Made by a program: the position numbers and the translations under genes | The notes under the pieces: model-generated | Seen by the model: the letters and a program-made list of their open reading frames with translations, nothing else | Told to the model about the DNA's origin: nothing | Database searches by the model: none | Part shown: positions 1 through 64,000 of the stretch, piece after piece | Layout of the letters: the number at the start of each line of letters is the position of its first letter | How positions within the stretch are numbered: the stretch's first letter is position 1 | Assembly (NCBI GenBank): GCA_002269645.1 | Contig: NIVC01000296.1 | Coordinates: 558,001-622,000 of the forward strand | Direction of reading: 5' to 3' | DNA: 64,000 nt | DNA from: Macrostomum lignano | Lineage: Eukaryota

Positions 1-82
1 GCTCAACTGGCGAGTCGAAGTTGGCACCGTTGGCAGCGGAGACTGCGGCGAGGACGGAGCAGCCGAGGACGCCTGTCGAAAG
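1..82 (+). CDS. ap2 copy A exon 1 (partial), start of divergent vWD1
   Basis: ...[25 protein letters not shown] then GT donor at 83; reverse complement of 53261-53342. Confidence 0.8.
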
Positions 83-3000
83 GTTTGAGGAGCTTTTGTT
101 TGCTGATGGAAAATGGCAATACCTTTCCTTCTGAGGCCCAACAATGAGCAGTACAATAAATTATTCACGCCACAAGCTAACGTTGGAGAAACTTGGCCTT
201 CGGGGAACAGCACAGCTAGTCTATAAGCAGAAATAAATCTGAAATATTAATTCTACATCAATCAGGCCTTGATTAAATAGCTCGTAGATTAGTCAGTAAA
301 ACCGACTCACTCTCGCTTTTTCCACTCTCAGCTCACCCTCGCATCCCCTTCCGTTTCTCTGTTTGGACCTCCACAAAACAATGCGAAAAATATGCGATTG
401 TCAAACATCAATCTGTTAAACTTCTCACGCAGGCCCAGGGATAAATAGGGATTTCTGGGATTTTATGATTCTGCACTCATTTCCGGTCCGATCACCGCGC
501 ACAGGAAATTGTCATCCACTTCCGAGGCGTCCCGCGCTGCCCAACGGACACTCGAGTGAGCATCCGCGGCCGCAGCGTCCGCGTCGTGCAGCTGGACACC
601 GACGGCCGGAACAGCAGCCGGACGGTTGCCGAACTGCGCCTCGGCGGCGACTCGGAAGGCGACGATGACGACGACCGTCTACCGGCCTCGGTGCCGCTGC
701 TGCTGCGGAGCTTCGACTCCGGCCGGCAGCACTCGCTGCACCTGTCCGGCACCGGGCTCCACCTGCGCTGGTCCGACGACGGCTTCCTCGCCCTGCTGCT
801 CGAGTCGTCGTCGGCGGCAGCGGCGGCGTCTTCAACCGGCCGGACTGGCGGCTGGTGCGCCGGGGAACGCCCGCCGCCGGCACCGCGGGAGGGTCGGACA
901 GCTGCGAAGCGTCGTAGAGTTCGGCCAGCAAACCGCGGCCCCTGCGGCCGCCTGGACCGGCCGGATGGACGGCTGGCGCGCAGCTGCCTGCGCGATCCCT
1001 TCGTTGAGGTGGCCGGCTCCGCCGCCGCCTACGCAACAGCCAGGCGGTTCCTGCTGAGCAGCCGAGGCCGGGACTGCAATAGCGGCGGCCGGAGCGGCGC
1101 CGCCTGCAGAGACGGTGCGTGTTGTTTCAAACTGACGTGGGAATTTTAAGGCACAGGGCCTGACTTACTTGACTTACTCCAGCAGCCCTTGACACACTCG
1201 CGGGGATCCCATGGGTTGGCTTGCGATTCGGCAAGAAGCAGGCAAACAAATAAGGGTCCGTTGCATTCGGGACTTAAGCCTGATCAGCACCACCAAAGCC
1301 TCCTCCCCCGACACCGCCACTGCTTGGGGTTTGCACAGGCAACTCAAGGAAAGGAACGCTGCAACATAGAAAAGCTTGAAGGTTAAAGCTAAGGTAAGCG
1401 GGCACAGCTGATGATCCCAGTGCACAAGTGACTACTGCGTGGAAAGTAAAAAAAGTAAGCAAGTCCCACACGAGCCATGGCTTTAGCCATATAGAATACT
1501 GCGAAGAAAGCTTTTATGAACTATTTGGACCATAAAGAGAAGTGCAGAATATGGCGTCAATATAAGCAAAAGGGCCGTTGGGAAAAATAAACAGACACGG
1601 TAGCTAAGCCCGCAGCACTCTCCAGTGATAAGAGGGAGACCGACGACTTTCCTTCTGCAAGAAACAGCTGCAGCTTGGGCCTCGGCGAGGGTGCGAGTTT
1701 TTCGCTCCGAGTTTGACATTTTCACAGGAAATGATAAGAGGCAAACGGGAAACAGAAAAGGGGGCTTTAAAAAGTTATTTAGCAAGACGTGGCTTCTGCT
1801 TTAAGTAGCAAATAGGGAAAAATACAAGTAAGTTCCTTGATAGCAAGTAGGTTCCTTTCCACTGAGGTTTCTTTGCAGCAAGGAGATTTATATACAGCAA
1901 ACAGGTAACTTTCTAACAAAGGGGTTGCTATCTAGCATTTAGAAGATTTCATTCCGGCAAGGGGGGTTGTTATTCTTGAAAATTGCTTCCCACCCTTGGA
2001 ATCAGCATTCGCCCTCCCCTCTCCCGCACGCCAGGTCGTGCTGTCCTCAGCCTGTGCCACCGTCGGTGCCCCGACCGCTGCGCCGCCCTCCGTCGCCTGC
2101 CTCCGCTGATGTGCGCCCTGGCGCCGCTGTGCGCCTGCGCTCCGCCTCGCCTGCTGGACAGCCGCGGGCGTTGCGTTGAGGAGGCCGAGTGTCCTTGTCG
2201 TCATGGCAACCGGATCTACCACCGCGGCGAGCGCTTCACCAAGGACTGCCAGACCTGGTATGGAAGCCGCTTTCGAAACTGTAAAGCTGAAGCCCGCATA
2301 TAAGAACCAGATGCCTGGGTACTCATTAGGAATAGTAACAATTAGCATAATGTAATTGAGCTGTGGCAAATTCATTAACTCTGATCCTCCAGTAGCCAGT
2401 AGCCAGAACTGCGCACTGTTGCTGGATGCACCTGCAGTCGAATATAACGCGCCTCTCTCATAACTGCTACTTCGCACAGTTCCTGCCTTGGCAACAACAA
2501 CTGGCGCTGCGCCAGCTCCGACTGCGGCAGAGTGTGCCTGGCCACCCCCGGCCAAGTTGTCACCTTTGACGGACAGAAGATCAGCTTCGTTGACAAACGA
2601 AACGATTACTACCTGATCGAGGTAAAATCTGCTTGTAGCTTTTTTCAACTGTCAAGGGCCGTAGCCCAGTGGTCCAGCGAGGCGCTCTGATGTGCCAGCG
2701 GCCCAGGCTCGATTCCAAGTGCAGTCACATTAATTTGGGGCTGAATTGGAATCTCGGCTTGGCTCTGCTCGTGCAATTAACGGCCTTGAGGCCCAACCCC
2801 CAAGGCACAGTGAAGTGTACATGCCTAACGATAAATAAAGTTAGGGCCGCTGTGCACTCCTGTGTGAGTGTGTGCCTGTGCGTATGACTGCGTACGTATC
2901 CGCGCGCTTGTGTGCCTGCTCAGGGGAGTCGGCGGAATGGGCAGCAATGCCTCTCGCCGGTTGTGTGACAATGTCGCTTAAAGTGCGCCAGGGTGCACAC

Positions 3001-6000
3001 AACCCCCTGCTTCTGAGAAAATTCTGAATTAAATTACAGTTAGTTCAGACCCATTTTAAATTGATTTGAGCAATCTGTGACCCAGCCTGCAGAGAATTGT
3101 CAGTAGGATCAGAATGTGCATCGAATAAAAATGCGTACGTTGGATTAAACCGGTGGCAAGGAAGATTTAAGTAGACTTAAGTACCTAAGTCGCCTCTGAA
3201 AGATAAGAGTTAAATTATGAAAATTGGAAAGCATTTAAAAATTTGCTGCTGCTACGCTTTCAATAACGAGTATGTTTACATTTTACACCACAATCAGCCG
3301 GACGATTCGAAGATCCCCCTAGCGGTGAAGTTCAGCCGAAGCAGTCCAGCTCGCCTGGAGGTGTCCTGGCAGGGCCAGCAAGTCCTGGTGTACCATCGGC
3401 CTGCCACCGACAGCGAATCTGGCGACTTTGTCATCCAGCTGGGAGATCGCAGCCAGAAGCTGTGAGTAGCATTGAGTACGAGACAACTCTCGCTTCATAC
3501 TTCGTGGGTTCGATTCCTCTCTCGCTCACGCAGTCCGCTCATAATGCGTACATTCCCGATCATGAGAGAGCGAATGGAAACTTCACAAACTATAAATTTT
3601 ATTTTGTAGAAACTGCTTGCTTGAGACACGTTTGGGGCTTTTGGTAGCCACGAGTATTTAATCCACTCCGAGAAATTCAAGGTTGCTGTGAACTGTATGT
3701 GAGCTCCCGTCGTGACAGATAAAATAGGAAAGAAGTGACTCCAGCCGACTCTAAAGCGACGAGATGTCGCGCTACATGTTGCCAAAAAGTCGTCAAAAAG
3801 TCACCCAAGAATCACTTTGAAGCGTTGTAATGTATGCGGCTATAAAAAACGAATATGGGGCGACTCTAGTGATTGTGGGAGCCGTAGAGTCGTATTTGAG
3901 GCGTGCTAGAGTCCCTGCAGTCACTGGGTTGTGTTTGAAGCACTAACTAGCCTACTGAGTTAGTAGAAAGTTCAGCGCCAGCTTAACGATTCTTGGACGA
4001 CTCTTTCGCGACTCTTTACGATTCTGCAACTGACGTGATACGTTTGTGTCGCTAAAGTCGCCTCTTCATCGCATTAGACGCGTTTGAGTCGTTCAAAAGT
4101 CACAAGAATCGCCACAGAGTCACTGAAGAGTAGTTTGCAGCGAATTTTTTTCACGATTCTTGTCATGGTATCGTTTTCAACGGGATTGTAAATTTACGAC
4201 AATATCGTCAATAAGCTCTTGCTGGTTCTTGTTTAGTAGCAACCTATTTACTTGGACTTATTTTCAGAGCCATCGGAGAGCACCTTCGTGTCGGCCTCGG
4301 CTTCTTTCTGCATCGCGTCACCAGCCACTATATCCGGCTGCGCGTTGCCGATCTGCTGCGCGTTGACTTCAACGGTGGTACAGTCGAGCTGGCGGCCAGC
4401 AGGCGCCTCCGCGGAGCCCGTCGCCTGCGCGGCCTCTGCGGTCGCTACGACGGCTCGAGCGAGAACGATTTGTGGCCGAGGCGGGGCCGCGCTGCTGCCG
4501 ATTCCCTGTCCGTTGCTCGCTCCTATCTGGTGAAGGCCATCTCGCCGGCTGGTGGACCCAAACGGACGACCATCTCGCGGGAGGCTGTGCGCACATGCTA
4601 CGACCTGTTCCAGCACAGCGGCCAGTTTCAACGATGCGCCAGGACTGAGAATCTGCAGCCGTTCCTGCGCAACTGCGAGGCGGCTGGAGACCGAGACAGC
4701 GTCTGCTACATCGCATTCAATGCCATGCGACTGTGCGCCAGGTCCGGCTACAAGATCCACTGGCGACTGCTGCCGCAGCTCAGGAACTGCGGTGAGAGCC
4801 TTCAGCGATACAAAAACTAAACTTGAACAGTAGAGTGCCTCCTGTAGTGACTAATCCCAGTTGTACAGTAGAGAGCCCCAATCGCTGCATATACTCCCAG
4901 TTGTACAGCAGAGAGCCTCAGTCGCTGCATACTCCCAGTTGTACAGTAGAGAGCCTCAGTCACTGCATACTCCCAGTTGTACAGTAGAGAGCCTCAACCG
5001 CTGCATACTCCCAGTTGTACAGTAGAGAGCCTCAGTCGCTGCATACTCCCAGTTGTACAGTAGAGAGCCTCAGTCACTGCATACTCCCAGTTGTACAGTA
5101 GAGAGCCTCAGTCACTGCATGCTCCCAGTTGTACGAGCTACAGTAGAGAGCCTCAATCGCTGCATACTCCCAGTTGTACAGTAGAGAGCCTCAATCGCTG
5201 CATACTCCCAGTTGTACAGTAGAGAGCCTCAACCGCTGCATACTCCCAGTTATACAAGTAGAGAGCCTCAACCGCTGCATACTCCCAGTTATACAAGTAG
5301 AGAGCCTCAATCGCTGCATACTCCCAGTCGCTCACCAATCCTTGACTTCCGCTTGCAGCCCTGCTCGCCTGCCCCAGAGGCGGCTCCAGTTTTCGACTGT
5401 GCGCCAACACCTGCCAAGCGACCTGCGCTAGCTTAGCCCGGCCTGACCGCTGTCCCAGCGGCTGCTACTTCGGCTGCCAGTGTCCGCGCGGCCGCTACCT
5501 GATGGCTGACGGCCGGTGCGTCACCAAGTCCCAATGCACCTGCTTTGACTCGGCGACTGGAAGGCAGCGCCAGCCTGGAGAGAAATTTTCCAGGAGAAAC
5601 GAGAACTGGTGGGTGATATGTTTTTTTTTAAATGCTGGATTGCATGACTGAATTGATGATTTTTCGTAAAATCCAGAGGGAGGAAATCCCAGATAGAAAT
5701 CTGATATTTCCAGATTTGGAAGGAAATTTACTTAGAAAATTCTAGAAGAAAAATTCCACAGTGGATATCAGATTTTGGAGGGAAAATCTTGAATGGAAAA
5801 TTCAGAACGGGAAATCCCAGAAAAGGAAATCCCAGAGGGAAAATCCATAAAGGGAAATCCCAGAAGGAAAACCCAAAAAAGTAAATCCCAGAAGGAAAAC
5901 CCAAAAAAGTAAATCCCAGAAGGAAAATCCAGAAAGGGAAATTCCAGAAGAAAAATCCAGAGAGGGAAATCCCAGAAAGGGAAGTCCAAAAAGGAAAGTT

Positions 6001-9000
6001 CCAGAAATGGGAAATCCCAGAGCAAAGACTAGCAATATTAAGCCAACCCTACTTCCAGCAAATGCCAAGACGGTCGCGCCGTCTGTCAAGCTGCACAGTC
6101 AGCCTCGGCAGATGGCAGAGTCGCCTGCCCGAAGAATCAGGTCTGGCGACGCGCCCAGCCCGGCGAGTGCTGGCCGCGCCGCTGCGAGGATCCAGTCAAA
6201 GATGGCAGCCGGTGCCAATCGCCAGACAGCGCAGCAGAGGAGCGGTGCCGCTGCCCCGCCGGTCTGTTCGCCACCGATTCGGTGAGTCAGGGATGGACTT
6301 TTTAATTATCAAGCCAAAGAGTGAGGGGTAGAAGTACTAGGAGGGGTAGAAGGACTAGGAGGGGTAGAAGGACTAGGAGGGGTAGAAGGACTAGGAGGGG
6401 TAGAAGGACTAGGAGGGGTAGAAGGACTAGGAGGGGTAGAAGGACTAGGAGGGGTAGAAGGACTAGGAGGGGTAGAAGGACTAGGAGGGGTAGAAGGACT
6501 AGGAGGGGTAGAAGGACTAGGAGGGGTAGAAGGACTAGGAGGGGTAGAAGGACTAGGAGGGGTAGAAGGACTAGGAGGGGTAGAAGGACTAGGAGGGGTA
6601 GAAGGACTAGGAGGGGTAGAAGGACTAGGAGGGGTAGAAGGACTAGGAGGGGTAGAAGGACTAGGAGGGGTAGAAGGACTAGGAGGGGTAGAAGGACTAG
6701 GAGGGGTAGAAGGACTAGGAGGGGTAGAAGGACTAGGAGGGGTAGAAGGACTAGGAGGGGTAAAAAGACTCTCAGTCCTCACGCTCGTAGAAAGCATTTT
6801 TAAGAGGGTTAGTATCTCTTCCAAACTCTAGCGTATATTTCGCGCAAACCCTGCCCCAAAACGTAGGAGCTTAGCTGAGAGAAGAGAGCGGGCAGAGAAT
6901 TTTAAAATTTTCTACCTCCTATGTACATTCAAACAGACGCTAGTCATCAACCCCTTCCCCTCCACATGAACTTAGGAAAAATCGATTTTTTTAAAAACCC
7001 CAACCACCTGCCTCCCGCCGCCAGGGCCTGTGCGTCAACCGGTCAGACTGCCCATGCCGCTACGGCGGCCGCGAGCTCCTGACCGGATCAGTGCTGACCG
7101 CCCAGTGTCCCGGCCGCGTCTGCTCCAGCGGGCGCTGGTTGAACCGCGCCGCCTCTGAGAGCTCCTCGGACTCCGGCTGCCGCGGCCGCTGTCGGGCATT
7201 CGGCGACGGCTACTACGTCAGCTTCGACGGTCGGGCGTTTCGTTACTACGCCGGCTCTCTGGAGACGCTGCTGCTGCAGCTGCCGCAGCTTCGCGTGGCC
7301 ACGCGCAGCGTCGCCTGCGGCAGCAGCCGGCCGTCCGTCTGCGCCCGCCTGGTGAAAATCCGGCTGGCTGGCGGCGACGAGATCCGCGTTCTGCAGGGCA
7401 GGATTATCGCCGGCCTGCGTCACGTCGACGGCGAGGCTGTCGTGCTGACGGCCACCGCGGCGCTCGGCGGTTTGCACTTTCTGCGAATCGGCGTGTCGAT
7501 CGTGTGGGACAGAGGTGAAACCGTCTGCTGTCTTCGGATTCATTTTGGAGGGGGTCTTTTGGAGGGGTTCACTCCAAAACCATTTTTATTAGATGGGGGC
7601 TGTGTGCACCCTGGCGCACTTTAAGCGACATTGTCACACAATCGGCGAGAGGCATTACTGCCCATTCTGCCCGACTCCCCTGAGCAGGCACACAAGCGCG
7701 CGGATACGTACGCAGTCATACGCACAGACACAGGCACAGGCACAGGCACAGGATTGTACAGCGGCCCTAACTTTATTTATCGTTAGGCATGTACACTTCA
7801 CTGTGCCTTGGGGGTTGGGCCTCAAGGCCGTTAATTGCACGAGCAGAGCCAAGCCAAGGCAGATCTGCCATTGTCCAACTCCAAAACCAGAGACACAATC
7901 TGCCATTGTCCAACTCCAAAACCAGAGACACAATCTGCCATTGTCCAACTCCAAAACCAGAGACACAATCTGCCATTGTCCAACTCCAAAACCAGAGACA
8001 CAATCTGCCATTGTCCAACTCCAAAACCAGAGACACAATCTGCCATTGTCCAACTCCAAAACCAGAGACACAATCTGCCATTAAGGCACTCTGAAAAGGC
8101 ACACAGACACAATAGACATTGTCACTTACTTAGACAAATTCCCATTCGTTTTCAGGCACCCGACTGACAATCAACGCCGCCCGCCCCCGTAGCGGCCAGC
8201 CAATCGGCGGCCTCTGCGGCAACTTCAACGGCGACGCCACTGACGATTATCGAACGCCTGGCGGCCTGCTGGCGCTTAGCCCGGACGAATTCGGACGCAG
8301 TTGGACGCTGGAGAGCGACTACGCCCAGCCAATACCCGAGTCCGAGTACGACCAGGGCTGCCTAAAGGTTGGGAGCGATTCTGTTGTTCATTTCAGCCTG
8401 ACGAATTTCTATTGGTATATTTATGGACACACTGTAGAGCACTGGCTGTAAACACACTGTAGACCACTGGCTGTAGACACACTGTAGACCGCTGGCTGTA
8501 GACACACTGTAGACCACTGGCTGTAAACACACTGTAGACCGCTGGCTGTAAACACACTGTAGACCGCTGGCTGTAGACACACTGTAGACCGCTGGCTGTA
8601 GACACACTGTAGACCGCTGGCTGTAAACACACTGTAGACCGCTGGCTGTAAACACACTGTAGACCGCTGGCTGTAGACACACTGTAGACCACTGGCTGTA
8701 GACACACTATAGACCACTGGCTGTAGACACACTGTAGACCACTGGCTGTAGACACACTATAGACCACCGGCTGTAAACACACTGTAGACCACTGGCTGTA
8801 GACACACTGTAGACCACTGGCTGTAGACACACTGTAGACCACTGGCTGTAGACACACTATAGACCACCGGCTGTAGACACACTGTAGACCACCGGCTGTA
8901 GACACACTGTAGACCACTGGCTGTAGACACACTGTAGACCACTGGCTGTAGACACACTGTAGACCACCGGCTGTAGACACACTGTAGACCACCGGCTGTA

Positions 9001-12000
9001 GACACAGTGTTACAGCCCCATCCCACACTCCCAATCCCCACTCAGAGCCGAGAAAACTTTGACTGGTCCTTCGCCCGATGCGGCCTACTTCGAGACCAGA
9101 GAGGCCCCTTCGGCCGCTGCCTGTCGGTGCTGAACGAGGACCGGCTGGAGTTCCTGCACGACGCTTGCCTGCGCGAGGCCTGCCGATGTCGTCGAACTGT
9201 CAAAGATGCCGCTAACTGCGACGGCCTGTGCAACCTGATGGCCGCCGCGGCAGACGAATGCGCTGGACTCAACGTCACCGTGGACTGGCGGTCCGCGGCC
9301 TTCTGCCGTGAGTCACGGGGAGCACAGCTTCACGAAACTGTTAAAAGATTGAGTCACTCCCTTCTCCAACATTATCACAAATTGAGTCACTTTCTACTCC
9401 AATACTGTCACAAATTGAGTCACTTCCTACTCCAATATTGTCACAAATTGAGTCACTCCCTACTCCAATCCTGTCACAAATTGAGTCCCTACTTCAACAC
9501 TGTCACAAATTGAGTCACTCCCTACTCCAATCCTGTCACAAATTGAGTCCCTACTTCAACACTGTCACAAATTGAGTCACTCCCTATTCCAATCCTGTCA
9601 CAAATTGAGTCACTGCTACACACAATCTTTAGAATATAGTGACCTACCCATACGCAGTTTTGAATTTGAGTAACATCACAAACACACAGTCACAATTTCA
9701 GTCACATCTTGGGTTTTGTATACAATAAGGCAATAAAATTATTTGAAATTTCTTCTCTTCAATCCCGAACGCAGCGTACAATTGTCCCGAGGGCACCGCC
9801 TACACCAGCTGCGGCCAGCTCCAAAGCCCATTTGTCTTCGCTAACGGACCCGACGTGCAGTGCCTGGAAGGTGAGAAAAAAGAGTTCGCTTTGAGTCTCT
9901 GAGCAGCTCAGCGGTTAGCATCAGACTGCTCACAAGGGCCGGCCAATCCCTGAGCCTGTGTACATGCCTGAAAATGGTAGATTGTCAAGGACAAGTGACT
10001 TCAGTGGTCCTTGTAGATTGTATAGAATTTTTACCCAACACACCGGCCATTTTAACACACTTAAATTTGATTTGATTGGACCAGAGATGGGGTGGGTGAA
10101 CTGCTTGGCTTATCAGATTATCAGATAAGATAATAGGCGAGTCTATAAATGAGTCATAAAATTTTAATTAGTATACCTTTTCAACAACGGATTCGTCAAA
10201 AGTGAGTTCAAATTCGTCAGCGTATGCAAAACTATATAGCGCTCAAGGGGAAGAGAATGAGTGTCTATGGTAAATTTAAGTAAGAAAGTGAGTGAAGTTC
10301 GTCTGTGGAAAAGTAGCCCGATTTCTTGAAATCTTCATTTCATGCTTTTATGCTTTGATGCTTTGAAAAGCTTGTTGCAGATTTTCCTGCTGCTCCTGCT
10401 GTGACAACGCAGGCAAGCAGTCGTCGGCGTGACGGGACTTTGTGCGTTACATTGGCTGTTTGTTGTCATGTAGGGCATCTCTGACAACAATCAAAGCATG
10501 AAATGAAGATTTCAAGAAATCGGGCTACTTTTCCACAGACGAACTTCACTCACTTTCTTACTTAAATTTACCATAGACACATTCTTTTCTTACCATGAAT
10601 AAAGCAAACACTTTTTCTGATCAGGCTGTATTTGCACTGACGAATTTCACTTACTTAGACAAATTCGAAGTCACTTTCTCTAAAAATTTACCATAGACAC
10701 TCATTCTCTTCCCCTTGAGCGCTATATAGTTTTGCATACCCTGACGAATTTGAACTCACTTTTGACGAATCCGTTGTTGAAAAGGTATATTATAAAATTA
10801 GTATGCCTGCTCTTATCAATTTGAAAAATCTGCCGGTGGAGTCGCTGAATGGTGTAACAATGCCCGCTTTGACTTGTAAAATTGTGTCTGGGTAAAAGTT
10901 CTTTACAATGATAAACTCTAACTAGGCTGTTTTACCGTTTCACTGCAGACTGCCGATGCCGCATGGGTGGCCAGTGGACCCAGGCCGCCGGCAGCTGCAC
11001 CGAGGCCAGCCATGTGTGCCGCTACAGAGCCGCCGTTTATCAGACTGGCGACTCAGCCAAACTTGGCTGCCGTCAGTGGTGAGCTAAGCTTTGAGTTCAT
11101 TGCGAAATTCTCAAGTATACGCATTCTGTTTAACAGAATATTAAATGCCAAATTAAATTATTTTATCTACTCGTTCATCAAGCACCTGTCGAGAAGGCAA
11201 ATGGATTCGATGCGACAACAAGGATTGTTATAGAAACACAACAATTGAGCTGAACAATTTGAGCACAGTTGGTAAGTCAAATTGAATGTTAGTTATTTGT
11301 AAAGCCTCATAGTACCTATTTAGAGAGTGAGCTATTGTATTGAATTGTCTATGGTAGAGAGTGAGCTATCGAATTGTCTATGATAGAGAGTGAGCTATCG
11401 AATTGTCTATGGTAGAGAGTGAGCTATTGAATTGTCTATGGTAGAGAGTGAGCTATTGAATTGTCTATGGTAGAGAGTGAGCTTTTGAATTGTCTATGGT
11501 AGAGAGTGAGCTATTGAATTGTCTATGGTAGAGAGTGAGCTATTGAATTGTCTATGGTACAGAGTGAGCTACTGAATTGTCTATGGTAGAGAGTAGACCT
11601 TGAGTGTCTATGGTTGAGAGTGAGCTATTGAATTGTCTATGGTAGAGAGTGAGCTATTGAATTGTCTATGGTAGAGAGTGAGCTATCGAATTGTCTATGG
11701 TAGAGAGTGAGCTATTGAATTGTCTATGGTAGAGAGTGAGCTTTTGAATTGTCTATGGTACAGAGTGAGCTTTTGAATTGTCTATGGTAGAGAGTGAGCT
11801 ATTGAATTGTCTATGGTAGAGAGTGAGCTATTGAATTGTCTATGGTACAGAGTGAGCTACTGAATTGTCTATGGTAGAGAGTAGACCTTGAGTGTCTATG
11901 GTTGAGAGTGAGCTATTGAATTGTCTATGGTAGAGAGTGAGCTATTGAATTGTCTATGGTAGAGAGTGAGCTATTGAATTGTCTATGGTAGAGAGTGAGC

Positions 12001-15000
12001 TATTGAATTGTCTATGGTAGAGAGTGAGCTACTGAATTGTCTATGGTAGAGAGTGAGCTATTGAATTGTCTATGGTAGAGAGTGAGCTATTGAATTGTCT
12101 ATGGTAGAGAGTAACCCTTGAGTGTCTATGGTTGAGAGTGAGCTATTGAATTGTCTATGGTAGAGAGTGAGCTACTGAATTGTCTATGGTAGAGAGTAGA
12201 CCTTGAGTGTCTATGATTGAGAGGATGGTTGCGAGTTTGAGTTGATTGATAGGGAGCACAATCATTATCAATGTTTATATTATAGATCTATTGATAATAA
12301 TGCGTGGGCGTATCCTTTCAGCGCCATGCACTGGACATTCGTTTGCTTGCCGAAATTCGGACGCCTGCCTGCACAGATCGAAGGTGTGCGATGGAGTCCC
12401 CGACTGTAGCGATGGTTCGGACGAGATGTCCTGCGGTAGGCTCTGCGATTAGTATCTTTACTATTTTTAGAAACCAAAAAATAACCCTGGTATTATTTGA
12501 ATCACCCAATTTGCAGAGGGCTGTCCCGCATTCAAGCTGAAGTGCCGCCGGTCCAATCTGTGTATTGCCAAGTCGGAGGTCTGCGATGGCAAGCACCAGT
12601 GCCGCCTGGGCAACTCTACGGACGATTCGGACGAAGAGAACTGCGCAACCGGCGCTACAACAAGCGCGCCTCAGAAGAAGCCCATTGAAGGCACTGACAG
12701 CTGCTATCGGCCTCTGCTTCAGTCTGGACTAATCAAGGAGAGTCAGGTAAGAATTACTGAGAACTTTGCGCCAACTCACGGCTACAGACGGGCCGAACTG
12801 CTGGACTCGCGTAAGCGGCCGTATTTGCTTAGCAAAGGCAGAACAGTGTTCGAGTTGCGACTCTCGCCAGCCGGCTCCGCTGTCCGCGTCAGCTCAGTGC
12901 TGCTGCAAATCCAGTCCAACCATCGTAGAGGACTGAAGGCGATTCGCTTGTACGCCAACTCCAACAAGACCTGGCAGCTTCTGGAGGCAAAGGAGAGCAA
13001 CATAGCCTGCACCCGCTGTCTTATTAAGCTCAACAAGCTACCATTCGCCGCTGAAAAGCTGAAGTTCAAAATCCAATCAAGGAGCTCGATGAAGATCCAA
13101 TTGGAAATAAATGGTTGTCCAGGCCAAAATCTGGAATCGGGAAGGTGCCGCAGACTTCCAGCCACTGCCTGCAATGTGAAGGTGTACAAGAGCATTACCT
13201 ACAACAGAGAGTATTCGGGAGAGGAAAAAAGTCGTTTGGTTTTGCCACGGACGGAGTACTCACTGCTCAAGCAGGGATCGAGTGAAATCGTCATTGGAGT
13301 CCCAGAAATGGTGCGAATCTGTGCAGTAATTATCAAGAGCAAACTGCCAAGCGATGGCAAGCCAACCGCTAATGTGGTTTCGTTTGTGTACGACAAGAAA
13401 CTGAGCGAATTGACTCTTGTTTCTAAGCTTCCAATTAGTACAAACACGACAACAATTACGATCAGCAAACCAACAAACGAGTATAAGGCCGTGCTGTACT
13501 CAAAAGATCCAATTAGAATATCAATTGAAATCCAGGTTAAAAAGCAACCAGTTACAAAGAACGAACCGAAGCAGCAGAAAATTGCTTGCAAAGGCTCCTT
13601 GCCGGACTCTGAAGTTAGTGGCAAAGTTCGAGTTCTAAGAATGACAGCGCTGGATTCACGTCAGGAATACACACAATCGGATCGAAGACAGCTTCTGCGC
13701 AAGGGCGCCGCGCTGAGTTCAGGAAGAACGGACGTACTTGTGCAGTTTAGTCTAAAGCAAACTGACGTCATTGAGGCGCTTCAAGTACTGACAACCACTC
13801 CAGGAGCCGACGCGAAAGTTACCGCTAGAGAACTGCAGCTTTGCACTCGAGACCGATGCTCAAAGGTCAAAATGTCTACACCATCAGTCCAACAAACCAA
13901 CATGGTCATTCGCGCGCGAGCCAGGTTTTTGAAAATCATTCTTGATTCTCCAACTAGCCGCTATGCAAAAAATGCAAAGCTGAAGTTTGACTTTTGTAGC
14001 AGGAATAAGCCGCACGTCTGCAAGGAAAGATACCTGGAGCGCTGCAATGTGCCACTAATGAAGAGCATTACATTTGGAAAGCGATATGACGCGTACACGG
14101 TAAAAGCACTGCTGCAAGGCCGGCCAGTAAGACTGCTCAGAGGATATACAAAAATTACACTCATCAATTTAAACCTTGCTGAGTCAGTAATATTAAAAAA
14201 AACCGGTGGTAGAAGACCTCTAAAACTAATAATTTCGCTCACCACTACTAATGAAAGGAAACGAAAAACTACGATAACAAAATTTGACACTGTCTACAGC
14301 GCCAAGCTTCCAACCGGCTACACAAAAATGATCATCACGATAAAATCAAAAGAACCGTCTAAACTAGCACTCTTTAAAAAGGAATGCCAAAAACCCAACA
14401 AAATACCCAACCGAGAGCCAAAAACCGCTGCACACACAACCACTATCGCACCTGCAACGACAACACTCGAACCGACAAAACGGCCAACAACGGCGAGCAC
14501 TGCGGCCGCAAAGACAACCAAGGCCCCTGTGCTGACTACAACCACCAAGCGACGACGAGTGTGCAAGAAGAAGATGGCGTTCGACAGTAACGTGCTTCGT
14601 CCTGAGGATGTTGTGGAGGTGAAGCGCGTGCCGCAGAATGAGCCCTACGACGAGCCAGAGAAGAAGTCGCTGCTTCCAGGTAGACGCGGCCTGCCACTCA
14701 GAAAGGGTGACACGCTGGTCCGCATTGACCTGAGCAGGCTGCCGGAGGGAAGCCGGGTCGCCGAGATCAAGGTGAGCGCCGACAAGCCGAAGCGAATCAC
14801 AAAGGTGTCTGTGACAGAAGTGACCAACAACGAGAGAACTCCGGTTGGCAAGGCTGAACAGCCAGGCGACGAGCCGTTGAGTCGCGACGACCTGGAATCG
14901 ATCCCACTGACGCCGACCAGACGAACTCCCGACCTGATCGAGGTGCGAATCAGAAGAGGCTCCAAGCGACCGTCAGGGTGACGCTGGAGGTCAAGGTGTG

Positions 15001-18000
15001 TCTCAAGAAGAAGCCGGCGACTACAACAACGCAGAGTACTACGACATCGGCAACGACAACGAGAAGACCGAGCACTGCCGGATTGACAACAGAAACAACG
15101 CGCACTACACGGGGCACACCGGCCGGCGAAAAGGTGACCTTCCCGATGCCGTCCATCACGAGCAGGAAATCGACCGGTAGAACTACGCGCCAGAAGAAGT
15201 CGACAACAACGGCTGGCAGATCGACAACGAGCACGTCGACGAAACGGCCAACGACGGCGAGCACTGCGGCCGCAAAGACAACCAAGGCCCCTGTGCTGAC
15301 TACAACCACCAAGCGACGACGAGTGTGCAAGAAGAAGATGGCGTTCGACAGTAACGTGCTTCGTCCTGAGGATGTTGTGGAGGTGAAGCGCGTGCCGCAG
15401 AATGAGCCCTACGACGAGCCAGAGAAGAAGTCGCTGCTTCCAGGTAGACGCGGCCTGCCACTCAGAAAGGGTGACACGCTGGTCCGCATTGACCTGAGCA
15501 GGCTGCCGGAGGGAAGCCGGGTCGCCGAGATCAAGGTGAGCGCCGACAAGCCGAAGCGAATCACAAAGGTGTCTGTGACAGAAGTGACCAACAACGAGAG
15601 AACTCCGGTTGGCAAGGCTGAACAGCCAGGCGACGAGCCGTTGAGTCGCGACGACCTGGAATCGATCCCACTGACGCCGACCAGACGAACTCCCGACCTG
15701 ATCGAGGTGCGAATCAGAAGAGGCTCCAAGCGACCGGTCAGGGTGACGCTGGAGGTCAAGGTGTGTCTCAAGAAGAAGCCGGCGACTACAACAACGCAGA
15801 GTACTACGACATCGGCAACGACAACGAGAAGACCGAGCACTGCCGGATTGACAACAGAAACAACGCGCACTACACGGGGCACACCGGCCGGCGAAAAGGT
15901 GACCTTCCCGATGCCGTCCATCACGAGCAGGAAATCGACCGGTAGAACTACGCGCCAGAAGAAGTCGACAACAACGGCTGGCAGATCGACAACGAGCACG
16001 TCGACGAAACGGCCAACGACGGCGAGCACTGCGGCCGCAAAGACAACCAAGGCCCCTGTGCTGACTACAACCACCAAGCGACGACGAGTGTGCAAGAAGA
16101 AGATGGCGTTCGACAGTAACGTGCTTCGTCCTGAGGATGTTGTGGAGGTGAAGCGCGTGCCGCAGAATGAGCCCTACGACGAGCCAGAGAAGAAGTCGCT
16201 GCTTCCAGGTAGACGCGGCCTGCCACTCAGAAAGGGTGACACGCTGGTCCGCATTGACCTGAGCAGGCTGCCGGAGGGAAGCCGGGTCGCCGAGATCAAG
16301 GTGAGCGCCGACAAGCCGAAGCGAATCACAAAGGTGTCTGTGACAGAAGTGACCAACAACGAGAGAACTCCGGTTGGCAAGGCTGAACAGCCAGGCGACG
16401 AGCCGTTGAGTCGCGACGACCTGGAATCGATCCCACTGACGCCGACCAGACGAACTCCCGACCTGATCGAGGTGCGAATCAGAAGAGGCTCCAAGCGACC
16501 GGTCAGGGTGACGCTGGAGGTCAAGGTGTGTCTCAAGAAGAAGCCGGCGACTACAACAACGCAGAGTACTACGACATCGGCAACGACAACGAGAAGACCG
16601 AGCACTGCCGGATTGACAACAGAAACAACGCGCACTACACGGGGCACACCGGCCGGCGAAAAGGTGACCTTCCCGATGCCGTCCATCACGAGCAGGAAAT
16701 CGACCGGTAGAACTACGCGCCAGAAGAAGTCGACAACAACGGCTGGCAGATCGACAACGAGCACGTCGACGAAACGGCCAACGACGGCGAGCACTGCGGC
16801 CGCAAAGACAACCAAGGCCCCTGTGCTGACTACAACCACCAAGCGACGACGAGTGTGCAAGAAGAAGATGGCGTTCGACAGTAACGTGCTTCGTCCTGAG
16901 GATGTTGTGGAGGTGAAGCGCGTGCCGCAGAATGAGCCCTACGACGAGCCAGAGAAGAAGTCGCTGCTTCCAGGTAGACGCGGCCTGCCACTCAGAAAGG
17001 GTGACACGCTGGTCCGCATTGACCTGAGCAGGCTGCCGGAGGGAAGCCGGGTCGCCGAGATCAAGGTGAGCGCCGACAAGCCGAAGCGAATCACAAAGGT
17101 GTCTGTGACAGAAGTGACCAACAACGAGAGAACTCCGGTTGGCAAGGCTGAACAGCCAGGCGACGAGCCGTTGAGTCGCGACGACCTGGAATCGATCCCA
17201 CTGACGCCGACCAGACGAACTCCCGACCTGATCGAGGTGCGAATCAGAAGAGGCTCCAAGCGACCGTCAGGGTGACGCTGGAGGTCAAGGTGTGTCTCAA
17301 GAAGAAGCCGGCGACTACAACAACGCAGAGTACTACGACATCGGCAACGACAACGAGAAGACCGAGCACTGCCGGATTGACAACAGAAACAACGCGCACT
17401 ACACGGGGCACACCGGCCGGCGAAAAGGTGACCTTCCCGATGCCGTCCATCACGAGCAGGAAATCGACCGGTAGAACTACGCGCCAGAAGAAGTCGACAA
17501 CAACGGCTGGCAGATCGACAACGAGCACGTCGACGAAACGGCCAACGACGGCGAGCACTGCGGCCGCAAAGACAACCAAGGCCCCTGTGCTGACTACAAC
17601 CACCAAGCGACGACGAGTGTGCAAGAAGAAGATGGCGTTCGACAGTAACGTGCTTCGTCCTGAGGATGTTGTGGAGGTGAAGCGCGTGCCGCAGAATGAG
17701 CCCTACGACGAGCCAGAGAAGAAGTCGCTGCTTCCAGGTAGACGCGGCCTGCCACTCAGAAAGGGTGACACGCTGGTCCGCATTGACCTGAGCAGGCTGC
17801 CGGAGGGAAGCCGGGTCGCCGAGATCAAGGTGAGCGCCGACAAGCCGAAGCGAATCACAAAGGTGTCTGTGACAGAAGTGACCAACAACGAGAGAACTCC
17901 GGTTGGCAAGGCTGAACAGCCAGGCGACGAGCCGTTGAGTCGCGACGACCTGGAATCGATCCCACTGACGCCGACCAGACGAACTCCCGACCTGATCGAG

Positions 18001-21000
18001 GTGCGAATCAGAAGAGGCTCCAAGCGACCGTCAGGGTGACGCTGGAGGTCAAGGTGTGTCTCAAGAAGAAGCCGGCGACTACAACAACGCAGAGTACTAC
18101 GACATCGGCAACGACAACGAGAAGACCGAGCACTGCCGGATTGACAACAGAAACAACGCGCACTACACGGGGCACACCGGCCGGCGAAAAGGTGACCTTC
18201 CCGATGCCGTCCATCACGAGCAGGAAATCGACCGGTAGAACTACGCGCCAGAAGAAGTCGACAACAACGGCTGGCAGATCGACAACGAGCACGTCGACGA
18301 AACGGCCAACGACGGCGAGCACTGCGGCCGCAAAGACAACCAAGGCCCCTGTGCTGACTACAACCACCAAGCGACGACGAGTGTGCAAGAAGAAGATGGC
18401 GTTCGACAGTAACGTGCTTCGTCCTGAGGATGTTGTGGAGGTGAAGCGCGTGCCGCAGAATGAGCCCTACGACGAGCCAGAGAAGAAGTCGCTGCTTCCA
18501 GGTAGACGCGGCCTGCCACTCAGAAAGGGTGACACGCTGGTCCGCATTGACCTGAGCAGGCTGCCGGAGGGAAGCCGGGTCGCCGAGATCAAGGTGAGCG
18601 CCGACAAGCCGAAGCGAATCACAAAGGTGTCTGTGACAGAAGTGACCAACAACGAGAGAACTCCGGTTGGCAAGGCTGAACAGCCAGGCGACGAGCCGTT
18701 GAGTCGCGACGACCTGGAATCGATCCCACTGACGCCGACCAGACGAACTCCCGACCTGATCGAGGTGCGAATCAGAAGAGGCTCCAAGCGACCGTCAGGG
18801 TGACGCTGGAGGTCAAGGTGTGTCTCAAGAAGAAGCCGGCGACTACAACAACGCAGAGTACTACGACATCGGCAACGACAACGAGAAGACCGAGCACTGC
18901 CGGATTGACAACAGAAACAACGCGCACTACACGGGGCACACCGGCCGGCGAAAAGGTGACCTTCCCGATGCCGTCCATCACGAGCAGGAAATCGACCGGT
19001 AGAACTACGCGCCAGAAGAAGTCGACAACAACGGCTGGCAGATCGACAACGAGCACGTCGACGAAACGGCCAACGACGGCGAGCACTGCGGCCGCAAAGA
19101 CAACCAAGGCCCCTGTGCTGACTACAACCACCAAGCGACGACGAGTGTGCAAGAAGAAGATGGCGTTCGACAGTAACGTGCTTCGTCCTGAGGATGTTGT
19201 GGAGGTGAAGCGCGTGCCGCAGAATGAGCCCTACGACGAGCCAGAGAAGAAGTCGCTGCTTCCAGGTAGACGCGGCCTGCCACTCAGAAAGGGTGACACG
19301 CTGGTCCGCATTGACCTGAGCAGGCTGCCGGAGGGAAGCCGGGTCGCCGAGATCAAGGTGAGCGCCGACAAGCCGAAGCGAATCACAAAGGTGTCTGTGA
19401 CAGAAGTGACCAACAACGAGAGAACTCCGGTTGGCAAGGCTGAACAGCCAGGCGACGAGCCGTTGAGTCGCGACGACCTGGAATCGATCCCACTGACGCC
19501 GACCAGACGAACTCCCGACCTGATCGAGGTGCGAATCAGAAGAGGCTCCAAGCGACCGTCAGGGTGACGCTGGAGGTCAAGGTGTGTCTCAAGAAGAAGC
19601 CGGCGACTACAACAACGCAGAGTACTACGACATCGGCAACGACAACGAGAAGACCGAGCACTGCCGGATTGACAACAGAAACAACGCGCACTACACGGGG
19701 CACACCGGCCGGCGAAAAGGTGACCTTCCCGATGCCGTCCATCACGAGCAGGAAATCGACCGGTAGAACTACGCGCCAGAAGAAGTCGACAACAACGGCT
19801 GGCAGATCGACAACGAGCACGTCGACGAAACGGCCAACGACGGCGAGCACTGCGGCCGCAAAGACAACCAAGGCCCCTGTGCTGACTACAACCACCAAGC
19901 GACGACGAGTGTGCAAGAAGAAGATGGCGTTCGACAGTAACGTGCTTCGTCCTGAGGATGTTGTGGAGGTGAAGCGCGTGCCGCAGAATGAGCCCTACGA
20001 CGAGCCAGAGAAGAAGTCGCTGCTTCCAGGTAGACGCGGCCTGCCACTCAGAAAGGGTGACACGCTGGTCCGCATTGACCTGAGCAGGCTGCCGGAGGGA
20101 AGCCGGGTCGCCGAGATCAAGGTGAGCGCCGACAAGCCGAAGCGAATCACAAAGGTGTCTGTGACAGAAGTGACCAACAACGAGAGAACTCCGGTTGGCA
20201 AGGCTGAACAGCCAGGCGACGAGCCGTTGAGTCGCGACGACCTGGAATCGATCCCACTGACGCCGACCAGACGAACTCCCGACCTGATCGAGGTGCGAAT
20301 CAGAAGAGGCTCCAAGCGACCGTCAGGGTGACGCTGGAGGTCAAGGTGTGTCTCAAGAAGAAGCCGGCGACTACAACAACGCAGAGTACTACGACATCGG
20401 CAACGACAACGAGAAGACCGAGCACTGCCGGATTGACAACAGAAACAACGCGCACTACACGGGGCACACCGGCCGGCGAAAAGGTGACCTTCCCGATGCC
20501 GTCCATCACGAGCAGGAAATCGACCGGTAGAACTACGCGCCAGAAGAAGTCGACAACAACGGCTGGCAGATCGACAACGAGCACGTCGACGAAACGGCCA
20601 ACGACGGCGAGCACTGCGGCCGCAAAGACAACCAAGGCCCCTGTGCTGACTACAACCACCAAGCGACGACGAGTGTGCAAGAAGAAGATGGCGTTCGACA
20701 GTAACGTGCTTCGTCCTGAGGATGTTGTGGAGGTGAAGCGCGTGCCGCAGAATGAGCCCTACGACGAGCCAGAGAAGAAGTCGCTGCTTCCAGGTAGACG
20801 CGGCCTGCCACTCAGAAAGGGTGACACGCTGGTCCGCATTGACCTGAGCAGGCTGCCGGAGGGAAGCCGGGTCGCCGAGATCAAGGTGAGCGCCGACAAG
20901 CCGAAGCGAATCACAAAGGTGTCTGTGACAGAAGTGACCAACAACGAGAGAACTCCGGTTGGCAAGGCTGAACAGCCAGGCGACGAGCCGTTGAGTCGCG

Positions 21001-24000
21001 ACGACCTGGAATCGATCCCACTGACGCCGACCAGACGAACTCCCGACCTGATCGAGGTGCGAATCAGAAGAGGCTCCAAGCGACCGTCAGGGTGACGCTG
21101 GAGGTCAAGGTGTGTCTCAAGAAGAAGCCGGCGACTACAACAACGCAGAGTACTACGACATCGGCAACGACAACGAGAAGACCGAGCACTGCCGGATTGA
21201 CAACAGAAACAACGCGCACTACACGGGGCACACCGGCCGGCGAAAAGGTGACCTTCCCGATGCCGTCCATCACGAGCAGGAAATCGACCGGTAGAACTAC
21301 GCGCCAGAAGAAGTCGACAACAACGGCTGGCAGATCGACAACGAGCACGTCGACGAAACGGCCAACGACGGCGAGCACTGCGGCCGCAAAGACAACCAAG
21401 GCCCCTGTGCTGACTACAACCACCAAGCGACGACGAGTGTGCAAGAAGAAGATGGCGTTCGACAGTAACGTGCTTCGTCCTGAGGATGTTGTGGAGGTGA
21501 AGCGCGTGCCGCAGAATGAGCCCTACGACGAGCCAGAGAAGAAGTCGCTGCTTCCAGGTAGACGCGGCCTGCCACTCAGAAAGGGTGACACGCTGGTCCG
21601 CATTGACCTGAGCAGGCTGCCGGAGGGAAGCCGGGTCGCCGAGATCAAGGTGAGCGCCGACAAGCCGAAGCGAATCACAAAGGTGTCTGTGACAGAAGTG
21701 ACCAACAACGAGAGAACTCCGGTTGGCAAGGCTGAACAGCCAGGCGACGAGCCGTTGAGTCGCGACGACCTGGAATCGATCCCACTGACGCCGACCAGAC
21801 GAACTCCCGACCTGATCGAGGTGCGAATCAGAAGAGGCTCCAAGCGACCGTCAGGGTGACGCTGGAGGTCAAGGTGTGTCTCAAGAAGAAGCCGGCGACT
21901 ACAACAACGCAGAGTACTACGACATCGGCAACGACAACGAGAAGACCGAGCACTGCCGGATTGACAACAGAAACAACGCGCACTACACGGGGCACACCGG
22001 CCGGCGAAAAGGTGACCTTCCCGATGCCGTCCATCACGAGCAGGAAATCGACCGGTAGAACTACGCGCCAGAAGAAGTCGACAACAACGGCTGGCAGATC
22101 GACAACGAGCACGTCGACGAAACGGCCAACGACGGCGAGCACTGCGGCCGCAAAGACAACCAAGGCCCCTGTGCTGACTACAACCACCAAGCGACGACGA
22201 GTGTGCAAGAAGAAGATGGCGTTCGACAGTAACGTGCTTCGTCCTGAGGATGTTGTGGAGGTGAAGCGCGTGCCGCAGAATGAGCCCTACGACGAGCCAG
22301 AGAAGAAGTCGCTGCTTCCAGGTAGACGCGGCCTGCCACTCAGAAAGGGTGACACGCTGGTCCGCATTGACCTGAGCAGGCTGCCGGAGGGAAGCCGGGT
22401 CGCCGAGATCAAGGTGAGCGCCGACAAGCCGAAGCGAATCACAAAGGTGTCTGTGACAGAAGTGACCAACAACGAGAGAACTCCGGTTGGCAAGGCTGAA
22501 CAGCCAGGCGACGAGCCGTTGAGTCGCGACGACCTGGAATCGATCCCACTGACGCCGACCAGACGAACTCCCGACCTGATCGAGGTGCGAATCAGAAGAG
22601 GCTCCAAGCGACCGTCAGGGTGACGCTGGAGGTCAAGGTGTGTCTCAAGAAGAAGCCGGCGACTACAACAACGCAGAGTACTACGACATCGGCAACGACA
22701 ACGAGAAGACCGAGCACTGCCGGATTGACAACAGAAACAACGCGCACTACACGGGGCACACCGGCCGGCGAAAAGGTGACCTTCCCGATGCCGTCCATCA
22801 CGAGCAGGAAATCGACCGGTAGAACTACGCGCCAGAAGAAGTCGACAACAACGGCTGGCAGATCGACAACGAGCACGTCGACGAAACGGCCAACGACGGC
22901 GAGCACTGCGGCCGCAAAGACAACCAAGGCCCCTGTGCTGACTACAACCACCAAGCGACGACGAGTGTGCAAGAAGAAGATGGCGTTCGACAGTAACGTG
23001 CTTCGTCCTGAGGATGTTGTGGAGGTGAAGCGCGTGCCGCAGAATGAGCCCTACGACGAGCCAGAGAAGAAGTCGCTGCTTCCAGGTAGACGCGGCCTGC
23101 CACTCAGAAAGGGTGACACGCTGGTCCGCATTGACCTGAGCAGGCTGCCGGAGGGAAGCCGGGTCGCCGAGATCAAGGTGAGCGCCGACAAGCCGAAGCG
23201 AATCACAAAGGTGTCTGTGACAGAAGTGACCAACAACGAGAGAACTCCGGTTGGCAAGGCTGAACAGCCAGGCGACGAGCCGTTGAGTCGCGACGACCTG
23301 GAATCGATCCCACTGACGCCGACCAGACGAACTCCCGACCTGATCGAGGTGCGAATCAGAAGAGGCTCCAAGCGACCCGTCAGGGTGACGCTGGAGGTCA
23401 AGGTGTGTCTCAAGAAGAAGCCGGCGACTACAACAACGCAGAGTACTACGACATCGGCAACGACAACGAGAAGACCGAGCACTGCCGGATTGACAACAGA
23501 AACAACGCGCACTACACGGGGCACACCGGCCGGCGAAAAGGTGACCTTCCCGATGCCGTCCATCACGAGCAGGAAATCGACCGGTAGAACTACGCGCCAG
23601 AAGAAGTCGACAACAACGGCTGGCAGATCGACAACGAGCACGTCGACGAAACGGCCAACGACGGCGAGCACTGCGGCCGCAAAGACAACCAAGGCCCCTG
23701 TGCTGACTACAACCACCAAGCGACGACGAGTGTGCAAGAAGAAGATGGCGTTCGACAGTAACGTGCTTCGTCCTGAGGATGTTGTGGAGGTGAAGCGCGT
23801 GCCGCAGAATGAGCCCTACGACGAGCCAGAGAAGAAGTCGCTGCTTCCAGGTAGACGCGGCCTGCCACTCAGAAAGGGTGACACGCTGGTCCGCATTGAC
23901 CTGAGCAGGCTGCCGGAGGGAAGCCGGGTCGCCGAGATCAAGGTGAGCGCCGACAAGCCGAAGCGAATCACAAAGGTGTCTGTGACAGAAGTGACCAACA

Positions 24001-27000
24001 ACGAGAGAACTCCGGTTGGCAAGGCTGAACAGCCAGGCGACGAGCCGTTGAGTCGCGACGACCTGGAATCGATCCCACTGACGCCGACCAGACGAACTCC
24101 CGACCTGATCGAGGTGCGAATCAGAAGAGGCTCCAAGCGACCGTCAGGGTGACGCTGGAGGTCAAGGTGTGTCTCAAGAAGAAGCCGGCGACTACAACAA
24201 CGCAGAGTACTACGACATCGGCAACGACAACGAGAAGACCGAGCACTGCCGGATTGACAACAGAAACAACGCGCACTACACGGGGCACACCGGCCGGCGA
24301 AAAGGTGACCTTCCCGATGCCGTCCATCACGAGCAGGAAATCGACCGGTAGAACTACGCGCCAGAAGAAGTCGACAACAACGGCTGGCAGATCGACAACG
24401 AGCACGTCGACGAAACGGCCAACGACGGCGAGCACTGCGGCCGCAAAGACAACCAAGGCCCCTGTGCTGACTACAACCACCAAGCGACGACGAGTGTGCA
24501 AGAAGAAGATGGCGTTCGACAGTAACGTGCTTCGTCCTGAGGATGTTGTGGAGGTGAAGCGCGTGCCGCAGAATGAGCCCTACGACGAGCCAGAGAAGAA
24601 GTCGCTGCTTCCAGGTAGACGCGGCCTGCCACTCAGAAAGGGTGACACGCTGGTCCGCATTGACCTGAGCAGGCTGCCGGAGGGAAGCCGGGTCGCCGAG
24701 ATCAAGGTGAGCGCCGACAAGCCGAAGCGAATCACAAAGGTGTCTGTGACAGAAGTGACCAACAACGAGAGAACTCCGGTTGGCAAGGCTGAACAGCCAG
24801 GCGACGAGCCGTTGAGTCGCGACGACCTGGAATCGATCCCACTGACGCCGACCAGACGAACTCCCGACCTGATCGAGGTGCGAATCAGAAGAGGCTCCAA
24901 GCGACCCGTCAGGGTGACGCTGGAGGTCAAGGTGTGTCTCAAGAAGAAGCCGGCGACTACAACAACGCAGAGTACTACGACATCGGCAACGACAACGAGA
25001 AGACCGAGCACTGCCGGATTGACAACAGAAACAACGCGCACTACACGGGGCACACCGGCCGGCGAAAAGGTGACCTTCCCGATGCCGTCCATCACGAGCA
25101 GGAAATCGACCGGTAGAACTACGCGCCAGAAGAAGTCGACAACAACGGCTGGCAGATCGACAACGAGCACGTCGACGAAACGGCCAACGACGGCGAGCAC
25201 TGCGGCCGCAAAGACAACCAAGGCCCCTGTGCTGACTACAACCACCAAGCGACGACGAGTGTGCAAGAAGAAGATGGCGTTCGACAGTAACGTGCTTCGT
25301 CCTGAGGATGTTGTGGAGGTGAAGCGCGTGCCGCAGAATGAGCCCTACGACGAGCCAGAGAAGAAGTCGCTGCTTCCAGGTAGACGCGGCCTGCCACTCA
25401 GAAAGGGTGACACGCTGGTCCGCATTGACCTGAGCAGGCTGCCGGAGGGAAGCCGGGTCGCCGAGATCAAGGTGAGCGCCGACAAGCCGAAGCGAATCAC
25501 AAAGGTGTCTGTGACAGAAGTGACCAACAACGAGAGAACTCCGGTTGGCAAGGCTGAACAGCCAGGCGACGAGCCGTTGAGTCGCGACGACCTGGAATCG
25601 ATCCCACTGACGCCGACCAGACGAACTCCCGACCTGATCGAGGTGCGAATCAGAAGAGGCTCCAAGCGACCCGTCAGGGTGACGCTGGAGGTCAAGGTGT
25701 GTCTCAAGAAGAAGCCGGCGACTACAACAACGCAGAGTACTACGACATCGGCAACGACAACGAGAAGACGAGCACTGCCGGATTGACAACAGAAACAACG
25801 CGCACTACACGGGGCACACCGGCCGGCGAAAAGGTGACCTTCCCGATGCCGTCCATCACGAGCAGGAAATCGACCGGTAGAACTACGCGCCAGAAGAAGT
25901 CGACAACAACGGCTGGCAGATCGACAACGAGCACGTCGACGAAACGGCCAACGACGGCGAGCACTGCGGCCGCAAAGACAACCAAGGCCCCTGTGCTGAC
26001 TACAACCACCAAGCGACGACGAGTGTGCAAGAAGAAGATGGCGTTCGACAGTAACGTGCTTCGTCCTGAGGATGTTGTGGAGGTGAAGCGCGTGCCGCAG
26101 AATGAGCCCTACGACGAGCCAGAGAAGAAGTCGCTGCTTCCAGGTAGACGCGGCCTGCCACTCAGAAAGGGTGACACGCTGGTCCGCATTGACCTGAGCA
26201 GGCTGCCGGAGGGAAGCCGGGTCGCCGAGATCAAGGTGAGCGCCGACAAGCCGAAGCGAATCACAAAGGTGTCTGTGACAGAAGTGACCAACAACGAGAG
26301 AACTCCGGTTGGCAAGGCTGAACAGCCAGGCGACGAGCCGTTGAGTCGCGACGACCTGGAATCGATCCCACTGACGCCGACCAGACGAACTCCCGACCTG
26401 ATCGAGGTGCGAATCAGAAGAGGCTCCAAGCGACCGTCAGGGTGACGCTGGAGGTCAAGGTGTGTCTCAAGAAGAAGCCGGCGACTACAACAACGCAGAG
26501 TACTACGACATCGGCAACGACAACGAGAAGACCGAGCACTGCCGGATTGACAACAGAAACAACGCGCACTACACGGGGCACACCGGCCGGCGAAAAGGTG
26601 ACCTTCCCGATGCCGTCCATCACGAGCAGGAAATCGACCGGTAGAACTACGCGCCAGAAGAAGTCGACAACAACGGCTGGCAGATCGACAACGAGCACGT
26701 CGACGAAACGGCCAACGACGGCGAGCACTGCGGCCGCAAAGACAACCAAGGCCCCTGTGCTGACTACAACCACCAAGCGACGACGAGTGTGCAAGAAGAA
26801 GATGGCGTTCGACAGTAACGTGCTTCGTCCTGAGGATGTTGTGGAGGTGAAGCGCGTGCCGCAGAATGAGCCCTACGACGAGCCAGAGAAGAAGTCGCTG
26901 CTTCCAGGTAGACGCGGCCTGCCACTCAGAAAGGGTGACACGCTGGTCCGCATTGACCTGAGCAGGCTGCCGGAGGGAAGCCGGGTCGCCGAGATCAAGG

Positions 27001-27929
27001 TGAGCGCCGACAAGCCGAAGCGAATCACAAAGGTGTCTGTGACAGAAGTGACCAACAACGAGAGAACTCCGGTTGGCAAGGCTGAACAGCCAGGCGACGA
27101 GCCGTTGAGTCGCGACGACCTGGAATCGATCCCACTGACGCGACCAGACGAACTCCCGACCTGATCGAGGTGCGAATCAGAAGAGGCTCCAAGCGACCGT
27201 CAGGGTGACGCTGGAGGTCAAGGTGTGTCTCAAGAAGAAGCCGGCGACTACAACAACGCAGAGTCTACGACATCGGCAACGACAACGAGAAGACCGAGCA
27301 CTGCCGATTGACAACAGAAACAACGCGCACTACACGGGGCACACCGGCCGGCGAAAAGGTGACCTTCCCGATGCCGTCCATCACGAGCAGGAAATCGACC
27401 GGTAGAACTACGCGCCAGAAGAAGTCGACAAACAACGGCTGGCAATTCGAAAACGAGCACGTCGACGAAACGGCCAACGACGGCGAGCACTGCGGCCGCA
27501 AAAAAACACAATGCCCCTGTGCTGACTACAACCACAAGCGACGACGAGTGTGCAAGAGAAGATGGCGTTCGACAGTAACGTGCTTCGTCCTGAGGATGTT
27601 GTGGAGGTGAAGCGCGTGCCGCAGAATGAGCCCTACGACGAGCCAGAGAAGAAGTCGCTGCTTCCAGGTAGACGCGGCCTGCCACTCAGAAAGGGTGACA
27701 CGCTGCGTCCGCATTGACTGAGCAGGCTGCCGGAGGGAAGCCGCGGTCGCCGAGATCAAGGTGAGCGCCGACAAGCCGAAGCGAATCACAAAGGTGTCTG
27801 TGACAGAAGTGACCAACAACGAGAGAACTCCGGTTGGCAAGGCTGAACAGCCAGGCGACGAGCCGTTGAGTCGCGACGACCTGGAATCGATCCCACTGAC
27901 GCCGACCAGACGAACTCCCGACCTGATCG
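1..27929 (+). CDS. ap2: Giant secreted vWD/C8/TIL-LDLa-repeat adhesive/mucin-like protein (probable Mlig-ap2), copy A; 5'-truncated by window, 3' lost in gap
   Basis: Exons 1-82 (partial), 505-1114, 2035-2257, 2480-2621, 3298-3461, 4268-4791, 5359-5608, 6059-6281, 7025-7514, 8156-8367, 9046-9307, 9775-9870, 10949-11078, 11183-11271, 12322-12435, 12517->27929. All introns GT-AG with matching phases. The gene name rests on recall that Mlig-ap2 has a 255-aa repeat; not verified by search. Confidence 0.8.
505..1114 (+). CDS. ap2 copy A exon 2 (vWD1 C-half with low-complexity insertion)
   Basis: CAG acceptor 502-504, [12 protein letters not shown]...RGPCGRLD...ACRD, donor GTGCGT at 1115. Confidence 0.75.
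2035..2257 (+). CDS. ap2 copy A exon 3 (TIL domain)
   Basis: CHRRCPDRC...[23 protein letters not shown]; phase 1 in, phase 2 out. Confidence 0.85.
2480..2621 (+). CDS. ap2 copy A exon 4 (start of vWD2)
   Basis: [34 protein letters not shown]...YYLIE; GTAAAA donor. Confidence 0.85.
2657..3007 (+). mobile_element. tRNA-derived SINE-like element (intron 4); mirror copy ~50190-50540
   Basis: A box TAGCCCAGTGG 2662-2672, B-box-like GGCTCGATTCC 2706-2716; body recurs inverted at 7597-7858. Confidence 0.6.
3298..3461 (+). CDS. ap2 copy A exon 5 (vWD2)
   Basis: [12 protein letters not shown]...GDRSQK; CAG acceptor, GTGAGT donor, phases fit neighbours. Confidence 0.75.
4268..4791 (+). CDS. ap2 copy A exon 6 (vWD2 end + C8)
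   Basis: [14 protein letters not shown]...CYDLF...[11 protein letters not shown]...[11 protein letters not shown]; GTGAGA donor. Confidence 0.85.
4852..5326 (+). repeat. 38-bp minisatellite (ATACTCCCAGTTGTACAGTAGAGAGCCTCARTCGCTGC), ~12 copies, intron 6; mirror ~47864-48330
   Basis: Direct reading. Confidence 0.9.
5359..5608 (+). CDS. ap2 copy A exon 7 (TIL)
   Basis: [19 protein letters not shown]...[29 protein letters not shown]. Confidence 0.85.
5675..6020 (+). repeat. Degenerate purine-rich GGGAAATCCCAGAA repeat, intron 7; mirror ~47200-47520
   Basis: Direct reading. Confidence 0.8.
6059..6281 (+). CDS. ap2 copy A exon 8 (TIL-like)
   Basis: [10 protein letters not shown]...CPKNQVW...CWPRRC...[12 protein letters not shown]; GTGAGT donor. 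Confidence 0.8.
6325..6760 (+). repeat. 18-bp near-perfect minisatellite (GGGGTAGAAGGACTAGGA) x~24, intron 8; x~27 at 46402-46893
   Basis: Direct reading. Confidence 0.95.
7025..7514 (+). CDS. ap2 copy A exon 9 (vWD3 N-half)
   Basis: [11 protein letters not shown]...[17 protein letters not shown]...SIVWDRG. Confidence 0.85.
7597..7858 (-). mobile_element. 5'-truncated copy of the same dispersed element (intron 9); mirror ~45309-45563
   Basis: Reverse complement of ~2757-3007 with few changes. Confidence 0.7.
7863..8082 (+). repeat. 35-bp minisatellite (ATCTGCCATTGTCCAACTCCAAAACCAGAGACACA) x~6, intron 9; x~4 at 45158-45307
   Basis: Direct reading. Confidence 0.95.
8156..8367 (+). CDS. ap2 copy A exon 10 (vWD3 C-half)
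   Basis: Canonical vWD motif [14 protein letters not shown]...EFGRSW. Confidence 0.9.
8426..9005 (+). repeat. 25-bp minisatellite (GACACACTGTAGACCACTGGCTGTA) x~23, intron 10; x~5 at 44682-44815
   Basis: Direct reading. Confidence 0.95.
9046..9307 (+). CDS. ap2 copy A exon 11 (C8)
   Basis: [14 protein letters not shown]...CLREACRC...C...[17 protein letters not shown]. Confidence 0.9.
9347..9614 (+). repeat. 33-bp minisatellite (AAATTGAGTCACTCCCTACTCCAATCCTGTCAC) x~8, intron 11; x~16 at 43805-44342
   Basis: Direct reading. Confidence 0.9.
9775..9870 (+). CDS. ap2 copy A exon 12 (degenerate TIL)
   Basis: [14 protein letters not shown]...QCLE; CAG/GTGAGA sites. Confidence 0.8.
10171..10790. 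mobile_element. MITE/foldback element with ~180-bp terminal inverted repeats, intron 12; mirror 42623-43244
   Basis: GTATACCTTTTCAACAACGGATTCGTCAAAAGTGAG... (10171-10348) is the reverse complement of 10493-10790 apart from a ~105-bp insert; TA at both ends; non-coding. Confidence 0.7.
10949..11078 (+). CDS. ap2 copy A exon 13
   Basis: [10 protein letters not shown]...[22 protein letters not shown]; phase 1 to 2. Confidence 0.8.
11183..11271 (+). CDS. ap2 copy A exon 14
   Basis: [16 protein letters not shown]...; GTAAGT donor; restores phase between exons 13 and 15. Confidence 0.75.
11324..12216 (+). repeat. 29-bp minisatellite (GAATTGTCTATGGTAGAGAGTGAGCTATT) x~30, intron 14; x~11 at 41773-42085
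   Basis: Direct reading. Confidence 0.95.
12322..12435 (+). CDS. ap2 copy A exon 15 (LDL-receptor class A repeat)
   Basis: [36 protein letters not shown]: six-Cys LDLa with DxSDE. Confidence 0.9.
12517..27929 (+). CDS. ap2 copy A giant exon 16 (LDLa2, four Cys-bounded domains, 255-aa repeat array)
   Basis: Frame open from 12519 through ORF 12825-14981 into the repeat; later 1-nt frameshifts interpreted as consensus errors. Confidence 0.75.
14478..27929 (+). repeat. Coding tandem array, 764/765-bp unit, ~17.6 copies
   Basis: GTGACGCTGGAGGTCAAG recurs at 14978, 15743, 16508, 17272 ... 26442, 27205. Confidence 0.97.
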
Positions 27930-28891
27930 NNNNNNNNNNNNNNNNNNNNNNNNNNNNNNNNNNNNNNNNNNNNNNNNNNNNNNNNNNNNNNNNNNNNNNN
28001 NNNNNNNNNNNNNNNNNNNNNNNNNNNNNNNNNNNNNNNNNNNNNNNNNNNNNNNNNNNNNNNNNNNNNNNNNNNNNNNNNNNNNNNNNNNNNNNNNNNN
28101 NNNNNNNNNNNNNNNNNNNNNNNNNNNNNNNNNNNNNNNNNNNNNNNNNNNNNNNNNNNNNNNNNNNNNNNNNNNNNNNNNNNNNNNNNNNNNNNNNNNN
28201 NNNNNNNNNNNNNNNNNNNNNNNNNNNNNNNNNNNNNNNNNNNNNNNNNNNNNNNNNNNNNNNNNNNNNNNNNNNNNNNNNNNNNNNNNNNNNNNNNNNN
28301 NNNNNNNNNNNNNNNNNNNNNNNNNNNNNNNNNNNNNNNNNNNNNNNNNNNNNNNNNNNNNNNNNNNNNNNNNNNNNNNNNNNNNNNNNNNNNNNNNNNN
28401 NNNNNNNNNNNNNNNNNNNNNNNNNNNNNNNNNNNNNNNNNNNNNNNNNNNNNNNNNNNNNNNNNNNNNNNNNNNNNNNNNNNNNNNNNNNNNNNNNNNN
28501 NNNNNNNNNNNNNNNNNNNNNNNNNNNNNNNNNNNNNNNNNNNNNNNNNNNNNNNNNNNNNNNNNNNNNNNNNNNNNNNNNNNNNNNNNNNNNNNNNNNN
28601 NNNNNNNNNNNNNNNNNNNNNNNNNNNNNNNNNNNNNNNNNNNNNNNNNNNNNNNNNNNNNNNNNNNNNNNNNNNNNNNNNNNNNNNNNNNNNNNNNNNN
28701 NNNNNNNNNNNNNNNNNNNNNNNNNNNNNNNNNNNNNNNNNNNNNNNNNNNNNNNNNNNNNNNNNNNNNNNNNNNNNNNNNNNNNNNNNNNNNNNNNNNN
28801 NNNNNNNNNNNNNNNNNNNNNNNNNNNNNNNNNNNNNNNNNNNNNNNNNNNNNNNNNNNNNNNNNNNNNNNNNNNNNNNNNNNNNNNNNNN
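27930..28891. other. Assembly gap (962 N)
   Basis: Run of N flanked by indel-rich, degraded repeat copies. Confidence 1.
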
Positions 28892-31800
28892 CGGTCGATT
28901 TCCTGCTCGTGATGGACGGCATCGGGAAGGTCACCTTTTCGCGGCCGGTGTTCCCCGTGTAGTGCGCGTTGTTCCTGTTGTCAATCCGGCAGTGCTCGGT
29001 CTTCTCGTTGTCGTTGCCGATGTCGTAGTACTCTGCGCTGTTGTAGTCGCCGGCTTCTTCTTGAGACACACCTTGACCTCCAGCGTCACCTGACCGGTCG
29101 CTTGGAGCCTCTTCTGATTCGCACTCGATCAGGTCGGGAGTTCGTCTGGTCGGCGTCAGTGGGATCGATTCCAGGTCGTCGCGACTCAACGGCTCGTCGC
29201 CTGGCTGTTCAGCCTTGCCAACCGGAGTTCTCTCGTTGTTGGTCACTTCTGTCACAGACACCTTTGTGATTCGCTTCGGCTTGTCGGCGCTCACCTTGAT
29301 CTCGGCGACCGGCTTCCCTCCGGCAGCCTGCTCAGGTCAATGCGGACAGCGTGTCACCCTTTCTGAGTGCAGGCCGCGTCTGCCTGGAAGCAGCGACTTC
29401 TTCTCTGGCTCGTCGTAGGGCTCATTCTGCGGCACGCGCTTCACCTCCACAACATCCTCAGGACGAAGCACGTTACTGTCGAACGCCATCTTCTTCTTGC
29501 ACACTCGTCGTCGCTTGGTGGTTGTAGTCAGCACAGGGGCCTTGGTTGTTTTTGCGGCCGCAGTGCTCGCCGTCGTTGGCCGTTTCGTCGACGTGCTCGT
29601 TGTCGATCTGCCAGCCGTTGTTGTCGACTTCTTCTGGCGCGTAGTTCTACCGGTCGATTTCCTGCTCGTGATGGACGGCATCGGGAAGGTCACCTTTTCG
29701 CCGGCCGGTGTTCCCGTGTAGTGCGCGTTGTTCTGTTGTCAATCCGGCAGTGCTCGGTCTTCTCGTTGTCGTTGCCGATGTCGTAGTACTCTGCGCTGTT
29801 GTAGTCGCCGGCTTCTTCTTGAGACACACCTTGACCTCCAGCGTCACCCTGACGGTCGCTTGGAGCCTCTTCTGATTCGCACCTCGATCAGGTCGGGAGT
29901 TCGTCTGGTCGGCGTCAGTGGGATCGATTCCAGGTCGTCGCGACTCAACGGCTCGTCGCCTGGCTGTTCAGCCTTGCCAACCGGAGTTCTCTCGTTGTTG
30001 GTCACTTCTGTCACAGACACCTTTGTGATTCGCTTCGGCTTGTCGGCGCTCACCTTGATCTCGGCGACCCGGCTTCCCTCCGGCAGCCTGCTCAGGTCAA
30101 TGCGGACCAGCGTGTCACCCTTTCTGAGTGGCAGGCCGCGTCTGCCTGGAAGCAGCGACTTCTTCTCTGGCTCGTCGTAGGGCTCATTCTGCGGCACGCG
30201 CTTCACCTCCACAACATCCTCAGGACGAAGCACGTTACTGTCGAACGCCATCTTCTTCTTGCACACTCGTCGTCGCTTGGTGGTTGTAGTCAGCACAGGG
30301 GCCTTGGTTGTTTTTGCGGCCGCAGTGCTCGCCGTCGTTGGCCGTTTCGTCGACGTGCTCGTTGTCGATCTGCCAGCCGTTGTTGTCGACTTCTTCTGGC
30401 GCGTAGTTCTACCGGTCGATTTCCTGCTCGTGATGGACGGCATCGGGAAGGTCACCTTTTCGCCGGCCGGTGTTCCCCGTGTAGTGCGCGTTGTTCCTGT
30501 TGTCAATCCGGCAGTGCTCGGTCTTCTCGTTGTCGTTGCCGATGTCGTAGTACTCTGCGCTGTTGTAGTCGCCGGCTTCTTCTTGAGACACACCTTGACC
30601 TCCAGCGTCACCCTGACCGGTCGCTTGGAGCCTCTTCTGATTCGCACCTCGATCAGGTCGGGAGTTCGTCTGGTCGGCGTCAGTGGGATCGATTCCAGGT
30701 CGTCGCGACTCAACGGCTCGTCGCCTGGCTGTTCAGCCTTGCCAACCGGAGTTCTCTCGTTGTTGGTCACTTCTGTCACAGACACCTTTGTGATTCGCTT
30801 CGGCTTGTCGGCGCTCACCTTGATCTCGGCGACCCGGCTTCCCTCCGGCAGCCTGCTCAGGTCAATGCGGACCAGCGTGTCACCCTTTCTGAGTGGCAGG
30901 CCGCGTCTGCCTGGAAGCAGCGACTTCTTCTCTGGCTCGTCGTAGGGCTCATTCTGCGGCACGCGCTTCACCTCCACAACATCCTCAGGACGAAGCACGT
31001 TACTGTCGAACGCCATCTTCTTCTTGCACACTCGTCGTCGCTTGGTGGTTGTAGTCAGCACAGGGGCCTTGGTTGTTTTTGCGGCCGCAGTGCTCGCCGT
31101 CGTTGGCCGTTTCGTCGACGTGCTCGTTGTCGATCTGCCAGCCGTTGTTGTCGACTTCTTCTGGCGCGTAGTTCTACCGGTCGATTTCCTGCTCGTGATG
31201 GACGGCATCGGGAAGGTCACCTTTTCGCCGGCCGGTGTTCCCCGTGTAGTGCGCGTTGTTCCTGTTGTCAATCCGGCAGTGCTCGGTCTTCTCGTTGTCG
31301 TTGCCGATGTCGTAGTACTCTGCGCTGTTGTAGTCGCCGGCTTCTTCTTGAGACACACCTTGACCTCCAGCGTCACCCTGACCGGTCGCTTGGAGCCTCT
31401 TCTGATTCGCACCTCGATCAGGTCGGGAGTTCGTCTGGTCGGCGTCAGTGGGATCGATTCCAGGTCGTCGCGACTCAACGGCTCGTCGCCTGGCTGTTCA
31501 GCCTTGCCAACCGGAGTTCTCTCGTTGTTGGTCACTTCTGTCACAGACACCTTTGTGATTCGCTTCGGCTTGTCGGCGCTCACCTTGATCTCGGCGACCC
31601 GGCTTCCCTCCGGCAGCCTGCTCAGGTCAATGCGGACCAGCGTGTCACCCTTTCTGAGTGGCAGGCCGCGTCTGCCTGGAAGCAGCGACTTCTTCTCTGG
31701 CTCGTCGTAGGGCTCATTCTGCGGCACGCGCTTCACCTCCACAACATCCTCAGGACGAAGCACGTTACTGTCGAACGCCATCTTCTTCTTGCACACTCGT

Positions 31801-34800
31801 CGTCGCTTGGTGGTTGTAGTCAGCACAGGGGCCTTGGTTGTTTTGCGGCCGCAGTGCTCGCCGTCGTTGGCCGTTTCGTCGACGTGCTCGTTGTCGATCT
31901 GCCAGCCGTTGTTGTCGACTTCTTCTGGCGCGTAGTTCTACCGGTCGATTTCCTGCTCGTGATGGACGGCATCGGGAAGGTCACCTTTTCGCCGGCCGGT
32001 GTTCCCCGTGTAGTGCGCGTTGTTTCTGTTGTCAATCCGGCAGTGCTCGGTCTTCTCGTTGTCGTTGCCGATGTCGTAGTACTCTGCGTGTTGTAGTCGC
32101 CGGCTTCTTCTTGAGACACACCTTGACCTCCAGCGTCACCCTGACCGGTCGCTTGGAGCCTCTTCTGATTCGCACCTCGATCAGGTCGGGAGTTCGTCTG
32201 GTCGGCGTCAGTGGGATCGATTCCAGGTCGTCGCGACTCAACGGCTCGTCGCCTGGCTGTTCAGCCTTGCCAACCGGAGTTCTCTCGTTGTTGGTCACTT
32301 CTGTCACAGACACCTTTGTGATTCGCTTCGGCTTGTCGGCGCTCACCTTGATCTCGGCGACCCGGCTTCCCTCCGGCAGCCTGCTCAGGTCAATGCGGAC
32401 CAGCGTGTCACCCTTTCTGAGTGGCAGGCCGCGTCTGCCTGGAAGCAGCGACTTCTTCTCTGGCTCGTCGTAGGGCTCATTCTGCGGCACGCGCTTCACC
32501 TCCACAACATCCTCAGGACGAAGCACGTTACTGTCGAACGCCATCTTCTTCTTGCACACTCGTCGTCGCTTGGTGGTTGTAGTCAGCACAGGGGCCTTGG
32601 TTGTTTTTGCGGCCGCAGTGCTCGCCGTCGTTGGCCGTTTCGTCGACGTGCTCGTTGTCGATCTGCCAGCCGTTGTTGTCGACTTCTTCTGGCGCGTAGT
32701 TCTACCGGTCGATTTCCTGCTCGTGATGGACGGCATCGGGAAGGTCACCTTTTCGCCGGCCGGTGTTCCCCGTGTAGTGCGCGTTGTTCCTGTTGTCAAT
32801 CCGGCAGTGCTCGGTCTTCTCGTTGTCGTTGCCGATGTCGTAGTACTCTGCGCTGTTGTAGTCGCCGGCTTCTTCTTGAGACACACCTTGACCTCCAGCG
32901 TCACCCTGACCGGTCGCTTGGAGCCTCTTCTGATTCGCACCTCGATCAGGTCGGGAGTTCGTCTGGTCGGCGTCAGTGGGATCGATTCCAGGTCGTCGCG
33001 ACTCAACGGCTCGTCGCCTGGCTGTTCAGCCTTGCCAACCGGAGTTCTCTCGTTGTTGGTCACTTCTGTCACAGACACCTTTGTGATTCGCTTCGGCTTG
33101 TCGGCGCTCACCTTGATCTCGGCGACCCGGCTTCCCTCCGGCAGCCTGCTCAGGTCAATGCGGACCAGCGTGTCACCCTTTCTGAGTGGCAGGCCGCGTC
33201 TGCCTGGAAGCAGCGACTTCTTCTCTGGCTCGTCGTAGGGCTCATTCTGCGGCACGCGCTTCACCTCCACAACATCCTCAGGACGAAGCACGTTACTGTC
33301 GAACGCCATCTTCTTCTTGCACACTCGTCGTCGCTTGGTGGTTGTAGTCAGCACAGGGGCCTTGGTTGTTTTGCGGCCGCAGTGCTCGCCGTCGTTGGCC
33401 GTTTCGTCGACGTGCTCGTTGTCGATCTGCCAGCCGTTGTTGTCGACTTCTTCTGGCGCGTAGTTCTACCGGTCGATTTCCTGCTCGTGATGGACGGCAT
33501 CGGGAAGGTCACCTTTTCGCCGGCCGGTGTTCCCCGTGTAGTGCGCGTTGTTTCTGTTGTCAATCCGGCAGTGCTCGGTCTTCTCGTTGTCGTTGCCGAT
33601 GTCGTAGTACTCTGCGCTGTTGTAGTCGCCGGCTTCTTCTTGAGACACACCTTGACCTCCAGCGTCACCCTGACGGTCGCTTGGAGCCTCTTCTGATTCG
33701 CACCTCGATCAGGTCGGGAGTTCGTCTGGTCGGCGTCAGTGGGATCGATTCCAGGTCGTCGCGACTCAACGGCTCGTCGCCTGGCTGTTCAGCCTTGCCA
33801 ACCGGAGTTCTCTCGTTGTTGGTCACTTCTGTCACAGACACCTTTGTGATTCGCTTCGGCTTGTCGGCGCTCACCTTGATCTCGGCGACCCGGCTTCCCT
33901 CCGGCAGCCTGCTCAGGTCAATGCGGACCAGCGTGTCACCCTTTCTGAGTGGCAGGCCGCGTCTGCCTGGAAGCAGCGACTTCTTCTCTGGCTCGTCGTA
34001 GGGCTCATTCTGCGGCACGCGCTTCACCTCCACAACATCCTCAGGACGAAGCACGTTACTGTCGAACGCCATCTTCTTCTTGCACACTCGTCGTCGCTTG
34101 GTGGTTGTAGTCAGCACAGGGGCCTTGGTTGTTTTGCGGCCGCAGTGCTCGCCGTCGTTGGCCGTTTCGTCGACGTGCTCGTTGTCGATCTGCCAGCCGT
34201 TGTTGTCGACTTCTTCTGGCGCGTAGTTCTACCGGTCGATTTCCTGCTCGTGATGGACGGCATCGGGAAGGTCACCTTTTCGCCGGCCGGTGTTCCCCGT
34301 GTAGTGCGCGTTGTTCTGTTGTCAATCCGGCAGTGCTCGGTCTTCTCGTTGTCGTTGCCGATGTCGTAGTACTCTGCGCTGTTGTAGTCGCCGGCTTCTT
34401 CTTGAGACACACCTTGACCTCCAGCGTCACCCTGACGGTCGCTTGGAGCCTCTTCTGATTCGCACCTCGATCAGGTCGGGAGTTCGTCTGGTCGGCGTCA
34501 GTGGGATCGATTCCAGGTCGTCGCGACTCAACGGCTCGTCGCCTGGCTGTTCAGCCTTGCCAACCGGAGTTCTCTCGTTGTTGGTCACTTCTGTCACAGA
34601 CACCTTTGTGATTCGCTTCGGCTTGTCGGCGCTCACCTTGATCTCGGCGACCCGGCTTCCCTCCGGCAGCCTGCTCAGGTCAATGCGGACCAGCGTGTCA
34701 CCCTTTCTGAGTGGCAGGCCGCGTCTACCTGGAAGCAGCGACTTCTTCTCTGGCTCGTCGTAGGGCTCATTCTGCGGCACGCGCTTCACCTCCACAACAT

Positions 34801-37800
34801 CCTCAGGACGAAGCACGTTACTGTCGAACGCCATCTTCTTCTTGCACACTCGTCGTCGCTTGGTGGTTGTAGTCAGCACAGGGGCCTTGGTTGTTTTGCG
34901 GCCGCAGTGCTCGCCGTCGTTGGCCGTTTCGTCGACGTGCTCGTTGTCGATCTGCCAGCCGTTGTTGTCGACTTCTTCTGGCGCGTAGTTCTACCGGTCG
35001 ATTTCCTGCTCGTGATGGACGGCATCGGGAAGGTCACCTTTTCGCCGGCCGGTGTTCCCCGTGTAGTGCGCGTTGTTCTGTTGTCAATCCGGCAGTGCTC
35101 GGTCTTCTCGTTGTCGTTGCCGATGTCGTAGTACTCTGCGTGTTGTAGTCGCCGGCTTCTTCTTGAGACACACCTTGACCTCCAGCGTCACCCTGACCGG
35201 TCGCTTGGAGCCTCTTCTGATTCGCACCTCGATCAGGTCGGGAGTTCGTCTGGTCGGCGTCAGTGGGATCGATTCCAGGTCGTCGCGACTCAACGGCTCG
35301 TCGCCTGGCTGTTCAGCCTTGCCAACCGGAGTTCTCTCGTTGTTGGTCACTTCTGTCACAGACACCTTTGTGATTCGCTTCGGCTTGTCGGCGCTCACCT
35401 TGATCTCGGCGACCCGGCTTCCCTCCGGCAGCCTGCTCAGGTCAATGCGGACCAGCGTGTCACCCTTTCTGAGTGGCAGGCCGCGTCTGCCTGGAAGCAG
35501 CGACTTCTTCTCTGGCTCGTCGTAGGGCTCATTCTGCGGCACGCGCTTCACCTCCACAACATCCTCAGGACGAAGCACGTTACTGTCGAACGCCATCTTC
35601 TTCTTGCACACTCGTCGTCGCTTGGTGGTTGTAGTCAGCACAGGGGCCTTGGTTGTTTTGCGGCCGCAGTGCTCGCCGTCGTTGGCCGTTTCGTCGACGT
35701 GCTCGTTGTCGATCTGCCAGCCGTTGTTGTCGACTTCTTCTGGCGCGTAGTTCTACCGGTCGATTTCCTGCTCGTGATGGACGGCATCGGGAAGGTCACC
35801 TTTTCGCCGGCCGGTGTTCCCCGTGTAGTGCGCGTTGTTTCTGTTGTCAATCCGGCAGTGCTCGGTCTTCTCGTTGTCGTTGCCGATGTCGTAGTACTCT
35901 GCGCTGTTGTAGTCGCCGGCTTCTTCTTGAGACACACCTTGACCTCCAGCGTCACCCTGACCGGTCGCTTGGAGCCTCTTCTGATTCGCACCTCGATCAG
36001 GTCGGGAGTTCGTCTGGTCGGCGTCAGTGGGATCGATTCCAGGTCGTCGCGACTCAACGGCTCGTCGCCTGGCTGTTCAGCCTTGCCAACCGGAGTTCTC
36101 TCGTTGTTGGTCACTTCTGTCACAGACACCTTTGTGATTCGCTTCGGCTTGTCGGCGCTCACCTTGATCTCGGCGACCCGGCTTCCCTCCGGCAGCCTGC
36201 TCAGGTCAATGCGGACCAGCGTGTCACCCTTTCTGAGTGGCAGGCCGCGTCTGCCTGGAAGCAGCGACTTCTTCTCTGGCTCGTCGTAGGGCTCATTCTG
36301 CGGCACGCGCTTCACCTCCACAACATCCTCAGGACGAAGCACGTTACTGTCGAACGCCATCTTCTTCTTGCACACTCGTCGTCGCTTGGTGGTTGTAGTC
36401 AGCACAGGGGCCTTGGTTGTTTTGCGGCCGCAGTGCTCGCCGTCGTTGGCCGTTTCGTCGACGTGCTCGTTGTCGATCTGCCAGCCGTTGTTGTCGACTT
36501 CTTCTGGCGCGTAGTTCTACCGGTCGATTTCCTGCTCGTGATGGACGGCATCGGGAAGGTCACCTTTTCGCCGGCCGGTGTTCCCCGTGTAGTGCGCGTT
36601 GTTCTGTTGTCAATCCGGCAGTGCTCGGTCTTCTCGTTGTCGTTGCCGATGTCGTAGTACTCTGCGCTGTTGTAGTCGCCGGCTTCTTCTTGAGACACAC
36701 CTTGACCTCCAGCGTCACCCTGACCGGTCGCTTGGAGCCTCTTCTGATTCGCACCTCGATCAGGTCGGGAGTTCGTCTGGTCGGCGTCAGTGGGATCGAT
36801 TCCAGGTCGTCGCGACTCAACGGCTCGTCGCCTGGCTGTTCAGCCTTGCCAACCGGAGTTCTCTCGTTGTTGGTCACTTCTGTCACAGACACCTTTGTGA
36901 TTCGCTTCGGCTTGTCGGCGCTCACCTTGATCTCGGCGACCCGGCTTCCCTCCGGCAGCCTGCTCAGGTCAATGCGGACCAGCGTGTCACCCTTTCTGAG
37001 TGGCAGGCCGCGTCTGCCTGGAAGCAGCGACTTCTTCTCTGGCTCGTCGTAGGGCTCATTCTGCGGCACGCGCTTCACCTCCACAACATCCTCAGGACGA
37101 AGCACGTTACTGTCGAACGCCATCTTCTTCTTGCACACTCGTCGTCGCTTGGTGGTTGTAGTCAGCACAGGGGCCTTGGTTGTTTTGCGGCCGCAGTGCT
37201 CGCCGTCGTTGGCCGTTTCGTCGACGTGCTCGTTGTCGATCTGCCAGCCGTTGTTGTCGACTTCTTCTGGCGCGTAGTTCTACCGGTCGATTTCCTGCTC
37301 GTGATGGACGGCATCGGGAAGGTCACCTTTTCGCCGGCCGGTGTTCCCCGTGTAGTGCGCGTTGTTCTGTTGTCAATCCGGCAGTGCTCGGTCTTCTCGT
37401 TGTCGTTGCCGATGTCGTAGTACTCTGCGTGTTGTAGTCGCCGGCTTCTTCTTGAGACACACCTTGACCTCCAGCGTCACCCTGACCGGTCGCTTGGAGC
37501 CTCTTCTGATTCGCACCTCGATCAGGTCGGGAGTTCGTCTGGTCGGCGTCAGTGGGATCGATTCCAGGTCGTCGCGACTCAACGGCTCGTCGCCTGGCTG
37601 TTCAGCCTTGCCAACCGGAGTTCTCTCGTTGTTGGTCACTTCTGTCACAGACACCTTTGTGATTCGCTTCGGCTTGTCGGCGCTCACCTTGATCTCGGCG
37701 ACCCGGCTTCCCTCCGGCAGCCTGCTCAGGTCAATGCGGACCAGCGTGTCACCCTTTCTGAGTGGCAGGCCGCGTCTGCCTGGAAGCAGCGACTTCTTCT

Positions 37801-39507
37801 CTGGCTCGTCGTAGGGCTCATTCTGCGGCACGCGCTTCACCTCCACAACATCCTCAGGACGAAGCACGTTACTGTCGAACGCCATCTTCTTCTTGCACAC
37901 TCGTCGTCGCTTGGTGGTTGTAGTCAGCACAGGGGCCTTGGTTGTTTTGCGGCCGCAGTGCTCGCCGTCGTTGGCCGTTTCGTCGACGTGCTCGTTGTCG
38001 ATCTGCCAGCCGTTGTTGTCGACTTCTTCTGGCGCGTAGTTCTACCGGTCGATTTCCTGCTCGTGATGGACGGCATCGGGAAGGTCACCTTTTCGCCGGC
38101 CGGTGTTCCCCGTGTAGTGCGCGTTGTTCTGTTGTCAATCCGGCAGTGCTCGGTCTTCTCGTTGTCGTTGCCGATGTCGTAGTACTCTGCGCTGTTGTAG
38201 TCGCCGGCTTCTTCTTGAGACACACCTTGACCTCCAGCGTCACCCTGACCGGTCGCTTGGAGCCTCTTCTGATTCGCACCTCGATCAGGTCGGGAGTTCG
38301 TCTGGTCGGCGTCAGTGGGATCGATTCCAGGTCGTCGCGACTCAACGGCTCGTCGCCTGGCTGTTCAGCCTTGCCAACCGGAGTTCTCTCGTTGTTGGTC
38401 ACTTCTGTCACAGACACCTTTGTGATTCGCTTCGGCTTGTCGGCGCTCACCTTGATCTCGGCGACCCGGCTTCCCTCCGGCAGCCTGCTCAGGTCAATGC
38501 GGACCAGCGTGTCACCCTTTCTGAGTGGCAGGCCGCGTCTGCCTGGAAGCAGCGACTTCTTCTCTGGCTCGTCGTAGGGCTCATTCTGCGGCACGCGCTT
38601 CACCTCCACAACATCCTCAGGACGAAGCACGTTACTGTCGAACGCCATCTTCTTCTTGCACACTCGTCGTCGCTTGGTGGTTGTAGTCAGCACAGGGGCC
38701 TTGGTTGTTTTGCGGCCGCAGTGCTCGCCGTCGTTGGCCGTTTCGTCGACGTGCTCGTTGTCGATCTGCCAGCCGTTGTTGTCGACTTCTTCTGGCGCGT
38801 AGTTCTACCGGTCGATTTCCTGCTCGTGATGGACGGCATCGGGAAGGTCACCTTTTCGCCGGCCGGTGTTCCCCGTGTAGTGCGCGTTGTTCTGTTGTCA
38901 ATCCGGCAGTGCTCGGTCTTCTCGTTGTCGTTGCCGATGTCGTAGTACTCTGCGCTGTTGTAGTCGCCGGCTTCTTCTTGAGACACACCTTGACCTCCAG
39001 CGTCACCCTGACCGGTCGCTTGGAGCCTCTTCTGATTCGCACCTCGATCAGGTCGGGAGTTCGTCTGGTCGGCGTCAGTGGGATCGATTCCAGGTCGTCG
39101 CGACTCAACGGCTCGTCGCCTGGCTGTTCAGCCTTGCCAACCGGAGTTCTCTCGTTGTTGGTCACTTCTGTCACAGACACCTTTGTGATTCGCTTCGGCT
39201 TGTCGGCGCTCACCTTGATCTCGGCGACCCGGCTTCCCTCCGGCAGCCTGCTCAGGTCAATGCGGACCAGCGTGTCTCCCTTTCTGAGTGGCAGGCCGCG
39301 TCTGCCTGGAAGCAGCGACTTCTTCTCTGGCTCGTCGTAGGGCTCATTCTGCGGCACGCGCTTCACCTCCACAACATCCTCAGGACGAAGCACGTTACTG
39401 TCGAACGCCATCTTCTTCTTGCACACTCGTCGTCGCTTGGTGGTTGTAGTCAGCACAGGGGCCTTGGTTGTTTTTGCGGCCGCAGTGCTCGCCGTCGTTG
39501 GCCGTTT
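28892..39507 (-). repeat. Coding tandem array, ~763-765-bp unit, ~14 copies (inverted)
   Basis: Reverse complement of the same unit with arm-specific variants. Confidence 0.97.
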
Positions 39508-41468
39508 TGTCGGTTCGAGTGTTGTCGTTGCAGGTGCGATAGTGGTTGTGTGTGCAGCTGTTTTTGGCCTTCTGTTGGGTATTTTTTGGGGTTTTTGGCA
39601 TTCCTCTTTAAAGAGTGCTAGTTTAGACGGTTCCTTTGATTTTATCGTGATTATCATTTTTGTGTAGCCGGTAGGAAGCTTGGCGCTGTAGACAGTTTCA
39701 AGTTTTGTCATCGTAGTTTTTCGTTTCCTTTCATTAGTAGTGGTGAGCGAAATTATTAGTTTTAGAGGTCTTCTACCACCGGTTTTTTTTAATATTACTG
39801 ACTCAGCAAGGTTTAAATTGATGAGTGTAATTTTCGTATATCCTCTGAGCAGTCTTACTGGCCGGCCTTGCAGCAGTGCTTTTACCGCGTATGCGTCATA
39901 TCGCTTTCCAAATGTAATGCTCTTCATTAGTGGCACATTGCAGCGCTCCAGGTATCTTTCCTTGCAGACGTGCGGCTTATTCCTGCTACAAAAGTGAAAC
40001 TTCAGCTTTGCATTTTTTGCATAGCGGCTAGTTGGAGAATCAAGAATGATTTTCAAAAACCTGGCTCGCGCGCGAATGACCATGTTGGTTTGTTGGACTG
40101 ATGGTGTTGACATTTTGACCTTTGAGCATCGGTCTCGAGTACAAAGTTGCAGTTCTCTAGCGGTAACTTTCGCGTCGGCTCCTGGAGTGGTTGTCAGTAC
40201 TTGAAGCGCCTCAATGACGTCAGTTTGTTTTAGACTAAACTGCACAAGTACCTCCGTTCTTCCTGAACCCAGCGCGGCGCCCTTGCGCAGAAGCTGTCTT
40301 CGATCCGATTGTGTGTATTCCTGACGTGAATCCAGTGCTGTCATTCTTAGAACTCGAACTTTGCCATTAACTTCAGAGTCCGGCAAGGAGCCTTTGCAAG
40401 CAATTTTCTTCTGCTTCGGTTCGTTCTTTGTAACTGGTTGCTTTTTAACCTGGATTTCAATTGATATTCTAATTGGATCTTTTGAGTACAGCACGGCCTT
40501 GTACTCGTTTGTTGGTTTGCTGATCGTAATTGTTGTCGTGTTTGTACTAATTGGAAGCTTAGAAACAAGAGTCAATTCGCTCAGTTTCTTGTCGTACACA
40601 AACGAAACCACATTAGCGGTTGGCTTGCCATCGCTTGGCAGTTTGCTCTTAATAATTACTGCACAGATTCGCACCGTTTCTGGGGCTCCAATGACGATTT
40701 CACTCGATCCCTGATTGAGCAGTGAGTACTCCGTCCGTGGCAAAACCAAACGACTTTTTTCCTCTCCCGAATACTCTCTGTTGTAGGTAATGCTCTTGTA
40801 CACCTTCACCATGCAGGCAGTGGCTGGAAGTCTGCGGCACCTTCCCGATTCCAGATTTTGGCCTGGACAGCCATTTATTTCCAATTGGATCTTCATCGAG
40901 CTCCTTGATTGGATTTTGAACTTCAGCTTTTCAGCGGCGAATGGTAGCTTGTTGAGCTTAATAAGACAGCGGGTGCAGGCTATGTTGCTCTCCTTTGCCT
41001 CCAGAAGCTGCCAGGTCTTGTTGGAGTTGGCGTACAAGCGAATCGCCTTCAGTCCTCTACGATGGTTGGACTGGATTTGCAGCAGCACTGAGCTGACGCG
41101 GACAGCGGAGCCGGCTGGCGAGAGTCGCAACTCGAACACTGTTCCGCCTTTGCTAAGCAAATACGGCCGCTTACGCGAGTCCAGCAGTTCGGCCCGTCTG
41201 TAGCCGTGAGTTGGCGCAAAGTTCTCAGTAATTCTTACCTGACTCTCCTTGATTAGTCCAGACTGAAGCAGAGGCCGATAGCAGCTGTCAGTGCCTTCAA
41301 TGGGCTTCTTCTGAGGCGCGCTTGTTGTAGCGCCGGTTGCGCAGTTCTCTTCGTCCGAATCGTCCGTAGAGTTGCCCAGGCGGCACTGGTGCTTGCCATC
41401 GCAGACCTCCGACTTGGCAATACACAGATTGGACCGGCGGCACTTCAGCTTGAATGCGGGACAGCCCT
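28892..41468 (-). CDS. ap2 copy B giant exon 16
   Basis: ORF 38848-41160 and upstream LDLa2; mirror of 12517 onward. Confidence 0.75.
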
Positions 41469-44400
41469 CTGCAAATTGGGTGATTCAAATAATACCAGGG
41501 TTATTTTTTTGGTTTCTAAAAATAGTATAGGTACTAATCGCAGAGCCTACCGCAGGACATCTCGTCCGAACCATCGCTACAGTCGGGGACTCCATCGCAC
41601 ACCTTCGATCTGTGCAGGCAGGCGCCCGAATTTCGGCAAGCAAACGAATGTCCAGTGCATGGCGCTGAAAGAATACGCCCACGCATTATTATCAATAGAT
41701 CTATAATATAAACATTGATAATGATTGGGCTCCCTATCAATCAACTCAAACTCGCAACCATCCTCTCAATCATAGACACTCAAGGTCTACTCTCTACCAT
41801 AGACAATTCAGTAGCTCACTCTCTACCATAGACAATTCAATAGCTCACTCCCTACCATGACAATTCAATAGCTCACTCTCCACCATAGACAATTCAATAG
41901 CTCACTCTCTACCATAGACAATTCAATAGCTCACTCTCTACCACAGACAATTCAATAGCTCACTCTCTACCACAGACAATTCAATAGCTCACTCTCTACC
42001 ATAGACAATTCAATAGCTCACTCTCTACCATAGACAATTCAATAGCTCACTCACTACCATAGACAATTCAATACAAAAGCTCACTCTCTAAATAGGTACT
42101 ATGAGGCTTTACAAATAACTAACAATTCAATTTGACTTACCAACTGTGCTCAAATTGTTCAGCTCAATTGTTGTGTTTCTATAACAATCCTTGTTGTCGC
42201 ATCGAATCCATTTGCCTTCTCGACAGGTGCTTGATGAACGAGTAGATAAAAGAATTTAATCTGGCATTTAATATTCTGTTAAACAGAACGCGTATACTTG
42301 AGAATTTCGCAATGAACTCAAAGCTTAGCTCACCACTGACGGCAGCCAAGCTTGGCTGAGTCGCCAGTCTGATAAACGGCGGCTCTGTAGCGGCACACAT
42401 GGCTGGCCTCGGTGCAGCTGCCGGCGGCCTGGGTCCACTGGCCACCCATGCGACATCGGCAGTCTGCAGTGAAACGGTAAAACAGCCTTGTTAGAGTTTA
42501 TCATTGTAAAAGAACTTTTACCCAGACACAATTTTACAAGTCAAAGCGGCCATTGTTACACCATTCAGCGACTCCACCGGCAGATTTTTCCAATTGATAA
42601 GAGCAGGCATACTAATTTTATAGTATACCTTTTCAACTTCGGATTCGTCAAAAGTGAGTTCAAATTTGTCAGCGTATGCAAAACTATATAGCGCGCTCAA
42701 GGGGAAGAGAATGAGTGTCTATGGTAAATTTTTAGAGAAAGTGACTTCGAATTCGTCTAAGTAAGTGAAATTCGTCAGTGCAAATACAGCCTGACCAGAA
42801 AAAGTGTCTGCTTTGTCCATGGTAAGAAAAGAAGGTGTCTATGGTAATTTTAAGTAAGAAAGTGAGTGAAGTTCGTCTGTGGAAAAGTAGCCCAATTTCC
42901 TGAAATCTTCATTTCATGCTTTGATTGTTGTCAGAGATGCCCTACATGACAACAAACAGCCAATGTAACGCACAAAGTCCCGTCACGCCGACGACTGCTT
43001 GCCTGCGTTGTCACAGCAGGAGCAGCAGGAAAATCTGCAACAAGCTTTTCAAAGCATCAAAGCATAAAAGCATGAAATGAAGATTTCAAGAAATCGGGCT
43101 ACTTTTCCACAGACGAACTTCACTCACTTTCTTACTTAAATTTACCATAGACACTCATTCTCTTCCCCTTGAGCGCTATATAGTTTTGCATACGCTGACG
43201 AATTTGAACTCACTTTTGACGAATCCGTTGTTGAAAAGGTATACTAATTAAAATTTTATGACTCATTTATAGACTCGCCTATTATCTTATCTGATAATCT
43301 GATAAGCCAAGCAGTTCACCCACCCCATCTCTCGTCCAATCAAATCAAATTTAAAAGTGTGAAATAATGGCCGGTGTGCTGGGTAAAAATTCTATACAAT
43401 CTATAAGGACCACTGAAGTCACTTGTCCTTGACAATCTACCATTTTCAGGCATGTACACAGGCTCAGGGATTGGCCGGCCCTTGTGAGCAGTCTGATGCT
43501 AACCGCTGAGCTGCTCAGAGACTCAAAGCGAACTCTTTTTTCTCACCTTCCAGGCACTGCACATCGGGTCCGTTAGCGAAGACAAATGGGCTTTGGAGCT
43601 GGCCGCAGCTGGTGTAGGCGGTGCCCTCGGGACAATTGTACGCTGCGTTCGGGATTGAAGAGAAGAAATTTCAAATAATTTTATTGCCTTATTGTATACA
43701 AAACCCAAGATGTGACTGAAATTGTTACTGTGTGTTTGTGATGTTACTCAAATTCATAACTGTGTATGGGTAAGGTCACTATATTCTAAAGATTGTGTGT
43801 AGCAGTGACTCAATTTGTGACAGGATTGGAGTAGGGGGTGACTCAATTTGTGACAGGATTGGAGTAGGGGGTGACTCAATTTGTGACAGGATTGGAGTAG
43901 GGAGTGACTCAATTTGTGACAGGATTGGAGTAGGGGGTGACTCAATTTGTGACAGGATTGGAGTAGGGGGTGACTCAATTTGTGACAGGATTGGAGTAGG
44001 GGGTGACTCAATTTGTGACAGGATTGGAGTAGGGGTGACTCAATTTGTGACAGGATTGGAGTAGGGGGTGACTCAATTTGTGACAGGATTGGAGTAGGGA
44101 GTGACTCAATTTGTGACAGGATTGGAGTAGGGAGTGACTCAATTTGTGACAGGATTGGAGTAGGGAGTGACTCAATTTGTGACAGGATTGGAGTAGGGGG
44201 TGACTCAATTTGTGACAGGATTGGAGTAGGGAGTGACTCAATTTGTGACAGTGTTCGAGTAGAGAGTGACTCAATTTGTGACAGTATTGGAGTAGGAAGT
44301 GACTCAATTTGTGATAATGTTGGAGAAGGGAGTGACTCAATCTTTTAACAGTTTCGTGAAGGTGTGCTCCCCGTGACTCACGGCAGAAGGCCGCGGACCG

Positions 44401-47400
44401 CCAGTCCACGGTGATGTTGAGTCCAGCGCATTCGTCTGCCGCGGCGGCCATCAGGTTGCACAGGCCGTCGCAGTTAGCGGCATCTTTTACAGTTCGACGA
44501 CATCGGCAGGCCTCGCGCAGGCAAGCGTCGTGCAGGAACTCCAGCCGATCCTCGTTCAGCACCGACAGGCAGCGGCCGAAGGGGCCTCTCTGGTCGCGAA
44601 GTAGGCCGCAGCGGGCGAAGGACCAGTCGAAGTTTTCTCGGCTCTGAGTGGGGGATTGGGAGTGTGGGATGGGGCTGGAACACTGTGTTTACAGCCAGTG
44701 GTCTACAGTGTGTTTACAGCCAGTGGTCTACAGTGTGTTTACAGCCAGTGGTCTATAGTGTGTTTACAGCCAGTGGTCTACAGTGTGTCTACAGCCAGTG
44801 GTCTACAGTGTGTCTATAAATATATCACTAGAAATTCGTCAGGCTGAAATGAACAACAGAATCGCTCCCAACCTTTAGGCAGCCCTGGTCGTACTCGGAC
44901 TCGGGTATTGGCTGGGCGTAGTCGCTCTCCAGCGTCCAACTGCGTCCGAATTCGTCCGGGCTAAGCGCCAGCAGGCCGCCAGGCGTTCGATAATCGTCAG
45001 TGGCGTCGCCGTTGAAGTTGCCGCAGAGGCCGCCGATTGGCTGGCCGCTACGGGGGCGGGCGGCGTTGATTGTCAGTCGGGTGCCTGAAAACGAATGGGA
45101 ATTTGTCTAAGTAAGTGACAATGTCTATTGTGTCTGTGTGCCTTTTCAGAGTGCCTTAATGGCAGATTGTGTCTCTGGTTTTGGAGTTGGACAATGGCAG
45201 ATTGTGTCTCTGGTTTTGGAGTTGGACAATGGCAGATTGTGTCTCTGGTTTTGGAGTTGGACAATGGCAGATTGTGTCTCTGGTTTTGGAGTTGGACAAT
45301 GGCAGATCTGCCTTGGCTTGGCTCTGCTCGTGCAATTAACGGCCTTGAGAGCCAACCCCCCAAGGCACAGTGAAGTATACATGCCTAACGATAAATAAAG
45401 TTAGGGCCGCTGTACACTCCTGTGCCTGTGCCTGTGCGTATGACTGCGTACGTATCCTTGCGCTTGTGTGCCTGCTCAGGGGAGTCGGGCGGAATGGGCA
45501 GTAATGCCTCTCGCCGATTGTGTGACAATGTCGCTTAAAGTGCGCCAGGGTGCACACAGCCCCATCTAATAAAAATGGTTTTGGAGTGAACCCCTCCAAA
45601 AGACCCCCTCCAAAATGAATCCGACGACAGCAGACGGTTTCACCTCTGTCCCACACGATCGACACGCCGAGTCGCAGAAAGTGCAAACTGCCGAGCGCCG
45701 CGGTGGCCGTCAGCACGACAGCCTCGCCGTCGACGTGACGCAGGCCGGCGATAATCCTGCCCTGCAGAACGCGGATCTCGTCGCCGCCAGCCAGCCGGAT
45801 TTTCACCAGGCGGGCGCAGACGGACGGCCGGCTGCTGCCGCAGGCGACGCTGCGCGTGGCCACGCGAAGCTGCGGCAGCTGCAGCAGCCGCGTCTCCCGA
45901 GAGCCGGCGTAGTAACGAAACGCCCGACCGTCGAAGCTGACGTAGTAGCCGTCGCCGAATGCCCGACAGCGGCCGCGGCAGCCGGAGTCCGAGGAGCTCT
46001 CAGAGGCGGCGCGGTTCAACCAGCGCCCGCTGGAGCAGACGCGGCCGGGACACTGGGCGGTCAGCACTGATCCGGTCAGGAGCTCGCGGCCGCCGTAGCG
46101 GCATGGGCAGTCTGACCGGTTCACGCACAGGCCCTGGCGGCGGGAGGCAGGTGGTTGAGGTTTTAAAAAAATCGATTTTTCCTAAGTTCATGTGGAGGGA
46201 GAGGGGTTGATGGCTAGCGTCTGTTTGAATGTACATAGGAGGTAGAAAATTTTTAAATTCTCTGTCCGCTCTCTTCTCTCAGCTAAGCTCCTACATTTTG
46301 GGGCAGGGTTTGCGCGAAATATACGCTACAGAGTTTGGAAGAGATACTAACCCTCTTAAAAATGCTTTCTACGAGCGTAAGAAGGACTGAGAGTATTTTT
46401 ACCCCTCCTAGTCCTTCTACCGCTCCTAGTCCTTCTACCCCTCCTAGTCCTTCTACCCCTCCTAGTCCTTCTACCCCTCCTAGTCCTTCTACCCCTCCTA
46501 GTCCTTCTACCCCTCCTAGTCCTTCTACCCCTCCTAGTCCTTCTACCCCTCCTAGTCCTTCTACCCCTCCTAGTCCTTCTACCCCTCCTAGTCCTTCTAC
46601 CCCTCCTAGTCCTTCTACCCCTCCTAGTCCTTCTACCCCTCCTAGTCCTTCTACCCCTCCTAGTCCTTCTACCCCTCCTAGTCCTTCTACCCCTCCTAGT
46701 CCTTCTACCCCTCCTAGTCCTTCTACCCCTCCTAGTCCTTCTACCCCTCCTAGTCCTTCTACCCCTCCTAGTCCTTCTACCCCTCCTAGTCCTTCTACCC
46801 CTCCTAGTCCTTCTACCCCTCCTAGTCCTTCTACCCCTCCTAGTCCTTCTACCCCTCCTAGTCCTTCTACCCCTCCTAGTCCTTCTACCCCTCACTCTTT
46901 GGCTTGATAATTAAAAAGTCCATCTTTGACTCACCGAATCGGTGGCGAACAGACCGGCGGGGCAGCGGCACCGCTCCTCTGCTGCGCTGTCTGGCGATTG
47001 GCACCGGCTGCCATCTTTGACTGGATCTTCGCAGCGGCGCGGCCAGCACTCGCCGGGCTGGGCGCGTCGCCAGACCTGATTCTTCGGGCAGGCGACTCTG
47101 CCATTTGCCGAGGCTGACTGTGCGGCTTGACAGACGGCGCGACCGTCTTGGCATTTGCTGGAAGTAGGGTTGGCTTAATATTGCTTGTCTTTGCTCTGGG
47201 ATTTCCCATTTCTGGAACTTTCCTTTTTGGACTTCCCTTTCTGGGATTTCCTTCTCTGGATTTTTCTTCTGGAATTTCCCTTTCTGGATTTTCCTTCTGG
47301 GATTTCCTTTTTTGGGTTTTCCTTCTGGGATTTCCCTTTTTTGGGTTTTCCTTCTGGGATTTCCCTTTCTGGATTTTCCCTCTGGGATTTTTCCCGTTCT

Positions 47401-50400
47401 GAATTTTCCATCCAAGATTTTCCCTCCAAAATCTGATATTCACTGTGGAATTTTCTAAGTAAATTTCCTTCCAAATCTGGAAATATCAGATTTCTATCTG
47501 GGATTTCCTCCCTCTGGATTTTACGAAAAATCATCAATTCAGTCATGCAATCCAGCATTTAAAAAAAACATATCACCCACCAGTTCTCGTTTCTCCTGGA
47601 AAATTTCTCTCCAGGCTGGCGCTGCCTTCCAGTCGCCGAGTCAAAGCAGGTGCATTGGGACTTGGTGACGCACCGGCCGTCAGCCATCAGGTAGCGGCCG
47701 CGCGGACACTGGCAGCCGAAGTAGCAGCCGCTGGGACAGCGGTCTGGCCGGGCTAAGCTAGCGCAGGTCGCTTGGCAGGTGTTGGCGCACAGTCGAAAAC
47801 TGGAGCCGCCTCTGGGGCAGGCGATCAGGGCTGCAAGCGGAAGTCAAGGATTGGTGAGCGACTGGGAGTATGCAGCGATTGGGGCTTTCTACTGTACTAC
47901 TGGGAGTATGCAGCGATTGGGGCTCTCTACTGTACAACTGGGAGTATGCAGCGATTGGGGCTCTCTACTGTACAACTGGGAGTATGCAGCGATTGGGGCT
48001 CTCTACTTGTATAACTGGGAGTATGCAGCGATTGGGGCTCTCTACTGTACTACTGGGAGTATGCAGCGATTGAGGCTCTCTACTGTACAACTAGGAGTAT
48101 ATGCAGCGACTGAGGCTCTCTACTGTATAACTGGGAGTATGCAGCGATTGGGGCTCTCTACTTGTATAACTGGGAGTATGCAGCGATTGGGGCTCTCTAC
48201 TGTACTACTGGGAGTATGCGGCGATTGGGGCTCTCTACTGTACTACTGGGAGTATGCAGCGACTGAGGCTCTCTACTGTACAACTGGGAGTATGCAGCGA
48301 CTGAGGCTCTCTACTGTACTACTGGGATTGGTCACCACAGGAGGCACTCTACTGTTCTAGTTTAGTTTTTGCATCGCTGAAGGCTCTCACCGCAGTTCCT
48401 GAGCTGCGGCAGCAGTCGCCAGTGGATCTTGTAGCCGGACCTGGCGCACAGTCGCATGGCATTGAATGCGATGTAGCAGACGCTGTCTCGGTCTCCAGCC
48501 GCCTCGCAGTTGCGCAGGAACGGCTGCAGATTCTCAGTCCTGGCGCATCGTTGAAACTGGCCGCTGTGCTGGAACAGGTCGTAGCATGTGCGCACAGCCT
48601 CCCGCGAGATGGTCGTCCGTTTGGGTCCACCAGCCGGCGAGATGGCCTTCACCAGATAGGAGCGAGCAACGGACAGGGAATCGGCAGCAGCGCGGCCCCG
48701 CCTCGGCCACAAATCGTTCTCGCTCGAGCCGTCGTAGCGACCGCAGAGGCCGCGCAGGCGACGGGCTCCACGGAGGCGCCTGCTGGCCGCCAGCTCGACT
48801 GTACCACCGTTGAAGTCAACGCGCAGCAGGTCGGCAACGCGCAGCCGGATATAGTGGCTGGTGACGCGATGCAGAAAAAAGCCGAGGCCGACACGAAGGT
48901 GCTCTCCGATGGCTCTGAAAAATAAGTCCAAGTAAATACTCGTAGGTTGCTACTAAACTAGAACCAGCAGGAGCTTAATGACGATTGTCGTAAATTTACA
49001 ATCCCGTTGAAAACGATACCATAACAAGAATCATGAAAAAAATTCGTTGCAAACTACTCTTCAGTGACTCTGTGGCGATTCTTGTGACTTTTGAACGACT
49101 CAAACGCGTCTAATGCGATGAAGAGGCGACTTTTGCGACACAAACGTACGAGCTATCACGTCAGTTGCAGAATCGTAAAAGAGTCGCGAAAGAGTCGTCC
49201 AAGAATCGTTAAGCTGGCGCTGAACTTTCTACTAACTCAGTAGGCTAGTTAGTGCTTCAAACACAACCCAGTGACTGCAGGGACTCTACCACGCCTCAAA
49301 TACGACTCTACGGCTCCCAGAATCACTAGAGTCGCCCCATATTCGTTTTTTATAGTCGCAGACATTACAACGCTTCAAAGTGATTCTTGGGTGACTTTTT
49401 GACGACTTTTTGGCAACATGTAGCGTGACATCTGGTCGCTTTAGAGGCGGCTGGAGTCACTTCTTTCCTATTTTATCTGTCACGACGGGAGCTCACATAC
49501 AGTTCACAGCAACCTTGAATTTCTCGGAGTGGATTAAATACTCGTGGCTACCAAAAGCCCCAAACGTGTCTCAAGCAAGCAGTTTCTACAACATAAAATT
49601 TATAGTTTGTGAAGTTTGGACCATTCGCTCTCTCGTGATCGGGAATGTACGCATTATGAGCGGACAGCGTGAGCGAGAGAGGAATCGAACCCACGAAGTA
49701 TGAAGCGAGAGTTGTCTCGTACTCAATGCTACTCACAGCTTCTGGCTGCGATCTCCCAGCTGGATGACAAAGTCGCCAGATTCGCTGTCGGTGGCAGGCC
49801 GATGGTACACCAGGACTTGCTGGCCCTGCCAGGACACCTCCAGGCGAGCTGGACTGCTTCGGCTGAACTTCACCGCTAGGGGGATCTTCGAATCGTCCGG
49901 CTGATTGTGGTGTAAAATGTAAACATACTCGTTATTGAAAGCGTAGCAGCAGCAAATTTTAAAATGCTTTCTAATTTTCATAATTTAACTCTTATCTTTC
50001 AGAGGCGACTTAGGTACTTAAGTCTACTTAAATCTTCCTTGCCACCGGTTTAATCCAACGTACGCATTTTTATTCAATGCACATTCTGATCCTACTGACA
50101 ATTCTCCGCAGGCTGGGTCACAGATTGCTCAAATCAATTTAAAATGGGTCTGAACTAACTGTAATTTAATTCAGAATTTTCTCAGAAGCAGGGGGTTGTG
50201 TGCACCCTGGCGCACTTTAAGCGACATTGTCGCATAACCGGCGAGAGGCATTGCTGCCCATTCCGCCGACTCCCCTGAGCAGGCACACAAGCGCGCGGAT
50301 ACGTACGCAGTCATACGCACAGGCACACTCACACAGGAGTGCACAGCGGCCCTAACTTTATTTATCGTTAGGCATGTACACTTCACTGTGCCTTGGGGGT

Positions 50401-53400
50401 TGGGCCTCAAGGCCGTTAATTGCACGAGCAGAGCCAAGCCGAGATTCCAATTCAGCCCCAAATTAATGTGACTGCACTTGGAATAGAGCCTGGGCCGCTG
50501 CCACACCAGAGCGCCTCGCTGGACCACTGGGCTACGGCCCTTGACAGTTGAAAAAAGCTACAAGCAGATTTTACCTCGATCAGGTAGTAATCGTTTCGGT
50601 TGTCAACGAAGCTGATCTTCTGTCCGTCAAAGGTGACAACTTGGCCGGGGGTGGCCAGGCACACTCTGCCGCAGTCGGAGCTGGCGCAGCGCCAGTTGTT
50701 GTTGCCAAGGCAGGAACTGTGCGAAGTAGCAGTTATGAGAGAGGCGCGTTATATTCGACTGCAGGTGCATCCAGCAACAGTGCGCAGTTCTGGCTACTGG
50801 CTACTGGAGGATCAGAGTTAATGAATTTGCCACAGCTCAATTACATTATGCTAACTGTTACTATTCCTAATGAGTACCCAGGCATCTGGTTCTTATATGC
50901 GGGCTTCAGCTTTACAGTTTCGAAAGCGGCTTCCATACCAGGTCTGGCAGTCCTTGGTGAAGCGCTCGCCGCGGTGGTAGATCCGGTTGCCATGACGACA
51001 AGGACACTCGGCCTCCTCAACGCAACGCCCGCGGCTGTCCAGCAGGCGAGGCGGAGCGCAGGCGCACAGCGGCGCCAGGGCGCACATCAGCGGAGGCAGG
51101 CGACGGAGGGCGGCGCAGCGGTCGGGGCACCGACGGTGGCACAGGCTGAGGACAGCACGACCTGGCGTGCGGGAGAGGGGAGGGCGAATGCTGATTCCAA
51201 GGGTGGGAAGCAATTTTCAAGAATAACAACCCCCTTGCCGGAATGAAATCTTCTAAATGCTAGATAGCAACCCCTTTGTTAGAAAGTTACCTGTTTGCTG
51301 TATATAAATCTCCTTGCTGCAAAGAAACCTCAGTGGAAAGGAACCTACTTGCTATCAAGGAACTTACTTGTATTTTTCCCTAATTGCTACTTAAAGCAGA
51401 AGCCACGACTTGCTAAATAACTTTTTAAAGCCCCTTTTTCTGCTTCCTGTTTGCCTCTTATCATTTCCTGTGAAAATGTCAAACTCGGAGCGAAAAACTC
51501 GCACCCTCGCCGAGGCCCAAGCTGCAGCTGTTTCTTGCAGAAGGAAAGTCGTCGGTCTCCCTCTTATCACTGGAGAGTGCTGCGGGCTTAGCGCTGGCTG
51601 AAGCTTCCATTCCCTACCGTGTCTGTTTATTTTTCCCAACGGCCCTTTTGCTTATATTGACGCCATATTCTGCACTTCTCTTTATGGTCCAAATAGTTCA
51701 TAAAAGCTTTCTTCGCAGTATTCTATATGGCTAAAGCCATGGCTCGTGTGGGACTTGCTTACTTTTTTTACTTTCCACGCAGTAGTCACTTGTGCACTGG
51801 GATCATCAGCTGTGCCCGCTTACCTTAGCTTTAACCTTCAAGCTCTTCTATGTTGCAGCGTTCCTTTCCTTGAGTTGCCTGTGCAAACCCCAAGCAGTGG
51901 CGGTGTGGGGGGAGGAGGCTTTGGTGGTGCTGATCAGGCTTAAGTCCCGAATGCAACGGACCCTTATTTGTTTGCCTGCTTCTTGCCGAATCGCAAGCCA
52001 ACCCATGGGATCCCCACGAGTGTGTCAAGGGCTGCTGGACAGACTGGACAATTCGGCGCTGGTTAACCATTCACCATTAAGGTGCTTACCGTGCTGTTAG
52101 GTGGCTACGGAGTTCTTTTTGCTTAAATACTGGCTTGGGTGTGGAGCAGTCGGCCATTCGATCTAAGTCACTTAAGTCAATTAAGTCAGGCCCTGTGCCT
52201 TAAAATTCACACGTCAGTTTGAAACAACACGCACCGTCTCTGCAGGCGGCGCCGCTCCGGCCGCCGCTATTGCAGTCCCGGCCTCGGCTGCTCAGCAGGA
52301 ACCGCCTGGCTGTTGCGTAGGCGGCGGCGGAGCCGGCCACCTCAACGAAGGGATCGCGCAGGCAGCTGCGCGCCAGCCGTCCATCCGGCCGGTCCAGGCG
52401 GCCGCAGGGGCCGCGGTTTGCTGGCCGAACTCTACGACGCTTCGCAGCTGTCCGACCCTCCCGCGGTGCCGGCGGCGGGCGTTCCCCGGCGCACCAGCCG
52501 CCAGTCCGGCCGGTTGAAGACGCCGCCGCTGCCGCCGACGACGACTCGAGCAGCAGGGCGAGGAAGCCGTCGTCGGACCAGCGCAGGTGGAGCCCGGTGC
52601 CGGACAGGTGCAGCGAGTGCTGCCGGCCGGAGTCGAAGCTCCGCAGCAGCAGCGGCACCGAGGCCGGTAGACGGTCGTCGTCATCGTCGCCTTCCGAGTC
52701 GCCGCCGAGGCGCAGTTCGGCAACCGTCCGGCTGCTGTTCCGGCCGTCGGTGTCCAGCTGCACGACGCGGACGCTGCGGCCGCGGATGCTCACTCGAGTG
52801 TCCGTTGGGCAGCGCGGGACGCCTCGGAAGTGGATGACAATTTCCTGTGCGCGGTGATCGGACCGGAAATGAGTGCAGAATCATAAAATCCCAGAAATCC
52901 CAATTTATCCCTGGGCCTGCGTGAGAAGTTTAACAGATTGATGTTCGACAATCGCATATTTTCCGCATTGTTTTGTGGGGGTCCAAACAGAGAGACGGAA
53001 GGGGATGCGAGGGTGAGCTGAGAGTGGAAAAAGCGAGAGTGAGTCGGTTTTACTGACTAATCTACGAGCTATTAAGCCCTGATTGATGTAGAATTAATAT
53101 TTCAGATTTATTTCTGCTTATAGACTAGCTGTGCTGTTCCCGAAGGCCAAGTTTCTCCAACGTTAGCTTGTGGCGTGAATAATTTATTGTACTGCTCATT
53201 ATTGGGCCTCAGAAGGAAAGGTATTGCCATTTTCCATCAGCAAACAAAAGCTCCTCAAACCTTTCGACAGGCGTCCTCGGCTGCTCCGTCCTCGCCGCAG
53301 TCTCCGCTGCCAACGGTGCCAACTTCGACTCGCCAGTTGAGCACCTCGGAGGTGAAGCTGGCCAATGCGGCTTCACCGCCAGGCCGGAACTCGCTGGACC

Positions 53401-53548
53401 ATCGGCCCCGGAAGTCCAGCAGGTGGGCGAGCCCAGTCTGCAGGCAGTAGCGCCACTGCGGCTCGGTGTCCTCTGGCGCCCCGGCTGCCCCGCAGGTGAG
53501 GCAGGCCAGCAGTAGCTGGGCAGCAACTACGGCAGTCAGCAGCTTCAT
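28892..53548 (-). CDS. ap2: Same giant adhesive/mucin-like protein (probable Mlig-ap2), copy B; includes start codon, 3' lost in gap
   Basis: ATG at 53548 ([23 protein letters not shown], signal-peptide-like). Exons 53261-53548, 52235-52844, 50939-51161, 50575-50716, 49737-49900, 48391-48914, 47581-47830, 46935-47157, 45644-46133, 44873-45084, 44382-44643, 43547-43642, 42334-42463, 42141-42229, 41551-41664, <28892-41468; mirror of copy A. Confidence 0.8.
53261..53548 (-). CDS. ap2 copy B exon 1: signal peptide + start of vWD1
   Basis: [50 protein letters not shown]...; 288 nt, phase 0 donor. Confidence 0.85.
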
Positions 53549-55213
53549 CTGACCGCAGTTAGCCGCAGGAAGTGCCACTTGTCTAGGGATTTTCTTCCCA
53601 ATGAAATTGTTGCTCTTTAAACTGTTTGAATCAGACAGATTTTCCTAGACGCTCTGATAGATTCACTGTCTTATCGTGGTTCTGCTTCACAGGGCAAAGA
53701 AGTTAGCTTTGATGTAGCTTGGAAAGCTTAGTTCAGAAAGGTTTCAGTTGAGCTGTTTTCCAAGTCGAGTAGCAAGGGAGAGCGAAGAACGTCATGAGGT
53801 TTGCCGTTCGCTTTAAACTGTCGGCAGTTGAGCGCAGCAGCTGGACCTTAGTGCGACGCTGGCGACTGATTTTTAGGAAAACTTTTACAACGCGTCGCCT
53901 CAATGCTAGTAAAATTTCGCCTGGCAGCAGCTGCGCTTGCCGTAAAAAAACTTGAAATCAGCCTGTAATAAACGACTCAAACAAGAAAGGCGAAAATCGA
54001 TGAGCGAAGCAGTTTTCGCGTCTTCCAAAAAGTGTCGCTGGACTTTGGTTCTGCAGCGAATCGACTGGAATTTTCCGCCCACAACACGCTCCGATCCCTG
54101 CCGTTTCAAGCCGCACTGCTTGCGTTTTTTAGCAAACCCGTTCTATTTTTAGCCATAGGAAGTTTTTTGTCTTGGTAGCCGAGGAAAATGGCTGAGTTGT
54201 TCTGCAGGGTTTAACAGAATTCTCTGGTATCCTTAGCAATGCATTTTCACCCGCAATTCTAGTTTATATGCTCCAGTTTTGAGTCTTTACGCTTTCACGG
54301 TTTCAAATAATATTTAGCAAGAGAATTTAGTGCTAAAGTAATCAGAAAAATTCCTATCTCGATAATTATTCCATAAATTTTCAGGATTTCGTCACCTGCC
54401 TGTGGTCCTATGGATAATATTTTCTTACATTATTGTTCGACATTTTGCTATAATAAATATTTTAATTTTTTAAGCGTAGGTACTTTGTTATAATTTTTTT
54501 AGAATCGGAATTCATGAAAAATAATTTTAAATTAATTTTAAATTGCATAACCAAATATAAATTTATTAGCTGAAATATACAATAGCATAATCCATTTTTA
54601 TTACTCTTCTGAATCCATTTGCAGTAAGAAGATCTCGATAATTAGTTAGCTAATTTATATAAACCTGACCGCTAAGTTAAAGTGTTTGCAATTATTGGCA
54701 TTTTTCACAAAGCAGTATATGATAACGATAGGGAATAAAACGACTATACACATGCTCTTTCTCATACTGTCATGCACTTTATCACGCAGTTTTACTGCCG
54801 CTCAGAAATGATGTAAGCAATGAATGGCGCTAAAGGGGCATAATTAAATTATACTGGCTCCATTCAGTCTGTGCTGAAAACCCGCGATAGCAGCACAACA
54901 ATGCGAGCTTCTGTTCGGTGGCCTTTCTGTTGGGCCCTAGCCAGAACTATTTGTGTCACGGACGAAGCTGATTAATTAGCTGGTCTGCGAGAGCAGCAGA
55001 GCAATACAGCAATATGGCCTTTTATAGATGATGCTTGCTGCGATTTTATAATGAATGTAGAATCCGGAGTGTGCGGTCTGTGTCGCACTTTATCGTGCTG
55101 CTGGCAATTGTGAAAGTTCAGCTCCGTGCCTAAACAGCTGCGATCCACAACTTGGATCAACCTGGACATAATGGGAGTCCTCCCCCTGTCTAACCGTTTC
55201 AAGTTAGAAGTAA

Positions 55214-55702
55214 GTTACGGATTGCAGTCGGTCTGGTCCGGAAAGTTACCGATTGCAGTCGGTCTGGTCCGGAAAGTTACCGATTGCAGTCGGTCTGGTC
55301 CGGAAAGTTACGGATTGCAGTCGGTCTGGTCCGGAAAGTTACGGATTGCAGTCGGTCTGGTCCGGAAAGTTACCGATTGCAGTCGGTCTGGTCCGGAAAG
55401 TTACGGATTGCAGTCGGTCTGGTCCGGAAAGTTACGGATTGCAGTCGGTCTGGTCCGGAAAGTTACCGATTGCAGTCGGTCTGGTCCGGAAAGTTACCGA
55501 TTGCAGTCAGTCTGGTCCGGAAAGTTACCGATTGCAGTCAGTCTGGTCCGGAAAGTTACCGATTGCAGTCAGTCTGGTCCGGAAAGTTACCGATTGCATT
55601 CAAGTCTGGGCCGGAAAGTTACCGATTGCATTCAGTCTGGTCCGGAAAGTTACCGATTGCATTCAGTCTGGTCCGGAAAGTTACGGATGGCAGTCAGTCT
55701 GG
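55214..55702 (+). repeat. 31-bp minisatellite (GCAGTCGGTCTGGTCCGGAAAGTTACSGATT) x~15, intergenic
   Basis: Direct reading. Confidence 0.95.
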
Positions 55703-56644
55703 TGCCGAGCTTTCAGACATTTAAGCTGGCATCCCCATTGAAGCAATCCATTTATATAGCTGAATTCATGGATACTTTAAAACTATTGTCTGGATTGGAG
55801 GCGACACACAACAGTACAAGCTCTTATTTGTAGTCTTGTATCCGAAATGAATTAAAAGTACATTTACGCCCGACCCGTATACAGCTTTTAAAATGCTCAC
55901 GGTCAGTGACTGCTTTGAGAGGCTGTAAAGCAAAGCAAAAGCAAACAAACAAAACAAAAAGCAGCCTTTTCACTTGCATACTAACTGCGGCCAACTCTGC
56001 TTAACTTTTGAAGACCCACTGGGCTAGCGAACTTCTGTCATCTAGGAGCTGATTTCTATAAAATCCTCAGATGGCTCTGTTGGCAGTTAAAAAAACTATT
56101 TAAACGATTAGATAGAGATGCTAAGACGAAAGGTAAAGATAGACATGCACAGATAATAAAAAGGACGCACTGTACTGTACTGCGTATACAGAAAACAAAA
56201 TGACGCATTCTAGCTTGCAACTACCTATTGGGACATCGTCTGACGGCATCATCCTATTACTTTCAAGCTTAAAAGTTCGATTTACCAATAGCTAAATCAC
56301 TGCGGATATCAGCAAAAAGGCAAAAATGGTACTTTGATCCAATTGAGTGCGCTCTACTCGTAGTGCCGGGATGAATATTCAAGTTTGTATAAAACAGGCT
56401 GAAAATACTGAAAAGCTTTAAGATAAAAGGTTAACTGTATGGCCCATAAGCATCGGATTCAAGATTCAACTGAGGGATGGATGGAGCACTGTTGGTGTCT
56501 CATTTTGATTTTGATTTTGATTTTTTAAGCAAAAATGGCCACCCCCAGGGCCCGTTGTGTGTGTGTGTTTTCAGTTGCGTAATTCTCATTGAAAATCTGA
56601 GAAAAGTTGGCTGCTCACTTAAAAAATTCTAGTGGTCCCTGTAA

Positions 56645-59189
56645 CTAAGCAGTGTTGGCCTCATCCGACTTGCTCAAAGCTGCCGCCGCCGCCTGCTCCT
56701 CTGAGTCAGCGGCAGCGGCTGAGTGTACAGCAGCTCTGCGCTCGGCACGCCACTCGGACACCAGCGACTGGATGCGGTGCAGGATCAGGAACGTCAGCAG
56801 GCTGTTCTTCACCAAGAAGAAAATGCTGGCCTCGTTCACGATCCTGTACTGGACCAGCAGGTAAAAACGAATCACCAGGAAGAGCGCGTCCTGCAGCAGC
56901 AGGTTGCACACGATGGCCCACATGTCCGTGTTCAGCACAAGACTGCCGAAGCTGGTCGCTGAGCCCACTTGCCGACGGGCGGTGAACACGAACACGAACT
57001 GGGCCATGGCGGTGGTCCAGGCCAGCAGCAGCAGGGTGATGATGCTTTTGTTGGTCTTCAGCGAGTCCTCCTTGAAGTATTCGTACAGTTCGAGAATGTC
57101 GGCGGACATGCCAATGTAGCCAATGAGTAGAGCGGATTTCTGCTCCTTGCTGATCTGCTGCCGCGGCAGCACCCAGCGGCCGATGATGAGCACCAGGAGC
57201 ATCATCTCCTCCATAAGGATGCGCGTCTCCGCTTGGAAGCTGAGCCCAGTCTCGAATCCGAATAGCCACTGCGAATTGGGTCAGACATAATGGGTCAGAC
57301 ATAATGGGTCAGACATAATGGGTCAGACATAATGGGTCAGACATAATGGGTCAGACATAATGGGTCAGACATAATGGGTCAGACATAATGGGTCAGACAT
57401 AATGGGTCAGACATAATGGGTCAGACATAATGGGTCAGACATAATGGGTCAGACATAATGGGTCAGACATAATGGGTCAGACATAATGGGTCAGACATAA
57501 TGGGTCAGACATAATGGGTCAGACATAATGGGTCAGACATAATGGGTCAGACATAATGGGTCAGACATAATGGGTCAGACATAATGGGTCAGACATAATG
57601 GGTCAGACATAATGGGTCAGACATAATGGGTCAGACATAATGGGTCAGACATAATGGGTCAGACATAATGGGTCAGACATAATGGGTCAGACATAATGGG
57701 TCAGACATAATGGGTCAGACATATTGGGTCAGACATATTGGGTCAGACATCATGGGTCAGACATAATGGGTCAGACATAATGGGTCAGAGCGTAAGACCT
57801 GCCGACTACTGGCGGGGACTGGGCGCACCCCCAAGGCTAATCCTTGTGCTCTTTTACCTTGGGGTTGCGATAGGGGCCTCGCGGCCTATTCGCGGCGCCT
57901 GCGCCCCCCGTCAGTAGTAAGTAAGTAAGTAAGTCTTGTTTCATAAGATGTCCGATCAGGCATGTTCACAGGTAGTTCACTGACTATAGTGATTCTGGTC
58001 AAAACCAACCCTCACTGAGATTGCAGCCTAGTGATCAGAGTGTCGCATTCGTAACTTGAAGGTCGGGGGTTCGATTCCCGATCCTACTGGAACAATTTGT
58101 GTCCTTGAGCAAGACACCTAACTCTCTGCATTGCTTCAGTTCACCCAGCTGTAAAATGGGTGCCAGCATTAGCTGGGGTATTTGAGGGTGTCTGTGGCAA
58201 CCCCCCAGTCCTTGGACTGAACAGCCGTACGCAGCCTTCAGATGCGCCGTGCAATAGCTGCGGCTGAGCTGTCGGTTGCACATCTGGCGCAATTGGGGCA
58301 GGTGTAATCAAATATTGTTATTATTATCCACCCTTTACTGGTCACTCGAACAAAGACCATGTTTCACTCACTGATCACTGGACCAAGCTACCCTCACTTG
58401 TTTTATAGTCCAGTCGCTTTAAAGGCACAAACGCGATCTCACCTTCTCCGGATGCGCCGATATGTTTCGCTTCTCGTGACCCGACGTGTAGGCGGCATCC
58501 TCAGACATGGCCGAGGCCAACACGGTTCTGTTCTGAATCTCCTGAATGAGCACGATGTCGAACTCGGCTAGCCACACCGGCGGGATAACTCCCATCAGGT
58601 AGAGCAGAACGCACGGACAAATCCTGAACGAGGAGTTAGGAGTGGTGATGGCTCCATAGCTAGCTGTTGCATGTGCTTACCTGCAGCCAGCAAGGAGTCA
58701 AGTCGTCAAACATGCATTTCCCTTGTTCGGGACCCCTGAGCACGGATACACGTGCATATACGCTTGCACACTGGGTGTACAGCGGCCCTGATTCTCTAAT
58801 CGTCAGGCACGCACACACTATCTTGACCCTTAGTACGCTCGTAGAGGTGAATCGCACAAGCACAACCGCATGTCTTACCACTTCCATTCCTTGCCCTTGA
58901 GCACTTTCCAGGTGACGACGCCTTCAATTGGCAGCAGCGCCAGCGGCACAATGAAAATCCAGTGCAGGCTGTGCTTCTGAATTGGATTGGTCTGCAGTAC
59001 GCACAGAGTACCGTGAAACATCATCATGAGCCGGGCTAGTACGGACCGGAGCACAGCCTCGGCCACTTTGCCTCTGCTTGCGGCCATTCTTTGTTGGCGT
59101 GAAAGCAGTTGGGCTAAAAGTTTTTTTTCAAACCAGTTCCAAATAGCCGCGCAGTTGAAGAGATCTCCGCAAAGCTTCATTGAATCCAT
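56645..59189 (-). CDS. TMEM26: Transmembrane protein 26 family, 3 exons, ~371 aa
   Basis: Exons 58879-59189, 58443-58623, 56645-57268 (GT-AG, phases 2 and 0). Motifs ARLMMMFHG...HW...LLPIEG...KGKEWKW/ICPCVLLYLMGVIPPVWLAE; LIIGRWVLP...ADILE...W...QF...QDALFLVIR...FF..KN match my recollection of TMEM26. Confidence 0.85.
57278..57788 (+). repeat. 14-bp minisatellite (GGGTCAGACATAAT) x~36 in TMEM26 intron 2
   Basis: Direct reading. Confidence 0.97.
58012..58327 (+). mobile_element. tRNA-derived SINE with CORE(MIR)-like central domain and (TTA)n tail
   Basis: B box GGTTCGATTCC 58068-58078; TTGTGTCCTTGAGCAAGACACCTAACTCTCTG...CAGTTCACCCAGCTGTAAAATGGG resembles the CORE consensus; ends TTGTTATTATTAT. 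Confidence 0.75.
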
Positions 59190-60212
59190 TCTTGCCAAGT
59201 TATATCCTCACAGAGGATTCCCGGGCCTCATCATACCAATCCCTCCAATCGGAGAGGGCCAAGAGGCAAGCTGACACCGCAACCCTCCCCAACTGGCTGA
59301 AAATGGCTTCACTACTGACAGCAGCAGTTCTGGAGACCCTCGGGTGGCAACTCTTTCCCACAAATTCCACAGAACGCTGCATTCTATTTTTTTTTAGAAA
59401 TTAAAAACGATAAATTGCAGATATTGCGGAGTGTGCCTCTTGAACCCTTGGTGGAATAACCACGAATGCTGGCAAGCCATGGCAGTGGTTTAACTATTGC
59501 CTTTGTCAGCCAAGTTAATAGTTGAGCCAACCAAGTTGAGAATTGGCATTTGGCAGCAGTGGATTTGGTATTGCCCATAGACATAGACTTTTGCCGCGTC
59601 TGGATGACGACTGAATGCTTGAGAGGCTACTTGAGCATGTCCGGCAGTCGAGGCTTGATCAGCGAAACTCGAGAAATTCGCAACAGGGTGTCCAAAGTCA
59701 CCTGGTGCCACCTGTTGAAGGTCCAGAAGCTCCGCCTGGGTGAAGGCCAGTGGCCAACAAAGTCAGAGCTGATGCAGACACATGTGTGGTCCACTTGCTG
59801 ATGAAATTTGGAGGCTTGGCAAGGCTGCACTGAGGCGCAGTGCTGATTGGCGCGGGTGTACTGAATACACTGGCGCTTATAGGAAAAGTCTGACCTTCAG
59901 TCAGAATCGTTGAATATCTCGACGGTCCGATGGGCCTTGATTCTTGTTTGACGGAGATGCGCAACAAGAAGTTGGCCCGGGTTTTTGAATTTCGTGTGCC
60001 CGCGTTTCTTCGTTCCGGCGCAGCAAAAAAATCGTCAGAGGGGGCGGGGGATTCCATTCTAGGAGGATAGTAGGATTTACTCGTAGTTGGCATAACACCG
60101 GAGAATGGGTCAGTCAGGGAAGGAGTTGCTTATCCAGACTCTACTTTTGGACCTCCATGGCTTCCAGCTAACCGAACTACCATTACATGATTTCTCGCCT
60201 CCGTCAACAACG

Positions 60213-63119
60213 GAGCATTTTTGACTCGTATTTATTTTCATCCAAACTCAAGTAATTTACTATGCAGCTGCCCCATGGGATCTGGCAGCGCTGATAGAGA
60301 AAAAATAACTGACAGGCCCAACCCCCCGCGGGAGCAGACAAGCGATTTGTCAAATAGCTATAATGACTGCGCCGGAGCCGTCGGAGAGGTCGCCCTCGTA
60401 TTTTAATGATTGATTGATGCGGCAAAATGCCAGCTGCGCGCCTGTCGTAATGGCCCTCAATAACGTTTTTTTTCAAAAAAAATAAAATGCCTCAGAGTGG
60501 CTGACTTAGTGCGCATTTTGAGTTTTCCATATTGTTGTTTAGGAGGTGATCTCCGCATGTCTAAAGTCATATTACAATTGTCACTTCAGCCTCATTGTTC
60601 ACTGACTTTGTTTAATTACACTGTCCTATGCCAAGACACTAACGGACCAATCCACATGTGAATCTCATCCACAGACACAATCTCATCCACAGACACAATC
60701 TCATCCAGGCACAATCTCATCCACAGACACAATCTCATCCACAGACACAATCTCATCCACAGACACAATCTCATCCACAGACACAATCTCATCCACAGAC
60801 ACAATCTTATCCACAGACACAATCTCATCCACAGACACAATCTCATCCACAGACACAATCTTATCCACAGACACAATCTCATCCACAGACACAATCTCAT
60901 CCACAATCTCATCCACAGATACAATCTCATCCACAGACACAATCTCATCCAGGCACAATCTCATCCACAGACACAATCTCATCCACAGACACAATCTTAT
61001 CCACAGACACAATCTCATCCACAGACACAATCTCATCCAGGCACAATCTCATCCACAGACACAATCTCATCCATAGACACAATCTCATCCACAATCTCAT
61101 CCTCAGATACAATCTCATCCACAGACACAATCTCATCCAGGCACAATCTCATACACAGACACAACCCTTTCCACAGACACAATCTTTTCCACAGACACAA
61201 TCTTTTCCACGGACACAATCTCATACACAGACACAATCCTTTCCACAGACACAATCTTTTCCACAGACACAATCTTTTCCTCAGACACAATCTTTTCCAC
61301 AGACACAATCTCATCCAAGACACAATCTCATCCACGGACACAATCTTTTCCACAGACACAATCTTTTCCACAGACACAATCTTTTCCACGGACACAATCT
61401 CATCCACAGACACAATCTTTTCCACGGACACAATCTCATCCACAGACACAATCTTTTCCACGGACACAATCTCATCCACAGACACAATCTTTTCCACGGA
61501 CACAATCTCATCCACAGACACAATCTCATCCACAAACACAATCTCACTCACAGACACAATCGCAGAACAACCGAGCATTTTTGACTCGTATTTATTTTCA
61601 TCCAAACTCAAGTAATTTACTATGCAGCTGCCCCATGGGATCTGGCAGCGCTGTTAGAGAAAAAATAACTGACAGGAGGCCCAACCCCCGACCTGTCAGT
61701 TATTTTTTGCGGGAGCAGGCAAGCGATTTGTCAAATAGCTATAATGACTGCGCCGGAGCCGTCGGAGAGGTCGCCCTCGTATTTTAATGATTGATTGATG
61801 CGGCAAAATGCCAGCTGCGCGCCTGTCGTAATGGCCCTCAATAACGTTTTTTTCAAAAAAAATAAAATGCCTCAGAGTGGCTGACTTAGTGCGCATTTTG
61901 AGTTTTCCATATTGTTGTTTAGGAGGTGATCTCCGCATGTCTAAAGTCATATTACAATTGTCACTTCAGCCTCATTGTTCATTGACTTTGTTTAATTACA
62001 CTGTCCTATGCCAAGACACTAACGGACCAATCCACATGTGAATCTCATCCACAGACACAATCTCATCCACAGACACAATCTCATCCAGGCACAATCTCAT
62101 CCACAGACACAATCTCATCCACAGACACAATCTCATCCACAGACACAATCTCATCCACAGACACAATCTTATCCACAGACACAATCTCATCCACAGACAC
62201 AATCTTATCCACAGACACAATCTCATCCACAGACACAATCTCATCCACAATCTCATCCACAGATACAATCTCATCCACAGACACAAACTCATCCAGGCAC
62301 AATCTCATCCACAGACACAATCTCATCCACAGACACAATCTTATCCACAGACACAATCTCATCCACAGACACAATCTCATACACAGACACAACCCTTTCC
62401 ACAGACACAATCTTTTCCACAGACACAATCTTTTCCTCAGACACAATCTTTTCCACAGACACAATCTCATCCAAGACACAATCTCATCCACGGACACAAT
62501 CTTTTCCACAGACACAATCTTTTCCACAGACACAATCTTTTCCTCAGACACAATATTTTCCACGGACACAATCTCATCCACAGACACAATCTTTTCCACG
62601 GACACAATCTCATCCACAGACACAATCTTTTCCACGGACACAATCTCATCCACAGACACAATCTTTTCCACGGACACAATCTCATCCACAGACACAATCT
62701 CATCCACAAACACAATCTCACTCACAGACACAATCGCAGAACAACCGAGCATTTTTAACTCGTATTTATTTTCATCCAAACTCAAGTAATTTACTATGCA
62801 GCTGCCCTATGGGATCTGGCAGCGCTGTTAGAGAAAAAATAACTGACAGGCCCAACCCCCCGACCTGTCAGTTATTTTTTGCGGGAGCAGACAAGCGATT
62901 TGTCAAATAGCTACAATGACTGCGCCGGAGCCGTCGCGGAGAGGTCGCCCTCGTATTTTAATGATTGATTGATGCGGCAAAATGCCAGTTGCGCGCCTGT
63001 CATAATGGCCCCCAATAACGTTTTTTTTCAAAAAAAATAAAATGCTTCAGAGTGGCCGACTCAAGTGCGCATTTTGAGTTTTCCATATTGTTGTTTAGGT
63101 GATCTCCGCATCTCTAAAG
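60213..63119. repeat. Composite tandem repeat: ~450-bp core (60213, 61573, 62747) alternating with 18-bp minisatellite arrays (ACACAATCTCATCCACAG; 60661-61562, 62041-62734)
   Basis: Core GAGCATTTTT[G/A]ACTCGTATTTATTTTCATCC... repeated three times at periods 1360 and 1174 bp. Confidence 0.92.
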
Positions 63120-63421
63120 TGGAAGTCAATTGAAAGTGGAGTCAATTGAAAGTGGAAGTCAATTGAAAGTGGAAGTCAATTGAAAGTGGAAGTCAATTGA
63201 AAGTGGAAGTCAATTGAAAGTCAATAGCTTTAGCTCGCAGTAGCGACAAAAGTTTATTAAAGTCAACCTTAAGCAAGACCACATATTTAATAAGCATCGC
63301 AGCATTGCATTGGGGTTGGTGACAGAGAATAGGCTTGCACGAGGGGATAGAGAAAGAACAACGATGTACACAAAGTACAAATTCCACAGTCTGTAAATGA
63401 TCAGTCGGTCAGAGTCCAACA
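63120..63421 (-). mobile_element. Probable 3' LTR of a Ty3/Gypsy element, with terminal 17-bp tandem repeat (GGAAGTCAATTGAAAGT x~6)
   Basis: On minus: stop, polypurine ATGGGGGGCAG, then TGTTGG at 63421; AATAAA inside; ends ...TTCCA at 63120 where it interrupts the third core. Confidence 0.6.
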
Positions 63422-63437
63422 CTGCCCCCCCATCAAA

Positions 63438-64000
63438 CTAGCACTTGTAGCAGACCGGATGTCTTGGTCGGAGCTCATAGGAAGGCCCACCAGCATTCGC
63501 GCTTTCATTCTGATGCGTCGGCTCGTCAGCTGGTGCCGGAACAACCATCTTCGATGGACCAGCTGGGGGCTGCAGATGCTCAGGCTCGCCAGTGCTGTCA
63601 TCCTCCTGATTCTCTGCCTCCTGATTCTCTGGACCGTCGCTCCATTGGTTGCAGTGGGCCAGCCGCAGTCCTCCAGACGGCAAATCAGTTGGGGTCACCA
63701 GAGCAGTACTTTGGCCATGCTGAACCACGAACTCAGCCTTGACTGGTCCGGTCTCTGGGCGCATCCAAACCAGATAGCATCTCCGCCTTGCTCAGGCATT
63801 GATAGCGGATGGCGCAGCCTCCTCCCCCACATCATGATGTCTGGTGACGCTGGTCTAGATCCACTCGGCCGGCCAGTCCTCACGGTCAGGAGCAGCTTCT
63901 GCAGGAATTGTTGAAATGGAACAACTCGGTTCCAGTTTCTCAGTCCGTCCTTCAGGCTCCTTACGAGCCGTTCAGCCTGTCCGTTTGATGCCGGGTGATA
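63438..64000 (-). mobile_element. Ty3/Gypsy pol integrase C-terminus, frameshifted (continues beyond window)
   Basis: Frame from 64000 reads YHPASNGQAERLVRSLKDGL...SPDIMMWGRRLR...DAIW (integrase YHPxSNGxAER motif), then shifts to MRPETGPVKAEF...HCNQW...RHPVCYKC*. Confidence 0.85.

Follow-up and report, generated by a model that had tools for sequence, protein, structure and literature searches.

The 255-aa repeat of the Macrostomum lignano adhesive protein Mlig-ap2: a Cys-bounded domain of predicted jelly-roll fold and a Thr-rich spacer

The 255-aa repeat analysed here is the published "repeat 1" (RP-1, also called 'Repeat A'; Wunderer et al. 2019, PMC6410801; Pjeta et al. 2021, PMC8621496) of Mlig-ap2, the surface-binding glue protein of Macrostomum lignano. 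Mlig-ap2 is a 14,794-aa secreted protein which attaches the worm to surfaces, and the region under study is the start of its RP-1 array. Each unit can be divided into a Cys-bounded segment, or bead, which is predicted to form a compact jelly roll with a Cys clasp, and a cationic Thr/Ser-rich spacer. We consider it probable that the glycosylated string of these beads and spacers makes weak and unspecific contacts which sum to adhesion.

The gene and its 255-aa repeat were already known, which the preliminary description of the repeat had not recognised. Both papers take repeat motif 1 as a whole, with the remark 'requiring more attention', and no account of its internal layout of bead and spacer was found in the literature searched. 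The split into a Cys-bounded, predicted folded domain and a Thr-rich spacer, the homology of RP-1 with the 221-aa repeat (RP-2) and with modules upstream, and the predicted fold are put forward here as new.

Identity and architecture of the repeat

The window (the whole stretch of 64,000 nucleotides that was analysed) is assigned to Mlig-ap2 (GenBank MH586845; Wunderer 2019, PMC6410801) because the peptide strings, the 255-aa period, the AP2_R2 epitope, the VWD/TIL/LDLa exons and the UniRef name all agree. The supplement of PMC6410801 carries peptide strings of the window (KKKMAFDS 16 times and VTLEVKVC 6 times, plus long flanks); its text is an OCR product with small errors, and the match is near-exact, not proven residue by residue. 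The 14-aa epitope of the anti-Mlig-ap2 antibody AP2_R2 was found in the window 17 times on the plus strand and 13 times on the minus strand, where 21 occurrences were reported for the protein (PMC6410801), and the UniRef match names Macrostomum lignano. The upstream exons of gene model P0001, placed on the window by tblastn (Table 1), gave VWD (7.9e-21), LDLa (3.5e-10) and TIL (6.1e-9) in a Pfam scan, and this N-terminal context upstream of the repeats agrees with the published Mlig-ap2, in which a signal peptide precedes the VWD, TIL, C8 and LDLa domains.

The unit has 765 bp and 255 aa (window 14978-15742 translated), with Cys at positions 8 and 117 only. The segment from Cys to Cys has 147 aa, a net charge of +8, 1 Tyr, 1 Phe and 0 Trp; 56 of its 147 residues are charged, 15 are Pro, and its 24 Asp/Glu include clusters at residues 15-33 and 99-112. 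The linker is a tandemly repeated stretch of 108 aa dominated by Thr, Ser and Pro (39 T, 11 S, 7 P, 11 K + 12 R, 2 E, 0 D; net +21), in which 88% of the residues (95/108) are T/S/P/A/G/K/R, and it fits a mucin-type PTS composition. These figures reproduce all the counts of the preliminary description (two Cys, 147 + 108 aa, 39 Thr, 11 Ser, 23 Lys/Arg and 2 Glu). The first linker is shorter, and over roughly its last 37 aa it matches the final part of the RP-1 linker exactly.

Table 1. Features of the Mlig-ap2 region in the window
Feature	Position	Strand	Remarks
Copy A upstream exons	2..12700	+	VWD, TIL, C8-like and LDLa domains; basis tblastn of P0001, Pfam
Module M0	12702..13118	+	first degenerate Cys-bounded copy, 139 aa, CYRPLL...QLEINGC
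Module M1	13146..13544	+	degenerate, 133 aa, 3 Cys in all, without C-terminal Cys
Module M2	13587..13997	+	degenerate, 137 aa, CKGSLP...LKFDFC, two extra internal Cys
Module M3	14043..14387	+	degenerate, 115 aa, CNVPLM...LFKKEC
First linker	14388..14561	+	short 58-aa version (translation)
RP-1 domain (predicted folded), copy 1	14562..15001	+	with 1-nt deletion at about 14971
RP-1 tandem array, gene copy A	14978..27929	+	16 full + 1 partial 765-bp unit (VTLEVKVC register), into gap
RP-1 linker	15002..15325	+	108 aa, presumed core-1 O-glycan carrier
Hydrophobic island EKVTFPMPS	15128..15154	+	within linker; EKLTFPMPS in RP-2 linker (linker alignment)
AP2_R2 antibody epitope	15158..15199	+	14 aa; sequence from methods of PMC6410801
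RP-1 domain (predicted folded), copy 2	15326..15766	+	intact 147-aa Cys-to-Cys; sequence used for modelling
Scaffold gap	27930..28891	.	run of 962 N, centre of palindrome
RP-1 array, second gene copy B	28892..39013	-	about 14 units, converging on gap

Mlig-ap2 was reported with 21 repeats of 255 aa and 25 of 221 aa (PMC6410801). The RP-1 Cys-to-Cys segment is, by sequence comparison, homologous to the Cys-bounded segment of the 221-aa repeat, in which a 155-aa domain is followed by a 66-aa Thr-rich spacer (23 T, 4 S, 10 P). The two domains align with a shuffle z of 9.8 and with the Cys in register at both ends, and an exhaustive HMMER search matched 24 stretches of the RP-2 array (P0003). The last RP-2 copy has a divergent C-terminus whose final residue is still Cys.

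Four or five degenerate copies stand before the arrays, and the similarity of RP-1 to the four upstream modules is weaker than that to RP-2. It is marginal for M0 (shuffle z 2.4), which lies in an open frame from 12501, agrees with gene model P0001 and has Cys at both ends and a like strand pattern. The values are higher for M1 (z 4.9), M2 (z 6.1; the BLASTP alignment begins in register at the N-terminal Cys) and M3 (z 5.3; here the C-terminal Cys are in register where the alignment finishes). With an identity of 22-28%, the paralogues keep the domain boundaries and the Cys pair, the missing C-terminal Cys of M1 excepted; the counterparts of Cys 1 and Cys 147 occur in RP-2, M0, M2, M3 and the last RP-2 copy. 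Mlig-ap2 is thus a chain of about 50 beads, with a mucin-like VWD/C8/TIL head at one end and a TSP1/TIL tail at the other. No sequence relatives turned up outside M. lignano.

Predicted fold of the bead

The 147-aa segment had been described from its letters as a folded, mostly beta domain, and the modelling bears this out: AlphaFold2, with an input alignment of six paralogous sequences only, gave a compact model with mean pLDDT 89.2, pTM 0.85 and no residue below 50 (five models, 82.7-89.2). With five sequences, RP-2 left out, the pLDDT was 53.5. The model has about eight main strands, and in Foldseek 47 of its top 50 matches belong to, or resemble, galactose-binding-domain-like jelly rolls; the members of this class considered were CBM6, CBM32, DOC/APC10, SUN, the furin P domain and PHM. 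An earlier AlphaFold2 model of low confidence had its top Foldseek matches in the same class. The overall agreement is borderline, with TM 0.36-0.53 and rmsd 4-7 A, where about 0.5 is only the threshold of a same fold. The best match was the DOC domain of HECTD3 (E 6.5e-4), and the CBM32 domain of NanJ gave TMq 0.50, TMt 0.53 and rmsd 4.0. We therefore read the bead, from the model, as probably a compact beta-sandwich whose eight strands form a jelly roll of the galactose-binding-domain-like class.

The end of the segment had also been likened to discoidin/FA58C domains. The resemblance is borderline at the level of structure, where neuropilin-1 b1/b2 are among the neighbours (TMq 0.47-0.52, E 5e-3 to 1e-2, rmsd 6-7 A), and it fails at the level of the sequence profile: hmmscan of the six paralogous modules against Pfam at E <= 10 gave no FA58C and no CBM, only unrelated chance matches with E 0.08 or worse. 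Neither Pfam nor the PDB yielded a sequence match. Jelly rolls other than discoidin (DOC, CBM6, CBM32, SUN) match as well as or better than discoidin, and the model would thus allow the fold class to be assigned and not the family. The conservation of the Cys pair, together with the fold class, suggests that the first and last Cys of the bead probably form a clasp disulfide.

Spacer and proposed mode of adhesion

A PNA pull-down of Mlig-ap2 has placed Gal-beta1,3-GalNAc, the mucin-type core-1 O-glycan, on the whole protein (PMC6410801). The Thr/Ser-rich spacer is most likely the carrier of these glycans. The preliminary description had called the linker O-glycosylated, which its Thr-rich composition and the core-1 glycan of Mlig-ap2 support, with the sites within the linker remaining putative. 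In the part of the published footprint mass spectrometry tables examined, domain peptides are present and the linker peptides looked for are absent; short hydrophilic linker peptides may escape detection for technical reasons, and this absence is weak evidence for glycosylation.

In the mechanism that we favour, the glycosylated spacers would hold the chain extended and hydrated and the beads apart, and beads and basic spacers would each form weak, chemically unspecific contacts, be they charged, polar or hydrophobic. Their sum may give firm adsorption to almost any protein-adsorbing surface, and the array of beads and spacers may also offer Mlig-ap1 a hold. RNAi of Mlig-ap2 abolished adhesion, and Mlig-ap1 was gone from the footprints (PMC6410801). 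The worms adhere to monolayers that are anionic, cationic or hydrophobic, but not to those of protein-resistant oligo-ethylene-glycol. Glucose, galactose and PNA are without effect, and heparin and Fondaparinux strip Mlig-ap1, not Mlig-ap2, from footprints (all published). A polyvalent array of beads on tethers had been proposed as the adhesion mechanism from the sequence, and the RNAi result proves Mlig-ap2 to be adhesive; a purely cationic or lectin-type mechanism is weakened because attachment spans anionic, cationic and hydrophobic monolayers, heparin spares Mlig-ap2, and galactose and PNA are ineffective.

It is possible, if somewhat unlikely, that the bead is mainly a cohesion or docking element and not the surface contact, whose acidic patches or anionic glycan groups are gripped by the Lys/Arg-rich regions of Mlig-ap1 (a published example of its KR peptides is SRKPRRKNRKSRKP), and that surface contact is made mostly via the basic spacers or other parts of the protein. 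The loss of Mlig-ap1 from the footprints after Mlig-ap2 RNAi and the acidic clusters of the domain are in line with this; moreover, heparin and Fondaparinux remove Mlig-ap1 selectively, and Mlig-ap1 is therefore held by a polyanion-competable contact. However, the published model puts the polycation contact of Mlig-ap1 at the microvillar glycocalyx and not on Mlig-ap2, and the domain is positive overall. Docking of this kind overlaps with the summed weak contacts preferred here and does not exclude them.

Quite unlikely, in our judgement, is a true lectin-type discoidin/CBM domain which recognises a particular glycan or lipid (on surfaces with a biofilm, for instance), with multivalent, ligand-specific adhesion. 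The terminal Cys as in FA58C, the sugar-binding CBM6, CBM32 and neuropilin discoidin domains among the structural neighbours and the use of tandem FA58C domains by echinoderm adhesives speak for it, and are outweighed by the Pfam result for the six modules, the attachment to clean, glycan-free synthetic monolayers and the lack of effect of glucose, galactose and PNA.

It is also improbable that the 147-aa segment is not a stable autonomous domain and that its alternating hydrophobic stretches pair between chains, once secreted, in a cross-beta or amyloid-like curing of the footprint, the AlphaFold2 model being an over-confident artefact of the six-sequence alignment. In favour of this, the first AlphaFold2 run had a low confidence, charged residues and Pro are abundant in the domain, and amyloid-like structures have been suggested for repetitive marine adhesives in a review. 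Against it, the five independent models agree, both AlphaFold2 models retrieve the same fold class, the diverged paralogues share the boundaries and the Cys pair, and amyloid is not known from Macrostomum.

The array of predicted jelly rolls can be compared with other temporary-adhesion proteins. Sea urchin Nectin (six tandem FA58C/discoidin domains) and sea star Sfp1 (discoidin domains) are, like Mlig-ap2 with its predicted jelly rolls, secreted, glycosylated proteins with tandem beta-sandwich domains of jelly-roll type. The domains of Nectin are recognisable as FA58C by sequence and directly abut, whereas the flatworm domain is without a Pfam match, alternates with long cationic spacers rich in Thr and occurs in about 50 near-identical copies. 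With the discoidin/FA58C domains of factors V and VIII (C1/C2) and neuropilin (b1/b2) the bead shares a length of about 150 aa, the predicted eight-strand jelly roll, Cys as first and last residue and a hydrophobic-alternating strand before the final Cys; it differs by the missing sequence-profile match, the rmsd of 6-7 A and its scarcity of aromatic residues, unlike the typical discoidin 'spikes'.

Gel-forming mucins (MUC2, MUC5AC, MUC5B) have a VWD-C8-TIL head and O-glycosylated PTS repeats interrupted by the small globular CysD. Mlig-ap2 shares with them the VWD/C8/TIL N-terminus, a huge Thr-rich, presumably O-glycosylated centre punctuated by small disulfide-containing domains (in Mlig-ap2 the disulfide is the probable clasp), core-1 glycans and storage in secretory granules. 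It differs in its spacers, which are net +21 per 108 aa and not neutral, in a two-Cys predicted jelly roll in place of the 10-Cys CysD, in the strict 1:1 order of beads and spacers and in a TSP1/TIL in place of a VWC/CK C-terminus.

State of the array in the assembly

The plus strand has 17 copies of the unit, spaced at 765, 764 or 763 bp, and a mirrored arm of about 14 units runs on the minus strand (39006-29089). The copies differ at a handful of sites only and are otherwise identical. Among the complete plus-strand units 14 of 16 are stop-free in the coding frame, against 8-12 stops in the other two frames; in the last two complete units the frame is broken by extra 1-nt deletions. The 1-nt deletions of the plus strand are nearly all at unit position 759 (G, C or missing among copies), and those recurrent in the minus arm are at sites 52, 116 and 300, where other copies carry substitutions. 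The preliminary description had placed its repeat at 14562-15765: the repeat is real, but the end is one base short because one nucleotide is missing from domain copy 1 at about 14971 (GG to G, unit position 759), and the frame is broken within that span (KRPSG*), which the description had not mentioned.

The frame breaks are assembly artefacts of consensus polishing over a collapsed repeat, and not marks of a pseudogene, because the positions at which deletions recur carry substitutions in other copies. The published Mlig-ap2 protein reads through, and its peptides were detected by mass spectrometry. A non-coding satellite or decayed pseudogene copy, as might be read from the 764- or 763-bp length of most units and from a literal translation which stops once per unit, has virtually no chance against the open coding frame, the coincidence of deletion and substitution sites, and the published curated mRNA, antibody, mass spectrometry peptides and RNAi. 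Gene copy B has more indels than copy A and shows fixed differences from it, and the introns between the upstream exons of copy A are full of minisatellites in a tandem-repeat scan.

The repeat array and its gene

The + strand carries a single long coding stretch in which a non-repeated part is followed by a tandem array, and a further array of the same repeat is found on the - strand past the N run (table below). The 765-bp unit, called RP-1, is translated into 255 aa. Of the 16 complete units of the + strand, 14 are free of stops in the coding frame, and the other two frames have 8-12 stops; in the final two complete units the frame is broken by extra 1-nt deletions. On translation of the unit the counts of the preliminary description for Cys, bead length, Tyr and spacer composition proved to be exact. 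The only Cys are at positions 8 and 117, and the Cys-to-Cys segment (the bead) is of 147 aa with a net charge of +8 and one Tyr. The remaining 108 aa (the spacer or tether) have 39 Thr, 11 Ser, 23 Lys/Arg, 2 Glu and no Asp, with a net charge of +21. The end coordinate of that description was one base short because of a 1-nt deletion in the first domain copy, where the literal ORF stops after KRPSG.

The copies of the RP-1 unit are identical save at a few positions. Nearly all 1-nt deletions of the + strand are at unit position 759, where different copies have G, C or no base, and those which recur in the - arm are at unit sites 52, 116 and 300, where other copies have A/G, A/G and G/A respectively. 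As the recurrent deletions lie at sites which vary between copies, they are an artefact of long-read consensus polishing at positions differing between collapsed copies. The published Mlig-ap2 protein, partly Sanger-verified, reads through (PMC6410801) and Mlig-ap2 peptides spanning the domain were detected by mass spectrometry in published work; the real repeat length is thus an in-frame 765 bp. A non-coding satellite or pseudogene, as read from a 764-bp period, was rejected because of the position of the recurrent deletions at copy-variable sites and because of the stop-free units. Public gene models are truncated by the polishing deletions, P0001 ending in KRPSG and P0002 and P0003 having out-of-frame stretches. 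Antisense ORFs are present in every unit and were rejected as genes; they are by-products of the A>T strand bias, which is strong (AT skew ~+0.4, GC 0.59) opposite the proven coding strand.

The period of 255 aa made the adhesion protein Mlig-ap2 of Macrostomum lignano a candidate, and several lines confirm this identity. The same sequence is present in the supplement of Wunderer et al., with KKKMAFDS 16 times, VTLEVKVC six times and also the upstream non-repeat residues (PMC6410801), and the epitope of the published anti-Mlig-ap2 antibody was found in the spacer (PMC6410801). The gene model P0001 (2,093 aa), with exons mapping from window position 2 onward, showed 100% identity across the 717-aa query (non-repeat part and first RP-1 domain), and its signal peptide, VWD, TIL and LDLa are the N-terminal architecture published for Mlig-ap2. 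A UniRef entry matched by the domain profile also names Macrostomum lignano.

Since the gene, the repeats, the glycosylation and the function of Mlig-ap2 are already known from publication, the advance is a structural interpretation and not a new system. Repeats make up almost three-quarters of the protein; they were named RP-1 and RP-2 in later papers, whose authors say that they need more attention, and no assignment of a fold or internal architecture for either was found in a full-text literature search. The new part is the dissection of the repeat, with the common descent of RP-1, RP-2 and the modules M0-M3 and a predicted fold.

Coordinates of features in the window
Feature	Position	Strand	Remarks
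Large palindrome	1-53548		centred on the N run
Intron minisatellites	4823-12197		mirrored at 41789-48327
Long coding stretch	12501-27929	+	non-repeated part, then array
Modules M0 to M3	12702-14387	+	upstream of array
Module M1	13146-13544	+	three Cys, C-terminal Cys absent
Module M2	13587-13997	+	two extra Cys, LQLCTRDRC
RP-1 domain copy 1	14562-15001	+	1-nt deletion at ~14971
Antisense ORFs	14645-27900	-	106, 126 or 228 aa
Unit starts, VTLEVKVC register	14978 to 27205	+	n=17; spacing 765, 764 or 763 bp
RP-1 spacer	15002-15325	+	
Island EKVTFPMPS	15128-15154		in RP-1 spacer
Antibody epitope	15158-15199		in RP-1 spacer
RP-1 domain copy 2	15326-15766	+	
N run	27930-28891		962 long, adjoins + array
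RP-1 array, second arm	39006 down to 29089	-	~14 units
Start codon, copy B	53548	-	
Tandem repeat	55212-55703		31-bp unit x 15.8
Tandem repeat	57277-57789		14-bp unit x 36.6
Tandem repeat	60661-62735		degenerate 18-bp unit x 114, 2 kb
Tandem repeat	63116-63221		17-bp unit x 6.3

Relatives and predicted fold of the bead

An exhaustive HMMER search of the 717-aa query against 1.84 billion representatives gave three proteins, all of them fragments of the Mlig-ap2 gene of M. lignano. One of the three, the gene model P0003 (5,655 aa), is an array of RP-2, the other repeat of the same protein, in which 24 stretches match the RP-1 domain region by HMMER. The RP-2 unit is built likewise, with 155 aa from Cys to Cys and a Thr-rich spacer of 66 aa (23 Thr, net charge +9). 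Its domain and that of RP-1 align over their whole length, the Cys of the two matching in position, and the local alignment scores 9.8 SD over shuffles. Against RP-1 the degenerate bead-like modules upstream of the array scored 4.9-6.1 SD for M1-M3 and a marginal 2.4 for M0. RP-1, RP-2 and these modules may thus be read as variations on one bead. Cys is the first and last residue of M0, M2 and M3, M1 is without the final Cys, and the last RP-2 copy, adjoining the TSP1 domains, has a divergent final strand and is still Cys-terminated. Retention of the Cys pair across modules while the remaining sequence falls to 18-28% identity argues, in a secreted protein, for a disulfide. The short connectors joining M0 to M1 and M2 to M3 have Cys as well, and the extra Cys of M1, M2 and the connectors hint that the array head may have disulfides between modules or between molecules.

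The word-indexed homologue search with a single RP-1 domain gave no match, and with a profile of the six modules (RP-1, RP-2 and M0-M3) it gave only two M. lignano fragments, both from the Mlig-ap2 gene. In Pfam scans, sub-threshold chance matches were all that the unit, its domain and the 717-aa upstream part yielded, at E <= 10 none of the six modules matched a Pfam family including FA58C, and nothing meaningful was obtained from PDB sequences by phmmer with the domain or by the six-module profile. Because no relative outside M. lignano was found by sequence among 5.8 billion proteins, the bead appears to be a sequence orphan, which probably adds a new member to an already known fold class and lies within a known protein.

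The structure was predicted by AlphaFold2. The alignment of RP-1 with M0-M3 gave a model which is unusable alone (pLDDT 53.5, pTM 0.50), and after adding the RP-2 domain from P0003 the mean pLDDT was 89.2 and the pTM 0.85, with the five models at 82.7-89.2 and all residues at 50 or above. About eight main strands are seen in the model (residues 17-23, 44-56, 66-73, 79-88, 91-99, 114-115, 125-132 and 138-146). Foldseek found no close relative in PDB (best E 6.5e-4, TM-scores 0.36-0.53). Its list was very uniform, almost all matches being jelly-roll β-sandwiches of the galactose-binding-domain-like type, among them the DOC domain of HECTD3, CBM6, CBM32 of NanJ (TMq 0.50, TMt 0.53, rmsd 4.0 Å), the discoidin domains b1/b2 of neuropilin-1 (TMq 0.47-0.52), SUN2, the furin P domain and PHM. 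The same fold class was retrieved with the weaker first model. These results place the bead, with moderate confidence, in the galactose-binding-domain-like jelly-roll class, and the assignment is kept to the fold class since Pfam and PDB gave no sequence match and the Foldseek similarity is weak. Judged by sequence, the bead belongs to none of the matched families and is not classed as a discoidin domain. The preliminary description had proposed a β-sandwich bead, its end resembling that of discoidin domains, on a tether: the plan of folded bead and tether is supported by the pLDDT of 89.2 and the composition counts, and the likeness to discoidin holds for the fold class but not for the family. 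Termini lie together in the galactose-binding-domain-like fold and the Foldseek alignments to single-domain targets are near full-length, which makes a clasp disulfide between the terminal Cys plausible.

Tethers, glycans and contact with surfaces

Mlig-ap2 is the surface-binding component of the glue, in which about 50 beads and tethers alternate 1:1 from a VWD/C8/TIL head to a TSP1/TIL tail. The residues T/S/P/A/G/K/R account for 88% of the RP-1 spacer, and 50 of the 68 Ser/Thr of the unit are located there. The epitope of peanut agglutinin (PNA) is by definition O-linked, on Ser or Thr. Mlig-ap2 is pulled down by PNA and hence carries Gal-β1,3-GalNAc (PMC6410801). The published footprint and tail MS tables have two RP-1 domain peptides, and RP-2 domain peptides in the MS tables are KEALLPSGSGLPVK, EVTVFVADEDKPEK, GGSTQLTFQVDR and ALSPSQLENVEFPELPK; none of four predicted spacer peptides, which are hard to detect, is among the rows listed, and this fits a glycosylated spacer. 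The O-glycans are most likely carried by the spacer. One non-Thr island, EK[VL]TFPMPS, is common to both spacers (EKVTFPMPS in RP-1, EKLTFPMPS in RP-2 of P0003). It is hydrophobic, is the sole spacer part conserved between the two types, and may serve in processing or docking or as a hinge free of glycans.

According to published tests, the worms adhere to glass, plastic, wood and metal as well as to monolayers that are anionic, cationic or hydrophobic, and show no adhesion on oligo-ethylene-glycol monolayers; salinity of 2-60 ppt and pH 4-10 have no influence. As everything binds except the protein-resistant ethylene-glycol layers, these tests fit generic multivalent protein adsorption. The glycosylated cationic tethers would hold the chain extended and the beads apart, and adsorption would result from many contacts acting together, each of them weak and chemically unspecific.

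In a rival reading, which is compatible with this one, the beads would be docking sites for the polycationic partner protein Mlig-ap1. The bead has two acidic clusters, and docking would explain the dependence of Mlig-ap1 on Mlig-ap2, whose knock-down leaves the worms fully non-adhesive with no Mlig-ap1 left behind (PMC6410801), and also its displacement by heparin, which strips Mlig-ap1 and not Mlig-ap2 from footprints. Purely cationic binding is disfavoured because cationic surfaces bind and Mlig-ap2 stays after heparin. The observation of the preliminary description is confirmed and its interpretation partly supported, namely for bead, tether and glycans; a charge-based mechanism is doubtful and discoidin stands at the fold class only. 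Lectin-type binding is disfavoured since clean monolayers work and galactose and PNA, like glucose, are without effect.

A further proposal, rather unlikely in our judgement, is that the bead is the founder of a Macrostomum-restricted orphan jelly-roll family and a generic surface primer, about 50 of which on cationic glycosylated tethers would drive water from the interface and adsorb to any surface that is not hydrated. If true, this would mean functional convergence with the tandem discoidin arrays of echinoderms in temporary adhesives; tandem jelly-roll beads would point to a general design rule of reversible glues that work under water, and biomimetic work would gain an expressible unit of 147 aa.

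Nectin of sea urchin, with six tandem FA58C domains, and Sfp1 of sea star are the closest functional analogues of Mlig-ap2. The closest architectural analogue is gel-forming mucin, whose plan is similar with CysD domains in place of the putative jelly-roll beads. The bead reading would connect flatworm and echinoderm adhesives at the fold level and tie Mlig-ap2 to the mucin plan. Mlig-ap2 is the best-validated surface-binding protein among temporary animal glues, and its repeats become readable as a small, probably disulfide-clasped β-sandwich with a glycosylated cationic tether. This would bring an intractable protein of 14,794 aa down to a domain of 147 aa, directly testable and of use to the bioadhesion field.

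Arrangement of the locus and other repeats

In the palindrome the 5' half of Mlig-ap2 is present twice, tail to tail, as copy A on the + strand from position 2 and copy B on the - strand, and the RP-1 arrays of the two copies meet at the N gap. The exons of the two arms have 93-100% identity, and the arrays show fixed differences at two sites of the unit, 138 (C>A) and 468 (T>C). As the arms are not identical, the copies are two alleles or paralogues rather than a fold-back read, and were probably joined by scaffolding. Four tandem repeats lie upstream of copy B and are matched by none at the window's opposite side. The gene introns are full of minisatellites with units of 38, 28, 18, 35, 25, 33 and 29 bp, and their copy number differs strongly between the arms: 29.9 vs 9.9 for the 29-bp unit, 23.4 vs 5.4 for the 25-bp unit and 8.3 vs 16.3 for the 33-bp unit.
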